Positions 1-64,000 of a DNA stretch of 64,000 nt are shown one piece after another (positions within the stretch are counted from its first letter, which is position 1; each line of letters starts with the position of its first letter). The position numbers were made by a program, and so were the translations under genes. Below the pieces are notes generated by a model that had not been told where the DNA came from, searched no databases, and was given only the letters and a program-made list of their open reading frames with translations. Source of the stretch: Kondoa subrosea (Eukaryota); contig BCIN01000003.1 of NCBI GenBank assembly GCA_039545335.1, positions 2,241,060 through 2,305,059 of the forward strand. The letters run 5' to 3'.

Positions 1-2442
1 TTTGGTCGAATCTTGTGCTATCTGCTTACAATAAATGTCAATTGCCATTCACTTGGGGTGTAAGGCACTCACTGACTGCAAACTTCCTTTAATCTGATTG
101 GCAGATTCTGTCTCTTCCGCTTTCTTACTGACAGTATCTTCTCCCGAGCCTTGAACGGCCCTCGGTGGAGTAGGCATAGATGCAGCGCTTGAGGGAGTTC
201 CTTGATCTAACGATTTCGTTTCTTTCGTGCTGTAGATCGTGGAAAGCGGTGAAGGGACGCCCGGCTTCTTGCTCGCTGTCGGTTGCGGGTGCATGATAGT
301 TGGCTGTTCTGAGGCAGCTAGAAACAGACCCGGGAGGTGAACAGAGCGATATTCGGGCCGTAGAATCAATGTTGTGGTCGTAACAGTTTGTTCTTTGGCC
401 TTTTTGCGTTTAGTCTCACTGCGCGGGACTTGATCTATAATGTGGTTCTTTCTAAGAGCAACGGGAAAGTCTTTATGAGCCATATAACCCGCTTTTAAGC
501 TAAGTTGGCAAAATTGAGAAAGTTTGCAGGCAATTAATCGAAGAACTTACGCAAACATAGGCTGCAATAATTCCACAGCGGCTCTGTATATGCATCAGAC
601 CATCGCCAGCTGGTACGCTGATGCATGACATACAAGAGATCGGGAGAATCGATGCTGTCTGTGCCCTTCTGTTCGAAAACTTGCATAACAAAGATTGCTA
701 GCTGTATGGGAAGAGCAAGCTCGTGCCCATTGACAATTTCGTATTTTCGAACACCAGTCCAATAAGAAGCCAGGTGTGGTATCTTAAGAGGTCTGAAGGG
801 AAGCTTGAATGGCGCGTGCAATGGGTTCAGCGAAATCGTTGTCTTGTTGTCGCACGGCACCAAGCTGTCTGTTTCCGGTACAGCATCCTCTTCGCTCAGT
901 AGAACAGCAGAAGATCGTCGGAGAAAGGAGCTTGCCAGATGCGGTAGGCGTTGAAGGCGTTCAATATTCGGCTTTGGCGAGACAGAGCTGGATCCATTGG
1001 CTGGTACTTGTCGATCTACCAGAACTATTCCGGAATCGATGCAAGACCTGAGATAATTGTCTAACTGCATCGCTGTGAAGTCCTTCTTCCCTTGCGCTAC
1101 TTTGTGTTTACTCATAATAGCTCGAAGGTTCTCTAGCGTCATAGGCTGATGAGCGGCCAGCAATCCAGTCAGCAGTGCTTCCCTTGGATCGAGCATTTTG
1201 ACATTATGAAGCCACGGAATGGCTTTCCTGACGTAAGGTACGATGCTACTTTGAGGAATGACCTTGTGTACGAGTCCTTTGGCAGTTTCAGGGTCAGGCG
1301 ATCCGTCAACTGATGTTGTGCTGGAAGTGGAAGTAGACTGCTGGATTCCAGGTTTGCTGGAAACAGATACCGTAACTTGGCTGTGAGGCTTGAGTTTAGC
1401 AGGCGACTTAATGGGTGATGTTGGGATTGTCTTTGTCTCCTTCTTTACAGCATCCTTTAGAGACTGATCAAGAGCAAGTGCTGGTTTTTGAGTGGTCAGA
1501 GGATCAGGCTCTGCGCGACAGATCAGTATATATTAGGCTCAGGATTGACGGACTGACGGGAGGTAGCTACAAGCTGACCAAATTGCGAAGCCGCGCGGAC
1601 TTGAACACCTCGCGGATTGGATTTGTGTGCCGTATCAGTGAGTAGCTCCTCCCAGGTAATAAATTCATCGGCAGGCGACTCCGCCTATACCGAATGAAGC
1701 GAAGACTTAAGTGTAGTCGTGAAAGGCGCAATGCATGCATGTACATTACCGCCCACTGCGATTACGCGCGCCCCATGATTCTGACAGAGACCAAGGGTTC
1801 TGTTGAAGTCTTTGTCTCTAGACATCAAGACTACCCGAGCTGGCCCAAGCTGAGAGGTTGTCCAGTAAACCATGTCGCCGATCAAATGATGATCTGCAGC
1901 TTCTTTCTTGCCTCCCCCGGCTCTTCAGAGCTATCAGTCCAGATCGTGGAACAGGCTTTTCAGGCAGGTCAACATACTGAGGAGAATCGATCAGCTGAAT
2001 GCCGCAAGAAAAAGCCTGCTTTCGCAATTCGGGTGAGATTCCAGCAGTCATGTTTGCATAAAGGTTAAAGGTTGTGATGTATCCATCAGACAGCAAATTC
2101 TGAGACAACAATATGAGAACGCAAGAAAGCAGCCGGAATGGTACAGTCGCACTGCCTTCAGATTGCGCGCAATAGTTCGTATGTTGGCTGGGTTTGCAGC
2201 AAAATTCTCATGGCTTGCAAGTTAATATTGACACCATCAACGTTATGCATTTGCGAAAGCAGTCTGACATACTCCCAAAAGATGCCTGTTCTGAAGCCTT
2301 TGGAATTTGTTGCATGGTCAATGATTCGATGCCTGAACGGCCGTGCGAGGTCGTGGGCAGGTTTATTCAATTCAGGTCTCGTAGTGAAGGCCGTGAACGC
2401 TGCCTTTATTCTTTGCCAGAGCTTGAACTTGCCATTGTGCAT
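1..2442 (-). CDS. NYN-domain (PIN-like, LabA/MARF1-type) protein, multi-exon, 3' end probably outside or at the window edge
   Basis: Exon pieces give GIFWEY..., CGIQLIDSP, KKEAADHHLIGDMVYW, PARVVLMSRDKDFNRTLGLCQNHGARVIAV, matching NYN-domain motifs; the C-terminal region is low-complexity. Confidence 0.65.
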
Positions 2443-2758
2443 TCGAGGTTGAGGTTTAGGAAGAAGTTACACTCTAACTAACTCTTATGATATGGTAACG
2501 GAGCAACCCAGTAAATCATATCTTCGCTAACTTGCTCCGTACCTCGCGCGTGCACCTTCGCTTCGCTACGGGGCAGTCTATTGCGAGGTCCTGCGCTATA
2601 TCCAAGTAAAGGACTCTCGCTAACTTGTAAAACGCCGGATAATTCGATTCCTATTCCTATTGTTTAGCGCCGGCCTCCAGTGAGTATGATGGACAAAGCA
2701 TGCCGGTGTCGGTGTTTTACTGGGTTGCTCCGTGCCCATATCATATCATATCATGCCT

Positions 2759-5225
2759 TCAAACCAAACTCCTGCTTGCGAACTTGCCTGGACCAAAGTC
2801 TCTCTCCCCCAGCGCGTCATCCAGCACCTGCATCAAAGCCAAAGTCTGTGTCGGCAGGGGTGAGTACAATCGTAAACGAACACGTTATCAGAGCGAACTC
2901 GTTCTTCTTCCCAAGCTGAAGCAACTACCTGCACTCCAACTGGTAAGCCTGACATTGCTTCAGCATTGTATACACCCTTTGCACCATAGACTGCTGCATG
3001 AAGAATCTTCGTCCCGTATTTATTTCTGGCAGTCCATTCTGGCGAGACGCTATCCTTATTTGGATCGACTTTCGTCACTGGCACCACACCAACAGACGAG
3101 TCCACGATATTGAAAAGTATAGTCTCGATTGCAAGAAAAGCAAGCTGTTTCATCGACATGTTAGTAAGATATAATTTTTGGCTACCAGACTGCTTACATT
3201 CCAGCCAGAGCCTATCGGAATCGCAGGGACCGCTTGAGGTGGATAAATAAGACCGTCTAGAGCATTGGTGAGCATGACAGGGGGGCGTTGCTAAGTCGCA
3301 CCTAGTGCCAATTCTTTCCAAAGGAGTCGTCTGACCATACTGGCATATTCAGTCCTGGTCGCAGTTCAGTTCTTTGAATGACGCCTGTTTGTGGTGCCAC
3401 TTACCTTGCATGTTGTGCTTCAAGCAGGGCAGTAACAGACTTGTTTCCGGCTGTACCAAGGATGCTTGCAGTGACCGGATCAAACAAACCCACCAGTCTC
3501 GAGAGACCACTGAGGATAGTTGGCCCAACGAAGCTTTGTAACCGTAACAAGAACAGGAACCTGAAGAGCCTCTCACTTCGAGCTGCATAGCGCAAAATAC
3601 ACCACGCACTGTTCCGCCGGATCCTTTCCGATATGTGAGAGCAAGCCAGAATAGCCATCGGCACTTGACATGGCGACGAATAACCGCATAGCAGTGGTAT
3701 TATCAGTTATTCTGACTTCCACGCATTCGTGCCCCGCTTTGCGAAGTGCATCTACGCTCATATCAACAGCTCTTTGACACGCTGGTGATATAGCCAAGAC
3801 TAAGGAAAACAATATCAGGCATATACCTCACATGAGGGTAGCCCAGCTTTACATTCACTAGTCCGGACGTAACCGAACTTGAGCTTTTTAGGCAGTGTCA
3901 CCTCCCGCCAAGGTAAAGGCGGCATGGGTGCTTTACTGTGCCTCCAAAGACCTTCTTTCTGACAGCCATCGATCATGGTCTTGCACATCAATCGAAGATC
4001 TTCGACCGAGCGACCCATCGGACCGAAAGACGCCAGCACGCTTTCATATCCTGGGTTTAGGGGACGATTACCTGCAGTTGGAAAGCGGCCATGACAAGCT
4101 TTCAAGCCAAAACAACCAGCATAGTGCGCCGGCTGTATTCAGAGTGTCAGGTAAAAGCTTGCCAATTTGAGATTTACACAACCTACAATTCGCAGCGACC
4201 CACCGATGTCGCTTCCCATGCAGAGCGCCGAGGCATCTGATCCAGCAAGAACAGCTTCTCCGCCTACAATTAGGGGGTTCAAGGTTACTACGAGTAAAAA
4301 GTCTGGTTCATGAAATACCTGATGATCCACCAGAAGTATACTTCTTATTATACGGGTTGCTTGTGATTCCAAAAACAGGATTGGAGCACTGGAGGAAACA
4401 ATCATGCTATCAGCATTTCGTGAAGAACCGAATAGCAACGGCTTTTACATACCTCAAAAGCTAGCATAGTTTGCGGAATATTGGTTTTCGTGAAGATAAT
4501 ACCTCCAGACTGTCGAACGATGCGAGCTACGTCGCTGTCTTCTTTTGCTGGCTTATCACAGTACTTTGAAAAGCCGATGGAAGAATCATGCCCTTGGACA
4601 TCGAAATGATCTTTAAGACTGATTGGGACTCCGTGCAGTGGTCTGCAATGATCATCAGACAAGTGAGAAAGGAACAGCGATTTGCCTACCCTTCGCTTTC
4701 GCCTGTAAGTGCGAATCGAGCATCCATAGCTCTCGCTGCTTCCAATGCTTCGGCAAACATAATTTCGGTCTGATACAATCTTAAGTTGCATTGTTTAGAT
4801 CAATAGCACACTTACCAAGGGATTGCTAGCTCGCTGAGCTCGAATAGCTGAGCGGATATATGCTTGCAGGACTCTTTCCGCTGTCCAGCCTTCTTTCTGG
4901 TATACTGTCAGGCCAGAAGTTGCTTCTTTTTCTGATAACAATCACCTTGGCAGTGATATTGGACACGATTGCGGTAGCATCGCAAGACCTTTCGATTTCA
5001 CATGTAAACACTCTCGTGCTAATAGACAGAGGAGCAGACTCACAAGTAAGGCAGATCGTCAGCGACAGAAACGACAGGTATCTGCTTCTGTACCGCTTCA
5101 ATTGCAGTTCGACGGCTGTCATCTTTCTTTGTTCGAGCAGGAATAGCAGACTTGCTTGGAGGTTTAAATAACATGATAGCAGTGATAAGACCGATGGAAG
5201 TGAATAGATAGGTCTGAGAAGACAT
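2759..5225 (-). CDS. Amidase-signature family enzyme (FAAH/acetamidase-like), multi-exon
   Basis: PLHGVPISLKD, KTNIPQTML, GGEAVL..GSDIGGSLRI and GLPVGVQVV..WEEER motifs; hydrophobic N-terminus from the ATG at 5225. Confidence 0.9.
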
Positions 5226-5446
5226 TCTCGAATAACTTCTGGTGGGTACAAGGGATGCACAGCAAGAACGCTGAGTCAGGATTACTAAGGCAATATACGC
5301 AGCAACGGACACGTCCAAGAGGATTCGTCCTGAAAGCAAAGCTCGGGGATCGCTAGCGGCTGCTGGATATCAACAAGTCTGCCCTCATAAAGCTTGTTTG
5401 CAAACGCTGTTTGAGGTCATTTCAAGATCTCGTAGAATCTAGCGAA

Positions 5447-7155
5447 ATGGCTAGCAAAGGCTCTCTATCGTCTGTTGTGTCGAATCTGGTCCGAGCGCAG
5501 CATGGTGCTGCAGCAGATACCGTTCCAGCAGGTTTGTCTCGAAATGCACTTGGTCTAAATCGCAGAACTCTAATCTGGTATGCTGTTTACAGATGATTTG
5601 GATGCTTATGTCGCTGACATGCTGCTCAAAGAGGCTAAAGAACGTGAAGCTCGTTGGGGCAAAGAAGGTGTAGCTGTTTACTTTAGTGATGAAGAGCAGT
5701 AAGTTTCAGGCTTCTTGCGTTTGGTCAAGCCACTGATGCATACGATATGCTTCTTACAGAGACGGACCCGTTCACCGCACAAACAAGCGTTTCCTGAATG
5801 CAATGATCAAGAATGTAGACGATCACAATCAGGCTCTTCTAAAGCAAGAGAAAGAGCGTGAACGAAAGGAACAGCCTAGCAACCCGAGAGGCTCTGCTAC
5901 TCGCTTGTTCGCCTTAGCCAAATCCGGAATGATCAATAAACCCGCTGCTTCGACTTTCAAACGGAATTCCTCGTCTCGGAACGAATTTGATTCGAAGGCA
6001 GACGAGGATAGAAAGGGAAAGAGTCGATCAAGAGACTCGGATGACGATGAATACAAGTCTCGTAAAAGGTCAGACGAGCAAGAGGATGTCAGACATCCCT
6101 CGTCTAAAGGACTAAAATCCGAAAGAAGGCGCTCTCCTCGTCGTTCGGCATCACCTGAACCTGGCTCGTCGAGGAGGCGACGGAGATACTCAGCAGAAGA
6201 AGAAGAAGATTTGCGGACTAATGAAGACAATAGTTGCAGGAGCAAGCGGTCCAGGCCAGATGACTACTCAGGCTCGGAGCATCGTAGCTCGCGTAGACGG
6301 TCTAGAAGAGAAGACTATTCAGATGAAGAGGGGAACTCCCACAAAAAATCCAAAGGACGCGATAACTCGGAGGACCAAAGACGCGATTCTTCTCGTCGGC
6401 ATAGGAGACACCGGCGCTCTCATTGTCGCTCGGAGGAGGACGAAACAGAAGAGCGCACTTCTTCTCGCCGCAGTAAACACTCATCTAGGTATAAAGAGGA
6501 GACCAAGAGGTTAGTTTCCCAAGAACGAGAATTCGTCCCTCCGTCTGAACTCTCTGTAACAGCAGATCCAAGTCGCCTTCTCGTACACTCTCACCTACTG
6601 TCGCCCCATTACCCGTTCCTCGAGTCTTACCGCCCTCTCGCTCACCAACACCTCCGCCTCGACATGCAGCAACGGATTTTGTACCAAGTGCTGTAGCTGC
6701 ATCAAATGGCCCTAGTAAAATGGACAAATATTTCTCGGCTACCTACGATCCTCGCTTGGACGTTTCAGTTTCTGATTTGACCAACGAATCTGGTTTCATC
6801 GCTGAAGGAAATTTTGATGAATGGAGCAGGATGATCGAAATCCTGAAAGTGAGGAAAGAAGAGAAAGGATTCAGAGAAAGAGAGAGGGAGGAACAAAAGT
6901 TGATTGAGCGGGAAAAGAAACGGGAGGAGAAGAAGCGCAAGAAGAAGAAAGTCGCTAGTGAGGATGAAGTGGAAGGAATAAAGATCAAGAAAACGGCGAC
7001 TGTAGACTATGCTGCGGCATCCGGGGCTGCTTTGCTCAGCATTGGTGGATATGCGTGAGTTGGATCAGTCCGCTAGGTCTTCCATTTCTCACACGTTCTA
7101 CAGAAAAAGCAAGAAAGCTACGGAATGGGGATCAGGACCAGATCTGTCATTCTAG
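5447..7155 (+). CDS. Conserved fungal Arg/Ser/Glu-rich nuclear protein (hypothetical)
   Basis: Spliceable ORF chain MASKGSLSSVVSNLVRA...DLDAYVADMLLKEAK...RS-rich middle...MDKYFSATYDPRLDV; GT-AG introns join the frames. Confidence 0.7.
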
Positions 7156-7452
7156 CTATGAAATCAATTTTGTGCAATATCGTCGTCCTCAAGCCTTCCG
7201 CGAGTCAAATTTCCTCGTCGTACTTTCTTCTGCCCTCCAAAGATCGTTACCCAAGCATGAGGCTAATGGGCAAAAATGAGTGCTAGCTAAATCTCGTTGA
7301 AAAGCCTTACACTGAGCGAGAAGAGCGGTAGGATGCCATTCAAAGATGCAATCGAGCTCCCATGTCACATGACCTTACCGATGCACAGGAGGCTACGTGG
7401 CATTGAGCTTCAAGCATACATGGGCAACAGCGATTGCACATCTCATCTCATC

Positions 7453-8527
7453 TCATAGCTTGTTCTGTTCAGAAGATCCTTTAGCTAAATCAAAGTCGTG
7501 CTCCTTTCTCAGTCCGCTCCAAACCATCTTTCCCTGCTGATTCCGTTTCCAAGTTTGCCTTTCGATGAATTTCACTCTCCCAGACCGGTAGACGAAAACA
7601 TATGCTTGACTTCTCGTTCCATACATTCCTTTCATCCAACTTGGTTTTGCTTCAGTCGACTTAGCTTGAGCCACTGGAGCAGATTGTGGAGGTATGTTGA
7701 GACCGCAAGGTGATACACAAACAGTTGATCTTATTGTACCGAATGGATTTGTTGCATCCCAAGTGGCTGAAGGAGTACTATTGGCAAGGACACAGGGTCA
7801 CGTCACGGAGGGAAACGAACCGAGGACAAACATCAAACGAACCTCATTAACTCAAACAAATCCTCTTCCAGTCCTGAATCGCGTGCCAAAGCCGATCGAA
7901 AGCCAGCAGTACCATTCCTAACTTTCTCCCATACTTCACTCGTCTGACCATCTATAAATTCATCAGAAGGCAGAAAGTGACCGTTCGAAATGGATCCGAA
8001 GCTGAGATTCTGGCCTTGGAAGATGACCTTCTTCTCACTCGAAGAAGCAGAAGTAGGTGCTGGTCTATTTGAGATAACAACAAATGGTCCAAGAGGTAAT
8101 TGCGCGAGCAAGAGATTGAAACCAGCATAGTCGTCCAAATTACATATGGTGGAGACATATTGCTCCAAAGGCGAGTCAGAGCATAAGAAGTCATTGACTA
8201 ATGCGCCTCTTGACGGTCTTGGACTACCATCAGGTAATATAGGCGAAGGAGTAGGTTCGGTGAAGTTTGTTAACAAAGCCATTCGACCACTTCTGGTCAG
8301 ACCAAGCCAGCTTCCGCCTGCCACCAAGTCTATACCAGCCAAGATGTCAATTCCGTTACTTGTGCGCCATTGCGCTGCTTCCGTTGGACGATCAAAGAAT
8401 TCGTCTCTGTTGGATGCAAGAACGCTTGAAAAGGGTATTGGTGCAATGACAATCCAGCGCAAGGGTGAACGAACAAGGCTAGCTCAGGATGTGAGGCAAT
8501 ATTTGCCTGCCAAAATGCAATGCACAT
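7453..8527 (-). CDS. TANGO2/NRDE (DUF833) family protein
   Basis: N-terminal MCIAF, LASNRDEFFDRPT, GIDLVAGGSWLG, SRGALVNDFL, YGTRSQ motifs. Confidence 0.9.
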
Positions 8528-8626
8528 GAAAATCGAGTGCGCGGGGTAACGGTTTTTGGTCAAGGATGGGATCGATTGGAGTCGCTGTCTATTTCATTTA
8601 TCATTCTGTGAACCGAATCGGACGCC

Positions 8627-9885
<1,259 letters not shown>

Positions 9886-10191
9886 CGTGAGATGCGTTTG
9901 GTTGCGGAACAAGTTCTCTTTTAAAATCAATCACGGATCTTGCCTCGCTGGCTCCAATATTCTCACCGAGGCTGCCCGTATTGTGCTTCTACGTGCGCTC
10001 GCCTGTCACAGCTGGACTGGTGCCTGTGTATTATCGGGATCTGAGGGCAAGTCAATATCAATTTGACCGCCCTGACTTGAGGATTTTGCGTGGCCGCGCT
10101 TTCTCGCTCTCTCGTCTTGTTCTCACCTACAGTGTTAAATTACCACCGATACCAAACCTAGCCAAACCTTGCTTTGCATCATATAATCAAC

Positions 10192-11117
10192 ATGCTCCCA
10201 AGACTCGCTTTTTTCGCTCTCACCTTGCCTGCGATGGCTCAACTCAGCTCTTTACGTGCTACTATCCCTGGGTCTCTACATATGTGTGAACAAACAAACA
10301 TGTTCTTCTTCGACTCCAGCAACGATCGACCTTTGACCGTGGTCTTTCTGCCTGAAGGGAATGTGGACAATTCTTTACGAACTGGTACAATTGAATACTC
10401 TGCTATTGCTCAATACAACCCTTTGCAAGTCATAAGTGGTATCACTACTCCAGATGCTTCGCAATTTGACTTTACGTCAGTATTGAATCCGCTAAAGATC
10501 AGATGTCCGCAAACTGACGATAAAACAAGGCTAGATATAGCAAATGGACAAGCCTTTGAAGTGTTTGGGTTCATCGGGGGCGAGGGAAAGGCTCTTTCGT
10601 TGACTAGGACAGTCACCACTGCGCTACCCGGAGCTACTTCTTGCAATGCTGCAACAGCAATACCAACTGGAGTGTACGTGTGCAGTATTTGCCAGTAGAG
10701 TATTGCCTTATTCTCGTTCACAGAACTACTCAGGCCACTTCGTCTTCTAGGTCATCAGCTTCGAGCTCGACGGGCCCTGTAACAGGTAAGTGAACAAGAG
10801 ATATATCTGGCACCATGTTCTGATGCCAGTTATCGCTAGTTACCGTTACTGTCTACCCAAGTGCTCCTGCGTCTGCATCTTTCATCGACTCAGCATCAAA
10901 TCTAGCTTCTGCTTCTGCCTCCGCGTCAAGCCGTACATTGACTGGTCCACCTGCCGTTACGTAAGCATTCCCTTTTCACGATTGACAATGATTGAGCCCG
11001 CGCAGTCAATGTGTTCAACAATGCGCCATGCAATGTCAGCAAGTCTTCGCGCTGCCCTCGGCTTCAGTTTCAGCTTCAGCTTCAGTACATATGCGCAAAC
11101 GTGCGGATCTTTATTGA
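10192..11117 (+). CDS. Secreted Ser/Thr-rich protein (hypothetical)
   Basis: Signal-peptide-like MLPRLAFFALTLPAMAQ, a globular region, an S/T/A-rich linker, and a C-terminal QCVQQCAMQCQQ after splicing. Confidence 0.65.
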
Positions 11118-11341
11118 GCGTGAGCCCATTGGTGATACAAAGGACATTCGTCATATGCATATATCTATGTATGAATGGAGTGCAGAGCATTCAGAAAGCC
11201 ATGCAATTTTTTGAGACCCGCCAGTGCCGCGCCGATCGCATTAATTAGTCTCAGTTTTTTTTTCTTCTTCTTCTCCTTCTCAACCTAGATCTAGAGGACT
11301 CTCCGATTCTTAACTCTAGTTCATTCAACCGAAGAATCATC

Positions 11342-13206
11342 ATGCAGCACGAGATTGTTCCGGAAGCACATCCAGCAGCGATGCAAGAGTTGCAAGAGAA
11401 AAGCCAGCGAGAATCTGATGACATGGAACTTAAACATACTCCTGAGGCCGAAGAGAATGTTTTACCTACTTTGGGTAATTCCACAAGCATTGCTGGAGAC
11501 AAGAAACTTTCTGCGAATCCATTCTCGGGCAAGCAATCAAGACTCATGAGGATTTTCGAACTTGAGCTGACAACAGGTATGCAGGCAAGGCTGATTTCCC
11601 TCCTTTGGATTGGTCAAGCAGGGCTGCTTTCTCTGCTTCATTGAGAGAAAGGGCTCGATTGATCTTCACCAAACGATTTCTGCTCTGTGTACTTGCTGGT
11701 CAATTCTTGGCCGTTTGCATCACATCTACCAATGTATGCAGTACGGAACTTGCAAAAAGGAACTGGCAGTTGCCTACGTTCCAAACAACTATCGTTTATA
11801 TTACCCTCAACATATTATATACCTCTTATACTATATACTCTTATGGTTTCATGGTCTGGCTCAAGATGATCAAGACTTCGGGCTGGAAGTACTTCATCTT
11901 GGCTGCTATTGATGTGGAAGCAAACGTATGTTCGGATTGTATCTGGTTGAGATTTGACTCATCGGAACTGTCATTATCAAATAGTTCATGGCTGTTAAAG
12001 CATATCAGTCAGCCAGCAGTGCCGGTACAGCTACTGTTTATTCATCCGCTTCACAGGTATACCGACATTCTATCCGCGCAACTTCTTGTTAGTCCTGCCC
12101 GTCCAGCTCACTTGTCGGGTGCTAATACTTATGCCGATTAGAATTGCTGGGCAACTGTTTGTCACATCTTTCACATGTTGCCGCCACAGTCGTTTAATAT
12201 TTACTTGCTGGCTTGCAGCCCGTTTGCATCATTGTCGCCTATTTCTTGATGAAAGCGAGATACCATTGGTCCCAAGTTCTGGGAGTCCTCATCTGTATCA
12301 CTGGACTCGTCTTGACTGTTGTAGGCGACTACAAATTGAATGGTATTTATGGAGGCACCGAGAAAGTCAAGGGCAACTTTTTCGCCCTTGCAGCGTAAGT
12401 TTCACATACTTGGTCACATACTTGGCTGTATCGATGACTGAGCCGTTTGTACAGTGCTACACTATATGGCGTAAGCTTGCAAGTATCTGTTGTGACTATA
12501 GTAATTCACCTTCACGGTCTAGATGTCCAATGGCGCTGAAGAATTCTTGGTCCGCAACCGCCCTATGTACGAAGTTGTCGGTCAGCTTGGCTTCTTTGGA
12601 ACCATTAGTGGGTTTTGCATGTCGTGCCAGGTCGCGCCCTGACTCGGTTTACAGTTAGTGTCTGTCAAGCTGTTGGCCTAGAACATTACGAGATCGGTCA
12701 CGTTGCCAGTTGGAATGGGGCTACTGTAGGAATCCTGATTGCATATACTGTGTGAGTTCAGGCTTCGTTCAGCATTCGTTTCCTTACCCACATTTTCTTC
12801 TCTAGGGCGTTGGTTTCGCTTTACACCATTGCTCCACTACTCTTCAGAGCTTCAAGCTCGCCATTCTACAACTTGTCTCTGTTGACTGGGAACGTCAGTA
12901 CCAAACTATTTTACATAATCTATTAAAGGCTGATTTTGAGCTTTTCCCTTTTCAAGTTCTGGGGATTGTGCTTCGGTCTGGGTCTATACCATGCCAAGGC
13001 GTACTGGACATACGGTTTGGCCTTTCCTATGGGTAGGTCTTTGGTCTTCGTTCCGACATGATTGTTCATCTGTATCTTCAGTCGTCGTCGGTCTTGTCAT
13101 CTACTTCAGTTATCGCTCTCCAGTGTCGGAAGACAATAGGGGAATGGTTGTCAAGCCGCGAGGCAAGAAAGCTGCTGCTCAAGAGGCAAATGCTGCTGTA
13201 GTATAG
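11342..13206 (+). CDS. SLC35F1/F2-type (DUF914) solute carrier, multi-exon with microexons
   Basis: LAGQFLAVCITSTN, GWKYFILAAIDVEAN, AYQYTDILSAQLL, SNGAEEFLVRNRPMYEVVGQLGFFG, FYNLSLLT motifs. Confidence 0.88.
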
Positions 13207-13319
13207 ATGTTTGTTCTAGAAACACGCGTGGGTATGTGATGAGGAGGCCCGCCGTGGCAAATTCGATTTGGAATGGAACGGATCATATTACTACAAGCGA
13301 TTTGACAGTTCTACACACT

Positions 13320-14397
13320 CTATGTATCTCTTAACGCTGCTCCGGCCGCGAGTATTTCTGCCGCGAGAAGCGTGTCGTCTTCCGCATCATTCACCTCAGA
13401 CGTCGAAGACAGCTGCCGTATGGTCTTCGATTTGGCGTGCGCCTTCTCCAGAGCTTCTCCGCGTCCATTGAGCCGTTCCGCAAGTGCTGGGTTGCTGAAC
13501 TTGCGACTTGAGATTTAATATACCGTATGGACTAGTGGAACTCACAGCGCGTAAAGGTTATCGTACAACATGGGTGGATCGTGACCCTTAACCAGATGAT
13601 AACGTAGACCTGGAAGAGCAGATTGAAACATCGTCAAATGATATTCAACTCTCCAATTGTAAGAGTGAGTCTACCCGAAAGCTGTTTGTACGACTTCTTA
13701 CAGGTTTCAAGCGGGCAACTGCTCTCAGAAAGCATAAACATGAGCGAACAATGTTATTGCTACTGAAAAAACCCTTGACATACGGAAAACATTCACGAAC
13801 TTCTTCACCTACCAGAGCTTGATGCGGTGCTGCTACATCTTCGCCAGTCTTCGATGGACGACCCCGAGTTGGAGCAGCATGAGTATGCTTCCCACTTTCC
13901 GAAATGCATCAAACCACGCGGCGCCGGGTTGACAAAGAAGCTCACTCGGTGATAGAAGTAGTAATATGGTACTGGAAAACAAAATCAGCTATCAATTTGT
14001 AGCTTAAACATCGCAAGGCAAACCTTTAGGCCATTCGCGTTCTGCAAGTATTGACCTCAGTTCCCAGTATCTCAGGATAGATCTGCAGTGACTGCCATAC
14101 CTTATATGATCTATCACAAACAGCACACTTGTACCTATTGTTTGATCAGCATGTATCTTAGAATCCTTGTTTGACCTTGACTTACGGTCTTTCGTCCAGA
14201 TTACTATGTCCGCTTTCCCCTACAGATGTTCTAACATGATCTCGTAGAGCTGCCAAATTCTTATACTTGCAGGGGCAGACGTTACACCCAAAGACGGAAG
14301 TCGCTTGATCGTGATCCTCGCCTTCACTTTCCGCTTCGTCCCTCTTAAGACGTTTTGCCTCGCGCTCTGAGAAGCCTTGATTTGTATCTATTGCCAT
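13320..14397 (-). CDS. C2H2 zinc-finger protein (three Sfp1-like fingers), mostly invisible in the ORF track because of short exons
   Basis: Spliced translation FGCNVCPCKYKNLAALRDH, YKCAVCDRSYKNANGLKYH, FPCPLETCKKSYKQLSGLRYHLVKGH, using GT-AG introns. Confidence 0.8.
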
Positions 14398-14799
14398 ACA
14401 CAACCGAGCCTTGATAAGCTTCTTTGTCGCAAGAGTTACCAGATAGAATGGTAGAATGAAGAAGTAGCTCCGTATGAAGCCCTTGTTAAAGTGAAAAGGC
14501 TGGACAGAAGCGTTGAAATATACGAGATCAGACAGGAATGGTCGCTGGCGGTCAGCAAGAGGCCGCGAGGGGAAAAGCAAGAACGAAAAAAATTGAAAAA
14601 GTTTTTCTGCTTATGTAATGAGCTTACGTAAACAAATGAGGAATCATCTGTTCGAAGCCGCTTCGACAGAAAATGGTAGGAAAGCAAGCTTCAGATCTGC
14701 ATAGCGCGTATGACGAAGCAATAGTGCTGAGACGGGCGACAGGTAGCAAGCAAAGAAACTGACTTGCACCGATGACTATTGACTTTTGGCATACTGTCA

Positions 14800-16657
14800 T
14801 CAAGGCCAGCGACTGGCCAGCCATTCAAATGCTCTCCATCTTGCGGTCTTCATCTTCCAACTTCTTAAGCTATGCTGCCAACTTTCGCTCATGGTCCGCA
14901 GTCTTTCAGTTCCCCTTTGCATTATCCAACATGGCAAGGTCCCTATAACATCATACACCATCCCTTCGACAGGCGATAGTGGTACATCTTCTTCTTCCGA
15001 GGGTGAAAAGTAGCGGACCATTCTTATCCTTTCCAATGTTGCGGCGACTTCTATGTCCACCTGACGGTCTCCGTCGTGCTTGACATCTCCCATCAACCAG
15101 CCTAACAAGAGAACAGCTAGTATACTGGAAGCCAAACTTGTCCTTGCTTCAATTGGAGCCACTATTGATGTAAGAGGGAACTGAGTAAGTATGCCATGTG
15201 GATCCCAGGATTCGACATCGCCATTGACTGCCCAGAAGAGGACGATAAGGGAGATGAGCAGAAAAGTGGCCAAAGGTCGAAATGCTTCAATCCGATCATT
15301 CACCAATCTGAGAAAGCGGAACCGGGAAGGCGAGTACTTTGCGCCAAATGGATTGAGAGAAGGCAGACCAATAGGAAAGATGAGGAGAGAGAGAAGAAAG
15401 AATGGCATTGCCCAAGCGAGAAGAGGGTAAGATATCGATAGGATGATATATCTTCCGTCCGAAAGACATCGAAGCAGGATACCCAGAAAGACCATGCTGT
15501 GCGCCAAAAGTGGCAAGAAAGTGCCTGGCGGTAATTGCGCTCGCCTCAGCGAAGGATAAGGTATCGGACCTCGAGCCTGTGTATAATGAATTTCGATAAA
15601 GTCTGAGACACAAAGGAACGAACCAAGCATTTGATCAATTCGACTGTATTTCCAAGGCTTGCGAGTAGCCATGTATACCAGAGAAATCCCAGAATTGGAT
15701 GGCTGGCTTCGAGCCGGCGCGGTAGAAGAGCATTGAAGTGGTAATAGTGAGCGCTTTCCGGTGTTAGACTAACTGCCACGGTAAGACAGACATAGAAGAA
15801 GTAGAATGTCGAATGTATGCAGTAAAGGCATCTGAGCACAGACACGTGAGCATGCTCAAGCATCGTTTCAGGCGAGCGCTTACTGAGAAGATACTATCTC
15901 GCTTGAGCTGTGTTTCCATTGAGCTTCGATAGCCAGAGCCAGTACAGGATGTAAAAAGATTGCTTTTAGGCTAGCTGTCCGCGGCACCCGCGTTAGCTGC
16001 AGTATAAGATCCACAACTATCAATCTTGTGAGCGTCAAGCATATCGTAGGCTGCGCTCGTACCTGATGCATGTCCCTCTGCTGCTCTTAATGGTAGAGGC
16101 TTGAACAGCATTTCGACGATAGCATCTTTCCCCGGTGTTTCTACCTCTTCTGATAGTGGCATGAATGCGGCAGTCGCATCCAGAATCAGAACAATGGCTA
16201 CAGCGCAAACCTCCTGATTCCGTTCTGACAAGGTTTGCGCTTTCAATGCCTGAGTGACACTCTGTTTGGAATTGAACAGTCTGCCGGGCAGAGTAGTTGT
16301 GATCAGATAGAGAAGAGCAGCCAGGACAAGAGCATCTTGATCTGGATTCTTCAGCATCGCAGGCGTGGCGACCAAGGCGACTGGCTTCGCATGATGCTTG
16401 AATGCCTCAATCGAGCGGTCGAGAGCTTCATAGCCGCATGAATTGAGTGCGGCTTCGTAGTAGCCCTGGTTCTCAGCATCCTGGGCCAGATCTGAATCTG
16501 CTGTGCTCGCAAAGAATGGTTTCGCGTCCAAACGCTTTATGATGCAGCTTGCTAATCCTTGAATATTGGGCTCGTTGCTTCGCGTAGGATATTTGCTTGC
16601 CCGCGCCGCTTCTTCGTCGCTCAGCTTAGCGAGTAAAGGAGTTCTTTCCGTAGGCAT
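14800..16657 (-). CDS. Multi-pass membrane protein (hypothetical; weak resemblance to TRP/Yvc1-type channels)
   Basis: N-terminal ERTPLL dileucine-type motif, a soluble domain, then several hydrophobic segments in ORFs 15546-15863 and 14800-15672. Confidence 0.55.
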
Positions 16658-16763
16658 TGGTTCGCAACAAACTAGGAGACATTTCTAATGCTTTGTAGAT
16701 TCACAAAGTCGAGCTTTGCATTTGTATCATATCATCAGCTCCTGTCATCATTCTAATCTCTGA

Positions 16764-17952
16764 TTAATCCTGCTTGAAGTCCCATTCGCTCAACCCAACG
16801 CTACCCCCTAGCTCTTTCCATTTTAGAAAGGCTTGTTCTTTGCGACGATGAGCCAGTCTGACAATTGAATCTTCTCCTTTCCAGTAGACTTCATGATCGT
16901 AGCTCTTGAAAGAGACATTCCCACCAAAATCATCTTGTGTCTGATCCTTGTCCAGCAAATTCTGAGTTTCTTTGGTACTGAACTTAAGCTTTTCTCGCGT
17001 GACTGGATCCAGTAACTACAGAACAGGTTTATATTTAGTAGCAGGAAAAAAGAAGAGAAAAAAAGACACGAACAGGTTTCATGATTGTGAAGAACCCTGG
17101 TGAGGGCAATGTCAGCTACCGATCTAGCACTCCTACGTTCGAATTACCTGTGACTAGCCAAGGAAGATTGATTACGAGAGCGTACGCCAAGCGTTCAGGC
17201 TAAGACCCTCCTCCTAAGCAATGCCGTTTCTCAAATGGGTGAGACCTACGTAGTGGTTCTGCAAAATATAAAGAGCCTCTTTGGCTTGTCTTAAATTAGG
17301 CTGAGAAGCTCGATCGCGAAAATTGATTAGGAGACCTAGTTTCTCAACACCTCGAGGCATAAGCCACTCTGCTAGTGACATGAAGTAGAACCTTTGCACA
17401 TACTGAGTGCTGTGTGATCAAAAGAATGAACGAATAACCTACATGTGATGAAGCTGGCGTGGGGAGTACTCAGTATTCTGGAGTGACGGACGGAGGTACC
17501 ACAATGGACTTCCTCTGAGATCGTAGCCATACCTATTCTGTTATGTAATTCAGCATATACTTCGAGGCAAGAACGACTAACAATATCTGCTTGCCTGTCT
17601 CCTGCTCAGGCGATATGTAGTCAGAAGTCCAAGTATCTACTTTCCATTCTCTTCGCCCTGCATAAGTCACATACGTGATCATCGTCGGAAGTATTATGAC
17701 AAGGGGGGACTTACACGCCAAAGTACGTTCAATCCGCTTGATCGCTTCTTCAGAGTTCCATTTAGTAGCTCTCAAGAAACGCTGCAGTGTCTCCGAGGTG
17801 AGATAAAATCTCTCTTCATCGGTGAGCTCTTGACTGGTCCAATGGATGAGAACAGCGTCATACAACACTCGCTCTTTGGAACTAAGCGGTTCTCTCTGAG
17901 CAGGTAGCGAAGTTGATGCAGGAGCCAGCGAAGGCGGACGAATGGGAGTCAT
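16764..17952 (-). CDS. CRAL-TRIO/Sec14-family lipid transfer protein (Pdr16/Sfh3-like)
   Basis: LQRFLRATKW, TLAWRREW, EQETGKQILLGYD, YILQNHYPERL, DPVTREKLKF, YDHEVYW. Confidence 0.9.
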
Positions 17953-18116
17953 GTGATGTGATGTGATGGTTGTTTTACACCAAGGCTATGAGAAGAAGCA
18001 CTTCATCATCGTTGGAGGTTTGGCGAATTACTTTGGAGCCAAACCGTCTTTTGTCGCCTGCTACATTGATCGCTCGTCTTATATGGACGTCTGATGGCCC
18101 CTGAGCCGGCAGTAAG

Positions 18117-21100
18117 ATGGCCAGCGAGAAGAGCTTGCCAATTCGGCGCATCAACAACTTGGAGAGTTCGTACATAGTGAATAGCAACGCACGACCGCGG
18201 CAATGTAGAAGCATGTTGGATCTCAATATAGACAAACCTCTACCAGCTATAGTCTCAGCTGAATGGCATGCTACCTCTGCAAAATCCATGACCGGCGAGG
18301 GGGAAAGCTCGGACTGGCTTCGCGATATCTCTCCTGTTTCGCCTGCTATACAAGCTTCTTCTTCTAGACTCGATGATCCTGCACCTCTTCCTCCTCCCTC
18401 GCTTCCGGAAAATGAAATATCAGATTCGTTCAAGATCCGCCCGAAAGGGATGAAGAAGAAGACTAGCTTTCTGGGCCTCAGCTTACGCTCACAGATCTCC
18501 GAGAATGAGCAACCACGTCCTTCAACGCGAAAATCGCAGAGCTTTTCGGAACAGAAACAGTTTATACCACCTTTGGGTCGACGACGAACTCAGGACACTT
18601 TACGCGCTGCATCCGAAGATGAGAACGGACAGAAGTATGAGCTTGGGGGTGATGCGCAGCATGTGGCTGGTCTTGGGATTGGCTTGCCCGAAAATACTCC
18701 GCAAAGCAAGGGCAAAGGGAAAGCAGAAGAAACTCCGCTAGTATCCAAGAAAAGATCAGCTTCGGGTGAGCGACCAGCAACCGCAACACGGAAGAGTGGT
18801 TTTGCATCCTTTTTCCGCAAAACAAGTGCACCTGTTCAGCTTCCAACGGAAAGCATCAGTGCAACGGAGGAACATGTTCCCGTTCCCATTCCTCAACTGC
18901 CTTCTCTAGGCTCATTTGGAGGTAGTCTTTCCATGGAAAGAGCATTCAGCGAAGGATCACCTTCCTCTTCACTCAATAGCTCACCACCTTTGCCACACAA
19001 ACGAGGCCGGTCTGGGTCTGCAAGCAGATGGAGTTTCACTCTGGGACATCAAACAACTGTCGACGCAGTAAATATACCCTCACCATCTTCCACGAGGATG
19101 CGAAGAAGCATGTCGACGTCGTCAGCGTCTACAAGCATTGCCCAAGCTTCTTCAATCCCACAAACGGCCTCTCCTCTCGCCTCGCCAATCCTGGTACCCA
19201 TTCAGATCAACTCCAGATCTTTGACGCCTGTGCAAGCAACGTCGGCAACGCCAAAGTCACTCACCTTTGTCACACCTGATGCAGGAGAAGTCATGAAATC
19301 CTCGTCAGGCAGTCTTACCAACACAGCAACCATCAGAATGCGCCGGAGAAGCTCTGTATCATCTGCCACCAGCTCAATGACCAGTTCCGTCCTACAGTCC
19401 ATCAGCCCGTTTGCAACGAGAACGGGTCTCAAAGACACCTCTGATGAATTGCGTCCACCTTCAAGAGGATCTTTGTTGAGCATCGCTCGCACATCAGAAC
19501 CTACCTTGATGGATTTGGCAAACGAGGACTTGGAGCAAACTCAAATGGAATCAATTGCTGATCCTGTGGCCATACCTGATAGCGACCACTCCACTAAACG
19601 AGCCAGATCAGCTAGCAGCCCACTAGCAATTGCAACAGATGCTGTATCTGGCTTCTTCTTTGGACGACATCGCTCGCCTTCGAGCACATCCCTCTTCTCT
19701 TCATCGCCTATCAAAGCTTCCCCCTCGTCTCTTTCTGTACCACGTCCTTTGTTCACTCGTTCCATGTCAGGCAGGTCGGCTACCTCTTCCACTACCTCCT
19801 TGAACGACATGGGCACTTCTGGGGAAACGACCAGCACATCACCTACATCAGTCGATCCGGACGAGATGGGCAGGCAGCAGAGCTCGATTGGATCGCCCAT
19901 GCTTGGTAGTCCGGCTAAACCGATGTCTCTACCCGCTGTTCAGGGAGATGACACGCCTGAGACATATTTACGGAAGCTACAGGACATTTGTAGCAGGTCT
20001 ACCATAGCTACCATGCTCTCTTCTAGGTACGCTTGAATCTAGCTTTTGCTTGACACCATTTTTGCTAGCTTTTCTTGCTTGCTGATACAATTTCCGGCAG
20101 GAAAGAACCTTTCTATGCCGAATCTCTAGGCATATACATGCAGTCCTTTGACTTTCAACGGATACCTATAGACATAGCTCTACGCAAACTTCTGTCTGAG
20201 CTCTTACTGCCGCCCGAGACTCAGCAGATCGATCGCGTCATGGAAGCGTTCGCTCAGCGCTATCAAAAGGAAAACCCTAATTTCTTCACTCATAGCGGTC
20301 AGTGGTGAACCATCAGTAAAAAGTAAATGCTGATTGCCTACCTTGTGGGTATAGATCAAGCTTATGTACTCGCTTTCTCGCTCATTATGCTACATACCGA
20401 TTGCTTCAACAAGAATAACAAGAATCGAATGACTAAAGCTGACTATATACGCAATACGAAAATCGAAGGGGTTTCGGAACTTTTGCTTTCGTATCTGTAT
20501 GACAACATTACCTATACTCGCTTTCTGTTTGTTGAAGATAGTACCGACGTGAACGGCCAAAGACTAGTCACAAAACAGCAAGCATTGATGACGCCCTCGA
20601 AATCGAAATCAAAGATCAATCCTTATGCTATGATTGCTCAGGTAAGCCCATGTTGCTCACTGAGGATCAAATCTCACGCTGTACCACGCAGGGTATGATT
20701 CGTGATCTGCAAGTCGAAGTCGAGCTACATGTGCCGAAGAAAAGTACGCAGGTTTGCTGCTGCTGGCCTGTGATAGCTCTGACGATTATAACAGATCCCT
20801 TTAGCTATTGTGGAACCACGCCATTCTTCAATCAAAGTGTAGGCAAGCTCTTGACAAATCGGCTGTAACTGATTCTGAACAGGACTTGCATCGAGCTCTT
20901 TTGCACGCACCAGCTTTGAAGTTGCCTCGAACGAATCTGTCCAACAGTCAGAAAGACCCTGATAGCCTAACTAGTCAGATGATTGCTGGTAGCCCGCTGC
21001 CAGGAATCGGTTTGAGCCCAATAGTTGTTTTCCCGCTCAACAAAGAAGAACCTACAACCATCCGAATCACTAAGGTTGGATTGCTACTTAGGCAGAACGA

Positions 21101-22120
21101 AAAGGGTAAATGGAAAACGTGGAGTGTCATTCTTACGGGTAGTCAAATGCTCCTATTCGTATGTCATCATTCGCCGACTATTGCTATTGCTCAGACCGTC
21201 CTTGCACAGAAATCCCACACCTGGGCGAATCATTTGTCTATGCAAATGGAAGCTGGCGAAAAGAATCTTACATGGCCTTCCTCGGACTTCAAACCCGACG
21301 AAATCATCTCCCTAGATACCAAAGTTGCTCTCTTCGACTGGACCTATATAACGACTCCCCATACCTTCTCTTTAGTGCCCTTGAATGGCTCTGCCCAACT
21401 GTATCAAACATCGGATGCAACGGAAACCAACGAATGGATTGCGGCAATAAATTACGCAAGTGCATTTAAAACTGCTGGAGTGCGCATGAGGACAGCTGCT
21501 GCCCCAGTCACCACACTTGGTCCGCGTCGCATAGCGAATATCAGAGCCAACAGCTTTCACGGTCAAAGAGAAGCTACTGTGCGACCAGAGATAGCGTATA
21601 CACCTGTCAGATCTGTCGATGATTCGTTCACTCTGCTCAAACCAAAGAATGAGCGGTTGATCTTCTCTTCCAGTGGCCAAGTTGTCGGACGCGCACCTGG
21701 TGGAGATCCAAATTGGGAAGATGAAGGTGTTTTTGAGCAATACACGCAAGCCAATTTCATCAACCAGGGTGATGACTACAAAAGAGCTACGCGCTCTCAA
21801 ATCATCAAAGTTTGCTTCGCGTTCAGTCGAGCCCACGCATGATAGCTGACAGTCCATTTGCACAGCTAAAGATTGCAGACCTCGAAGCGCGAATTTCAAC
21901 AGACAAGACAGCTCTGCAGACTGCGCTTAAAGAAGCGGAAGCACTAGGTCTGCTTACACCTTTCCGCCCGACGACTAGAAAATCCGTTCAAGAAGCAGTA
22001 GTCACATTGGGCGTCAAAGTACGCACATTGCGGAGAAGTATTGCTGCCAGAGTTGTCACTCGAGAGGTATTGGCCCGGGACTTGCTGGCCGACGAAAGAG
22101 AACACGCAAGGACTCATTGA
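18117..22120 (+). CDS. Sec7-domain ARF guanine nucleotide exchange factor with PH domain (Syt1-like)
   Basis: IDIALRKLL..LLLPPETQQIDRVMEAFAQRY, AYVLAFSLIMLHTD (Sec7); KVGLLLR..KWKTWSVILTGSQML...NEWIAAINYAS (PH); Ser-rich N-terminus. Confidence 0.9.
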
Positions 22121-22264
22121 CATCGGATGTCATTCTGTAAACATTTGCCCAGCATATATGTATTTTGTTTGGAATTCTTGCATATATATACGATAGGATT
22201 ACGGCATCCACTCCATAAGTTCCGAGCGCAATCGATTATCGACTTAGACTTGTACAGCGAATGA

Positions 22265-25200
22265 ATGGCTTCACAGTTGTTCAAATCACTCAGAAGCGAA
22301 GAGCACCAGACTGCTATCGCCTTGGCGCATGAAGCGCTCCAAAACGATGACCTGCGGTTTCCAAGAAAGGCAGATTTCTTGCTCGAATGGCTTCTGGAGA
22401 AAATGTTGAAATGTAAAGATGAGACCAGGTAAGGCTACATGTGGACCTGTGAAGATCAAGGGAATGTTAATACATGTGATGTCAGGCCATCTTGCTTGCT
22501 GGGTCTTCATACAGCTTGGAAACTACTGCATGAATTGTTGGAAAAATCTACTTTGGAAAGCGCAACCTTTCTGGACGGTCTACTGTCTAGAGTACCTACT
22601 GTACCTATCTTGAACTCTTTCTTACAATTGATACCTCAACTGGAACACTTGATTATCAACGAAGCAACATCCTGTTTCAAAGTAATGCTTCCTCTGGCTG
22701 CAGGGAAAATCAACATAGATCTAACGCTGGAGAATTTTACCCACTGCTTCAAATTGGCGGCAACGGAAGATGCTTCAAAGGCGAACAGCCTTTTGGATCT
22801 GCTGTTAGGTGAATGCAGGAATGCTCTAGTTGCAGGTGGACCAGCTGCGCGAAAGAAGGTGCGTTGACACGGAATGCAGGCTACGATGCAGCTTACGAGA
22901 AGCGAAGGCATCAATTCACTTTCTATCGACCTGCTTGCCAGATTACATGACTTATGCTATAACCTCAACTGCAAATACAACGAATGATACTGTCACTCGT
23001 TTTGCGGATGAAATAATATGGGACGTCACACATTTGACGAAGCTGGTCGAACACCCTGGACAAATGCAAGAGTCTGGACTTTTTCGGCTGTTGGCCAAGG
23101 ATCAAGGTACAGCCAAACTCGACGCTTTCCTTCCCATTCTCTTCAGTAGCTTTGTCGATGGAATTCGAAAGCATAGCGGTACTCTACTTGCAAGCTCTGC
23201 TTCCACCTCCAAATCCGTTGTCGAACATCAATCTGCTACATTACTGCGCAGCTCTTCGTGTCACTTCTTTCGCGCTTGCGCACAGATTCATTCAAGCAAA
23301 CAGTCTCTTCTTGACCTCTGCAAGATCGTGCAGGTGCAGAATGTTTACACGGTCGATCCGACGTGCGCCTGGACGAAAGTCATTCACGAAGCATTGTCTG
23401 CTGTCGGAAACCCATTGCAAGACATTGAATCAAATGATGAGAATTTCCTTGCTATGGAGCTTTTATACACGCTTGCAGCGATCGATTTCGCTCTGCTTGA
23501 ACCGTACCTGGAATCAATCTGTACTGCAGTGGCAATTGATTCAAAATCGTCACAACCTGTTCTGGCAACTCTGCGCGAAAACTTCAGCCACAATCATAAA
23601 CTATCTGATTACCTCGACCTCCTTATCAGAAGCTCACCCAAAAGCCGACTAGTCGCAGCAGAGGCGCGAGTGCTGGGAAATCAGATCAATCAGTCGCTCG
23701 AGTATCCTCACATCCTATCTCTGGTCTCAAGCTATATGGCCACGATATCAGACGCAATAGAAGAAATCAGCTCAAATATCCCTTCGCCGGCCAAGAAACA
23801 TAAAAGCAGCCTGGGGAGCAGACCGTCGGCTCTGCAAAACTTACAATGTATGAGTGACATCTTGTTCCTCCTTTTGAACAACGCGAAAATACCATCAAGT
23901 GATAAGGTCGCATTCAGGGATCTGCTAGTGACGAATCAACAAGCTGTTATGGCCGACTATGATTCGAGGGATGCGCTTCAGGTGGAATTTCTAGCCAATC
24001 TTCAGACAGCTATAGCGAGATTATACCTGGAAACAGATAATCACCAAGATGAAGCGTCTCAGCCTTCCTCAATCTTGGATTTGGATGCGTTGCTAGATCC
24101 AGAAGCGAATATCGATCTGAAATATCAATCTGTGGGTTCGGACGATTGCAAACTGTAGTAGTGTTGATTTCAGCCACAGGCCTCTGCCTTACTGGACACT
24201 TTGCCAGCAAAATTAGATCGTGCAATGTTGGAAAAAGTATTTGCCTTGGCAACGGACAGGAATATCGATGGCAATGGTCCACGAGTTAACGACTTCAAGA
24301 ATCTGCTCATCATGCATGCAGCTTCTCTAGAGTGATTCTCATTTCATTAACACATGCACGAGAGCTGAAACTTATATAGGCTGTCGGCATCAGATGAGCA
24401 GATTGACAAACTTGCCGTAATCTGCTTGGAGACTGAAGAGACCCTTCATATGGCGCCGATTCTCGAGTTGCGAAGACTTCGAGGTAGGTCATACTGTCTT
24501 TCATGCAGTTGATGAAGGTTTACAGTATTTTGCTCAGTTTCCATATCTCGAGCTCTGCTCAATGTTGTACTCCAGCATACATCGAATCTTGGCTTGCCCT
24601 CTCAGCTCACGACGATTCCGGTCAAGTACCTTGTTCCTGGTATTCTTAAAGAATTCGTAAACCATTTGAAGAGCATGGACGGCCACCTTTTTCTAATGAA
24701 GAGCGGGTCAAACGCACGCGAAGAAGTGCTTCACAGACTCCTGTCGTCTTCCACCGTTGCGCATGACCTGGCCGATGCTTCCTGGATAGCCAAGCTTCTG
24801 GGAACAGCTTTTACGGCAAAACCTGATCAGTTGGATACAAGTCTACTCGCTAAGCTTCTTTCGTGGGTCGCCCTTTAAGTGCTAAATTTTGCGCCTATGC
24901 CTTATGCTTGTTTGAGTAGAAATCATCTAAAACATGCCAAGATGGACTCTAATCTATTAAAGACGGTTCCCGATCTGCTCTATCAAATCATCGCACGAGC
25001 TTCTTCAACCGATTCAGCAGAGCAGTGGCGAGTCTATATTCTCACGCTCCGAGTCTTTTCCCGAGATCTAGGCAACGTGACTTTGCCAAAGGAAGACCAG
25101 CAACGCATGAAGTCTTCGGTCGCCAAATTCGTTGAAGCTTCCGCTCAATACCTACAAGAATCCAGAGATGCGGTTCGCGACAACTTACAACTATGTCTGA

Positions 25201-26583
25201 CAGTGATGGTCGCTTGCGCTTGGTTGGAGCTCGATTGTCCCGAGTCTGTTTCCAAGATTGCGCCAGCGTCGCTTCAGAGAGCCTTGCGCGATGTCTCGAA
25301 GGTCTCAGCGCAGGAAGCCGAAAAGCATATACAGCTGCTGGCTTTCCAAATTCGCCAAGCTCCAGATCTATTCTCTGGACTTTTGGTTGTTTACTTCGGT
25401 GTCTTCCTTGAATTTAGCAAGGTGCACACAGGTCAAGGTATATTCCTGTCATTTGTGAAGTCTTCAGAATGCGCTAAGCGACAACTGCAGAAATGCAAAT
25501 GACTTTTGCCGCTGGTCTGGACAAGATCTCGTTGGCGGATTTCATGCTGGCATTAAGCCATATCGAAAACTATTTCGCTTCCACAAACGTACGGGATACT
25601 GCCGCATCTTTACAAGCGTCAAGAGCCTTGCTCGGTGTATCGCCAGATGGTGAGCTCCCGAGCAAGTAAATTTGCCTACCGCTTATCGGCAATCAGGTTC
25701 TTCCCAAGCATGTAGAGATCATCTTGTAAGGATGACTGCAATGATAGAACAGCGAATTTATGCGCAAGATGATACCAAGTCGTTCATAGCGTCATGTCTA
25801 TTTACCGCTCAGTATGTGCATGCTGTGGTTATGTCCAAAGTAAGTTGGTCACAGATGCCGCGGACCGAGGTTCATGAACTACAATAGGCAACCACGTTGG
25901 ACCGGAGTACCGTAGCAGGTTTACTCGCTGTCCTTTCAAGCCTTCTGTCTGGAAGAATGTCTCCCTCCTCGGTATTGATCACAAGGGATACGGACAGCTG
26001 TCAAGACATATTTGGGCATATTGTCGACGCTCTGTCTCACTTGATGCGCCATCGCAAAGATTGTCTCATCTCCAATTTTCCTCAACTGATCAACATCACC
26101 TCTAAGCTTATCTACATTCTTACTCGCTCTTCTTTACCTATACACCCAAGGAGCAAGTCAGAAACCGATCGCTTTGCAACTTTTCCCGACTGGGTCATTG
26201 TTGGCGGACCAGATGCATTGGACAGGGAAGCAGCTCGCCGGCTCTCCCGACTACTCCTAACCTTTACCTCCAAATCCTCTTCGAGCCAGTCACGGAAGAA
26301 ATTTTCCTCTGCTCCTGTCACGCTGTTGGGTCCTTTATCGAAACATGCCCCGTTCTTTCTGTACAGCTATTTGAAGATGTGCACTGATAACGCTGCACCG
26401 CTCAAGGCTCATCTCAGAGCAGCATTAGCATCCGGTATCTACGAATGGATGGAAGTGATGGGCCGTCATGAAAGGGAAGCGTTAATGAGTGGATTTCTTG
26501 GTCTGGAAGAGGTTGCGGAAAGAGCACTACTGAAGAACATGTGGAAGGAGACCGATAGAAGGAAGTACAAGGGGCAAGCATAA
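22265..26583 (+). CDS. URB2: Urb2/Npa2 family nucleolar pre-60S protein
   Basis: N-terminal FPRKADFLLEWL, a long helical body, and C-terminal SKHAPFFL..Y...GIYEWMEVM..HERE...ERALLKNMW....KYKG typical of the Urb2 domain. Confidence 0.75.
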
Positions 26584-26694
26584 CATTTGTTCGCATGCCT
26601 TAGTGACCTGCACTCCGAGTTATGATTGACTCCTGAAACCGCGACCATTCTCATCTTGACTCTTCCTTACCGCATCAAGAGAGAGGTCCGCAAC

Positions 26695-28386
26695 ATGCCA
26701 TCCTTCACCAACATCTGGCTTGTCTCCTCCCCGAGAGACTCTAATTCTGATGACGAGCAAATGTCGGACCTCGCAGCCAAATTGCAACCAGGGACTCAAG
26801 TACCTCTAGTACATTCTGCTACATTGCCAGGGACCAAACATACCGATGCTCAAAATCGCACACTGCCTGCTCTGGGATCAATCAAGACTCCTGAATTCAA
26901 AACTGGCACTCTATCGTCTCTCTTGAACGTGTCTGATACCCTGGCTAAGCATGATTCCGTCTTTACTGGCATACTGGCGAAGATGGTAGACACTATTCGC
27001 TCGTTGGATCCGAATGAAGTGCAGCGTAAGTTCTCAGGCCTCCATGTTTCCTCCTTTTCATGCTTACTACTTGGTATAAGGTAACCTGGTTATGGATGAT
27101 GGAAGACCTTTCGAATCCTATATCCTGGACGGGTGGGAATGGAACAGAGCCAAATTCAGAACAGAAGGCAGACCGCTGGAGGATCTGGTCGATAGTTTCT
27201 CAAAGGTAAGCTTCTGCTTGGATTTTTAATGTGGGTTTGTCCTATAGGAACAAATTTTATAGGATATGGCTGCTTTGGACTCGATTCACAAGCAGAAGTT
27301 GTCGAATTATAACCTTGCGAAAGGGCAATTGACAGCACTTGTACGGAAACAGACGTGCGTTCTATTCTTCCTCGTTGACCTTGGTATCTGGAAATGAATA
27401 TCGCGACACGCAGAGGCAATCTAGCGACTCGTGATCTAGCAGCAGTAATCAACAAAACAGATGTACCTGAAGCAATCAAGACTTCAGAATACATGGATGT
27501 GGTCTATGTTGCAGTACCGAAGTATGTTCCAATCAATTCATATCTGCTGCTGCTTCATCTTAATCTGGCAGAAACAATGCAAAAGAATGGGAATCAAAGT
27601 ATGAACGCTTGACGCAAATGGTCGTGCCTCGTTCGTCAAAGTGAGTTCGCTCGCTCTGTCGTCGTGTCTATTTGATTGGCTCTATTTCGCAGCAAGATAG
27701 CATCAGACGAAGAATACATCTTGTATACTGCAATCGTCTTCAAGAGAGTCAAGGACGAGTTTACACAGCGTTGCAGAGAAGAGAAGTATGTTTTTCTGTT
27801 TTGGTGGTTTGTGATACTAATAGCTGCTTGAGATTCACTGTCCGAGAATTCGAATACGATGAAGCAGCGCTTCTCAAACAGCAAAGGGAGATGGAAGAGC
27901 TCAAGCACTCGGAAAGAGATCTATGGGTTTGCAACGTCATACGATTGTATGTTGATGCTATGCTAATGAGCTCTGTACAGGCCGAACTTCTTCGAGTGTC
28001 CAGAATCAACTATTCAGAAGGCCTCGAACTGCTCGTGCATCTCAAAGTTGTTCGGGGTTTCGTAGAAAGCGTGCTTCGGTATGGGTTACCAGCAAGCTAC
28101 TTTTCTGCCTTTATCAAGGTACACATTTACCTTTCAACTTCGTTATTCAATCTGACTGAAATCCGAATATCAGCCTGATCCAAAGAACTCAAAGAAACTG
28201 GTCAATCACCTGAATGCTTACTTCACACCACTTGTACCGGCATCCAAAAACGGTAAAGGCCAGAAAGGTGATTCCGGAGGGGATGATCTGCTTGTCGGCG
28301 AATACGCAAGCGTCATGGAAGCTGAAGTCTTTCCTTTTGTATTGTTTGAGATCCATGATCCTGAGATACTTGATGGAAGTCGCTAG
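26695..28386 (+). CDS. VMA5: V-type H+-ATPase subunit C
   Basis: PEFKTGTLSSLL, WEWNRAKF, GNLATRDL, YERLTQMVVPRS, HLKVVRGFVESVLRYGLP. Confidence 0.95.
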
Positions 28387-28492
28387 AGTAATGTAAATCT
28401 AGAATTTTAATTCCTTCTGCTCTTCTTCTCGCACATTAGACATATACGGGCTTGAGAAACCTCAAGCGAATAGAAGACAAGATATGATCGCA

Positions 28493-31400
28493 TTAAGAGT
28501 ACTGCTCAGCCATGATGTTCACGATCAACGCTGTCCATCCTGTGAAAGGCCTGCTTCTTTGTCCTTCTCCTGTTCCGGGGTTGTACTGTTCCCATGCAAA
28601 TCCAGTCATTTGAAAGTTCTGAACAATAATCAGTGATTTCGCCAACGGGTTTGGACCCAAAGGGACTAACTCTGTAAACGTTGGCTATCAAATTCGCTCG
28701 AAGCTCGGTATAAATTTGTAGAGCTTGTTGTTGGTGCGGACCAGCTTGGCGTATATAGAACTGAATATCAGACGGTCAGAGACATGCTCTTTTGGATGTA
28801 CATAGTGTTGCGTGCCTTGTGAAGTGATTGCAACAGCATATAGTTCATTGGCATCCATATAGGACCTCGCCAATAGTTCTCGCCTTGACCAAAGAATGGA
28901 TCTGCTTTCGAGAGACTCAGAATACCGAAGGGCGACCAGAGATGTTCAGGATCGTGAATTAAATCCAGCAATATCTTCAAGTGGTCAGAATCCGGTTTAA
29001 GAAGACCCAACAATACCGGGAAGATGGTGATATAGCCCTATTACTGGTTCGTCAGAGAGGCCTCTTCAGCATTCAAAACATTCATGACGAACTTTGTGGC
29101 AAATGAAGTAGTTCTCATCTGCGAGAGGTTTGAGTAAATTACGAAATTCCGTAGGCACCGATTATACCGTCTTCGTCAATGCTTGCATCGCAATACATCT
29201 GATCGTTTTCGCTCCAATGTAGATCTGGTAGTTTGTCCTCATCAGAATTAGTTTTGGATGGTTTCTCATTCGACTCGCCCTCAATATTCTGTAGCAAGGA
29301 GTCATAGGCGTGCTCGTACTCTTCGACATCTTCTTCCTCTTCGATGTACGCTGCGATTTCGCCCATAGTCCGGGCAAAGAACGCCATCCAACTCGCTAGA
29401 TCCAGATGCAACTCCCCGATATGAGGTGGTTTAGCTCGAGGATAGTCATCTAATCCGCTGGTAAGCACATGATCTGCTGTTCTTCCCCGCCATCTGTATG
29501 CTTCTGTCCGGGACTTGGCTTTTCGTCCCCATTCTGTAATTTGGCCTCGTTGTGTTTCGCGGAACCACAGGTAATGCCGGCGGAGTTTAGGATATAGAGC
29601 ATGAAGATAATCAAGTGCTAGAGCAGGATCTTGCAAGAAAAGGTCGGCTTGTGTGAATGTTCCGGCAGCAGCAATGTTCTTCAGGAGCATACCCTGCGTC
29701 GCGTCCAATATATGGTCAGCTGTTATGTGGTTTGTATGCGCCTTCTTGAGCCGTTGGATTAGACTGGATACTGTCATTGCAAGAGTTGGCGGATTGGCGT
29801 TTTGAGGATATTGAGTCCAGAACTCTTTGGGCACCTATTGAAGGGCGTCTAGCTTATCTTGAGGACAAGAACTGCCAGAAGCCCTGACCTTACTTCGAGG
29901 CTCTTGGCCTAGAATCTGTTCACGGGCAATCCATCCAGTCTCGTCCGCCAAATTCATCCAAGACTCAAGTATTTCAAGGCTGAGGGTATTATCCCAAAGA
30001 CTTACGAGGGCCAAGTGGAAGCCTTCATCCCTTAACGCGTAGTTAGTATGTACAGGGCACTTCAACTTTCCTGCCTACCAATAGAAGCCTCTTGGGAAAA
30101 ATGATCTACTCGGAGTTGCGGTAAGGAGTTGCATAGGCTCTGTTGTACTTGGGTTCGGTATTCTAGTTTGCTCTCCTCGTACATCCAATTCGGCCAAGTC
30201 GTCGTAATCGTAAGCTGAACCTCGGTCGACTATCGCTGGACCATAAAAGTAGCCAATGCCCCCGATCATGCTCGATGTCAGAGTACGTGCGAAGTCTATC
30301 TCAGCTTCCGAGAAGCCTTTATGTCGCAAGGCGAACAGATCTTCAAACCGAGAGTCATACATTGCGCTTGACGCTTGCAACCCGGCTGTCATGCTTTTGG
30401 CTTACAAAGAAGGTCAAATTCTGCCATTCCTCACGAGAATGGCGCGATTTACAGTCTATTTTGGAACCTGGCGAATTTGAGTCGAAGTAGACGTCGAGGA
30501 CAAAGGGGCCTTCGTAATTTTTTTGCACAGCAAAGAGGTTAGATCCAGGGGCAACTTCGTTCGGAAGGTTTATGATGAGTGCTGGATCTGGTAGATCTTC
30601 CCTGGAGAACTTGGCCAGCATTTTTTCCACTCTCGAATTGGTTGCCGCCAGAATGAGATCTGTTCAGGCCATGTTGAGCCTCTGACTTGCAAGCTTACCA
30701 AAGAAAAGACACCTTTGGCTCGCCAAGCCTGGTTAGGACCGACTTGAGCACCCAGATAGTGAAATAGGTCCAGGCTGTCGCCAAAATCATCCGCATGTTT
30801 ACCAGGTGTCATGGACGAATCGCTTTCAATTTCTTCTATCCGGACAGTGAAGTCACCAAGCTCAGATGTCTTCCCTTGGAAATGGACAGGCCCATCAAGA
30901 CCCTGATGCACCGTTTATAAGCTGTGGCAATGACCGCAAGAGAATAGCGCTCACTTCCTGCTGTTGAGGCGTTACCATCTCTATCTCTCCAAATCCTTCC
31001 AAAGCAGCGTAGTGTATTAGACTGATTCGCGAAGGCTTGCCTGCGCGCGCTTCAATACTCTGAGATAGCATGCATGGAAAGAGGCTGCCTACTGTGATCG
31101 ATAGGTTCTCCTGCTATTCGCACACCCCAGCTACCTCCTAAAGAGACGGAGATGAGCATCTCGAGTACACTGCGAAGCCATCGACTTCACCAAACTGTCC
31201 TCCAGGGATTTTCAGGAAAGAGATGGTAAGCTTGACGTTGTTTATTCCATCTACGATCTCTTGTACTGCGTAGCTTCGTCCATCATGCTTTAAATAATTG
31301 TAACTCGAGACCCCGTCATCTTGTTCGCATGAATGTCGTATGCCTAAATCAGCACCAGAAATGAACTGAGCCTGGGCATCGTTCCACGCAGCAATGAAAA

Positions 31401-31605
31401 ACAAACGGCCGAGAGAAGGCAGATCTTGAACACCAAACCAGATCAAGCCTGTCATCAGTGATTCAGGCAAACGAGGTCGAAGGCCAAAGTAAAGGTTAGG
31501 CCGATATGTAGACCAATCCACTTTAGTGATGTTGCTCGCATCTTGAGCGAAGACGTTAAAGAATGCTGCCAACACGGGCAGCAGCAGCAACACCCTTGGA
31601 AGCAT
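28493..31605 (-). CDS. CWH41: Mannosyl-oligosaccharide glucosidase I (GH63)
   Basis: Signal peptide; [69 protein letters not shown]. Confidence 0.95.
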
Positions 31606-31634
31606 TTTGGACGGAAGGTGGTTCCTCTCGAACG

Positions 31635-32783
31635 ATGACTTCTGTGGTTATGCAAGATGCTGGCAACAAGCAGCAATCAAGAAGGCTCTTCAAGCTATTC
31701 TCCAGTCTACGACACAAGCGGCCTGCCATCAATCATGTTCCATCCGCTCAAGCTCAACGTTCTGCACGCCCCGCGAAGCATGAAGTACCCGATGCTATAG
31801 CAGTGACGCCTCAGGGACAATCGCTAAGGCATAAAGCTACCATCCACGCAGCCCTGCCTGTAGAGTCAGCAATTCAGTCAGAAACTCGTTCGAGGTCTTC
31901 CTCAAGCTCGACTTCTTCGGGGGCAGATGGCGATGCTTCAACAAGACCCCAGATCTCTCCTTCCTCTTCTCAGCCAACCTTCAATGAAGCAGCTTCAGCC
32001 TTCTCTCATTCGACTTCGAACCTTTCGCAAACCAATCGCACATATAAATCTTCCGCTTCTGTAGCTCCTTCCCACGCCAGCACAAAACCAACTACAGTAA
32101 TGAGTGTCTCAGATCATGGAGCCAATAGAATCGCGCAGCAAACAGACAGGCAGACCAATGGGGTCGCTGCCTCCAGCAGATCACCCATCAATGCGTTGAT
32201 ACGGGCTGATTCAACCGCAACTAACGGATCACTTTTACCTTCTTCCTCTTCCATTCAATTCTCGGCTTTACCATCAGCCTCGTCTATTAGTTCCGCGCAT
32301 GCGCTTGAAACACCTCAACAGCATTATCCCTCCTACTCTCATCATCACCCCAGGAACAATCCACATCCGTCTTCTCCAGCTCTGGACAATGCCTCGGTCT
32401 TGACATTGGCTTCTTCTTCAGCTGGTCTAAGAGAAGAGCAACTCGAAACATCAATGAATCAGCAAGACGAGAATGCGTCTATGAGAGCTTTGCCTCCTTC
32501 TCGTCGACCGTCCGAAACATCGCTATCGAGTCGATATTCCGGAGCAGTCCTGGGCGGCAGTCTAAGACCAGCTTCACTTCTGACGGTCGCTACAACCAAC
32601 ACGGGAATCTTGTACGGAAAAGAGCGCAGGCAAAGTGCAGGGATGAGTTTAGGCGAGGTGCAAGAACCGGATACGGGCGAGGACAGGGCGAATCAAACTC
32701 CAGCCCAGAAAGTACAATGGGATTCTCAGCACGAAGATGATGGGAAAAGCGGGATGGTGACAGCGCCAACCTCTCCTATATGA
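31635..32783 (+). CDS. Ser-rich intrinsically disordered protein (hypothetical, apparently intronless)
   Basis: Long uninterrupted ORF with ASTKPTT, HHPRNNPHPSSP..DNASVLTLASS and DENASMRALPP blocks; start codon uncertain (31563/31635/31650). Confidence 0.65.
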   Translation: MTSVVMQDAGNKQQSRRLFKLFSSLRHKRPAINHVPSAQAQRSARPAKHEVPDAIAVTPQGQSLRHKATIHAALPVESAIQSETRSRSSSSSTSSGADGDASTRPQISPSSSQPTFNEAASAFSHSTSNLSQTNRTYKSSASVAPSHASTKPTTVMSVSDHGANRIAQQTDRQTNGVAASSRSPINALIRADSTATNGSLLPSSSSIQFSALPSASSISSAHALETPQQHYPSYSHHHPRNNPHPSSPALDNASVLTLASSSAGLREEQLETSMNQQDENASMRALPPSRRPSETSLSSRYSGAVLGGSLRPASLLTVATTNTGILYGKERRQSAGMSLGEVQEPDTGEDRANQTPAQKVQWDSQHEDDGKSGMVTAPTSPI

Positions 32784-33771
32784 CACTCGTAAGCGATGAT
32801 GCCTATTATTTATTGTTCAAGCCAGTGTTGACCGTGCCGTAATCAGAATGAGGCATGTTGAGGAGGTCGTCTGCGTTGCAGTATTGCACAGCTATAAATC
32901 GAGTTTGATCGGAAGTAATGTATTCATGTATTCAGAACGGTATGCTCACCTAGCTCTGCTATTGAGTATGCTTCTTTCGCTGCGCTAGTACGTCTCGTGG
33001 CGGCCCATACCCTTCGTCGAACTTCTCTTTTTGCACATTGTTTGTTAGTGCCTGATTTCTGCCGTGGCCGGACTATAGTATCATCTCCTTTCATGCTTTT
33101 CGCTGAAGCAATTCCGCTTTGCAACTCGTCTCCGTTTTTTCTTCCCTGACAGCTGTCTTGCTAGGCGCGAGGTACCTAGTTGTCTTTATTTATGCACTCT
33201 ATACGCTGCACGATGAACGAGATTCTCTTTTGGCGTCGACACGAATGATAACTGTGGACATTACACATGCCACAATCTTCGATGAGCTCGGATTCGACTT
33301 TCAAATTTCCTTCATCCAGAGGTGAAACTGAGACCTTTGTCTTCTTCTCATCACGATGCAGTCGATATATCGAGAGAAGTCTTCGATAAGCTACCCAGGC
33401 ACAGTCAAACTCTCTGCTCTTTTACCTCTTCTACCTCATTCGCACACTAGGTCAGGGTTCAAATTTCGCTGCTGACCTCTGGAATGTCACAAGCTCGACG
33501 CTGGTCAAATTCAGTACAAAAGACCCGCAAAACAGGGACCAGTTAAGCAACAACAAAGAGCAAAAAACGACTTGATGAAGGTTGAAGAGATTCCCGATGA
33601 AACGATGAAACGATATTCTCGATTGTCTTCGCAGTCAGCCACAGCCGACAACTACGGTGCAAGAGTAACCCCTCGCCCCGCGCCAAGCCCGATGGAGGAA
33701 CTCTAAATGCCCTACATAACCAAGAAATTGAATAATGATTCTAAAATGCATCTGATTGATTCCGCAAACCC

Positions 33772-33861
33772 GCTGTTTTGTCCGAGTGGTTAAGGAGATA
33801 CGTTCAGGATCAGAAGCTCGTATTGGGGCAACCCGCGACGGTTCGAATCCGTCAGACAGCA
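33772..33861 (+). tRNA. tRNA-Leu(CAG) with 9-nt intron (33809-33817)
   Basis: Acceptor GCTGTTT/AGACAGC+A73, D-loop GAGTGGTTAA, anticodon stem ATACG/CGTAT, long variable arm, T-arm GACGG-TTCGAAT-CCGTC, downstream T-run. Confidence 0.93.
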
Positions 33862-33975
33862 AGGAGGCTTTGTTTTTTTTGTGGGAATGTACTCTGGGCT
33901 AGTGGTGCAAGATGAAACGGTGAGAGATCTCACCGTGAGACAGCTGAGTATAATAAGATCACGGGTTTTCTAGTG

Positions 33976-34351
33976 CTTCTTTTGATTGTTTGCTTTGCGG
34001 CAGAGACATGCGCTTCACTTCCATCCTCGCGTTTGATTGTTCCTCTTTCGCTTGACATGGTCTATCTGGGTCTGGTAGCAGATGTAAGAGAGCACACGAG
34101 TCTTGCTATGGTTGTCTAGGAAAGAAAGTACTGAGAATAGACAGGAAGGCAGTCAGAGAGACCGAAATAAAACTGAAGTACAGTAGATTGCAAGGCAAGC
34201 CAAAGACAGAGGTGCAATGACAAAGGACAACGCAACGCAAGCAGCTGACAGTACACGAGGCAAGCGGAGGAAATGAAAGGTGACGCTGCTCAGCTGCAAG
34301 CCGCGACTTCAGGTGCGCGGCTCGCTTCAATTCTCCCCTTTGAAAAAGACA
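33976..34351. repeat. ~370-bp direct repeat copy 1 (duplicate of 36213-36589, includes a frameshifted 5' end of the aminotransferase)
   Basis: Near-identical by eye to 36213-36589; duplicated ATG at 34058 (-); gagacatg versus gagaccatg single-base deletion. Confidence 0.92.
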
Positions 34352-34390
34352 AGCTTTCGATGCAGCTAGCAGCCCATGTCTCTTGAACGT

Positions 34391-36297
34391 CTAAGACCCC
34401 TGACCAGGATGATCCACCTTGGTTGTATCCTTGTTCTGCGTTGCAAACTGAGAAGCTGTAAACAAGAGAGAAACACAGGACTTACGGTGTTCTCCTTGTA
34501 ATCGCCAACAAAGTGATCGAGATGGCCATGCTCGTCCTGATGAGCCTTGGTCTTCTTCAAGACTCTCTCAAAAGCGTCAAGACCTCGGTCGAGCTGTGCC
34601 ATTTCTGGACCGAACGATAACTACGCGCAAAATAAGTATAACGAGAGGCACAAACAGACAGCTATTGAGCGTACTCGTACGAAGTGGTGACATGGGCTTT
34701 CGAACAGGTTGCGGCGATGATTGGGGTTCTGCAGAATCATTTAGTTCTTTTCATATCGGCAAATCAATGGAAAAAGTACGAGATCGAAGAAGATACCGGG
34801 AACACAAATGCACTTCTCCTTCAGCAATTCTTCAAACATGACCAATCCCGAGTTAATGGGAGCAGGCAATGATGACAAGTCAAGCCAAATGTAGAAAGTG
34901 TGCGTAGGAGGATGTTTGACTGGTAAACCCATCTTCTCCAAACGCTTCAAAACGTGATCTCGCTGCGATAGATATCATACATATATAATACATATACAGT
35001 ACGCTTAAAACGTACTTTAGCCTTGAAATGTCTCTGCAGAGCAATTTTGTCTTGCTGGACTCGAGCGTGGTCCAGCAGCGGAATCGATGCAAGCTGTATC
35101 GGATGACTCGTTCCGCCATCCAAGAAAGAGCCAGACTGTGACAAAGCCTCAACCAACTTAGCTGGACCAATTACCCAACAGCAGCGGAATCCAGGTAGAC
35201 GGAAGTTTTTGGTAAGACCATCAATGAGGACCTGTTCCCTCGGAGCCAATTCAAGCTCTCGGCGTGATCGTATACTTCGAAAATACATACAACAGCGTCG
35301 TCATCAACATCTTCCACATAAGAAGCTCCTGAGTGCGAGATACCCTCTTCTCCTTCGGCATAGTTGTACCAGCTATAGAACTCATCCAGGATGATTGTTG
35401 TTCCACCACGGGCTAAGTCAATCAAGGTTTTCAACTCGTCACCCACAACCGCTTGTCCAGTCGGATTTCTTGGGTTGGAAGCAACCACACAGCTGATACC
35501 TTGACTTTTGATGGAGTTCTTCAAGTCTTCGATGTTCAACTTGTAGGCATCTTCTTCTTTGAGCGAAGAAGGTATAGGAACAAGCTTTTTGAAGACCGAC
35601 AACATGGCATCGTACTGATCCAGGCGACAGCATCAGTAGTTGTCGAGTACGAGAATGAATAAAAGGCAGCGCACCGCAGTGTACTCTGGAATTTGATAAG
35701 CAGTGTATACCTCACCAATGACAGCAGCGATTCGCGTCAGGCCAGCTCGACCTATCCCATACGAGCGTCAGCGTTGTTCTAAATTTTTCTCCGGGGAACG
35801 AAGAACAGGAGAAAGAGAGAGACGTACCTCCCGGAACAATACAAACATTTTTGTAAGTGTATTGAGAAGATTTGTTTTGCCTATAAGTGGTATTGTACAG
35901 GCTAGCCACTGCTTCGCGAAGGGGGCGCGCTCCGGCTGTAGGAGAATACTCCAGACAATCCTGACCGAAAGCGCTGATGTCGATAGAGGTGGGTCGAGGA
36001 CTTCCACCGGGTATGTCACCAACTTCAGGAGCGCCTTGGCCGAAATTGGCCCAGTCTGGGTCCTCATTACCTTTGAATCCGTTCGCATTCGCTCGGTCTG
36101 TACAGTAGATAACTCCAGTGGCACCCTATCATAAAATGAGATAATCCATGTAAACATACTGACCTTTCATTCTCACGTACAGGCATATCGATCCCTGGCA
36201 ATTCATGCTCTTTCTTCTTTTGGTCGTTTGCTTTGCGATAGAGACCATGCGCTTCACTTCCATCCTCGTGTTTGATTGATCCTCTTTCGCTTGACAT
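34391..36297 (-). CDS. PLP-dependent aminotransferase class I/II
   Basis: WANFGQGAPE, VASNPRNPTG, IILDEFY, IDGLTKNFRLPG (PLP lysine), CICVPGIFFD. Confidence 0.92.
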
Positions 36298-36589
36298 GGT
36301 CTATCTGGGTCTGATAGCAGATGTAAGACAGCACACGAGTCTTGCTATGGTTGTCTAGGAAAGAAAGTACTGAGAATAGACAGGAAGGCAGTCAGAGGGA
36401 CCGAAATAGAACTGAAGTACAGTAGACTGCAAGGCAAGCCAAAGACAGAGGTGCAATGACAAAGGACAACGCAACACAAGCAGCTGACAGTACACGAGGC
36501 GCCGAGGAAATGAAAGGTGACGGAATCGCTCCTCAACTACAAACGAAGACTTGCGCGTCTCGTTTGGATTCTCCTCTTTTGAGAAGACA
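36213..36589. repeat. ~370-bp direct repeat copy 2 (aminotransferase 5' end plus divergent promoter region)
   Basis: Matches 33976-34351. Confidence 0.92.
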
Positions 36590-36597
36590 TCATCAGC

Positions 36598-37636
36598 ATG
36601 TCGTCAACTGGATCAGGCTACGACCTTTCTTCATCAACGTATTCGCCTGACGGACGTCTCTTCCAAGTAGAATAGTTCGCATTGCTCTTTGCTCCTTCGG
36701 CCCGCAGCTGTATCTGACGGGTGGCTGTAGCGCCAACAAAGCCGTGGAGAACGCAGGAACAGTCATCGGTCTGAAGTTAAAGGACGGTATCCTTTTGGCT
36801 GTAGAGAAGCTCGTCCAATCGAAATTACTCGTTCCTGGTGCGAACAGGCGCATTGCAACGGTTGACACACACGCAGGACTGGTAATGCGCTTCGTCTCCC
36901 CAGTCGCATCGCATTAGCTGACTACAGAGCGAAACAGGCAACAGCTGGACTCTTGGCTGATGGCAGACATTTGGCTAATCGGGCAACGGAAGAAGCAGAG
37001 AACTACAGAGAGCAGTACCATTCGCCATCTCCTGTTAAGGTCTGATGCCTAAATTCCTCTGAGGTATCATGTGCTGAGGACTAATTTCTTACTCAAGGTC
37101 CTGGCTGATCGATTAGGACTTTATTGTCAAGCCTACACTCTCTATTCTTCTGTTCGACCATTCGGTCTTTCGGCTATCCTGGGAGGAGTGGACAAAGCTT
37201 TCGGTCCAAGCCTGTTTTGTGTAGAACCGAGCGGCGTGTATTGGGTGAGCGGATTTCGTTCGAGGCAAAGAAATCAGACTTCTCACCTTCTGTTATCTGA
37301 TAGGGTTACAGAGGATGCGCGATTGGCAAGGGAAGACAGTTGGCCAAGACTGAGATAGAAAAACTCAAGCTGGAGGAAATGACGGCCAAAGAAGCTATCG
37401 ACGAGGCAGCGAGAATGTTCGGTTCCGTCACATCTGTTTCGCGAGCCGTGCCTGATCACTTGTCATGCAGAATATACCTGGTTCATGACGACGCAAAAGA
37501 CAAAGAATTCGAATTGGAAATGACATGGGTATCACCGGAAACAGGCAACAAACACGTTCCTGTACCTAAGGATTTGTTGGCAGAAGCTGAGAGGAAAGCC
37601 AAAGAAAGTCTCTCGCAGGAGATGGAGGATGATTGA
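36598..37636 (+). CDS. PRE10: 20S proteasome subunit alpha-7 (alpha type 3)
   Basis: [72 protein letters not shown]. Confidence 0.96.
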
Positions 37637-37681
37637 TGCTTGCAATACACATTTTTGTTATACCTCGTCGCTTCCTATTGC

Positions 37682-38208
37682 TCAAAGACCAAAGATGCTT
37701 CCCAGACCACCTCCTGCCTTACCATTCGCTGGTACAGCTTGCTGATTGGCCTGACTCTCTTGCTGTACCTGTATTTCGAAAGATATTGGGCCAAGTAGAT
37801 TGCAATTGAAGGATACGGTGCTCACCTGCATTCTTTTGCCTACTACTTCATTCACAGCGAAATATTTTGCAACACATCTAGAATCAACAAGATCAGCGGT
37901 GCAGACACACACTTTCAAAGTGCTTGATGATTAACCTATCCAGACAAACTCCCTCTCCCTTGTTGATTGTGCCTTCTCTGTAATACCCTTCTGGTATGCA
38001 TTTGGCATGACAGCTTTTTACCAGTCGATTGAAGAGATCAGAAACCTGAGTCAACCTAAATTAACTTCTGCTATAAGAGCTCAAAAAACACAAGATTCCG
38101 CGCCATATCGACTTCCAACGAGGCCTGTTCCAGTCGCTCGTTGTTCACTGGCTGTGGTGCATTCTGGCCAAAAGGGGAGCTCTGCCGACCAGTATTAAAG
38201 AGGGACAT
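37682..38208 (-). CDS. TIM10: Mitochondrial small Tim chaperone Tim10
   Basis: LEQASLEVDM...FNRLVKSCHAKCI...KGEGVCLDRCVAKYF twin CX3C motif. Confidence 0.9.
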
Positions 38209-38251
38209 TGTCGTTTGAGAGCAACACTGCTTCTCTCGACACAAGCAACCG

Positions 38252-39485
38252 ATGGTCAGACGAATTGCACCTACATCCGAATCCGAGGAAGATGAGCTAG
38301 CCAGTGACACAGAAGCCAAGGCAGCCTCGCCGATTCCTTCGATCAGAACTAATAATGCTCGAAGAGCTTCAAAAGCACGCGATGTACCCGCTCCTGACTA
38401 TTCTGAAGGATCTGAATCTGGTTCGGATCCGCAAGATGAGGAAGAACAGGACGAGTTGCTGGATGAAAGCGATGTATATTCGGAATCTAACGCTCAGGAA
38501 GATGGTGTAGACGAGGACGAGCGGCTGCCTGCTGTAGTGCCTGTTACTGGCAAGCCTGCTCCACAAGGTTTCAAGATCAAGCGTGACTAACTGCCTGGTC
38601 TCATGTTGCGAGTCTATACTAAGGCTTTCTATAACACAGTAAAGATTGGCGGCCAGTCTCCCGCACCTTCTCCTACCTTTCCTCCGCCCTATCAAGCTTC
38701 TTCATCTCGTGCACCAAGCGCCAACGGTAGCGCTACTCGATCTTCAGCTAGACAAACCAGTACAAAGCGAAAACGCGCTTCCTCTCAATTAGGTGGAGAT
38801 GCATCTCAGCTCTTAGGCAGAAATGCTCACTTGTAACTTGGCGTACAGATGATGAAGAGGACTCAGATGCGTCCGGAACCAGTTCAGTCGCGTATGGTCG
38901 AATGACTGCAAGACAACGAGCCAAAGAATTGGGTAACGAGGCAGTGGATGAGCTTATCTCTCTACCAAATGGTGCGTTTTCTTGGCGATGGCATGCCACT
39001 TGACCCAATCCGATGATCATGACACAGTGGCTCTGAAAGGGAAAAAGAAACAACTAACTGAAGCTGAAGCTGCTTTGAAAAAATCGGAGGATTCAAGAAA
39101 GAGGAAAGCTCAAGTCGATGCCAAATTGGAAGCTGAAGTGGGTATAGGATGTTTACTCGTCACTTCTTTGGCTCATTTGACATCGCAGAAACAAGAAACT
39201 ATCAATCGCCTGCTCAAAAAACAAGCTGGAAGATCACGAGGAGCCAAGGCAGATCCATCCAACACTGGTACCTCTACACCTTTGGCTACAGATGCGATCG
39301 CTCTTCGGCCTGTTATTGAACCAGTACTACCAACTATGATTCGGTATATCTCAAGCACAAAGACCGGGCAGCTGTTGCAAAGTGTCAGTGTGCCTATAGG
39401 GAAAGAAGACTTTCTGCGCATGGGTACAAGCGAGGTCAAGTATCCTGTTCCGAGGCCAGCTTTGAAGACTAGGAGGCTGAAGTGA
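38252..39485 (+). CDS. IES2: INO80 complex subunit Ies2 (PAPA-1 domain)
   Basis: Acidic N-terminus, MTARQRAK, LTEAEAALKKSEDSRKRK....EKQETINRLLKKQ, MIRYISS. Confidence 0.8.
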
Positions 39486-39950
39486 ATGTATTTCTTATTG
39501 CTTGTCGATACGATGTGCGCAACATGCGCTTGATTTTGACTCCCTAGTAGCCAGCTGGAGGACAAACACAAAAGAGGCTGAGGAGACAGTGAGAAGCTTT
39601 CTAGGCAGCGCTAACTTCTCACTACGCAGTACTCTAACCTTTGATCGAAGACTTATTATGTAAGCAAGCTCAAACTCTCATAGTCCTCCTTCCCTTTCAC
39701 CTACTGTCTCCACGCCGGTCAATTTAGATTTTTCTTCCGTACCTACACCTCCTCTTCCTCTATGTCCTTCGGGAATGTATATCCTCTTCTTGCGCCGCGT
39801 GAAAGATCCCTTTGGAATCACTTGAAGTGAAGATTTCTCGTTGCTCTCTGTCCTTCTCTCCCTTGTTTTTCTGTTGCTCGCCGTATCAATCCTCTCTCCC
39901 TTCTCCTGGGGCGAACAAAAAACGTGTCCCCAACGGCGCGTGCAAAAAGT

Positions 39951-40035
39951 TGAACCATAAGCGATTTGAACGCTTAACCTTCTGGAGCTTCAGAATGCTC
40001 TGGAATCAGACGCGCTACCGTTGCGCCAACGGTCC
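39951..40035 (-). tRNA. tRNA-Trp(CCA) with ~13-nt intron
   Basis: GGACCGT/ATGGTTC acceptor, GCGC-AACGGTA-GCGC D-arm, TCTGA-TT-CCA-G, intron agcattctgaagc, T-arm AAGCG-TTCAAAT-CGCTT, T5 terminator. Confidence 0.9.
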
Positions 40036-40257
40036 AATGTAAGCATCAGAAGGTCATACATATCTATAACATATGGTACAGTTTTTTGTAACCTACAAAA
40101 AACTGCATTAAGGCATCAAAGACTGACCTGGCAAAGACAATCGAGAATATCGTTTCATCGTTTCACTGCGGTTGTACCCAAACCAAAGTCGGATCCCAAA
40201 CGCTAAGGCAGGAGTTCTAGGCCTCTGTGTAGGCAAAATTAGCAGAAACTGATCTCT

Positions 40258-43200
40258 TTATATCAGTACATTGAGCTTGTTTCTGAAAAGTTCAAATTTT
40301 GTTGTGCCCAATGCCTTAGTGAAGATATCTGCTATTTGATCGCTCGTCTTGATTTCCTTCATTTCAACCTCCCCTTCTTCTACAGCATTTCGAATCCAGA
40401 AGTGATTCACTTTGATGTGACGAGATTTGCTTTGATGAGCTGGATCAGTTGCGATAATTCGTGCAGCAGTGTTATCGCAGAAGATGGGCGTTGGTGAGTC
40501 AATTCCATATTCAATTTCTTCTAATGCATTTCGAACTGTACAGCAGACGTTGCTCCATTGTTTGCTTCAATTAATTCCGACTTTGGATTCCGACTCTACT
40601 GTTGATCTAGCGACATTCTTTTGCTTTGCGAATTGCCATGCGATTGGTGCATTGTTGAGGAAGACGACATTGCCTGAAGTACTTTTACCAGAGTCAGCAC
40701 AATCTGCGAAAGCCGCATCTGTATAGCCAGAGAGAAGAAGATGTTGATCCTTGTTCAATGGTTTGCCATCTGGCACAAGACCATAATTTGCAGTTACTTT
40801 GGGATATCCTAGACACCTGATAGCTTCTCTTATAGCATCTGGTGTTGGTGATGAGTTCTGTCGAGATAGCATTGAAGTTGCAAACGCTATGTCTGGTCGT
40901 GTTGTCATTGCAAGATAAATTAGACAGCCAACGATAGCAAGGTAAGGGAATGTAGCTACTAATTCTGTGTCTTCATCTGATACTGCAATGTTGGCCTATG
41001 AAAGAATGATGTTGTCTGACATGCGTGTCTTTTTATGAGCAACATCTTGCATATCATATATTGTTTGAGCATTTTATCAATGTAGACCGGTGAAGCAAGC
41101 ATAATCTCTTTTTCAGATCGGTTGCGAGTGACCTCCATGCCAACAGCTTGATTTACTTCACCCAGATTTCTTACAGTGACAACTTTTCCAATATTGCTCT
41201 CGATTTCCTTGATTGTTTTGATACCATTACACATCAACCAGGCATCATCAACGTATACTGGAATAAGGAAGATTGATTTTCCGCGCCTCATGAAGTAACA
41301 TTGAGGTAGAGAAACAAAGGATCTTGAAACCGAGGCTTAGTAATACATCACGGAGCAGCTTGTAAAAGTTGCGGCCAGGTTGTTTCAGTCCTTCTAAGCT
41401 GTTGTTCAATTTCCATACTTTATCTGTTCCATCCCACCGGGGTTTAGGTTGCTCTTTCAGGTTGCTCTATATAAACTTTCTCTTTCAGAGGTGCATGGAT
41501 AAACCCTGAGTCAATGTCTATAGCATGGATTTCCAAATCAAAGGCTGCTGCTACCGCAAAGAAGAACTGAATTGAGGCATATGAGGCGACTGGTGCTTTA
41601 AATTCGTTGTAGTCAATTGATAGCCTTACAGATCACTTTGCCAAAGATGAGAATTGTTTTAAACTATGCTGTGGATCGTCAGATGCTAAGTGTCACAGGA
41701 GCCGTTCAAGCATCTGTCATTCTTTTTTTTGCTTCCAAGTCGTCGGTTCAAGTCACCTCCAACTTTGGTCTTCTCTTTTTGCTGGTTGTTGCTCTCGTAC
41801 TACCAGCTCTCGATTGGCAGCAGGCTGTCATTTAATACCGGTTGTCCTTAAGACGATGGTTCACGAGATTGGTATTGTTTTTTGGTAAAGTTAGATAAAC
41901 AGGCTGTTCAAGTCACGTGATCTTCAAGGACGAAAAACATCACGTGACGGGTGTTTACTTTTTGTATAAAGAGAAGAACTCTTACAGTTCTCTCTCTTCT
42001 CTCTCATCATTCTTTCTGCAATCAAAGCGGTTAGACACTGTACCTCTGTCCCTTCACCTACTCTTCTTACTTTGTTGTCCTCACAACAAAATTTACCTTC
42101 ACCTTTACCTTCACCTTTACCTCAACACCTGGTGTAGCTTGCTACTTTGTTAGTGAGCCCATCATCAATGCCAAATATCTGAAGAAAGCCTTTGCCGGTC
42201 AATCAAACGGAGTGTCTGTCAGATTCGCCAGAACTTTGGTCGAATTTGGTTTTGAAGACCAATTTATGTCCAACTGTTTTCTGCTGAGGTCTTGGAACTA
42301 GTTCATTCTCTTTCATGTCATCCAAGTTCTTCTTTCGTACAGCTAGAGCTCTTTCCAGCCTTCAAGGTTTCTGGAGTTCAGCATTTGTTTCTGGATCTCT
42401 TTCTTCTATATATCTTGCTTTAAAGGGCCAGCACTTCTTTCTTTAGACTGAACAACAAGATAATTACAGTCCAGGGCCGCAGCTTGACCTGCATGACACC
42501 GACAAAGCGGTTTCTTTGGCCCTTTTTACGTCCTGCTCTTCATTTGATTGAGAGTCTGATATTGCTTGATCATCTATGTCTCCCCCGCAAGCCAATCCAG
42601 CGCGAGGTCAGGACGCGGGCGAATAATCGGAGTCAATGTTTCAGTAGAAGGAGGTTGGATTCTAGATTGACCTTTAGGACGCAAAACTCTAGTAGTAGTG
42701 GTGGCAGGGCCAGGTAAAGGTGTAGCACGAGGCAAAGCACGAGGTATACGTGTCGGAATTGGTGATCCAGGAAGCTCTGGTTGGGGTGGTGACGGCATTC
42801 TTTCCTCTTGCATGTGAGCTTCAGGTAAGAAGGTCATCAGGTATAACTCGTAAAGGCGCAGCTGGTGGCGTTATAACAAGAGGGACAGGATGAGTAAACA
42901 GAGGAATAGCAGGAGTAGGATGTACTGCTTTGGTTGGTGAAGACCGAAACTTGTCTTCATGAAAATAGCAGTCTCTGCTCTTGATGACCTTTCGAGTGGA
43001 CGTTGACCAGAAGAGCCAGCGTTTCATCCTCTCTTCATAGCCAATAAAGACTAATTCTAAAGATTTTGGCTGAAGTGATTTTCGGTTTTCATCAGATACG
43101 TGCACGTCTGCCGGACAACCAAAGACGCAAATGTGGGTCATAGATGCTTTTCTTCTGTAAAATATTTCAAACGGAATTTGGTTGCTTTTGGCTGCAGTTG

Positions 43201-45258
43201 GCGGTAACCGATTATGAACTTCAATGTAAGCTGAGACCGCATCCTTCCAAACTCCAACTGGTAAACCCGCCTGATTGAGCATAGCAAGTACGGCATTATG
43301 TATTGTTTGATTCAATCGTTCAGCTATTCTTCTATTGAGGCGAACGAGCAACTGTTTTCTAATGAATGATGCCTTCTTCTTTCAATCAAATATGCTTCGA
43401 ATTCCGCTGAAGTGTATTCTCCTCCGTTACCAGACCTGGAAGTCTTGATTTTGTTCTTTGCTTGGGTAAAGATCCTGGCTTCGAAGAGTTTAAAAGCTTT
43501 GATTTGAAGCCTTCTTTATTGAATTAGACAAAATCGATAGACCAAAAAGTACTTTAAAGCACTCTTGATCGTACCGAAATAGCATATTTCAACACTTCTC
43601 GAGAGGTCTCCAATGGACCTTTTAAATCGGACAACACGAATTCGCCAGGAAGCAGTTCTTCTTCTGTTTCTTCAGATGAGAAGAAGGGAAACCGTTTCTG
43701 CTTTCCTGCCATACAAGGCTTGGCTTGCAGTCTTCAGCAATAGGATGGTAAGCTTTTATAGATGCACCATCGACCAATGATTTATCGATCAGGAACTTGA
43801 TCCGACCATTGCTAGCATGGCAGAGCCGCTGATGCAGAAGATGTTCTGTAAGCGGACGATTGCGTGCTTTTTCTTGAGGGCGAATGATGTGACCGTCTAG
43901 GTAAGCAAGTCCGTCTTTGTGTTTTGACGCTGTAACGCCACTTTTCCTTGACGATCGTAGAAGCGCATAGATGTACCCTTCGTATCAACTTTCATGTTAA
44001 GAGTAGATGTTAGATCTAAGATTGAAAGAAGTTTGGAAGACAATTCAGGGACATGTAACGCTTTTGGGAAAGTGAAGATCGGCAGAGATCTCTGTGCAGG
44101 TTGAAAGCGAAAGGACTCAATGCCATATATTGCAAACTTTTCTACTCCAGCTGTCCCTATTGTACCACTACTCTCTCTGTACTGAGCTAACAAAAATCCA
44201 TCGTTGATTATTGTGCTTGTTGCTCCAAAGTCTGCACAGAGCGTGTCAGAACGAGTTATGGTACGCAAGGGAAGACTTGCGGTCAGCATGGCTTGAGGGG
44301 TTTCTGCATCCTGATAGTTTGGCATGAGAAGATTGCTTGAATTTTGTAAATTCTGGTTCATCTTTCCTTTCATCCTTGTTTTCTTCAACGAATGCCTTGA
44401 TCACAAAATAATTTTCTATCGCGTGTCCGTTTCCATGTAGCATATAACCTCTTTTTTCTTCCTTTTCCTTAGCTTTAGAGGAAGAGGTAGAAGACACAGG
44501 GTAATGAATCGCTTTGCTTGCAACTTCTTGTTTTACCGCTTCTGGTTTGTATCTTGTCATTTGAGCTGCATTTTGTAAGGTATTGATAACACCAGCCATT
44601 GACAGATCAGGTTGGCCTGCTAGATTGGAAGCAAATTGCTGGAAAGACTCGCTTTCTGATCCGGAAAGAGCGTTCAGAACAGAATAGCGTTGCGTCTCTT
44701 TCACCAGTTCGCTAACAGTAAAGCCGACCGAGGTTCGAGAAGAGTATGGAGGAAGTAGATTGATTGGATCATCAGATGGGTTTTTGCAGGTTGCCAACAG
44801 AGTTTCTGCTAGACGAATTGCTTTGGGAATAAGAGACCATATAGAATTTTCTGGATCATGCTTCAGGTTGAGCAATTCAGACATGGCATGATAGCGACCA
44901 GCGCTAATTGGCATAGTTTTCTGTCCCTTGAGGATCGCATAAGCTTCGACAGGATCTCTAATTGACTGAATCAGAGTAGCGTGTTCAGAGTCGATGTATC
45001 GACGCAAGAGATCCAAAGCTTTGTTGTTCGCTGCTTGCATTTCCAGCGGAGGACGTTCGATAGGTTGTTCAAAGATATCTTGAACGTTTGCTTGAAGGCA
45101 AAGAGAGATAAGCTGGTTCTCCCATGCTTTCCCAATTATTGGAGTTGGTACTGCATGCGTTGCGGGAAAGAATGATTTTCTTATAGGTTTCTTCTGACAT
45201 TCTCGACGTTGAATGTTTGCTGTTGGCAGCTTGAAGACAATTACTTTGCGTGAGCCAT
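40258..45258 (-). mobile_element. Degenerate Ty1/Copia retrotransposon A (gag-PR-IN-RT-RH, stops and frameshifts, LTRs not identified)
   Basis: gag 44246-45040; PR ADFGATS; IN AERLNQT and VFGCPA; RT VYVDD; RH YTDAAFA..KSTSG; IN-before-RT order. Confidence 0.92.
41617..42121 (+). mobile_element. ~500-bp insertion interrupting RT of element A (LTR-like fragment)
   Basis: Removing it restores ...PGVDYNEFKAPVA; contains TATAAA and a CT-rich tract; shares a 25-nt block with 52563-52587. Ends uncertain. Confidence 0.6.
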
Positions 45259-45289
45259 AGAGTAGAGAGAACAGAGTTGTAGCTGTTCT

Positions 45290-45494
45290 TTTACAGGATG
45301 TGAAGCAGGATGACAGTTGAGGTCAGAGTTGAAGGTCAAAACGGAAACTTTAGGGCGAGATACTTCTTCTTCTCGAGCAATAGCTTAGAGAGCTGTATCT
45401 CGCAGGTATGAGTTGTACATATAACGTGCAACACAGCAATAGCTTAGAGAGCTGTATCTCGCAGAGCACTATCATTCTCTGAAGGTTATGAGCC
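45290..45494 (+). mobile_element. Orphan Copia LTR end plus PBS (family E), no gag downstream
   Basis: 30-bp direct repeats 45376-45405 and 45435-45464, followed by ...CTGAA and the PBS GGTTATGAGCC at 45484-45494. Left boundary uncertain. Confidence 0.75.
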
Positions 45495-47009
45495 TTGTGT
45501 TTCTCTAACTATTTGCTCTATTTCACTTCAGAGAATATAGCGACGAGACCAAGCGTGCGACAGGTGGACGAAAAATTAACCATAAAACAAGAGAGAAATA
45601 GGATCAACATCGCTTACTCAACCCTGCTATCTACCCAATCCGCTGTCCACCAATAGCAGCGTAGTGATGGCAGGCTGTTTCCAAGCACAGACTTGGTGCC
45701 ATCAAAAAGCAGATAAGCAACTAAGCTTCATATATTGAGTTTGTAGCATGAGAGAAAGTGCCCAGCAGTGCTCGAGCGAAATTCAAAAGGTTGAAGTTCC
45801 GTTTGAATGATAATGATCAGGAACGGAGGGTTTTCTCTGCCTTGGAGCAAGCCTTGCTCGACTGAAGCTTGCTCGACTTGAAGAGATCTCCTTGAAAGAA
45901 CAAGTAATAACGGTAGGTGCCTCTCACGATGGGTATCTTGAAGGAAAAGGAGAAAAGTAGGGATTCAGCCAGGGGAGCCAATAGAAGACCAAAGAAGACG
46001 GCTTGAAGAGTGGGACAGAGCAAATTGATGCGGAGGCCCTGTAGAAAGAGTCCGTCAGGACAATTGATTTAGATCAGCAGAGATTAGCTTAATATTGCTG
46101 AAGTGGGCAATAAATCGGGAGGATCCAAACTTTTTGTCCCAGAACGTTGCCCAGTTTTCCGTTCGTCTCTTATTTCCTACCATGCAATAAGTATGTCGAG
46201 ACTTCACAACCGTGTCATAGCATCATTCTGTAAGATATCAGCTAGTGAGCATTACAACATGATGCCACAAGAGCTGAGCTGAGCTGCAACTTTGTACAGG
46301 AATGTCATATCTCAAAGCTCTTTTGGATGTTACGCCTACACTACACGATATAGCCTTCTCTTTGTCATCGCCTTTCGAAACGTCCTCTTCCCTGTTCGCG
46401 TTCTGGGAGGTTGCTAATATCACGATGTACTCTCTCCAACACTCCTGTACGTGATCTTATACAAGGATCGAAGGAGCTTTAAGTTTTGATTATAGTGCAA
46501 TTTGCAGCGATATATCTCATGCATGGTAGGTATGATGAGCGTCCAGCCGGACTGGGCTCATTCGTGTCTAACTTTCCATTGGATCTCTTTAGTTCCTGTA
46601 GTTCAAGCATCTAGGATGACCGATGCTCGCAAGTACTTGGCAGAACATTTGCAGCTCGCACTGTACTGCCTGTATTAGGCCAATTCATAAGTTGAGCGAA
46701 GTAGCAAGAATGTGTAAGCCCACAAAGTAAAGTACTTTGTAATCGCTCTAACATACGATTGCTAGCTTTTCACACATTCGATCGATGTGAGACTGTTCGA
46801 GAGTCAATTGGCGCTCTTCCCTTTGTTGATGATTTCTAAATTGACTACGCAACACTATATAGATCAGGAATCATGGCAGAAATGAGTCTAAGGTTTTGTC
46901 TTTATCGCTTGTCTCTGAACCCGTCTGAATCTCGAAATATGCTAGTTCGGTACGATCAAGAGTGCTTTAAAGTACTTTTTGGTCTATCGGTTTAGCCTAA
47001 TTCAATTAA

Positions 47010-47154
47010 TGTTGAAAGTCAATGGTCGTTACAACTCTCTCAAATCTTCCTTTCTGCATTTCCTTTGCTACGCGTCATCTACGCGTCACGTCATCCTACG
47101 CGTCACGTCATCCTACGCGTCACGTACTTCACTTCCAGCGCACGCGATTTGTCA
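47010..47154 (+). repeat. Inverted partial copy of a B-family LTR (U3 start)
   Basis: TGTTGAAAGTCAATGGTCGT... is the reverse complement of 47588-47607 and continues with the same CGCG-rich repeats. Confidence 0.85.
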
Positions 47155-47164
47155 GTGGTGGGCC

Positions 47165-50100
47165 AGATAATAGAGCTGCTAGACTTCTCAAACTTGTTGG
47201 AATACAAGTATAGGATCATATTACATACCTGCTAGACTTCTCAGACTTGTTGGAATACAAGTATAGGATGAGAAGAAAAGCAGGAAGAANGAGAAAACTC
47301 GAGTTTTATGTACAGCTACCAGCCCAGATTGAAANCATACGACCCGGTACATCCCGATGTGGCAACCGTTGATATCGAAATGGGTCTCGACCGTTCATAT
47401 TGAAATAAGTCTCGACCAATCGCGTCGCGCTTGATGATGTAGAGTACGTGACGTGTAGGATGACGTGACGCGAAGTCGTGTAGGAAAAAGACGCGACGCG
47501 TTAAGATGACGCGACGTGTTGAGATGACGCGACGTGTAGATGACGCGTAGGAAAGAAGATGCAGAGAGGAAGTTTGAGAGATTTGTGACGACCATTGACT
47601 TTCAACACTCCCACTCGTTAAACTTGACCAAACTTCCGTAGACCCATTGACGTGCGATGTTTGACAAAGGTTTCTCTTGGTAAGGCTTTGGTAAGTATGT
47701 CGGCGATCATATCAGCTGTCGGACAATGAGTGATGTCCATTTCGCCAGCTGCAATCTTTTCACGAATAAAATGATGGTGAATGGCGATGTGCTTGGTGCG
47801 ATCATGCATACCAGGATTGTGGCATAAACAGATGTTGCCATAGTTGTCGTTCTTCAGAGGTAGAGGACCAATGACAGGACGTTGTAAGTTTGATAAGAGC
47901 AACTTCTTCCAGATAGCTTGTTTTGCCATATCTGAGCTTGCCATATATTCTGCTTCGCAAGTAGATTTGGCCACGGTAGGCTGACGCTTTGATTTCCAAG
48001 AGACAGTGTCGCCATTGACCTGGAAGATGTAGCCTGTAGTTGAGCGTCTTGTGTCCAAACATCCAGCATAATCCGCATCCGCATAGCCAAGTACCAAAGG
48101 TGCATCAGGATTAAGACCATAGCAGAGAGAAAGATCCAAAGTGCCTTTGAAATAGCGAAGAAGATGTTTGGCTGCTGCTACCTGCTGAGAGCCCCATCCT
48201 GAACTGTATTGTGACAGCTTGTTGGCAGCATAGGCACATTCTGGGCGAGTGACTTGAGTAGCATACATTACGCTGCCGACCACACTTTGAAAGGGATAAT
48301 CTCGATTCTTGGCAATGTCTTCTGGAGTCGGCTTCGTCAACTGACAGCCAGGATCCATAGGAGTGGTGACTGGATTTGCATCTTGCATACCGAACCGTTC
48401 CAAGACTTCACGAAGGTATTTTTCTTGACAAAGCCAGAGAAAACGTTTTTCTCTGTCGCGTTTGATCTGAACCCCAAGGAAGTAATTGATAGGGCCACGA
48501 TCTTCTAGCTTGAACCTATTGCTCATGTTTTTCTTGAAGTCATCCTTGGCTGAAACACTATTTGAAATGATAATTGAGTCATCGACATGGATTCCAACCC
48601 AGACGAAATCGTTGGCTTTTCTCCATAAATACAGACATATGTCGGCGTCGGCATGTTGGAAGCCTTGACTGAATATCCACTTGTCGTACATGCCATTCCA
48701 TTCGTGAGGTGATTGTTTGAGACCATAGAGTGATTTGTGCAAAAGAGCGACCATGTCTTTATCTCCTCCAGATTTCATGCCTTCAGGTATTTCCATGTAG
48801 ACCTTCTCTTTGAGAGTAGCGTTGAGAAAAGCCGTGTTGACATCACATTGATCTGCTTCCAAATCTTCTCGAGCAACGAAAGAAAGCAGTACTCTTGTTG
48901 TATCTCTGTGAGTGACTGGAGCATAGGTTTCACCATAGTTGACTCCTTCAACTTGACTTTAACCATCGGCGACAATACGACACTTTCTCTTGACCAATTC
49001 ACCTTCAGCATTTAGCTTGTTGTCAAAGAGATATTGTGACCTGACAATAGCTTCATCTGCAGCAAGAGTTGATCTTGGAATTTTGCTGAAGGTACCAGCT
49101 TGTATGAGAGCATTCTGTTCTGCTTCTATGGCCAACTCCCACTCCTTCCCATATTTGACTGCATCGCGGTAGCTTCTTGGTTTGGAAAGAGAGACCTCGA
49201 CATTCAGAGCAATAGGATCTTCATCAGACTCTTCTTCTTCAGATGATGATTCAGAGGTATCTGATAGGTTGAGGGTTGTATGAAGCTTGGCAGGAGGATT
49301 TGGAGAAGGACCTCTACCATAGAAGGATGTAGGAGTGCGATCTCTTGTACTTCGTCTGATTGTAGTTTCCGGTGCAGCTGAAGAATTTTCTGGAGAAGGT
49401 GAAGGTGATACAGATGGAGATGATACTTGAGTGTCGGGAATCGCATTGACAGATTCATCTTCTCCCACAGACTCTCCCACAGTTGCTGGATTTTCTGACT
49501 TTTGTAGATCAGGAATAACGACTCCCACATGATTCAGACGTTCAGGTAAATCCAGCTTGAGAATGTTCTTGGTGTCTTGAGGTGTAAATGATTCCTCCCA
49601 GTGCAAGACATCTCGAACGACCACAATCTTGCGACTGTCAGGGCAGTAGACACGATAACCCTTGATTCCATCTGGAAATCCAACGAAAAATCCCAACTTG
49701 GCGCGAGGATCCAATTTGCTAACACGCTTGTCCTTGTTGACAGTATAGTAGACTCTGCTGCCCCAGACTCTGAGATGACTGAGATCAGGGACTTTGCCAT
49801 AATATTTAGCATAAGGAACAGCTGATTCGACGGCAGAAGTTGGCGAGCGGTTTCGAAGATAGACAGCATGCGAGAAAGCTTCTGGCCAAAGAAATAACGG
49901 AAGACCAGACTCGTGCAGCATAGTTCTACCCATGTTTGCAATGGTGTAATTCATACGTTCGGCAACACCAAGCTGTTCATGTACGCCTGGTACAATGAAT
50001 TCTCTTTTGACACCATCTTCTTCCAGAAATTCAGTGAGATTCCGGTTCTTGGTTTCTGTACCGTTGTCGGTTCGAAAGGCAAGTGCCCAGTTTCTTTTTC

Positions 50101-52446
50101 GGCAGTGGCTTTCCAAGTTTTGGTTTTCTGCTTGACTTCGATTGGAGACTTGAAGAAAATAATTTTGACAAATCGAGAATTATCATCAATAAATGTTGAA
50201 TAATAACGAGAGCCACCCAAAGACAGAGTGCGAAAAGGACCAGCCATATCGGAGTGAACCAATTGAAGAACAGAAGAAGCACGAGAAAGAGATTGATGAG
50301 GAAAAGGGAGACGTTTGCCTTCGCCAATAACACAAGCGATAGAATTTGAATGTGTTGAACAGGTACAAGAGATGCCAGTAACCCATTTACTCGCTACTGC
50401 CTTTTGCATGTCTACTCCATTCAAATGTCCCCAACGTCTGTGAGAAAGACGCGAAGGGTCAGATAGAGTAGACAGCGCAAGGGTAGGAGAGGGCGCACTC
50501 TTTCGAATGATGGTAGCGTCGACTTTGTAGAGTTTGCCAAGTCGAGAGCCAGTTAAAATGGTCTTGTTGCTGGAGTGTTCGACCAGATATGCCATGGAAG
50601 GATGAAATTCGACCATGAGATCTTCGCGAGAGTCTAGTAAGGTTGAGACCGAGATGAGATTGCGAGGAAGACCAGGAACATGAAGACAATTCTTGAAAGT
50701 TCTGACGCCATAGCCTTCAGCATAGAATTGCAAAGTACCGGTAGCGATAGCTGAGAGCTGAAGACGACCAACATTGACAGGGATATGTTGAGCCAAAGTA
50801 GTGTATTCAGTCAAAGCAGGACCATCAGCAGTCATATGTTCGGTGCAGGCCGAGTCCAAACAGTAATCTTCAATGAATTTATAGGGTTTGAACCCGTTGA
50901 ATTGTTGTGAGCTTCGACACAGAAAGCTTCGGCAGATTCGACATTGTTTGCTAATGCTGATTGCATAATAGAAGGATTGTTCTTCATGATATCTTTCAAC
51001 TTGGTGAAACAGTTGTTGGTTCGATGGGTCTCCTTTCTCAAGCAGGGAGCATAAGTACACCATTCTGCTTCAGGAATGGTTGATTTGCGAACATTTGGTC
51101 TACCGTTTCTATTGTTGTTGACACGAGGTGGACGAGAACTTTGTTGAGTAGTAGTGTTCAAAGCAATAGCAGAAGAAGAGGAGATAGAACGAGTGTTGAG
51201 TTCTTCTTCTTGAGCCAGAATACGACGAGTGAGATTTGCAGTTGTGAAAGTTTCATCGGTATCATTGGCCACGAAAGAATTGCGGAAAGTCTGTCTGATA
51301 CACTTCAGGAAGCGAATTGAGCAAGAGAAAATTGATCATCTTGTCAGATATCTTGAAGACAGCATTGTCCAGCTTGGAGCGAGTTCGAAGGAAAGAAGTG
51401 ATATGTTCTTGCATAGTACCACCAGTGTAACGAGTGTTGACAGTCGACATGAGAAGCTTGCCTTGATAGACAATACCAGTGGGACCATGCACATCTTTGA
51501 GCTTCTTCTCAGCAGTGGCAGCCAGTTTGGTGTCCATGATATGCTTGAATTGAACTTCTTCCACAGTATCTGAATGAAATAGTAGGCTTCCTTGTTCTTC
51601 TTGTCCCATGCATTGATCAAGAAGTTGTTGGCCTGAATGTTTGCCTGATTGACATTGCCACCAGTAACACTTGCAGGCCTGACGCTTGCACCTCGAGCAA
51701 CATCCCACAACTCTTTGACATCCAAGAAGCCTTCCATTCTAGCAGACCAGACGTCATAGTTGTCCATGTTTAGATGGGTGATGTTGATTTTGAGGTCAGT
51801 CATATTTCAAATTTGACCGATAAAAGAAACGATTGATAAAGAAGATTTAGAATGAGTTGAAAGATAGTTCAGATTGAAATTGGTCTGAATTGAAATGTTT
51901 GTTGATAGTTGAATTCAGGGGACTAAAGCTGAATTTGAGTTTGAACCAGATAGATGTTGGTTGAAATTGAAATTGTTTTGATGTTGGACGATCCCGGAGT
52001 CCGAATGAGGAGAAGTGCTTGAGCAGTTGAATGAATAGAAGGAAAGAAGGATTGATTGAGGTAATCTTCAAGCACTTCCAAGGCTCATAACCTAAGATAA
52101 ATAGAGCTGCTAGACTTCTCAGACTTGTTGGAATACAAGTATAGGATGAGAAGAAAAGCAGGAAGAAAGAGAAAACTCGAGTTCTATGTACAGCTACCAG
52201 CCCAGATTGAAATCATACGACCCGGTACATCCCGATGTGGCAATCGTTGATATTGAAATGAGTCTCGACCGTTCATATCGAAATGAGTCCTGACCAATCG
52301 CGTCGCGCTTAATGAAGTTAAGTACGTGACGTGTAGGATGATGACGTGACGCGAAGCCGTGTAGGAAAAGACGTGACGCGTTGAAGTGACGCGACGTGTT
52401 GAGATGACGCGACGTGTAGATGACGCGTAGGAAAAAAGATGCAGAG
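47165..52446 (-). mobile_element. Ty1/Copia retrotransposon B, frameshifted gag-pol, 3' LTR 47165-47607, 5' LTR 52093-52446 (U3-truncated)
   Basis: Paired LTRs; PBS at 52082-52092; PPT GAGTGGGAG next to 47607; gag from 51803; PR LDSACTEH; IN HSDMAG/RTDNGTE/VAER; RT IHVDD; RH YADADY. Confidence 0.95.
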
Positions 52447-52459
52447 TTAAGTCGTGTCT

Positions 52460-53760
52460 TTGCTGCAGGGTAGGTCTGACAATGACCATAGACTTACGTT
52501 TAGGGAACTTTGTGTAAGGCAAGCAGCTCCCACAGCTCTTGTTCTTCGTTCATCCTTCTTTCCTGCAATCGAAGCGGTTAGATACTGATTCCTGATTCCT
52601 GCAGGTACACCTTCCCTCGACCACAAGCATTGGACCTTCTTCATTCACCCTCATCTACAAATCTGCTTTCCAACTGGTGGATGTTCTTCAGACTCCTAAT
52701 GGGACCCATCATCTTTACTTGAGTCGGACTACCTTTCGATTCCCTTTGATAGAGCTGTGCCGTTAACCACAAGGCTAAATCGTGATCCCTCGCAAAAAGG
52801 AATACAATTTTAACTGATGAGGTTAAAACGTTTAACGGACTAGTTGTGTCGAAGAATGATGGTTTGAGACCCATCAAGAAGCTTTGCTGGATTTGAAAAC
52901 CGCTTTATGATTGCAGAAAAGAATGATGGTAAAAGAGCAAGAGCTGTAAGAGCTGCTTGCTTTGTACAAAGTTATGAAGAAGCTTCTTTTGAAAGATGTT
53001 GAATCAGATACTGTACTATTGAGATCTTGCTCGTGAGCCATCGTCATAAGGACAACCGGTCTTGAATGACGGTTGTCTTGAATGATAGCCTGCTATCAAT
53101 CGACCAGAAGGTACTTGTTACACAGAACAACACTTGAGAAGGAGTGTGAGATGTAAAGTCGAGTTGAAGCAAAGAGACTGTTGTGTAGAGCGAAGGAGAA
53201 GGAGCTAAATAGCTTGACATGACATCCTGTGGTCAAGAAGAGTACTTCAGCAGATGTCAATGGCCAAAGATACGAACTGGAACAAGACTTAGCTTTGGCA
53301 GAAAAAGGAAGGAGAGTGATCTCTATCAGCAAGTCAAAGGGGATCACGAAAGGTGCCTGTGTTTAGCGGCACAGCCCTGTCACTAAGTGCGAGTGATTGC
53401 ACAAGTAGCTTGCAGGCTCAAGAGAGATCACTCTAGTAAAGCAGTGATATACCTATGGAGCAGGATGTGTCAGCAATACCACCAGGAGAAGACTGCTACT
53501 TTTCGAAGAATCTCAATACGCTATATTGTATAAGGACAAGATAGGGCAGTACTATTGCCATGATTGACGACAAATCGATGATGACAAATGTTCGATTTTC
53601 CAGACGAGAGTCGGCATGACGATCACCGGATCAAAGCTTATTTTTTTGTCGTATCGCGCAGCGCGAGACTCGCATCAATGTAGGCAACACTTTAGTAAGT
53701 GTCAGATGCTAAGGTCTAGGGGCGTCTTAGATTGCAGATGTCAGAAGCGCTTCGGAAATT
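52460..53760. other. Decayed repeat/LTR-element remnants, not classifiable
   Basis: Short matches to the 41.6-42.1 kb insertion (ctgcaatcRaagcggttagaYactg; gtcagatgctaag) and retro-UTR-like composition; no recognisable domain. Confidence 0.35.
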
Positions 53761-56700
53761 CGTGTGAGTGCTTCTTCTTGCTACTCTGTTCAGGTCAATA
53801 TAGAATCGTTACGTGAAAGATGTGTGAATTGTCGTGGTGAGGGCTCAAGCGGATTCGACATGGCTACAGCTATTAGTTAGTCTATCAAGCTTTCCCGAGA
53901 GATGTTATGATGTATTGAATGCACTTTGGCAGTGCACCGTCGTTATTGTTATTCACTGGAGTTCCTCTGATTAGAATGGATGACATTTATACACAAGCTA
54001 TCTACCTGGAGTTCCTCTGATTAGAATGGATGAGGAACTCCTACCCGTAATTCCACCTTGTGATCCTGCTTCCGTTTCATATTCCGAATTCCCGAGTCTT
54101 CCCTTATACTCCCTTATACTGAGATGAACGACAAACCTCACACTCCCCCTTCGTGAATCTCAGTCAATCCGCAAGCTCTCCGATGCTTTTCCACTACTCC
54201 TCTTGACAAAGGTTTAGTGAGCATGTCCGCTATCATGTCTCCCGTATTGATGTACGACACTGAAATGATCCCTTTTGATTGATAGTCTCTTATGAAATGA
54301 AAACGATTGTCGATATGCTTGGTCCTTTCATGATGAACAGGATTGTAAGTCAGAGCAATGGCTGGCTTATTGTCGGCTTTGAACGATGATGGACCATTTA
54401 TAGGCAACCCGAGCTCATCCATGAGTTGACGACATGCTTTAGCCTCTGTTGCTGCTTCAGACATAGCAACATATTCAGCTTCTGTTGATGACAAGACATT
54501 TTCCATCTGTTTCTTGCTCTTCCAAGCGATAGCACCACCAGCTAAAACATTGACATATCCACCAGTCGATCGCCTGTCATCGCTGTCTTCGTTGTAATTG
54601 GAGTCTGAATATATAATTGGGGTGAAGTCATCAGTTGCTTTATATGTGATGCCTAAGTTTGCAGTGGTGGAGAGGTATCGATATATGTGCATGACCGCTC
54701 TGTAATGATCCATACTTGGGTCATCGTTGAATTGTGCAGCTAGAGAAGTATTGTAGGCAATGTCGGGACGAGTCCAGCGAAGGTGTTGAAGTTCTCCTGT
54801 GAGACCACGATAATCACCGAGATATGGTTCTTCATCTTCTCTTCGTTTGTGGAGCTTGATATTTGGAGGCAACGGAGTATAGACAGGCCGACAATTCGTT
54901 AGACCTTGATTGGCTACTATCTTCTCAATATAGCGCTGTTGAGATATGGAGCACTGTCCGGGCTGATGTTTGACTTCCATGCCTAGATGTTTTGTCATCT
55001 TCCCATTGTCTGTACATGGAAACCGGTCTTTGATTTCTTTCTTTGCCTGATCGATCATTGCAGGATTGCCAATCACAGCCATATCGTCCGTGTGAATGCC
55101 GATAGCAACAAACTCAGTTTCAGAACGCTTGATAAAAACGCAAGGGTCTGACAGGCATTGATGGAATCCTATTGAGACCAGGAAACCACTGAGCAGCTTA
55201 TTCCACTCTCGACTAGCTTGCTTTAACCCATACAGCGACTTGAGAAGGCGACAGACCAAGTGTTCCGATCCAGCTTGTTCGAAGCCCTTTGGTTGTTTCA
55301 TATATACTTCTTCGTTGAGAGGAGAATGTAGGAAAGCGGTAGTTACATCAAGAGAGTGTATATCTATTCCAAATTGAGCTGACCAAGCAAAGATCAAGCG
55401 CATTGATGCTGCTCTGATGTTAGGTGCGAAAACTTCAGCGAAATCAATTCCTTGCCGCTGAGAGAAACCTTTGGCGACTAAGCGAGCCTTGTAACGGACG
55501 ATATTGCCATCTGCATCTAGCTTAAGCGCATAGACCCAGCGATTGTCGACTACATTCGCTCCTTCTGGTAATTCTTGTAACTCCCAGGTATAATTCAGCA
55601 GCAAGCTCTTCACTTCCTCTTCCATGGCTTTCCTCCATGCGCTTCTATCAGATGATTTGAGAGCATCCCAGTAGTTCTCAGGAACAACTTTTGAGCCAAC
55701 CTCAGCGACCATACATTCGAATGTTCGTTGTAAGTCATCATCTTCTGTTGTATTGAGCTCCTCAGCCAAGTTTATGAATGCAGTTGAACATGCTCCATCA
55801 AGATAAGACGATGATAGATTGATTTGCTGAATATTTTGATTTGGGTATTTTAAGATTAACGGCTTTGTAGCTGGAGAAGGAGGAGGAGGACGAGGTATAC
55901 GAGTTCTAGGAATACGTTGCTTAGGTATCCAAGCTGGCTTGACAGACCGAGTCGGCTGTTGACGAATAACAGGGTTGCTCTTGACTACCGGCTCCCCCTC
56001 AACATCGACAAGGGCAGGCTCCCCCTGAAGCCCAGGATTTGGTACGTCTTCCATAGCAGCGGGAGGTTCCACCATTGAATCAGCTTCAGCTTTTTCATTT
56101 TCCGATTGGATTTCATTCGTTTGCCCCTGCAAATCATTCGGTGCTCGCTCATGCGGCTGAGTTGCTCCTGTGACAGGAGGCATGGACCCACCAGAAGGAC
56201 AATTCTCATCACTGTCTATTTCGCCCATGACATCAACAAACTTATCAGCTTCCTTTGCTGCATCAACGCTTTCGCTTGCATTTTCTTCCACAACATGATC
56301 ACTCTTTGCATCATTTTCTGGTATCCATCGAACGTCTCGATGTACCGTAACAGTGCGTCTTTCTTCGTCATACAACCGATAACCAGGCTGATCTTTTGCA
56401 AAGCCAACGAATCGCATAGCTTTTGATTTAGGCGATAACTTGTCTTTTCTTTCATCGATATGAGGATATGCAACACAACCGAACGGTTTTGTGTTTTCGA
56501 CTGAAATTTTCTTATCTGGGTAGAAACGCTGATCCGGTAAATCGAGATTGATAGCTGCAGAAGGTGTGATGTTTCTCATATCCACAGCCCATTGATAAGC
56601 TTCTAACCACAGGTTTCTGGGCAGATTAGCATCGTCCAATACAGTAATCACATCATTAACGAATGTGCCATTGGATCTTTCCACACCACCAGTTTGTTCA

Positions 56701-57797
56701 GGTGAGCGCACATTTGTTCGAATATGTCGAATTCCTTTCTCTGAGCAGAAATCGCGTAGACGGTGAGATTCAAACTCTCCTCCAGGGTCTGTAAGGAAGT
56801 TTAGGACTTTATAGCTGGTATGCCGTTCGATTAAGGTCACCCAAGCAATGAAAGCTGATGTTGCTTGACTCTTTTCTTGTAGACCTATCGTCCATCGTTT
56901 GGTGGTGCATTGGTCGTAGATATTGAAAACGTATCGATTATGTCCTATCAACGACTGAACTGGAAGAGGGCCTTGAAGATCTCCTTTAACAAGTTGAAGT
57001 GGTATTGTTGCTCTATCGTGGTTTCTTTGGTGCGGATGCGCTTTGGATTTACCTATGACACACGAAACGCAGAAGAAGTTTTCTGGTTTCTTCAGGTCAG
57101 TCGGCAATCCTTGAACGTATTGTCGTTTGCTCATGCTTTCGAGATATTTGGAATTCAGATGGCCTAACTTTCTATGCCATTGTTCGAAACTGGATAGATG
57201 ACACTCTTGACAAGTAGGTTTGGCTTGAAAGGTAAAGAGATTGTTTTGTTTATTCTGATAGATGCGGTAGATAATGCTTGAGCTTTCATTATCGATCAGG
57301 GTGAGAGAGTTGTTGGTAAAGAGTGAGTTGATTCCGTCCAAGCTTGCTTGACCAAGACTGAAGAGATTGGTGGTCAGACCGGGAACCAAATATGCTTTCT
57401 TCAGTATGAGAGGTACGCTTGTTCCTTCTGATTCCAGACATAGATTCACAGTTCCCTGATGCGTTGCATAGATAATGCTTCCGTTACCAATGCGGATTGG
57501 CATGGGTTTCGATAAAGGGATGATAGAAGAGAAGAGAGCAGAATTATTGATAAAGTGCGATGACGCTCCGCAGTCAGCAATGAAGCAATACGAGGTGGAA
57601 GGAGCAGTTATGCTCTGCATTGCAGACATATACAATGATTCTTCACCTTCTTGCCATGCAGCTACGTTTGCTGATTCCTGCTTGAGAGGTTCAGATTCAT
57701 TCTTCTAGAGCATGAGGAGAGCGAAGTAGATGAAGAAGAGTTGGACGTATAAGGTGTAGAGGGTCGACTCAATCCAAAAGTCACAAGAGTCTCATAT

Positions 57798-57947
57798 NNN
57801 NNNNNNNNNNNNNNNNNNNNNNNNNNNNNNNNNNNNNNNNNNNNNNNNNNNNNNNNNNNNNNNNNNNNNNNNNNNNNNNNNNNNNNNNNNNNNNNNNNNN
57901 NNNNNNNNNNNNNNNNNNNNNNNNNNNNNNNNNNNNNNNNNNNNNNN
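57798..57947. other. Assembly gap (150 N) inside the 5' LTR of D
   Basis: The 3' LTR equivalent (62861-62902) is only 42 bp, so the gap is probably over-sized. Confidence 0.85.
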
Positions 57948-58252
57948 TCTTCACTGAACTATATATTGAGAAGGATTGCAGGTAAGTGTACATAATACAG
58001 ACATAACTGAACTATATATTGAGAAGGATTGCAGTTACAGAAGGTTATGAGCCTTGAAGAGCTCGAAGATTGAACACTCCAACAATCTTCACCTGCGCAA
58101 AGAACCTTTATTCTATCCTTCTCCAGTCACCTTCAGTCACTTCACACTCTCATTTCACTGTCAGATCCTCTTTTGCAGATTCTCTTGAGTCAGTAGTTAG
58201 CAGAATCTCAATTCAACTCCTTTAAAATTCCAATCAACTTCAAGTCAGTCGA

Positions 58253-61200
58253 ATGGCAGGAGACGAGTCAAAGGAAGAATCAAAGATCATTGCTACACCC
58301 TCAAACGTTCAAGGGACTCAAACAAGGATGACTTTGCAAACTTATCAACAGCCAAAATTGATCATCTTCTCAGAAGATCAAAAGCTCAAAGATGGCAACT
58401 GGAGGAATTTCAAATCTATGATAGGAGACATCATGGTTCATCAACGCCTATTCAATATCTTGGATGGCTCAGAAACTTTGTCCAACACCCAAGATCCTCA
58501 ATCTTTCAACTACAAGAACTCAGATGCTTTAGCTCAATTACGTCTCAACGTCACTTCTTCCATTCGTCCGCGTATTGAGCNTTGTACTTTGGCATCAGAA
58601 GCATGGTCAATTCTACAAGAACAATTTGACCCCAAAGGAGGAGCAATCCCTTTTCAGCGCCTCTCGTCACTCTTCAATTGTAGACCAGATCAACACAATT
58701 CTCTCAAAGATTTCGTTACTGCTGTTCAAGATGCCAAACGACATTGCGAAGAAGTCGATATTCCCATTCCAGCAGTTATCCACAAGTATCTCTTGATCTT
58801 CAACCTTCCATCATCGTGTGCTATCATCTCCGAGATAATGATCAATACCTTGACCTCTCTATCCGTGGCTGATGTCGAAGCCAAGATCTCAGAGTTTGAG
58901 ATCAGGGAAAGCATGAAAGATGAAAAAGTTGCAATGTTGGCTGCAAGAGGAGGTATTTCAGGTGGTCATGTCAAAGCTCGAATGAAATGCACTGGTTGTG
59001 GACGAAACGGTCATTTGTTGGATGGTGACGGAGAAGGCAGATTTCGATGCTTCAAGAAATACCCCAACGATCGAAAACCTCGAATCAATGAATCTAAGCA
59101 AGATTCTGGTGCTCACAATCCGCAACCTGGCATTCAAGCAAACATTGCCGAGTCTCAAGAGCAAGAGGGACGTTTCAGCTTCTTGTCGCAAAGTCTTAGT
59201 ACTGAAATGAAAGGCAACCTTGCCGAATTTGATCCTTACTTGTGGATAGGCGACTGCGGTGCCTCATTCCATTTCACTCCTGCTATCGAACACTTCATTC
59301 ATCTGCATCCGTTGAGAACTCATATGCCTATCAAAGTTGGTAATGGAAATCGAGTATATGCTACTCATATTGGAACAATAAAAATCAACCTCATGCACAA
59401 GAATCAGCTAAAGTCACTTGAATTCAACAATGCATATTTAGTTCCTGGTCTATCAGCCAATCTCATTAGTCTGGGTCAAGCTAGTGTTCAAGGCATGACT
59501 ACAGTGATTCAAAATGGAACAATGAGCTGGCAAACAGCATCAGGTCAAACAGCACTCGAGATTCCGCTGTCATCATCAAACAGCCTGTTCAGCTTCAAAT
59601 CGATACCAAATAAAACAGCCAAAGAATGCCATATGACAGCCTTTGAGCAATGGCACAATAACCTTGGTCACATCAATGCAAAGTATCTTGAGCAACTAAG
59701 CCGCTCTGGTGTCCATGGCTTACCGACTGATTTGAAAGCCCCAAAAGGTTGGAGCTGCGAGCCATGCATTCTTGGGAAGATTAGAGCAAACCCTCACTAC
59801 TTGAACAACTTTAGAGCCAAACAACCGTTAGAATTGGTTCAAGCGGACCTACAAGGGCCTTATCCTGTTCAATCCATCATCGGCCATTTTCGTTATGTAC
59901 TGAAGATATATGACCAAGCCTCCAGCTTTCGTTTCGCTATTGGTCTACAAAACAAATCAAATGCTACATCGATGATTATAAGATGGCAGAAAGAAATGGA
60001 GAACTTACTTGATCTAAAACTTCAAAACTTTCACTTGAAGACCTTCCTAACTGATCCCGGTGGGGAGTTCAAATCCAATGCTCTGAGGGATCATTTTCAG
60101 GAATGTGGTGTCCGTCACGTATTCACCAATACTGACACGCCTTCGCAACAAGGGGGGGTAGAACGCACTGGTCAAACGTCAGAAAATGATGTGATAACGC
60201 TATTGCAAGATTCTGGCTTACCAAACAACCTGTGGTATGAATGCTATCGATACAGTATCGATACTAGAAACATTACTCCTTCTGCAGCAATCAAAGGTCG
60301 AGTTCCAGCTCAAGTCTTCTTCCCTAACAAACGGTACTCAGTTGCTCATTGTCGGCCATTTGGAGCTAAAGCTTACCCTCATTTTCACGAACACGAACGC
60401 AAGAATCGTTTGTCGCCCAAATCCAAACCAATGCGCTTCGTTGGTTATGGAATAAATCAACCAGGTTATCGGCTTTATGATGAAGAAAGCAAGACCGTCA
60501 AATGTTATAGAGATGTTGTATGGTGGAAAGAAAAGGAAGAAGAGCAAATCGAGGCACCGGAAGAGGAAGAGACTGAATCATTGGTCGAGCTGGATGGTAG
60601 ACCCTTTCCTTCCAGTGGGTGTTTGGATTCTCCTGCACCCGGTACCATTGAGCCGCAATTGCGAGCTACCGATGATCTACAGGACCCACCAGCGAACAGT
60701 GAGATTGCCGATGACACAATTCCGCAAGAAATCCGAAGTGAGGTTGTCAATCCAAACATCGATCAAACAATAAATCAGGGGGAGCCAGTGGATCAGGGGG
60801 AGCCAGCCCTTGCAGGTGATGAGGGGGAGAACAGAGTGGCAGTCGAAGAAGCGCCAGATAGAATGGTAGTCGCAGAAGAAGACAATTCAGCTCTGCCTCA
60901 AACCACCAAACAAAGAAAGACCTATCCTCCGCCTACACGTCATCAACCTGCAAGAGCCAGTAAGATAGCTACATCCTCAATCAAGCCAATTGTCAACTCT
61001 CGCGTCAAAACTCGTAGACTGTCTGAAGCAAAAACACCTTTGATTGTCAAGCCTTTTAGAGATACTAAATTATCCCTTTTCCTTTCCTCAACCATCAAGG
61101 ATGACAGACTATCAACAGCAATCAACCTAGCTGAGATCCTTTCTTCCTCGGAAGATGATGAACTATCAAACCTGTTTGAATGCTTGACCGCTGAAGTTGG

Positions 61201-62815
61201 AACATCAGTACCAGTGCCAGCACATTATTATGAAGCGTTGAGATCTTCCAATCACCCTCAATGGCGAAAAGCGATGGAGACAGAGATCAATTCCCTTCTA
61301 GACAATCACACTTGGGACCTAGAAGAACTGCCAGAAGACGCCAACCTTGTCCAAAACAGATGGGTATTCGCACTCAAACTTGATTCTGACGGCAATATAA
61401 TTCGATATAAAGCAAGACTAGTCGCAAAAGGATTCTCTCAGAGACCTGGAATCGACTACTTTCAACTATTTGCGCCCAATATACGTGCTGCTTCGTTCAG
61501 AACATTAATCGCTATAGCTGCCTTACATGATCTACCCATCCGCAAGATAGACATTACTACCGCTTTCTTGCATTCACCTCTAAAAGAAACGGTCTACATG
61601 CGCCAGCCTGAAGGTTTTATCAAGGAAGGTGAAGAGCACCTGGTCTGTAAACTTCAAAAATCGCTATATGGGTTGAAACAAGCTTCTCGCGAGTGGAACT
61701 TGCTCATTTCAAGTTTTCTTACATCCGTTGGTTTTCACCAGTGCATATCAGATCCATGCGTCTTCATAAGGCGATCAGAAGGTGGATTAGTTATTTTGGG
61801 TGTTCATACTGATGACATCTGCTTGGTTGGGAAACAAGAATCTAGTCAGCAAGCTATCGATGAAATCAATGCTCGTTTCCCTGCAGTCGAGAACACTTCA
61901 CCAAAGCACTTAGGTATGGAAATCGTACAAGATCTCAAGAATGGGACCGTCACTCTTTCTCAGAAGCAATACCTTAAGACAATCGTGCAGAATCGCAATT
62001 TCCCGGATTATAGACCAAAAAGGACTCCTTTACCTGCCAAACTAAAACTTCACAAGCGTTTAGATAGCGAGGAAAAGGGATGTATTGAAGAATATCGATC
62101 CATGGTTGGCGAATTGCAGCATGCTGCTCGTTGGTCAAAACCTGAAATAGCTTTTGCTGCATCGCTTCTCGGACAATTCTCAGCAGATCCTAGTATTCAT
62201 CATATGAAGGCTGCTGAACATGTCTTCCGCTATCTCTCCGGCAGTCTGAACAGTGGTTTAGTTTACAAAAGAGACGGGAATTCAGTTCCATGCATTTACA
62301 CCGATGCTAGTTTCTGTGAAGATCAAGACTTGCGAAAGTCCACTTCCGGCTATTTCAACATTCTTGCTGGAGCTGCAGTAGCGTGGAAATCGCACAAACA
62401 GATTGACAATGTAACATCAACAACTCAGGCGGAATTGATTGGCATGTCAGAAGGCGCAACTGAAGCAAAGGCCTGTACCATGCTGATGAACGAATTGGGA
62501 ATGGGCTGGAACGGTCCAATGCCTTTCAAGGGTGATAATCAGCCGTCAATCGACCTCATATTCAACCCAATTCACCATGAGAGAACCAAACATGTCGATA
62601 TTCGCTACTATTACACGCGAGATCTGCAATCTCAAGGTGTCATTGATGTTACGCATACACCAACCAACGATATGATTGCGGATATGTTGACAAAACCTTT
62701 GGGCAAGCAACTTTTGAGGAAGCATGCTGCAGGATGTGGACTTGTTGGCTTAGTCGAAGGGGGAGTTCTAGAGCATGAGGAGAGCGAAGTAGATGAAGAA
62801 GAGTTGGACGTATAA
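58253..62815 (+). CDS. Gag-Pol polyprotein of element D (1520 aa)
   Basis: Single ORF: PR DCGASFH, GAG-pre-IN WHNNLGH..CEPC, IN ADLQG/TDPGGEF/GVER, RT YKARLVAKG/SLYGLKQ/HTDD, RH YTDAS..RTKHVD. Confidence 0.96.
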   Translation: MAGDESKEESKIIATPSNVQGTQTRMTLQTYQQPKLIIFSEDQKLKDGNWRNFKSMIGDIMVHQRLFNILDGSETLSNTQDPQSFNYKNSDALAQLRLNVTSSIRPRIEXCTLASEAWSILQEQFDPKGGAIPFQRLSSLFNCRPDQHNSLKDFVTAVQDAKRHCEEVDIPIPAVIHKYLLIFNLPSSCAIISEIMINTLTSLSVADVEAKISEFEIRESMKDEKVAMLAARGGISGGHVKARMKCTGCGRNGHLLDGDGEGRFRCFKKYPNDRKPRINESKQDSGAHNPQPGIQANIAESQEQEGRFSFLSQSLSTEMKGNLAEFDPYLWIGDCGASFHFTPAIEHFIHLHPLRTHMPIKVGNGNRVYATHIGTIKINLMHKNQLKSLEFNNAYLVPGLSANLISLGQASVQGMTTVIQNGTMSWQTASGQTALEIPLSSSNSLFSFKSIPNKTAKECHMTAFEQWHNNLGHINAKYLEQLSRSGVHGLPTDLKAPKGWSCEPCILGKIRANPHYLNNFRAKQPLELVQADLQGPYPVQSIIGHFRYVLKIYDQASSFRFAIGLQNKSNATSMIIRWQKEMENLLDLKLQNFHLKTFLTDPGGEFKSNALRDHFQECGVRHVFTNTDTPSQQGGVERTGQTSENDVITLLQDSGLPNNLWYECYRYSIDTRNITPSAAIKGRVPAQVFFPNKRYSVAHCRPFGAKAYPHFHEHERKNRLSPKSKPMRFVGYGINQPGYRLYDEESKTVKCYRDVVWWKEKEEEQIEAPEEEETESLVELDGRPFPSSGCLDSPAPGTIEPQLRATDDLQDPPANSEIADDTIPQEIRSEVVNPNIDQTINQGEPVDQGEPALAGDEGENRVAVEEAPDRMVVAEEDNSALPQTTKQRKTYPPPTRHQPARASKIATSSIKPIVNSRVKTRRLSEAKTPLIVKPFRDTKLSLFLSSTIKDDRLSTAINLAEILSSSEDDELSNLFECLTAEVGTSVPVPAHYYEALRSSNHPQWRKAMETEINSLLDNHTWDLEELPEDANLVQNRWVFALKLDSDGNIIRYKARLVAKGFSQRPGIDYFQLFAPNIRAASFRTLIAIAALHDLPIRKIDITTAFLHSPLKETVYMRQPEGFIKEGEEHLVCKLQKSLYGLKQASREWNLLISSFLTSVGFHQCISDPCVFIRRSEGGLVILGVHTDDICLVGKQESSQQAIDEINARFPAVENTSPKHLGMEIVQDLKNGTVTLSQKQYLKTIVQNRNFPDYRPKRTPLPAKLKLHKRLDSEEKGCIEEYRSMVGELQHAARWSKPEIAFAASLLGQFSADPSIHHMKAAEHVFRYLSGSLNSGLVYKRDGNSVPCIYTDASFCEDQDLRKSTSGYFNILAGAAVAWKSHKQIDNVTSTTQAELIGMSEGATEAKACTMLMNELGMGWNGPMPFKGDNQPSIDLIFNPIHHERTKHVDIRYYYTRDLQSQGVIDVTHTPTNDMIADMLTKPLGKQLLRKHAAGCGLVGLVEGGVLEHEESEVDEEELDV

Positions 62816-64000
62816 GGTGTAGAGGGTCGACTCAATCCAAAAGTCACAAGAGTCTCATATTACTAATCAAGAGATGGAGATCCGGAATTCTGCAATCCTT
62901 TCTCTTCACTGAACTATATATTGAGAAGGATTGCAGGTAAGTGTACATAATACAGACATAACTGAACTATATATTGAGAAGGATTGCAGTTACAGAACAT
63001 TCCTCCTCTTCATGAATGGCGGAACATCTTGTGGGTATTTCTTGAAACATCTATACTTTCCTTCTTTGTTCCCATCCTCAAAATGACCAGTTTTCTTGCA
63101 GTAATTACATTTGAGTAAAGATCTTCCATTGCGGGAATCGTTGACCCTGCCAGCTAACAGAGCTGTTGCATTCTCTTCACTCTGCCTTCTCTCGAAATCA
63201 AGAATTCTTGATTCGACTGCTAATTCAGACATTTGAGGAAGTTCGTTGACCAAGATCTCTTTCACAATAGCGCAAGATGTCGGAAGATTGGCAACAAGTA
63301 GGAACTTATAGAATAGCGTTGAGACCTTTTCATCTACTTGTTCTAAAGCGGTCTTCCTGTCTCTCATGGCTGTAATGAATTCAGATAGGGTTGAGAATTG
63401 TTCGGGTCGGCAAAAGACAAATGCGTTCATGCGCTGAAATGGTACAGATCCTCCTTTTGGCGAGAATTGTTCTTGAAGTATAGACCATGCATCATAGGAA
63501 GTAGTACAATTCTTGATGTGTACCAGCACTTGATCCGTAACATTCATTCTTATGGATGTCAACGCCAATCGATCACTTCTGCCCCATGCCTTCAGATCAA
63601 TTTCATATTGAGCAAACTTTGGATCCAATTGATCTGAGCCTTTGATATTTGAAGAAGAAGAAGAAGAGAAGATCGGCGCAGTAGGTGGTTTGATCTCTCC
63701 AAGTGCAAAGTCTTCGAGCTGGTACGTTGCCAGGTAATCGCTAATGCGAACTTTCCAATCTGAGTAGTTGGTAGCATTTAATTTCTCTTGTACTTGAAAT
63801 GGCTTATAATTTGGTCGATCGTACAAAGAGGTCGACATCGTAAGATTGATGTGTGAGATAGATAATATCTCAGATGTAAAGATGATACAGATAGAATTTC
63901 AAGAAATTGAGATGATATTGATCCACTCAGTTGAGCAAATTTGAGATTCAAATGAAAATTTGCTGAAGGTCAGAGGAGCGCGCCAAGGCTCATAACCTGT

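Follow-up and report, generated by a model that had tools for sequence, protein, structure and literature searches.

The canonical U3-R-U5 LTR depends on R-mediated first-strand transfer, in which a short sequence at both RNA ends guides strong-stop DNA and each LTR is assembled anew by combining pieces of one RNA end with pieces of the other. The Copia LTRs described here would be alike in both respects. In contrast to canonical transfer, the proposed partners, two copies of a repeat (X1 and X2), lie at different positions in the LTR, which would shift the transfer out of register, a shift offset by the removal of one unit from the 5' end of the RNA. Splice donors are found inside R in HTLV-1, BLV and the foamy viruses. 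These viruses and HIV-1 resemble the arrangement proposed for the Copia LTRs in having a 5' splice site in the LTR part of the leader, and in reading an LTR signal differently at the 5' and 3' ends. Their acceptor, however, is far downstream in the body and their genomic RNA is unspliced, whereas the candidate donor, branch and acceptor of the Copia units all lie inside the LTR, together with a repeat of the upstream exon.

In the tandem-duplication model of intron gain, an AGGT-containing segment is duplicated. As in the Copia units, the end of the upstream exon is then repeated at the 3' end of the intron and splicing restores a single copy, but the model duplicates the whole unit, leaving copy 2 again followed by GT and spacer. 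Copy 2 of the Copia units is instead followed by an unrelated U5, and the two copies remain identical over long times. Birth of the intron from such a duplicated AGGT segment was considered and rejected, the bases after copy 2 being AG, CT, TG or TT, with sequence unlike the spacer. In elements of the Ty5/copia type (hemiviruses), the primer is the anticodon region of initiator tRNA-Met; similarly, the primer binding site (PBS) here, GGTTATGAGCC, holds the complement of a CAT anticodon loop and adjoins the 5' LTR, and the Copia domain order is the same. To our knowledge, no LTR repeat or intron of this kind has been reported for Ty5, copia or Tca elements, and we found none in the literature.

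Penelope-like elements and the pea element Ogre are intron-retaining retroelements. A splicing and polyadenylation strategy has been described for Arabidopsis Copia (PMC5580714). All three use spliceosomal introns in expression, as proposed here, but these introns lie in the element body and survive through copying of unspliced RNA or by unknown means, and none has the layout X-AG|GT...X-AG. Maize LTR retrotransposons also have introns inside the LTR: spliced LTR-contained transcripts were presented by the authors as the first evidence of introns in LTRs themselves, with introns averaging 1303 bp in long LTRs and non-coding RNAs, and the accessible part of that preprint describes no exon-repeat structure or regeneration mechanism (bioRxiv 10.64898/2026.05.08.723830). 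Our literature search returned no description of an LTR that is spliced and regenerated in the way set out below.

The window, the whole stretch of DNA analysed, comprises 64,000 nt of Kondoa subrosea contig BCIN01000003.1 (positions 2,241,060-2,305,059, forward strand). It contains five short-period direct-repeat units in the LTRs of four Copia families (E, B, C and D), all of the form X-CAG|GTA...X-CAG and all positioned close to the end of the LTR. The coordinates that an initial annotation had assigned to the repeat units of all four families held on recheck; these and the surrounding features are as follows (window positions).

45376..45405, plus strand: E, X copy 1 (proposed R and first exon), ending in CAG, from the repeat scan
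45406..45464, plus strand: E, proposed intron of 59 nt, made up of a 29-nt spacer (GTATGA...) and X copy 2 ending in CAG
45435-45464, plus strand: E, X copy 2, 30/30 identical to copy 1
45465..45497, plus strand: E, U5 (19 nt), then PBS GGTTATGAGCCTTG at 45484-45497
47165..47269, minus strand: B, end of the 3' LTR, with X1 at 47269-47229, X2 at 47216-47176 and U5 CTCTATTATCT at 47175-47165
47228-47217, minus strand: B, spacer of the 3' LTR, GTATGTAATATG (12 nt, starting GTATGT); GT-to-AG 53 nt
47618..51806, minus strand: B, internal region, degenerate Copia coding sequence with several broken frames
52079..52147, minus strand: B, one-copy end of the 5' LTR, with a single X at 52147-52107, U5 at 52106-52093 and PBS at 52092-52079
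53956..54033, minus strand: C, 3' LTR, with X1 at 54033-54006, spacer GTAGAT... at 54005-53984 (22 nt) and X2 at 53983-53956; GT-to-AG 50 nt
54138..57704, minus strand: C, pol frame of 1188 codons, split by the D insertion; C resumes at 62990-63898, minus strand
57698-57702 and 62998-63002: D, target-site duplication CATTC
57703..58042, plus strand: D, 5' LTR, with X1 at 57953-57981, X2 at 58006-58034 and U5 TTACAGAA at 58035-58042; N gap at 57798-57947
57982-58005, plus strand: D, spacer of the 5' LTR, GTAAGT... (24 nt); GT-to-AG 53 nt
58043..58056, plus strand: D, PBS GGTTATGAGCCTTG
58226..62815, plus strand: D, gag-pol frame in Copia domain order, intact over 1529 codons (stop to stop)
Immediately before the D 3' LTR, plus strand: GAAGGGGGAG, polypurine tract
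62766..62997, plus strand: D, 3' LTR (232 nt), with X1 at 62908-62936, spacer at 62937-62960, X2 at 62961-62989 and U5 at 62990-62997

The whole window was scanned for exact repeats (14-mers, period 25-200, both strands) and with mismatches tolerated (21/24 matches, period 35-130), and neither scan revealed short-period repeats besides these five units. The units come from one genome, with one LTR each for E and C, one two-copy LTR for B and two LTRs of a single element for D. X is 28-41 nt long and the distance from GT to AG is 50-59 nt. As had been claimed, every copy ends in CAG and GT follows copy 1 only: copy 1 was followed by GTA in 5/5 units, and copy 2 by AG, CT, TG, TT and TT, the sequence 3' of copy 2 being U5, which is unrelated to the spacer. 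Counting the two strands of the 64 kb together, CAGGTA is present 40 times (~3e-4 per position), giving a chance of ~1e-14 for four independent CAG|GTA junctions; given the common ancestry of the families, the surprise can at most be this large. X1 and X2 were identical in E (30/30), C (28/28) and both LTRs of D (29/29 each, confirming that the D unit is repeated in its two LTRs), and matched at 40/41 positions in B, where the one mismatch is a C to T change in X2 within CTGAG. The borders of X are sharp on both sides, as the bases preceding X1 and X2 differ immediately. Downstream, 8-19 nt of LTR had been reported to remain; this stands for D (U5 of 8 nt, since the CATTC target-site duplication fixes the LTR boundary), the B 3' LTR (11 nt) and E (19 nt), while C has no defined U5. 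The PBS follows U5 directly in E and in the D 5' LTR. A pyrimidine-rich tract precedes X1 in E, B and D, and further upstream there are boxes resembling TATA, namely TATAAGG in C and D (at 75-97 nt) and CATAAAA in B (at ~42 nt). These upstream features, like the sharp borders and the identity of the copies, would suit an R region that begins at X1, but bear on it indirectly.

The four families had been called unrelated, which is wrong for the elements themselves. D encodes Retrotran_gag_2 (71-232), Pol_BBD (340-423), gag_pre-integrs (457-518), rve (533-637) and RVT_2 (1027-1269), C has the same domain order, and B has RVT_2; the order gag, protease, integrase, reverse transcriptase that defines Ty1/Copia (Pseudoviridae) is thus present in D and C. 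No coding sequence was detectable in E. Pol identity was 48-51% between D and C and 33-34% between B and either of them, and a 14-nt PBS is common to E, B and D. Judged by these sequences, the elements of all four families are related Copia elements. D also has the Copia LTR layout of identical LTR blocks, 5-bp CATTC on both sides, PBS and polypurine tract. TG...CA termini are common in the Ty1/Copia family, though not strict; they are absent in D, whose LTR, with its boundaries set by CATTC, reads TTCTAG...TTACAGAA. The claim that the repeats have no sequence in common between families stood in part: the LTRs could not be aligned across families (no blastn match with four queries), but the last ~17 nt of X are alike in B, C and D, forming a common 3' core. 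No informative relatives were found. As pol is 33-51% identical and the PBS is common to E, B and D, it seems more likely that the repeat architecture was inherited once than that it evolved four times.

This kinship would also allow a single functionless tandem duplication, arising in R/U5 of an ancestral LTR by reverse transcriptase (RT) slippage and merely inherited in all four families, with CAG|GT accidental; one-copy and two-copy forms do both occur in B. We consider this very unlikely. An old duplication should decay like the rest of the LTR, yet the copies are identical and sharply bounded, and spacer and X differ between families, with only the splice-like positions and the short core conserved.

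We compared the units with host introns, using as the sample one gene, triosephosphate isomerase (TPI), for which a gene model was built in this analysis. Its eight introns measure 58, 50, 52, 65, 53, 56, 58 and 56 nt, and the unit lengths (59 nt in E, 53 nt in B, 50 nt in C and 53 nt in D) fall inside this 50-65 nt range, in agreement with the earlier statement that they match host introns. GT...AG ends, an exon-side CAG and host-like donors were present in 5/5 LTR units. The TPI acceptors are CAG, TAG or AAG and the donors are GTAAGG, GTGTCC, GTGCGT, GTAAGA, GTATAT, GTAGGA, GTTAGT and GTAAGT; GTATGA in E and GTAGAT in C are weak donors, which counts against an intron, and TPI donors can themselves be loose (GTATAT, GTAGGA). 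In 4/4 families X contains a CTNAN motif at 12-24 nt from its 3' end (CTTAG, CTGAG, CTAAT and CTGAA, that of C at 15 nt), and 5/8 TPI introns have one 13-19 nt from theirs; so short a motif could arise by chance. In the actual X2 of B this motif is mutated to TTGAG. A further point against an intron is that, in D and B, AG also occurs past the branch-like motif and ahead of the final CAG (TAG|CAG in B). The testable sequence-level predictions all fit the self-regenerating intron originally suggested, which is partly supported, by host-like length, donor and acceptor, the sharp borders of X, the identity of X1 and X2 and the one-copy B LTR and, less firmly, by the branch-like motif.

HIV-1 and foamy viruses silence their 5' poly(A) site in a U1-dependent way, and direct repeats are readily deleted by RT. 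CAG|GTA could be a U1 snRNP site that silences a promoter-proximal terminator in the 5' LTR with no splicing at all, X being a duplicated R between whose copies RT jumps, homogenising them and sometimes deleting one. In keeping with a terminator, the spacers carry AU-rich motifs one base off the yeast efficiency element, whose consensus is UAUAUA (PMC8522215). This would leave unexplained the acceptor-like CAG at the end of X, as well as the host-like GT-to-AG length and the branch-like motif in 4/4 families, and we regard it as unlikely.

We consider it an even chance that R is a short first exon, X, followed by a host-type intron whose last 28-41 nt are the second X, and that this intron is spliced and rebuilt in each cycle. 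In the 5' LTR, transcription would start at the first base of X1 or right beside it, and splicing would remove the cap-proximal intron (spacer and X2) to give X|U5-PBS-gag-pol. The 3' LTR copy would stay unspliced, with cleavage and polyadenylation in or just past X2, directed by the AU-rich signal in the spacer. Minus-strand strong-stop DNA made from the spliced leader would be the complement of U5 and X; its 3' end would anneal to the terminal X2 of the RNA and extend through spacer, X1 and U3, so that both new LTRs would again be U3-X-spacer-X-U5 and X1 would overwrite X2 every cycle. A one-copy LTR would result if the strong-stop DNA annealed to X1 instead, or if both ends of the RNA were spliced. 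We put the full scheme, with the intron spliced at the RNA 5' end and rebuilt in both LTRs via strong-stop DNA landing on its internal R copy at the unspliced 3' end, and with the same 50-59 nt serving as intron at one end while at the other they terminate the RNA and accept the transfer, at slightly below an even chance. The likely benefit would be a spliced mRNA from an otherwise intronless gene and a 5' end freed of the LTR terminator. If transcription starts ~30 nt past the TATA boxes, it would begin before X1 is reached in both C and D, and the strict model would not hold.

That X1 equals X2 in LTRs which cannot be aligned argues for homogenisation at each replication cycle. Conventional in-register transfer would leave X1 and X2 unhomogenised, out-of-register transfer without loss of a unit would add one copy per cycle, and a start at X2 would leave X1 functionless. 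The only simple account of the identity would be a first-strand transfer that is shifted in register and takes one unit off the 5' end of the RNA, and splicing would be the simple way to reconcile these points. Retroviruses package and copy unspliced RNA and splice only mRNA. By analogy, X1-spacer-X2 could form a conventional R holding an ordinary 5'-UTR intron, with the copied RNA unspliced at both ends, transfer in register and only the translated mRNA spliced; the repeat would have another role, or template switching would keep its copies alike. This arrangement fits the splice sites, the length and the branch-like motif as well as the splice-and-rebuild cycle does, but it gives no reason for the second X or for its sharp left border, and no mechanism for X1 = X2 in four families with unalignable LTRs, and it is in our view rather unlikely.

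A Ty1/Dbr1 lariat model was once proposed and later disputed. Here, donor and acceptor are present at both ends of the full-length transcript, and the donor after X1 of the 5' LTR could react over long range with the X2 branch and acceptor of the 3' LTR, the resulting lariat tying the RNA ends together and aiding first-strand transfer, as in the Ty1 lariat idea (PMC1266399). The nearby acceptor should win, however, because it completes a unit that is already as long as a host intron, which makes the long-range reaction highly improbable.

The single X of the B 5' LTR is 41/41 identical to X1 of the 3' LTR and joined directly to U5. This X|U5 is exactly the form predicted for splicing, and would favour the splice-and-rebuild cycle. 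It is no proof of splicing, because splicing and simple deletion between the X copies give the same product. Deletion between X copies can occur by RT template switching or recombination. The B LTRs are 94.8% identical to each other, and the element is rearranged, with flanks that do not match and a 5' LTR short by ~42 nt at its outer end. The two-copy form of B is also present as a joint in DNA contigs. Among the contigs listed, only one crosses the B spacer, at a depth of 65.8, which is single-copy, while the B LTR bin is at ~7x single copy; most B LTRs in the genome may therefore, tentatively, lack the unit.

Spliced introns are normally erased by retrotransposition, which is why retroelements lack introns or export unspliced RNA. 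If the cycle operates as proposed, it would be a new solution to intron loss, in which an element is spliced yet keeps its intron, and would make compact dual use of one LTR signal as promoter-near intron and 3' terminator. An intronless gag-pol could thereby pass as a spliced host mRNA. In some fungi, introns are reported to be necessary for mRNA accumulation and genome defence reportedly draws on splicing quality, and it is there that such a guise would matter. For annotation, the model predicts that LTRs can be searched for X-AG|GT...X-AG. In the window, D is a clean recent insertion, with identical LTRs, a CATTC duplication and an open frame, and its two-copy form is therefore the product of a working element.

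Direct reading, followed by scripted re-extraction, gave the same layout at 5/5 sites in the LTRs of four Copia retrotransposon families (E and D on the plus strand, B and C on the minus strand): a repeat X, a spacer, and a second copy of X close to the LTR end. The first copy (X1) ended in CAG and the spacer started with GTA in 5/5 units, while the second copy (X2) also ended in CAG but was followed by AG (E), CT (B), TG (C), or TT and TT (the two LTRs of D). X1 and X2 had the same sequence, the sole exception being one C-to-T change in X2 of B, and the borders of X were sharp on both sides.

Repeat units of the four families
E, plus strand: X 30 nt; spacer 29 nt, starting GTATGA; GT-to-AG length 59 nt
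B, minus strand: X 41 nt; spacer 12 nt, starting GTATGT; GT-to-AG length 53 nt
C, minus strand: X 28 nt; spacer 22 nt, starting GTAGAT; GT-to-AG length 50 nt
D, plus strand, both LTRs: X 29 nt; spacer 24 nt, starting GTAAGT; GT-to-AG length 53 nt

Both strands of the entire window were searched for exact repeats (14-mer seeds, period 25–200), which gave these five units only, and a tolerant scan of the whole window (21/24 matches, period 35–130) returned the same five and no others. CAGGTA occurs 40 times in the window, counting both strands, and the chance of finding it at a given junction is approximately 3 in 10,000. These results confirmed the repeat unit described in the initial annotation as far beyond chance. 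ATG triplets were present in the spacers of E (45406–45434), B (47228–47217) and C (54005–53984), and splicing would take these out of the leader; the primer binding site (PBS) carries its own ATG, from which a short upstream frame starts in D.

The retrotransposon nest has several layers and fills the window from 40282 to its end (64000). D is a complete Copia element inserted within C, whose frame it splits, and is flanked on either side by a CATTC target-site duplication.

Features of D and C
57703–58042, plus strand: D 5′ LTR, containing a 150-N gap
62766–62997, plus strand: D 3′ LTR, comparable blocks identical to the 5′ LTR
54138–57704, resuming at 62990–63898, minus strand: C frame, split by D

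The PBS of D (GGTTATGAGCCTTG) abuts the 5′ LTR, GAAGGGGGAG lies before the 3′ LTR, and the open frame of 1529 codons has the order gag, protease, integrase, RT. Given the target-site-duplication boundaries, the LTR termini are TTCT (57703)...AGAA (62997), not the usual TG...CA, and U5 (the LTR remainder after X2) is just 8 nt. C is represented in the window by its 3′ LTR alone. E consists of a single LTR and PBS, and the sequence beyond has no Copia frame. B is an old, broken copy lacking matching flanks, with an LTR block identity of 94.8% (12 mismatches in 233 compared positions) and a 5′ LTR short of ~42 nt at its outer end; a further B LTR fragment, inverted (47053–47155), adjoins it. A fifth, degenerate Copia element (40282–45322, minus strand) was scanned and had no X unit.

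For comparison with host introns, the sample was one hand-built model of the triosephosphate isomerase (TPI) gene (minus strand, ~9885–8600). The joined exons contained no stop and gave typical TPI sequence up to the conserved GGASLKPE near the C-terminus; the tail beyond was atypical and may contain a further (ninth) intron. The eight modeled introns were 58, 50, 52, 65, 53, 56, 58 and 56 nt long, with donors GTAAGG, GTGTCC, GTGCGT, GTAAGA, GTATAT, GTAGGA, GTTAGT and GTAAGT and acceptors AAG, CAG, CAG, TAG, TAG, CAG, CAG and CAG. A CTNAN motif lay 13–19 nt ahead of the intron 3′ end in 5/8. The LTR units were within the TPI intron range on every count, and their lengths matched host introns as had been proposed (50–59 nt vs 50–65 nt for these eight introns of one gene model). 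CTNAN was found 12–24 nt ahead of the end of X in 4/4 families, although X2 of B had lost it through its single mutation and a motif this short may arise by chance.

Within each family X1 and X2 were identical (bar the one base in B), while their surroundings had diverged beyond alignment between families. Judged from this comparison, replication must copy one X over the other, because a neutral duplication, if old, would have decayed, and four recent ones arising independently, all ending in CAG followed by GTA, are not credible. Several routes were considered and rejected. If unspliced RNA started at X1, in-register transfer would never compare X1 with X2, so that no homogenization would result, and out-of-register transfer would gain a third copy every cycle. 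A start at X2 would make X1 a functionless part of U3, which should decay, and poly(A) addition right after X1 would lose the spacer and X2. If one unit were removed from the RNA 5′ end, a short strong-stop DNA would result and could land on X2 of the unspliced RNA 3′ end. Two copies would then be kept, with X2 overwritten by X1; the left border of X would be the RNA 5′ end and its right border the junction. This is the only route considered that would keep two copies, homogenize them and explain the borders. Splicing would be the obvious way of removing the unit, because splice signals are present; a jump of the reverse transcriptase between the repeats would remove it without splicing and leave the same DNA product, but the splice signals would then go unexplained. 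The proposal that the spacer and X2 form an intron, spliced at the RNA 5′ end and rebuilt in each replication cycle, is partly supported: every sequence-level test fits it, and the homogenization adds real weight. We consider the full model about equally likely to be right or wrong.

The 5′ LTR of B contains a single X, identical to X1 of the 3′ LTR (41/41 nt) and joined straight to U5 and then the PBS. Landing of strong-stop DNA on X1, or splicing at both ends, would produce exactly this form. A plain deletion from one repeat to the other would do so equally well; as B is also rearranged, its LTRs show only that one-copy and two-copy forms interconvert. In DNA contigs from the probable source sample, which break at X repeats and were mapped for depth across 47336–64000 (E’s LTR and B’s 3′ LTR unit lie outside that range), depth was single-copy for C and D and ~5–7x that for B. 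Among the contigs listed, only one crossed the spacer of B, at single-copy depth vs approximately sevenfold for the B LTR. These depths give a hint, no more, that the one-copy form prevails among B LTRs of the genome, which would weaken the case for an indispensable unit.

The four families had been described as unrelated. This holds for their LTRs, which gave no cross-family match (blastn, four queries), but not for the elements, as pol was 33–51% identical (D vs C 48–51%; B vs D and C 33–34%) and a 14-nt PBS was common to E, B and D. A TATAAGG box lies 75–97 nt upstream of X1 in both C and D, the final ~17 nt of X are alike in B, C and D around TTGAGAAG...CAG, and every spacer holds a motif one base from UAUAUA. 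The best reading of the layout is therefore descent from a common ancestor and retention under constraint, and not four inventions.

A pyrimidine tract is found just ahead of X1 in E, B and D; this and the distance to the TATA-like box are compatible with transcription starting at X1, though no proof of it. If transcription began ~30 nt past the TATA boxes, the start in C and D would precede X1 and the strict model would fail. Because one-base variants of UAUAUA work in yeast and the spacer motifs are of this kind, the spacer may by analogy be a putative terminator in the host. UAUAUA is described as the yeast efficiency-element consensus (PMC8522215).

A metagenome scan with the D and C alignment gave 4 loci at 36–40% identity, and a repeat unit with the AG/GT junction outside tandem arrays was absent from all 4. 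In one of these, L002, a repeat pair was rejected as an LTR, being a duplicated coding stretch. Scans of viral contigs and prokaryote genome contigs found no relatives, and none of the three collections gave an informative one. Protein atlas matches were generic Copia relatives and pointed to no more than a fungal host, probably a basidiomycete. Among known systems, canonical R transfer is a near concept, some retroviruses carry splice donors inside R, and Penelope and Ogre elements bear introns. The tandem-duplication model of intron gain, also close in concept, does not apply here because X2 is not followed by spacer sequence. Full-text searches of a literature body that takes in few subscription journals and no bioRxiv supplements yielded no account of an LTR intron with an exon repeat. 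A maize preprint (2026) reports long introns in LTR-contained transcripts and regards them as the first introns shown in LTRs; those introns are described in its accessible text with no repeat and no regeneration mechanism.

In the gene-rich part of the window, 34007–34261 and 36246–36500 were rejected as an LTR pair; this 255-nt direct repeat (97% identical, 2.2 kb apart) resembles a gene end or promoter that was duplicated locally. A tRNA gene (39949–40036, minus strand; Ser-aga by ARAGORN, probably intron-containing) lies ~220 bp from the nest end, and this proximity could reflect Pol III-directed integration, by analogy with yeast Ty elements. The window holds 10 ACGCGT sites, of which 8 fall in B LTR U3 or the inverted B fragment (47070–47120, 47496–47548, 52376–52428). 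These clustered sites, which may be a promoter element, sit inside GACGCG-type short repeats; over the window as a whole, ACGCGT is no commoner than chance would give.

Follow-up and report, generated by a model that had tools for sequence, protein, structure and literature searches.

A hairpin beside a repeat-flanked putative intron in the long terminal repeats of fungal copia elements

Nested copia elements in the window

We analyzed a window of 64,000 nucleotides from contig BCIN01000003.1 of the basidiomycete Kondoa subrosea, in which a first-pass annotation had noted a hairpin in four repeat families, named B, C, D, and E. The hairpins lie inside the long terminal repeats (LTRs) of nested Ty1/copia elements. 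In D, C, and B, gag, protease, and integrase precede RT-RNase H by Pfam order, as in Ty1/copia, and C and D each show two LTRs, a polypurine tract, and a target-site duplication (ATAAC and CATTC). TG..CA termini, a common but not strict feature of Ty1/copia elements, were seen only in C; D has TT..AA, E has TA..AA/TA, H has TA..TA, and B has TG..TA, and most metagenome members have the CA end. The primer-binding site (PBS) in B, C, D, and E consists of 14 nucleotides complementary to the internal half of tRNA-iMet (positions 26-39), as in the Hemivirus type.

As read from the sequence, the LTR is laid out as a putative U3 ending in the hairpin arm, R copy 1 (R1), a putative GT..AG intron made of an AT-rich spacer and R copy 2 (R2), a short U5, and the half-tRNAiMet PBS. 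The features are as follows.

45292..45483, +: family E LTR, two-copy, 192 bp, TA..AA ends; ends taken from solo copies elsewhere with 5-bp target duplications
45355..45363, +: E hairpin 5' arm in the inferred U3; pairs with 45395-45403
45376..45405, +: E repeat copy 1, inferred R; 30-nt exact repeat with CAG at its end, 3' part base-paired to the arm
45406..45464, +: E putative 59-nt intron; GTATGA donor, spacer 45406-45434, copy 2 45435-45464 ending CAG
45484..45497, +: E primer-binding site, complementary to nt 26-39 of host tRNA-iMet
47165..47607, -: family B 3' LTR, two-copy; TG at the start, degenerate in its last bases
47269..47283, -: B hairpin 5' arm, plus an inner stem; closes at the CAG that ends at 47229
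47229..47269, -: B repeat copy 1, 41 nt, matching copy 2 except for one mismatch
47176..47228, -: B putative 53-nt intron; GTATGT donor, 12-nt spacer, copy 2 47176-47216
47618..51806, -: B gag-pol region in copia order, split into several frames
52079..52092, -: B primer-binding site
52093..52446, -: B 5' LTR, one-copy; exactly the 53-nt unit missing, 93% identity to the 3' LTR, 5' start absent
53947..54142, -: family C 3' LTR, 196 bp with TG..CA ends and the target-site duplication ATAAC
54032..54041, -: C hairpin 5' arm; pairs with 54017-54008
54006..54033, -: C repeat copy 1, 28 nt
53956..54005, -: C putative 50-nt intron; GTAGAT donor, spacer, copy 2 53956-53983
54138..57704, -: C pol (PR-IN-RT-RH); C gag at 62990-63898, past the inserted D element
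63984..63997, -: C primer-binding site
57703..58042, +: family D 5' LTR; N run at the arm's expected place, copy 1 57953-57981, intron 57982-58034
58043..58056, +: D primer-binding site
58226..62815, +: D gag-pol reading frame with its domains in copia order
62756..62765, +: D polypurine tract
62766..62997, +: D 3' LTR, 232 bp with TT..AA ends and the target-site duplication CATTC
62890..62904, +: D hairpin 5' arm; pairs with 62923-62936
62908..62936, +: D repeat copy 1, 29 nt
62937..62989, +: D putative 53-nt intron; GTAAGT donor, spacer 62937-62960, copy 2 62961-62989
40240..40271, -: remnant of a fifth, H-like LTR; repeat end and U5 only, behind an RNase H fragment

The C 5' LTR starts at the right edge of the window and is identical to the C 3' LTR. 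Element B carries one LTR of each form, a combination that a single round of reverse transcription cannot yield.

Distribution of the repeat-intron unit

When all 64 kb were searched for AG|GT with an identical block of at least 12 nt, ending in AG, 30-150 nt further on, five matches were obtained, all within these LTRs. Neither the repeat nor a comparable duplex was found in any of 10 heuristically picked host introns (best duplex, -9.9 kcal/mol). The R-intron-R design is present in seven families of the Kondoa genome, namely B, C, D, E, and three more. None of the seven was selected by pattern, and all carry CAG|GT. The repeat is also carried by 45 of 69 metagenome matches, among them 32 of the 33 with copia protein homology; these matches were selected by a donor..CAG..PBS motif, so their GT/AG ends are imposed. 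The same kind of pattern scan on viral contigs gave chance matches only and served as a control, with the repeat in 0 of 29 testable phage matches.

The unit is 47-64 nt long in 26 families, compared to 51-66 nt for the 10 heuristically picked host introns, and with its GT..AG ends and host-like length it resembles a spliceosomal intron. Branch-like motifs were found as strict CTRAY in 6/26 families, CTRA in 15/26, and CTNA in 21/26. U5 is short (6-22 nt), and the spacer of one family, L193, is only 7 nt. Across 13 pairs of related elements, differences occurred in both copies 27 times and in one copy only 7 and 8 times. Introns are kept in both LTRs of C, D, H, L223, L175, and L193. One-copy LTRs with an exact junction are common among old B and E copies and outnumber two-copy LTRs in both families, all LTR copy counts being lower bounds. 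TGTA occurs in 12/26 families and in 0/10 host introns (p = 0.015), and a putative role in polyadenylation rests on this enrichment. UGUA was not confirmed as a fungal poly(A) element in passages of PMC4360255 and PMC12810187.

Some relatives have a putative second intron. In 26 of the 45 repeat-bearing metagenome matches (21 assigned by script and 5 reassigned by inspection), a second GT-AG intron splits copy 1, and the hairpin is absent. Copy 2 in these matches equals the joined halves, that is, the spliced form, of the split copy 1, with an insert of 48-56 nt. Among eight two-intron family representatives, all eight inserts end in AG and seven start with GT. The split-copy pattern was found neither in 513 kb of phage control nor in 445 kb of own-genome sequence. 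A copy 2 that matches spliced copy 1 would be a splice fossil in DNA, which is indirect evidence for splicing and concerns intron 1 of other organisms. The RT tree had 40 rows (8 one-intron, 6 two-intron, and 26 others, with four short rows and two hitless loci omitted); its backbone was unresolved, and each design class required four changes, no better than shuffles.

A hairpin ending near the donor

The upstream arm had been proposed to pair with the 3' part of copy 1 in all four families, and all four stems were recovered at those positions. The 60 nt ending at the donor fold with dG of -22.4 (E), -18.6 (B), -17.6 (C), and -18.6 (D), corresponding to z scores of -3.3, -5.4, -2.4, and -3.6 (overall range, -2.1 to -5.6). 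Dinucleotide shuffles were equally stable in 0/200 cases for E, B, and D and in 3/200 for C. The C hairpin is the weakest, as a window shifted by one base gives a z of -1.6, with 13/200 shuffles as stable. The 60 nt ending at copy 2, and RNA beginning at copy 1, were no more stable than shuffles. The stem had been described as closing at the donor, which holds to within 1-3 nt of the GT but not exactly: it reaches -1 in B and D and -3 in E and C, where the final exon AG is unpaired. Of 18 one-intron families, 17 have a stem that ends 1-4 nt from the donor. The duplex with an arm in U3 is significant in 15/18 one-intron versus 0/8 two-intron families (Fisher p = 1e-4), and one family, L192, has the one-intron design without a hairpin.

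At predicted equilibrium the arm favors copy 1 in 17 of 18 families. D is the exception, with its arm favoring copy 2 (0.98 vs 0.06), and in several families the arm partly pairs with both copies. Base-pair covariation lends the hairpin thin support. Pairwise sequence alignment of 13 pairs gave one change on both sides of a pair in each of F/H and I/L217, with two and one broken pairs, respectively, beside them. Distant pairs, which align out of register and were not counted as support, show many apparent broken pairs, yet every member folds its own stem. No Rfam family reached its gathering score over the LTRs, and the only match within 39000-64000 was one tRNA.

Predicted position of the transcription start

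TATA[AT]A starts 41 to 30 nt upstream of the repeat start in 6/26 families, versus one in five other windows together; the TATA position in Cryptococcus is -40 to -35. The initiator-like YYA has its A on the first base of the repeat in 12/26 families versus 0-4 at other offsets. In 20/26 families, including B, C, D, and E, there is no strict TATA at the expected place. In 17 of the 18 one-intron families, the bases that pair with the last 14 exon nucleotides are located 5' of the repeat start. These signals suggest that transcription starts at the repeat start, downstream of the arm. Such a start would improve the device, as the hairpin could then form only at the RNA 3' end.

A proposed self-regenerating intron and its alternatives

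The LTRs probably carry a self-regenerating spliceosomal intron, with the hairpin steering the strand jump to R2. The copia elements here and their metagenome relatives appear to carry this intron through every round of RNA copying by holding it between two copies of the first ~30 bases of the RNA. The hairpin most likely conceals the wrong copy, which would lead to rebuilding of the intron and not to its loss. Transcription would start from the first base of R1, ~35 nt past the TATA, giving an RNA whose 5' end lacks the arm. The 5' LTR intron would then be spliced out to leave cap-R-U5-PBS, as the fossils in relatives suggest. A 5-kb RNA with no other intron would in this way gain one close to its cap, and the 5' poly(A) element would probably be removed; basidiomycetes require introns for mRNA accumulation (PMC3744415, PMC8379801). 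The 3' end would read U3-R1-spacer-R2, unspliced and ending there. Under standard LTR reverse transcription, minus strong-stop DNA (U5 plus R) could anneal to either R1 or R2, and only a jump to R2 would copy the spacer and R1, rebuilding the intron in both new LTRs and rewriting R2 from spliced R1 every cycle. The hairpin, possible only at the 3' end, would sequester R1 and direct the jump to R2.

Masking of copy 1 as a means of directing strand transfer to copy 2 had been among the first-pass proposals, and it agrees with the arm's preference for copy 1 in most families and with the loss of the hairpin where a second intron already disrupts copy 1. That annotation fared well on masking and poorly on a TAR-like leader; regeneration of the intron was not part of it. 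The two-intron lineage would reach R2-directed transfer without a hairpin, via an R1 split by an intron. One-copy LTRs with an exact junction are the error product that the model predicts and are equally explained by deletion between the repeats. The model holds no explanation for the avoidance of splicing in the 3' LTR of two-intron elements.

Another reading keeps the same R-intron-R layout and gives the hairpin a role mainly in 3'-LTR RNA processing, as in foamy viruses: it would block U1 at the donor or hide the branch point and AG of copy 1, with the result that the 3' intron stays in the RNA and the poly(A) site is used. The closeness of the stem to the donor in 17/18 families fits this, as do the branch-like CTNA and CAG of copy 1 and the U3-dependent refolding at a donor in R in foamy virus (PMC3694450). 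However, predicted pairing of the donor (-3..-1 and +1..+6) was no different in the 3' context than in the 5' context (p = 0.32, 0.73), leaving stem control of the donor unsupported by folding, and two-intron families keep both 3'-LTR donors unspliced without a hairpin. We regard a mainly processing role as unlikely.

Still less probable is the originally proposed TAR-like leader, with a start upstream of the arm and the 5' hairpin switching between copies. In its favor, both copies are complementary to the arm, copy 2 is the preferred partner in D, and a strict TATA that would fix the start is missing from B, C, D, and E. Over 26 families, though, TATA and initiator signals indicate a start at the repeat, and since the arm is downstream of the TATA and upstream of the initiator-like repeat start, the hairpin would not be a 5' leader of this type. 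A start downstream of the arm had been named at the outset as grounds for abandoning the leader, and this appears to be the case. An arm within R would also let strong-stop DNA match arm plus copy 1, deleting the intron every cycle, and the arm never precedes copy 2. That the unit is a by-product never spliced, arising as a U3/R hairpin stalls RT and slippage duplicates R with GT/AG incidental, would account for the excess of one-copy LTRs in B and E but is highly improbable given a length restricted to 47-64 nt and host-intron-like, CAG|GT in all unselected own-genome families, a two-intron copy 2 that is a precise splice product without any hairpin, and copies that change together.

Comparison with known systems

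The proposed self-regenerating intron differs from known arrangements in several respects. Compared to Ty5 and Drosophila copia, both of the Hemivirus type, R is here doubled around a GT-AG unit, U5 is only 6-22 nt, and several families end in TT..AA, TA..AA/TA, or TG..TA instead of TG..CA. We know of no LTR intron in Ty5 or copia. The TAR and poly(A) hairpins of HIV-1 lie inside R and form at both RNA ends; the hairpin here likewise is stable and adjoins R, but it needs the U3 arm and is predicted at the 3' end only. Introns can be gained by tandem duplication of an AG|GT site, in which the ends of the duplication supply donor and acceptor; that is a single event, whereas here the intron would be renewed every replication cycle.

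Foamy virus (Schrom et al. 2013, PMC3694450) is similar in having a donor inside R, with the presumed poly(A) element downstream of it, and an RNA structure that is not the same at the two ends, U3 being present at the 3' end only. It differs in splicing-independent U1 binding, no LTR acceptor, and a single R; the elements here have an acceptor 47-64 nt past the donor and a doubled R and are not members of that system. Penelope-like elements also retain a 5'-UTR intron in a terminal repeat, which PMC8557442 calls highly unusual and of unknown significance. Their RT, found with a GIY-YIG nuclease or with none, belongs to another class, and they have pseudo-LTRs in place of true ones and lack integrase, a tRNA primer, and a doubled R; membership is ruled out by the RVT_2 and rve domains found here. 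The Conserved Hairpin Site of GalEa elements is likewise conserved in fungal copias and placed close to where the 5' LTR ends, but it lies past the LTR, replaces the PBS, and is ascomycete, reported absent in Basidiomycota (PMC5445492). With a PBS present and the hairpin within the LTR, the elements here do not belong to it.

Implications

Loss of introns on reverse transcription is regarded as the rule for LTR elements and is the basis of the usual indicator assays, such as that for Tto1 (PMC3061985). Penelope-like elements are the only cited exceptions. Our literature search found no description of an R-intron-R LTR design. Here, one or two introns are retained in both LTRs by many families whose LTRs cannot be aligned and whose RTs fall on separate branches. 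We lean toward reading this as a widespread, so far undescribed fungal copia design, in which a duplicated R lets introns survive reverse transcription and first-strand transfer is forced to copy 2 by one of two safeguards, either the hairpin between U3 and R or an additional intron within copy 1. If true, the rule of intron loss in LTR elements would be broken, and R and the start site could be read directly from DNA. The hairpin would have a testable role in acceptor choice at first-strand transfer. Two old problems would share one answer: the ability of identical LTRs to serve as the promoter at one end and the terminator at the other, and the expression of long retroelement RNAs without introns in fungi where intronless RNA is degraded. 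The design further suggests that such LTRs may donate ready-made 5' introns to host genes.

LTR architecture and hairpins

The LTRs of the four copia families in the window (B, C, D and E) share one order at their 3' end: a hairpin 5' arm, a repeat copy ending in CAG (copy 1), a GT-initiated AT-rich spacer, a second copy ending in CAG (copy 2) and, 8-19 nt on, the primer-binding site (PBS). The GT..AG unit, a putative intron, is 50-59 nt long, and its excision leaves exactly one repeat copy. This CAG/GT..AG repeat pattern has five matches across 64 kb, all inside LTRs and none elsewhere. The four stems between arm and copy 1 reported in the first-pass annotation were recovered in place and exceed shuffled sequences in stability (z = -3.3 in E, -5.4 in B, -2.4 in C and -3.6 in D), the C value weakening to -1.6 when the folding window is moved by one base. 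Relative to the GT, they end at exon position -1 in B and D and -3 in E and C. Covariation, proposed there as a check, is thin at the level of single bases; the case for the structure comes from unrelated sequences that form the same stem. The hairpin with its two-copy LTR is a real feature.

Genomic setting

The genome comprises 18.9 Mb in 27 contigs, and the top named matches of a host glucosidase exon are basidiomycetes, with Sporidiobolales and other Pucciniomycotina foremost (50-56%). The Ty1/copia nest begins near position 40,200 and continues to the window's right edge. Insertion of D has split family C, separating gag from pol; the LTR pairs of both are identical where readable, with 5-bp target duplications. 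The PBS common to B, C, D and E complements nt 26-39 of host tRNA-iMet, a half-tRNA priming shared with Ty5; the window's elements are copia. Several families depart from the canonical LTR termini, with TT..AA in D, TA..AA or TA..TA in E, TG..TA in B and TA..TA in H, a further family of this genome. Elements with these ends are nonetheless flanked by regular 5-bp target duplications. Copia copies are gathered in roughly a single nested cluster on each contig or lie at contig ends, a placement suggesting that the clusters mark centromeres.

Features of the window and of further loci (L, locus; G000 C, same-genome contigs)
40200-64000; G000 C1 2.25 Mb; C2 1.84 Mb; C6 1.38-1.39 Mb; C10 0.345 Mb; ends of C4, C6, C7, C13, C14: copia clusters
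62766-62997, 45292-45483; L047/L054; L007, L009: non-canonical LTR termini
39951-40035, minus strand: tRNA gene adjoining the start of the element cluster
41827-42040, 52506-52587, 52898-53070; L040; both orientations: small further repeat family without the two-copy design
47010-47155: part of the B LTR start, copied in inverted orientation, immediately next to the B 3' LTR
33976-34351 and 36214-36589: 380-bp direct repeat, 89% identity, host-gene region

ARAGORN assigns the tRNA gene to Ser, whereas its sequence looks like that of a Trp(CCA) gene carrying a short intron. The inverted B copy is preceded by 76 nt that match part of the integrase region (43515-43590). Elsewhere, the tRNA-iMet gene (L030:1473-1600, G000 C1) is broken in its T-loop by a 56-nt insert resembling a spliceosomal intron (GTAAGT, CTGAC, TAG); ARAGORN detects tRNA-Met(CAT) there only once the insert is removed. 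An inverted, 5'-truncated copy (L031) lies about 6 kb away.

Related families and a second design

Same-genome searches yielded three additional families with the design (F, H and I). F and H are homologous and carry a TATA box 34 nt ahead of the repeat start, with the arm between. Among older copies, a one-copy form with an exact junction predominates; by inspection, the two-copy form occurs in 2 of 6 distinct E insertions and, among roughly 10 B LTRs, in one, with a second that is decayed. One PBS-bearing junction without the repeat (L040) appears chimeric.

A metagenome collection was scanned once for CAG/GTR, a CAG 38-62 nt on and the PBS, with repeat, hairpin and TATA not required. Of the 69 matches, 45 have the repeat. 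Copia homology was seen in 33 matches, and all but one of these, 32, are among the 45; the exception is cut by a contig end. The 24 others include five with overlapping tRNA-Met (ARAGORN), one decayed member and chance matches. Because the pattern selects donor and acceptor, the 69 matches give no prevalence. A looser pattern gave 29 testable matches in phage, with repeat scores of 6 at most. PBS and intron size suggest a fungal origin of the metagenome contigs. Six loci (L182, L201, L219, L220, L222 and L231) have RT/RNase H upstream and the PBS downstream of the LTR, forming head-to-tail chains that share LTRs; in L220 the two LTRs are merely 66% alike. L174 is a deleted derivative, with two-intron LTRs (85% identical, about 2.3 kb apart) around RT/RNase H remains.

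Nineteen of the 45 repeat-bearing matches have the one-intron design of the window. In the other 26 (21 by script, 5 re-assigned on inspection), a second, 48-56-nt insert splits copy 1, and copy 2 equals both halves joined; this arrangement was absent from 513 kb of phage and 445 kb of own-genome control. Inserts from eight family representatives all end in AG, seven starting with GT and one with AT. In these relatives copy 2 therefore preserves, as DNA, the spliced form of copy 1; if it is written from the RNA 5' end, the second intron must be spliced too.

Matches and own families grouped by similarity into 30 clusters, 19 one-intron and 11 two-intron. The analysis covered 18 and 8 of these, respectively; the remaining four are cut by contig ends. 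In 15 of the 18 one-intron families, but in none of the 8 two-intron families (p=1e-4), the final 14 exon nucleotides pair significantly with the region ahead of the repeat, at most 2 of 200 shuffles doing as well. Among the three one-intron families without significant pairing, L178 (z -3.0) and L228 (z -3.7) show clear hairpins, the L178 repeat boundary having been misplaced in the pairing test; in L192 the hairpin is absent. Hairpin and second intron are mutually exclusive. Both designs occupy several deep branches of the RT tree, which gives no order of the two.

The two copies change in concert: across 13 pairs of related elements, which are not independent, 27 differences affect both copies, 7 copy 1 only and 8 copy 2 only. 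Concerted differences include indels within each half of split copy 1. Introns are kept in both LTRs of C, D, H, L223 (LTRs 98% identical), L175 and L193.

Transcription start

Six of 26 families (seven once the L178 boundary is corrected) have TATA[AT]A starting at -41 to -30 relative to the repeat start; the five other position intervals together gave one hit. In 12 of 26 families the repeat opens on the A of a YYA, compared with 0-4 at other offsets. In Cryptococcus, TATA boxes are placed at -40 to -35 (bioRxiv 10.1101/2023.07.18.549460). Together, these positions make it most likely that the repeat is R and the arm U3, so the label of a TAR-like 5' leader is probably wrong. Strict TATA is absent from the expected place in B, C, D and E, for which the putative start is taken from relatives.

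Proposed mechanism

Transcription would start at copy 1, and the intron would be spliced out at the RNA 5' end; the 3' end would remain unspliced and extend into copy 2. Strong-stop DNA would then be transferred to copy 2, rebuilding the intron; landing on copy 1 instead would produce LTRs with a single copy. The hairpin, formed at the 3' end only, would mask copy 1. The earlier proposal of such masking to direct strand transfer is largely borne out, as the arm favours copy 1 at equilibrium in 17 of 18 families; the D arm favours copy 2, and several pair partially with it. Against the mechanism, B has one one-copy and one two-copy LTR, and deletion between repeats is also a source of one-copy LTRs. 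No difference in donor accessibility is predicted between the RNA 5' and 3' ends, which weakens a foamy-virus-like role. Two-intron elements would also have to escape 3' LTR splicing, for which cap-dependent splicing is a speculative explanation.

The spacer may hold a poly(A) element. TGTA occurs in 12 of 26 spacers versus none of 10 heuristically picked host introns (p=0.015; 9% background). A polyadenylation role for TGTA is putative, and the literature examined gave no confirmation of it. In E, F, H, I and D the spacer folds into a small second stem built around TGTA..TGCA/TACA (window 45406-45434; L039, L047), so that pairing, and not recognition by a protein, may be what keeps TGTA in place.

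So far the LTR device seems to lack a published description. Searches aimed at a duplicated-R intron LTR design returned no description, within a scope that left supplements, Repbase/GyDB entries and subscription papers as places that could mention it. Term searches found "intron" and "splic" absent from the main text of two fungal LTR element surveys (PMC5445492, PMC3248453), and "splice" from the accessible part of an LTR-structure survey (PMC3601003). The closest analogues are foamy-virus donor/poly(A) control and the intron-retaining Penelope-like elements, to neither of which the window's elements belong. Given that intronless genes in basidiomycetes accumulate little mRNA (PMC3744415, PMC8379801), a retained intron would benefit the element.
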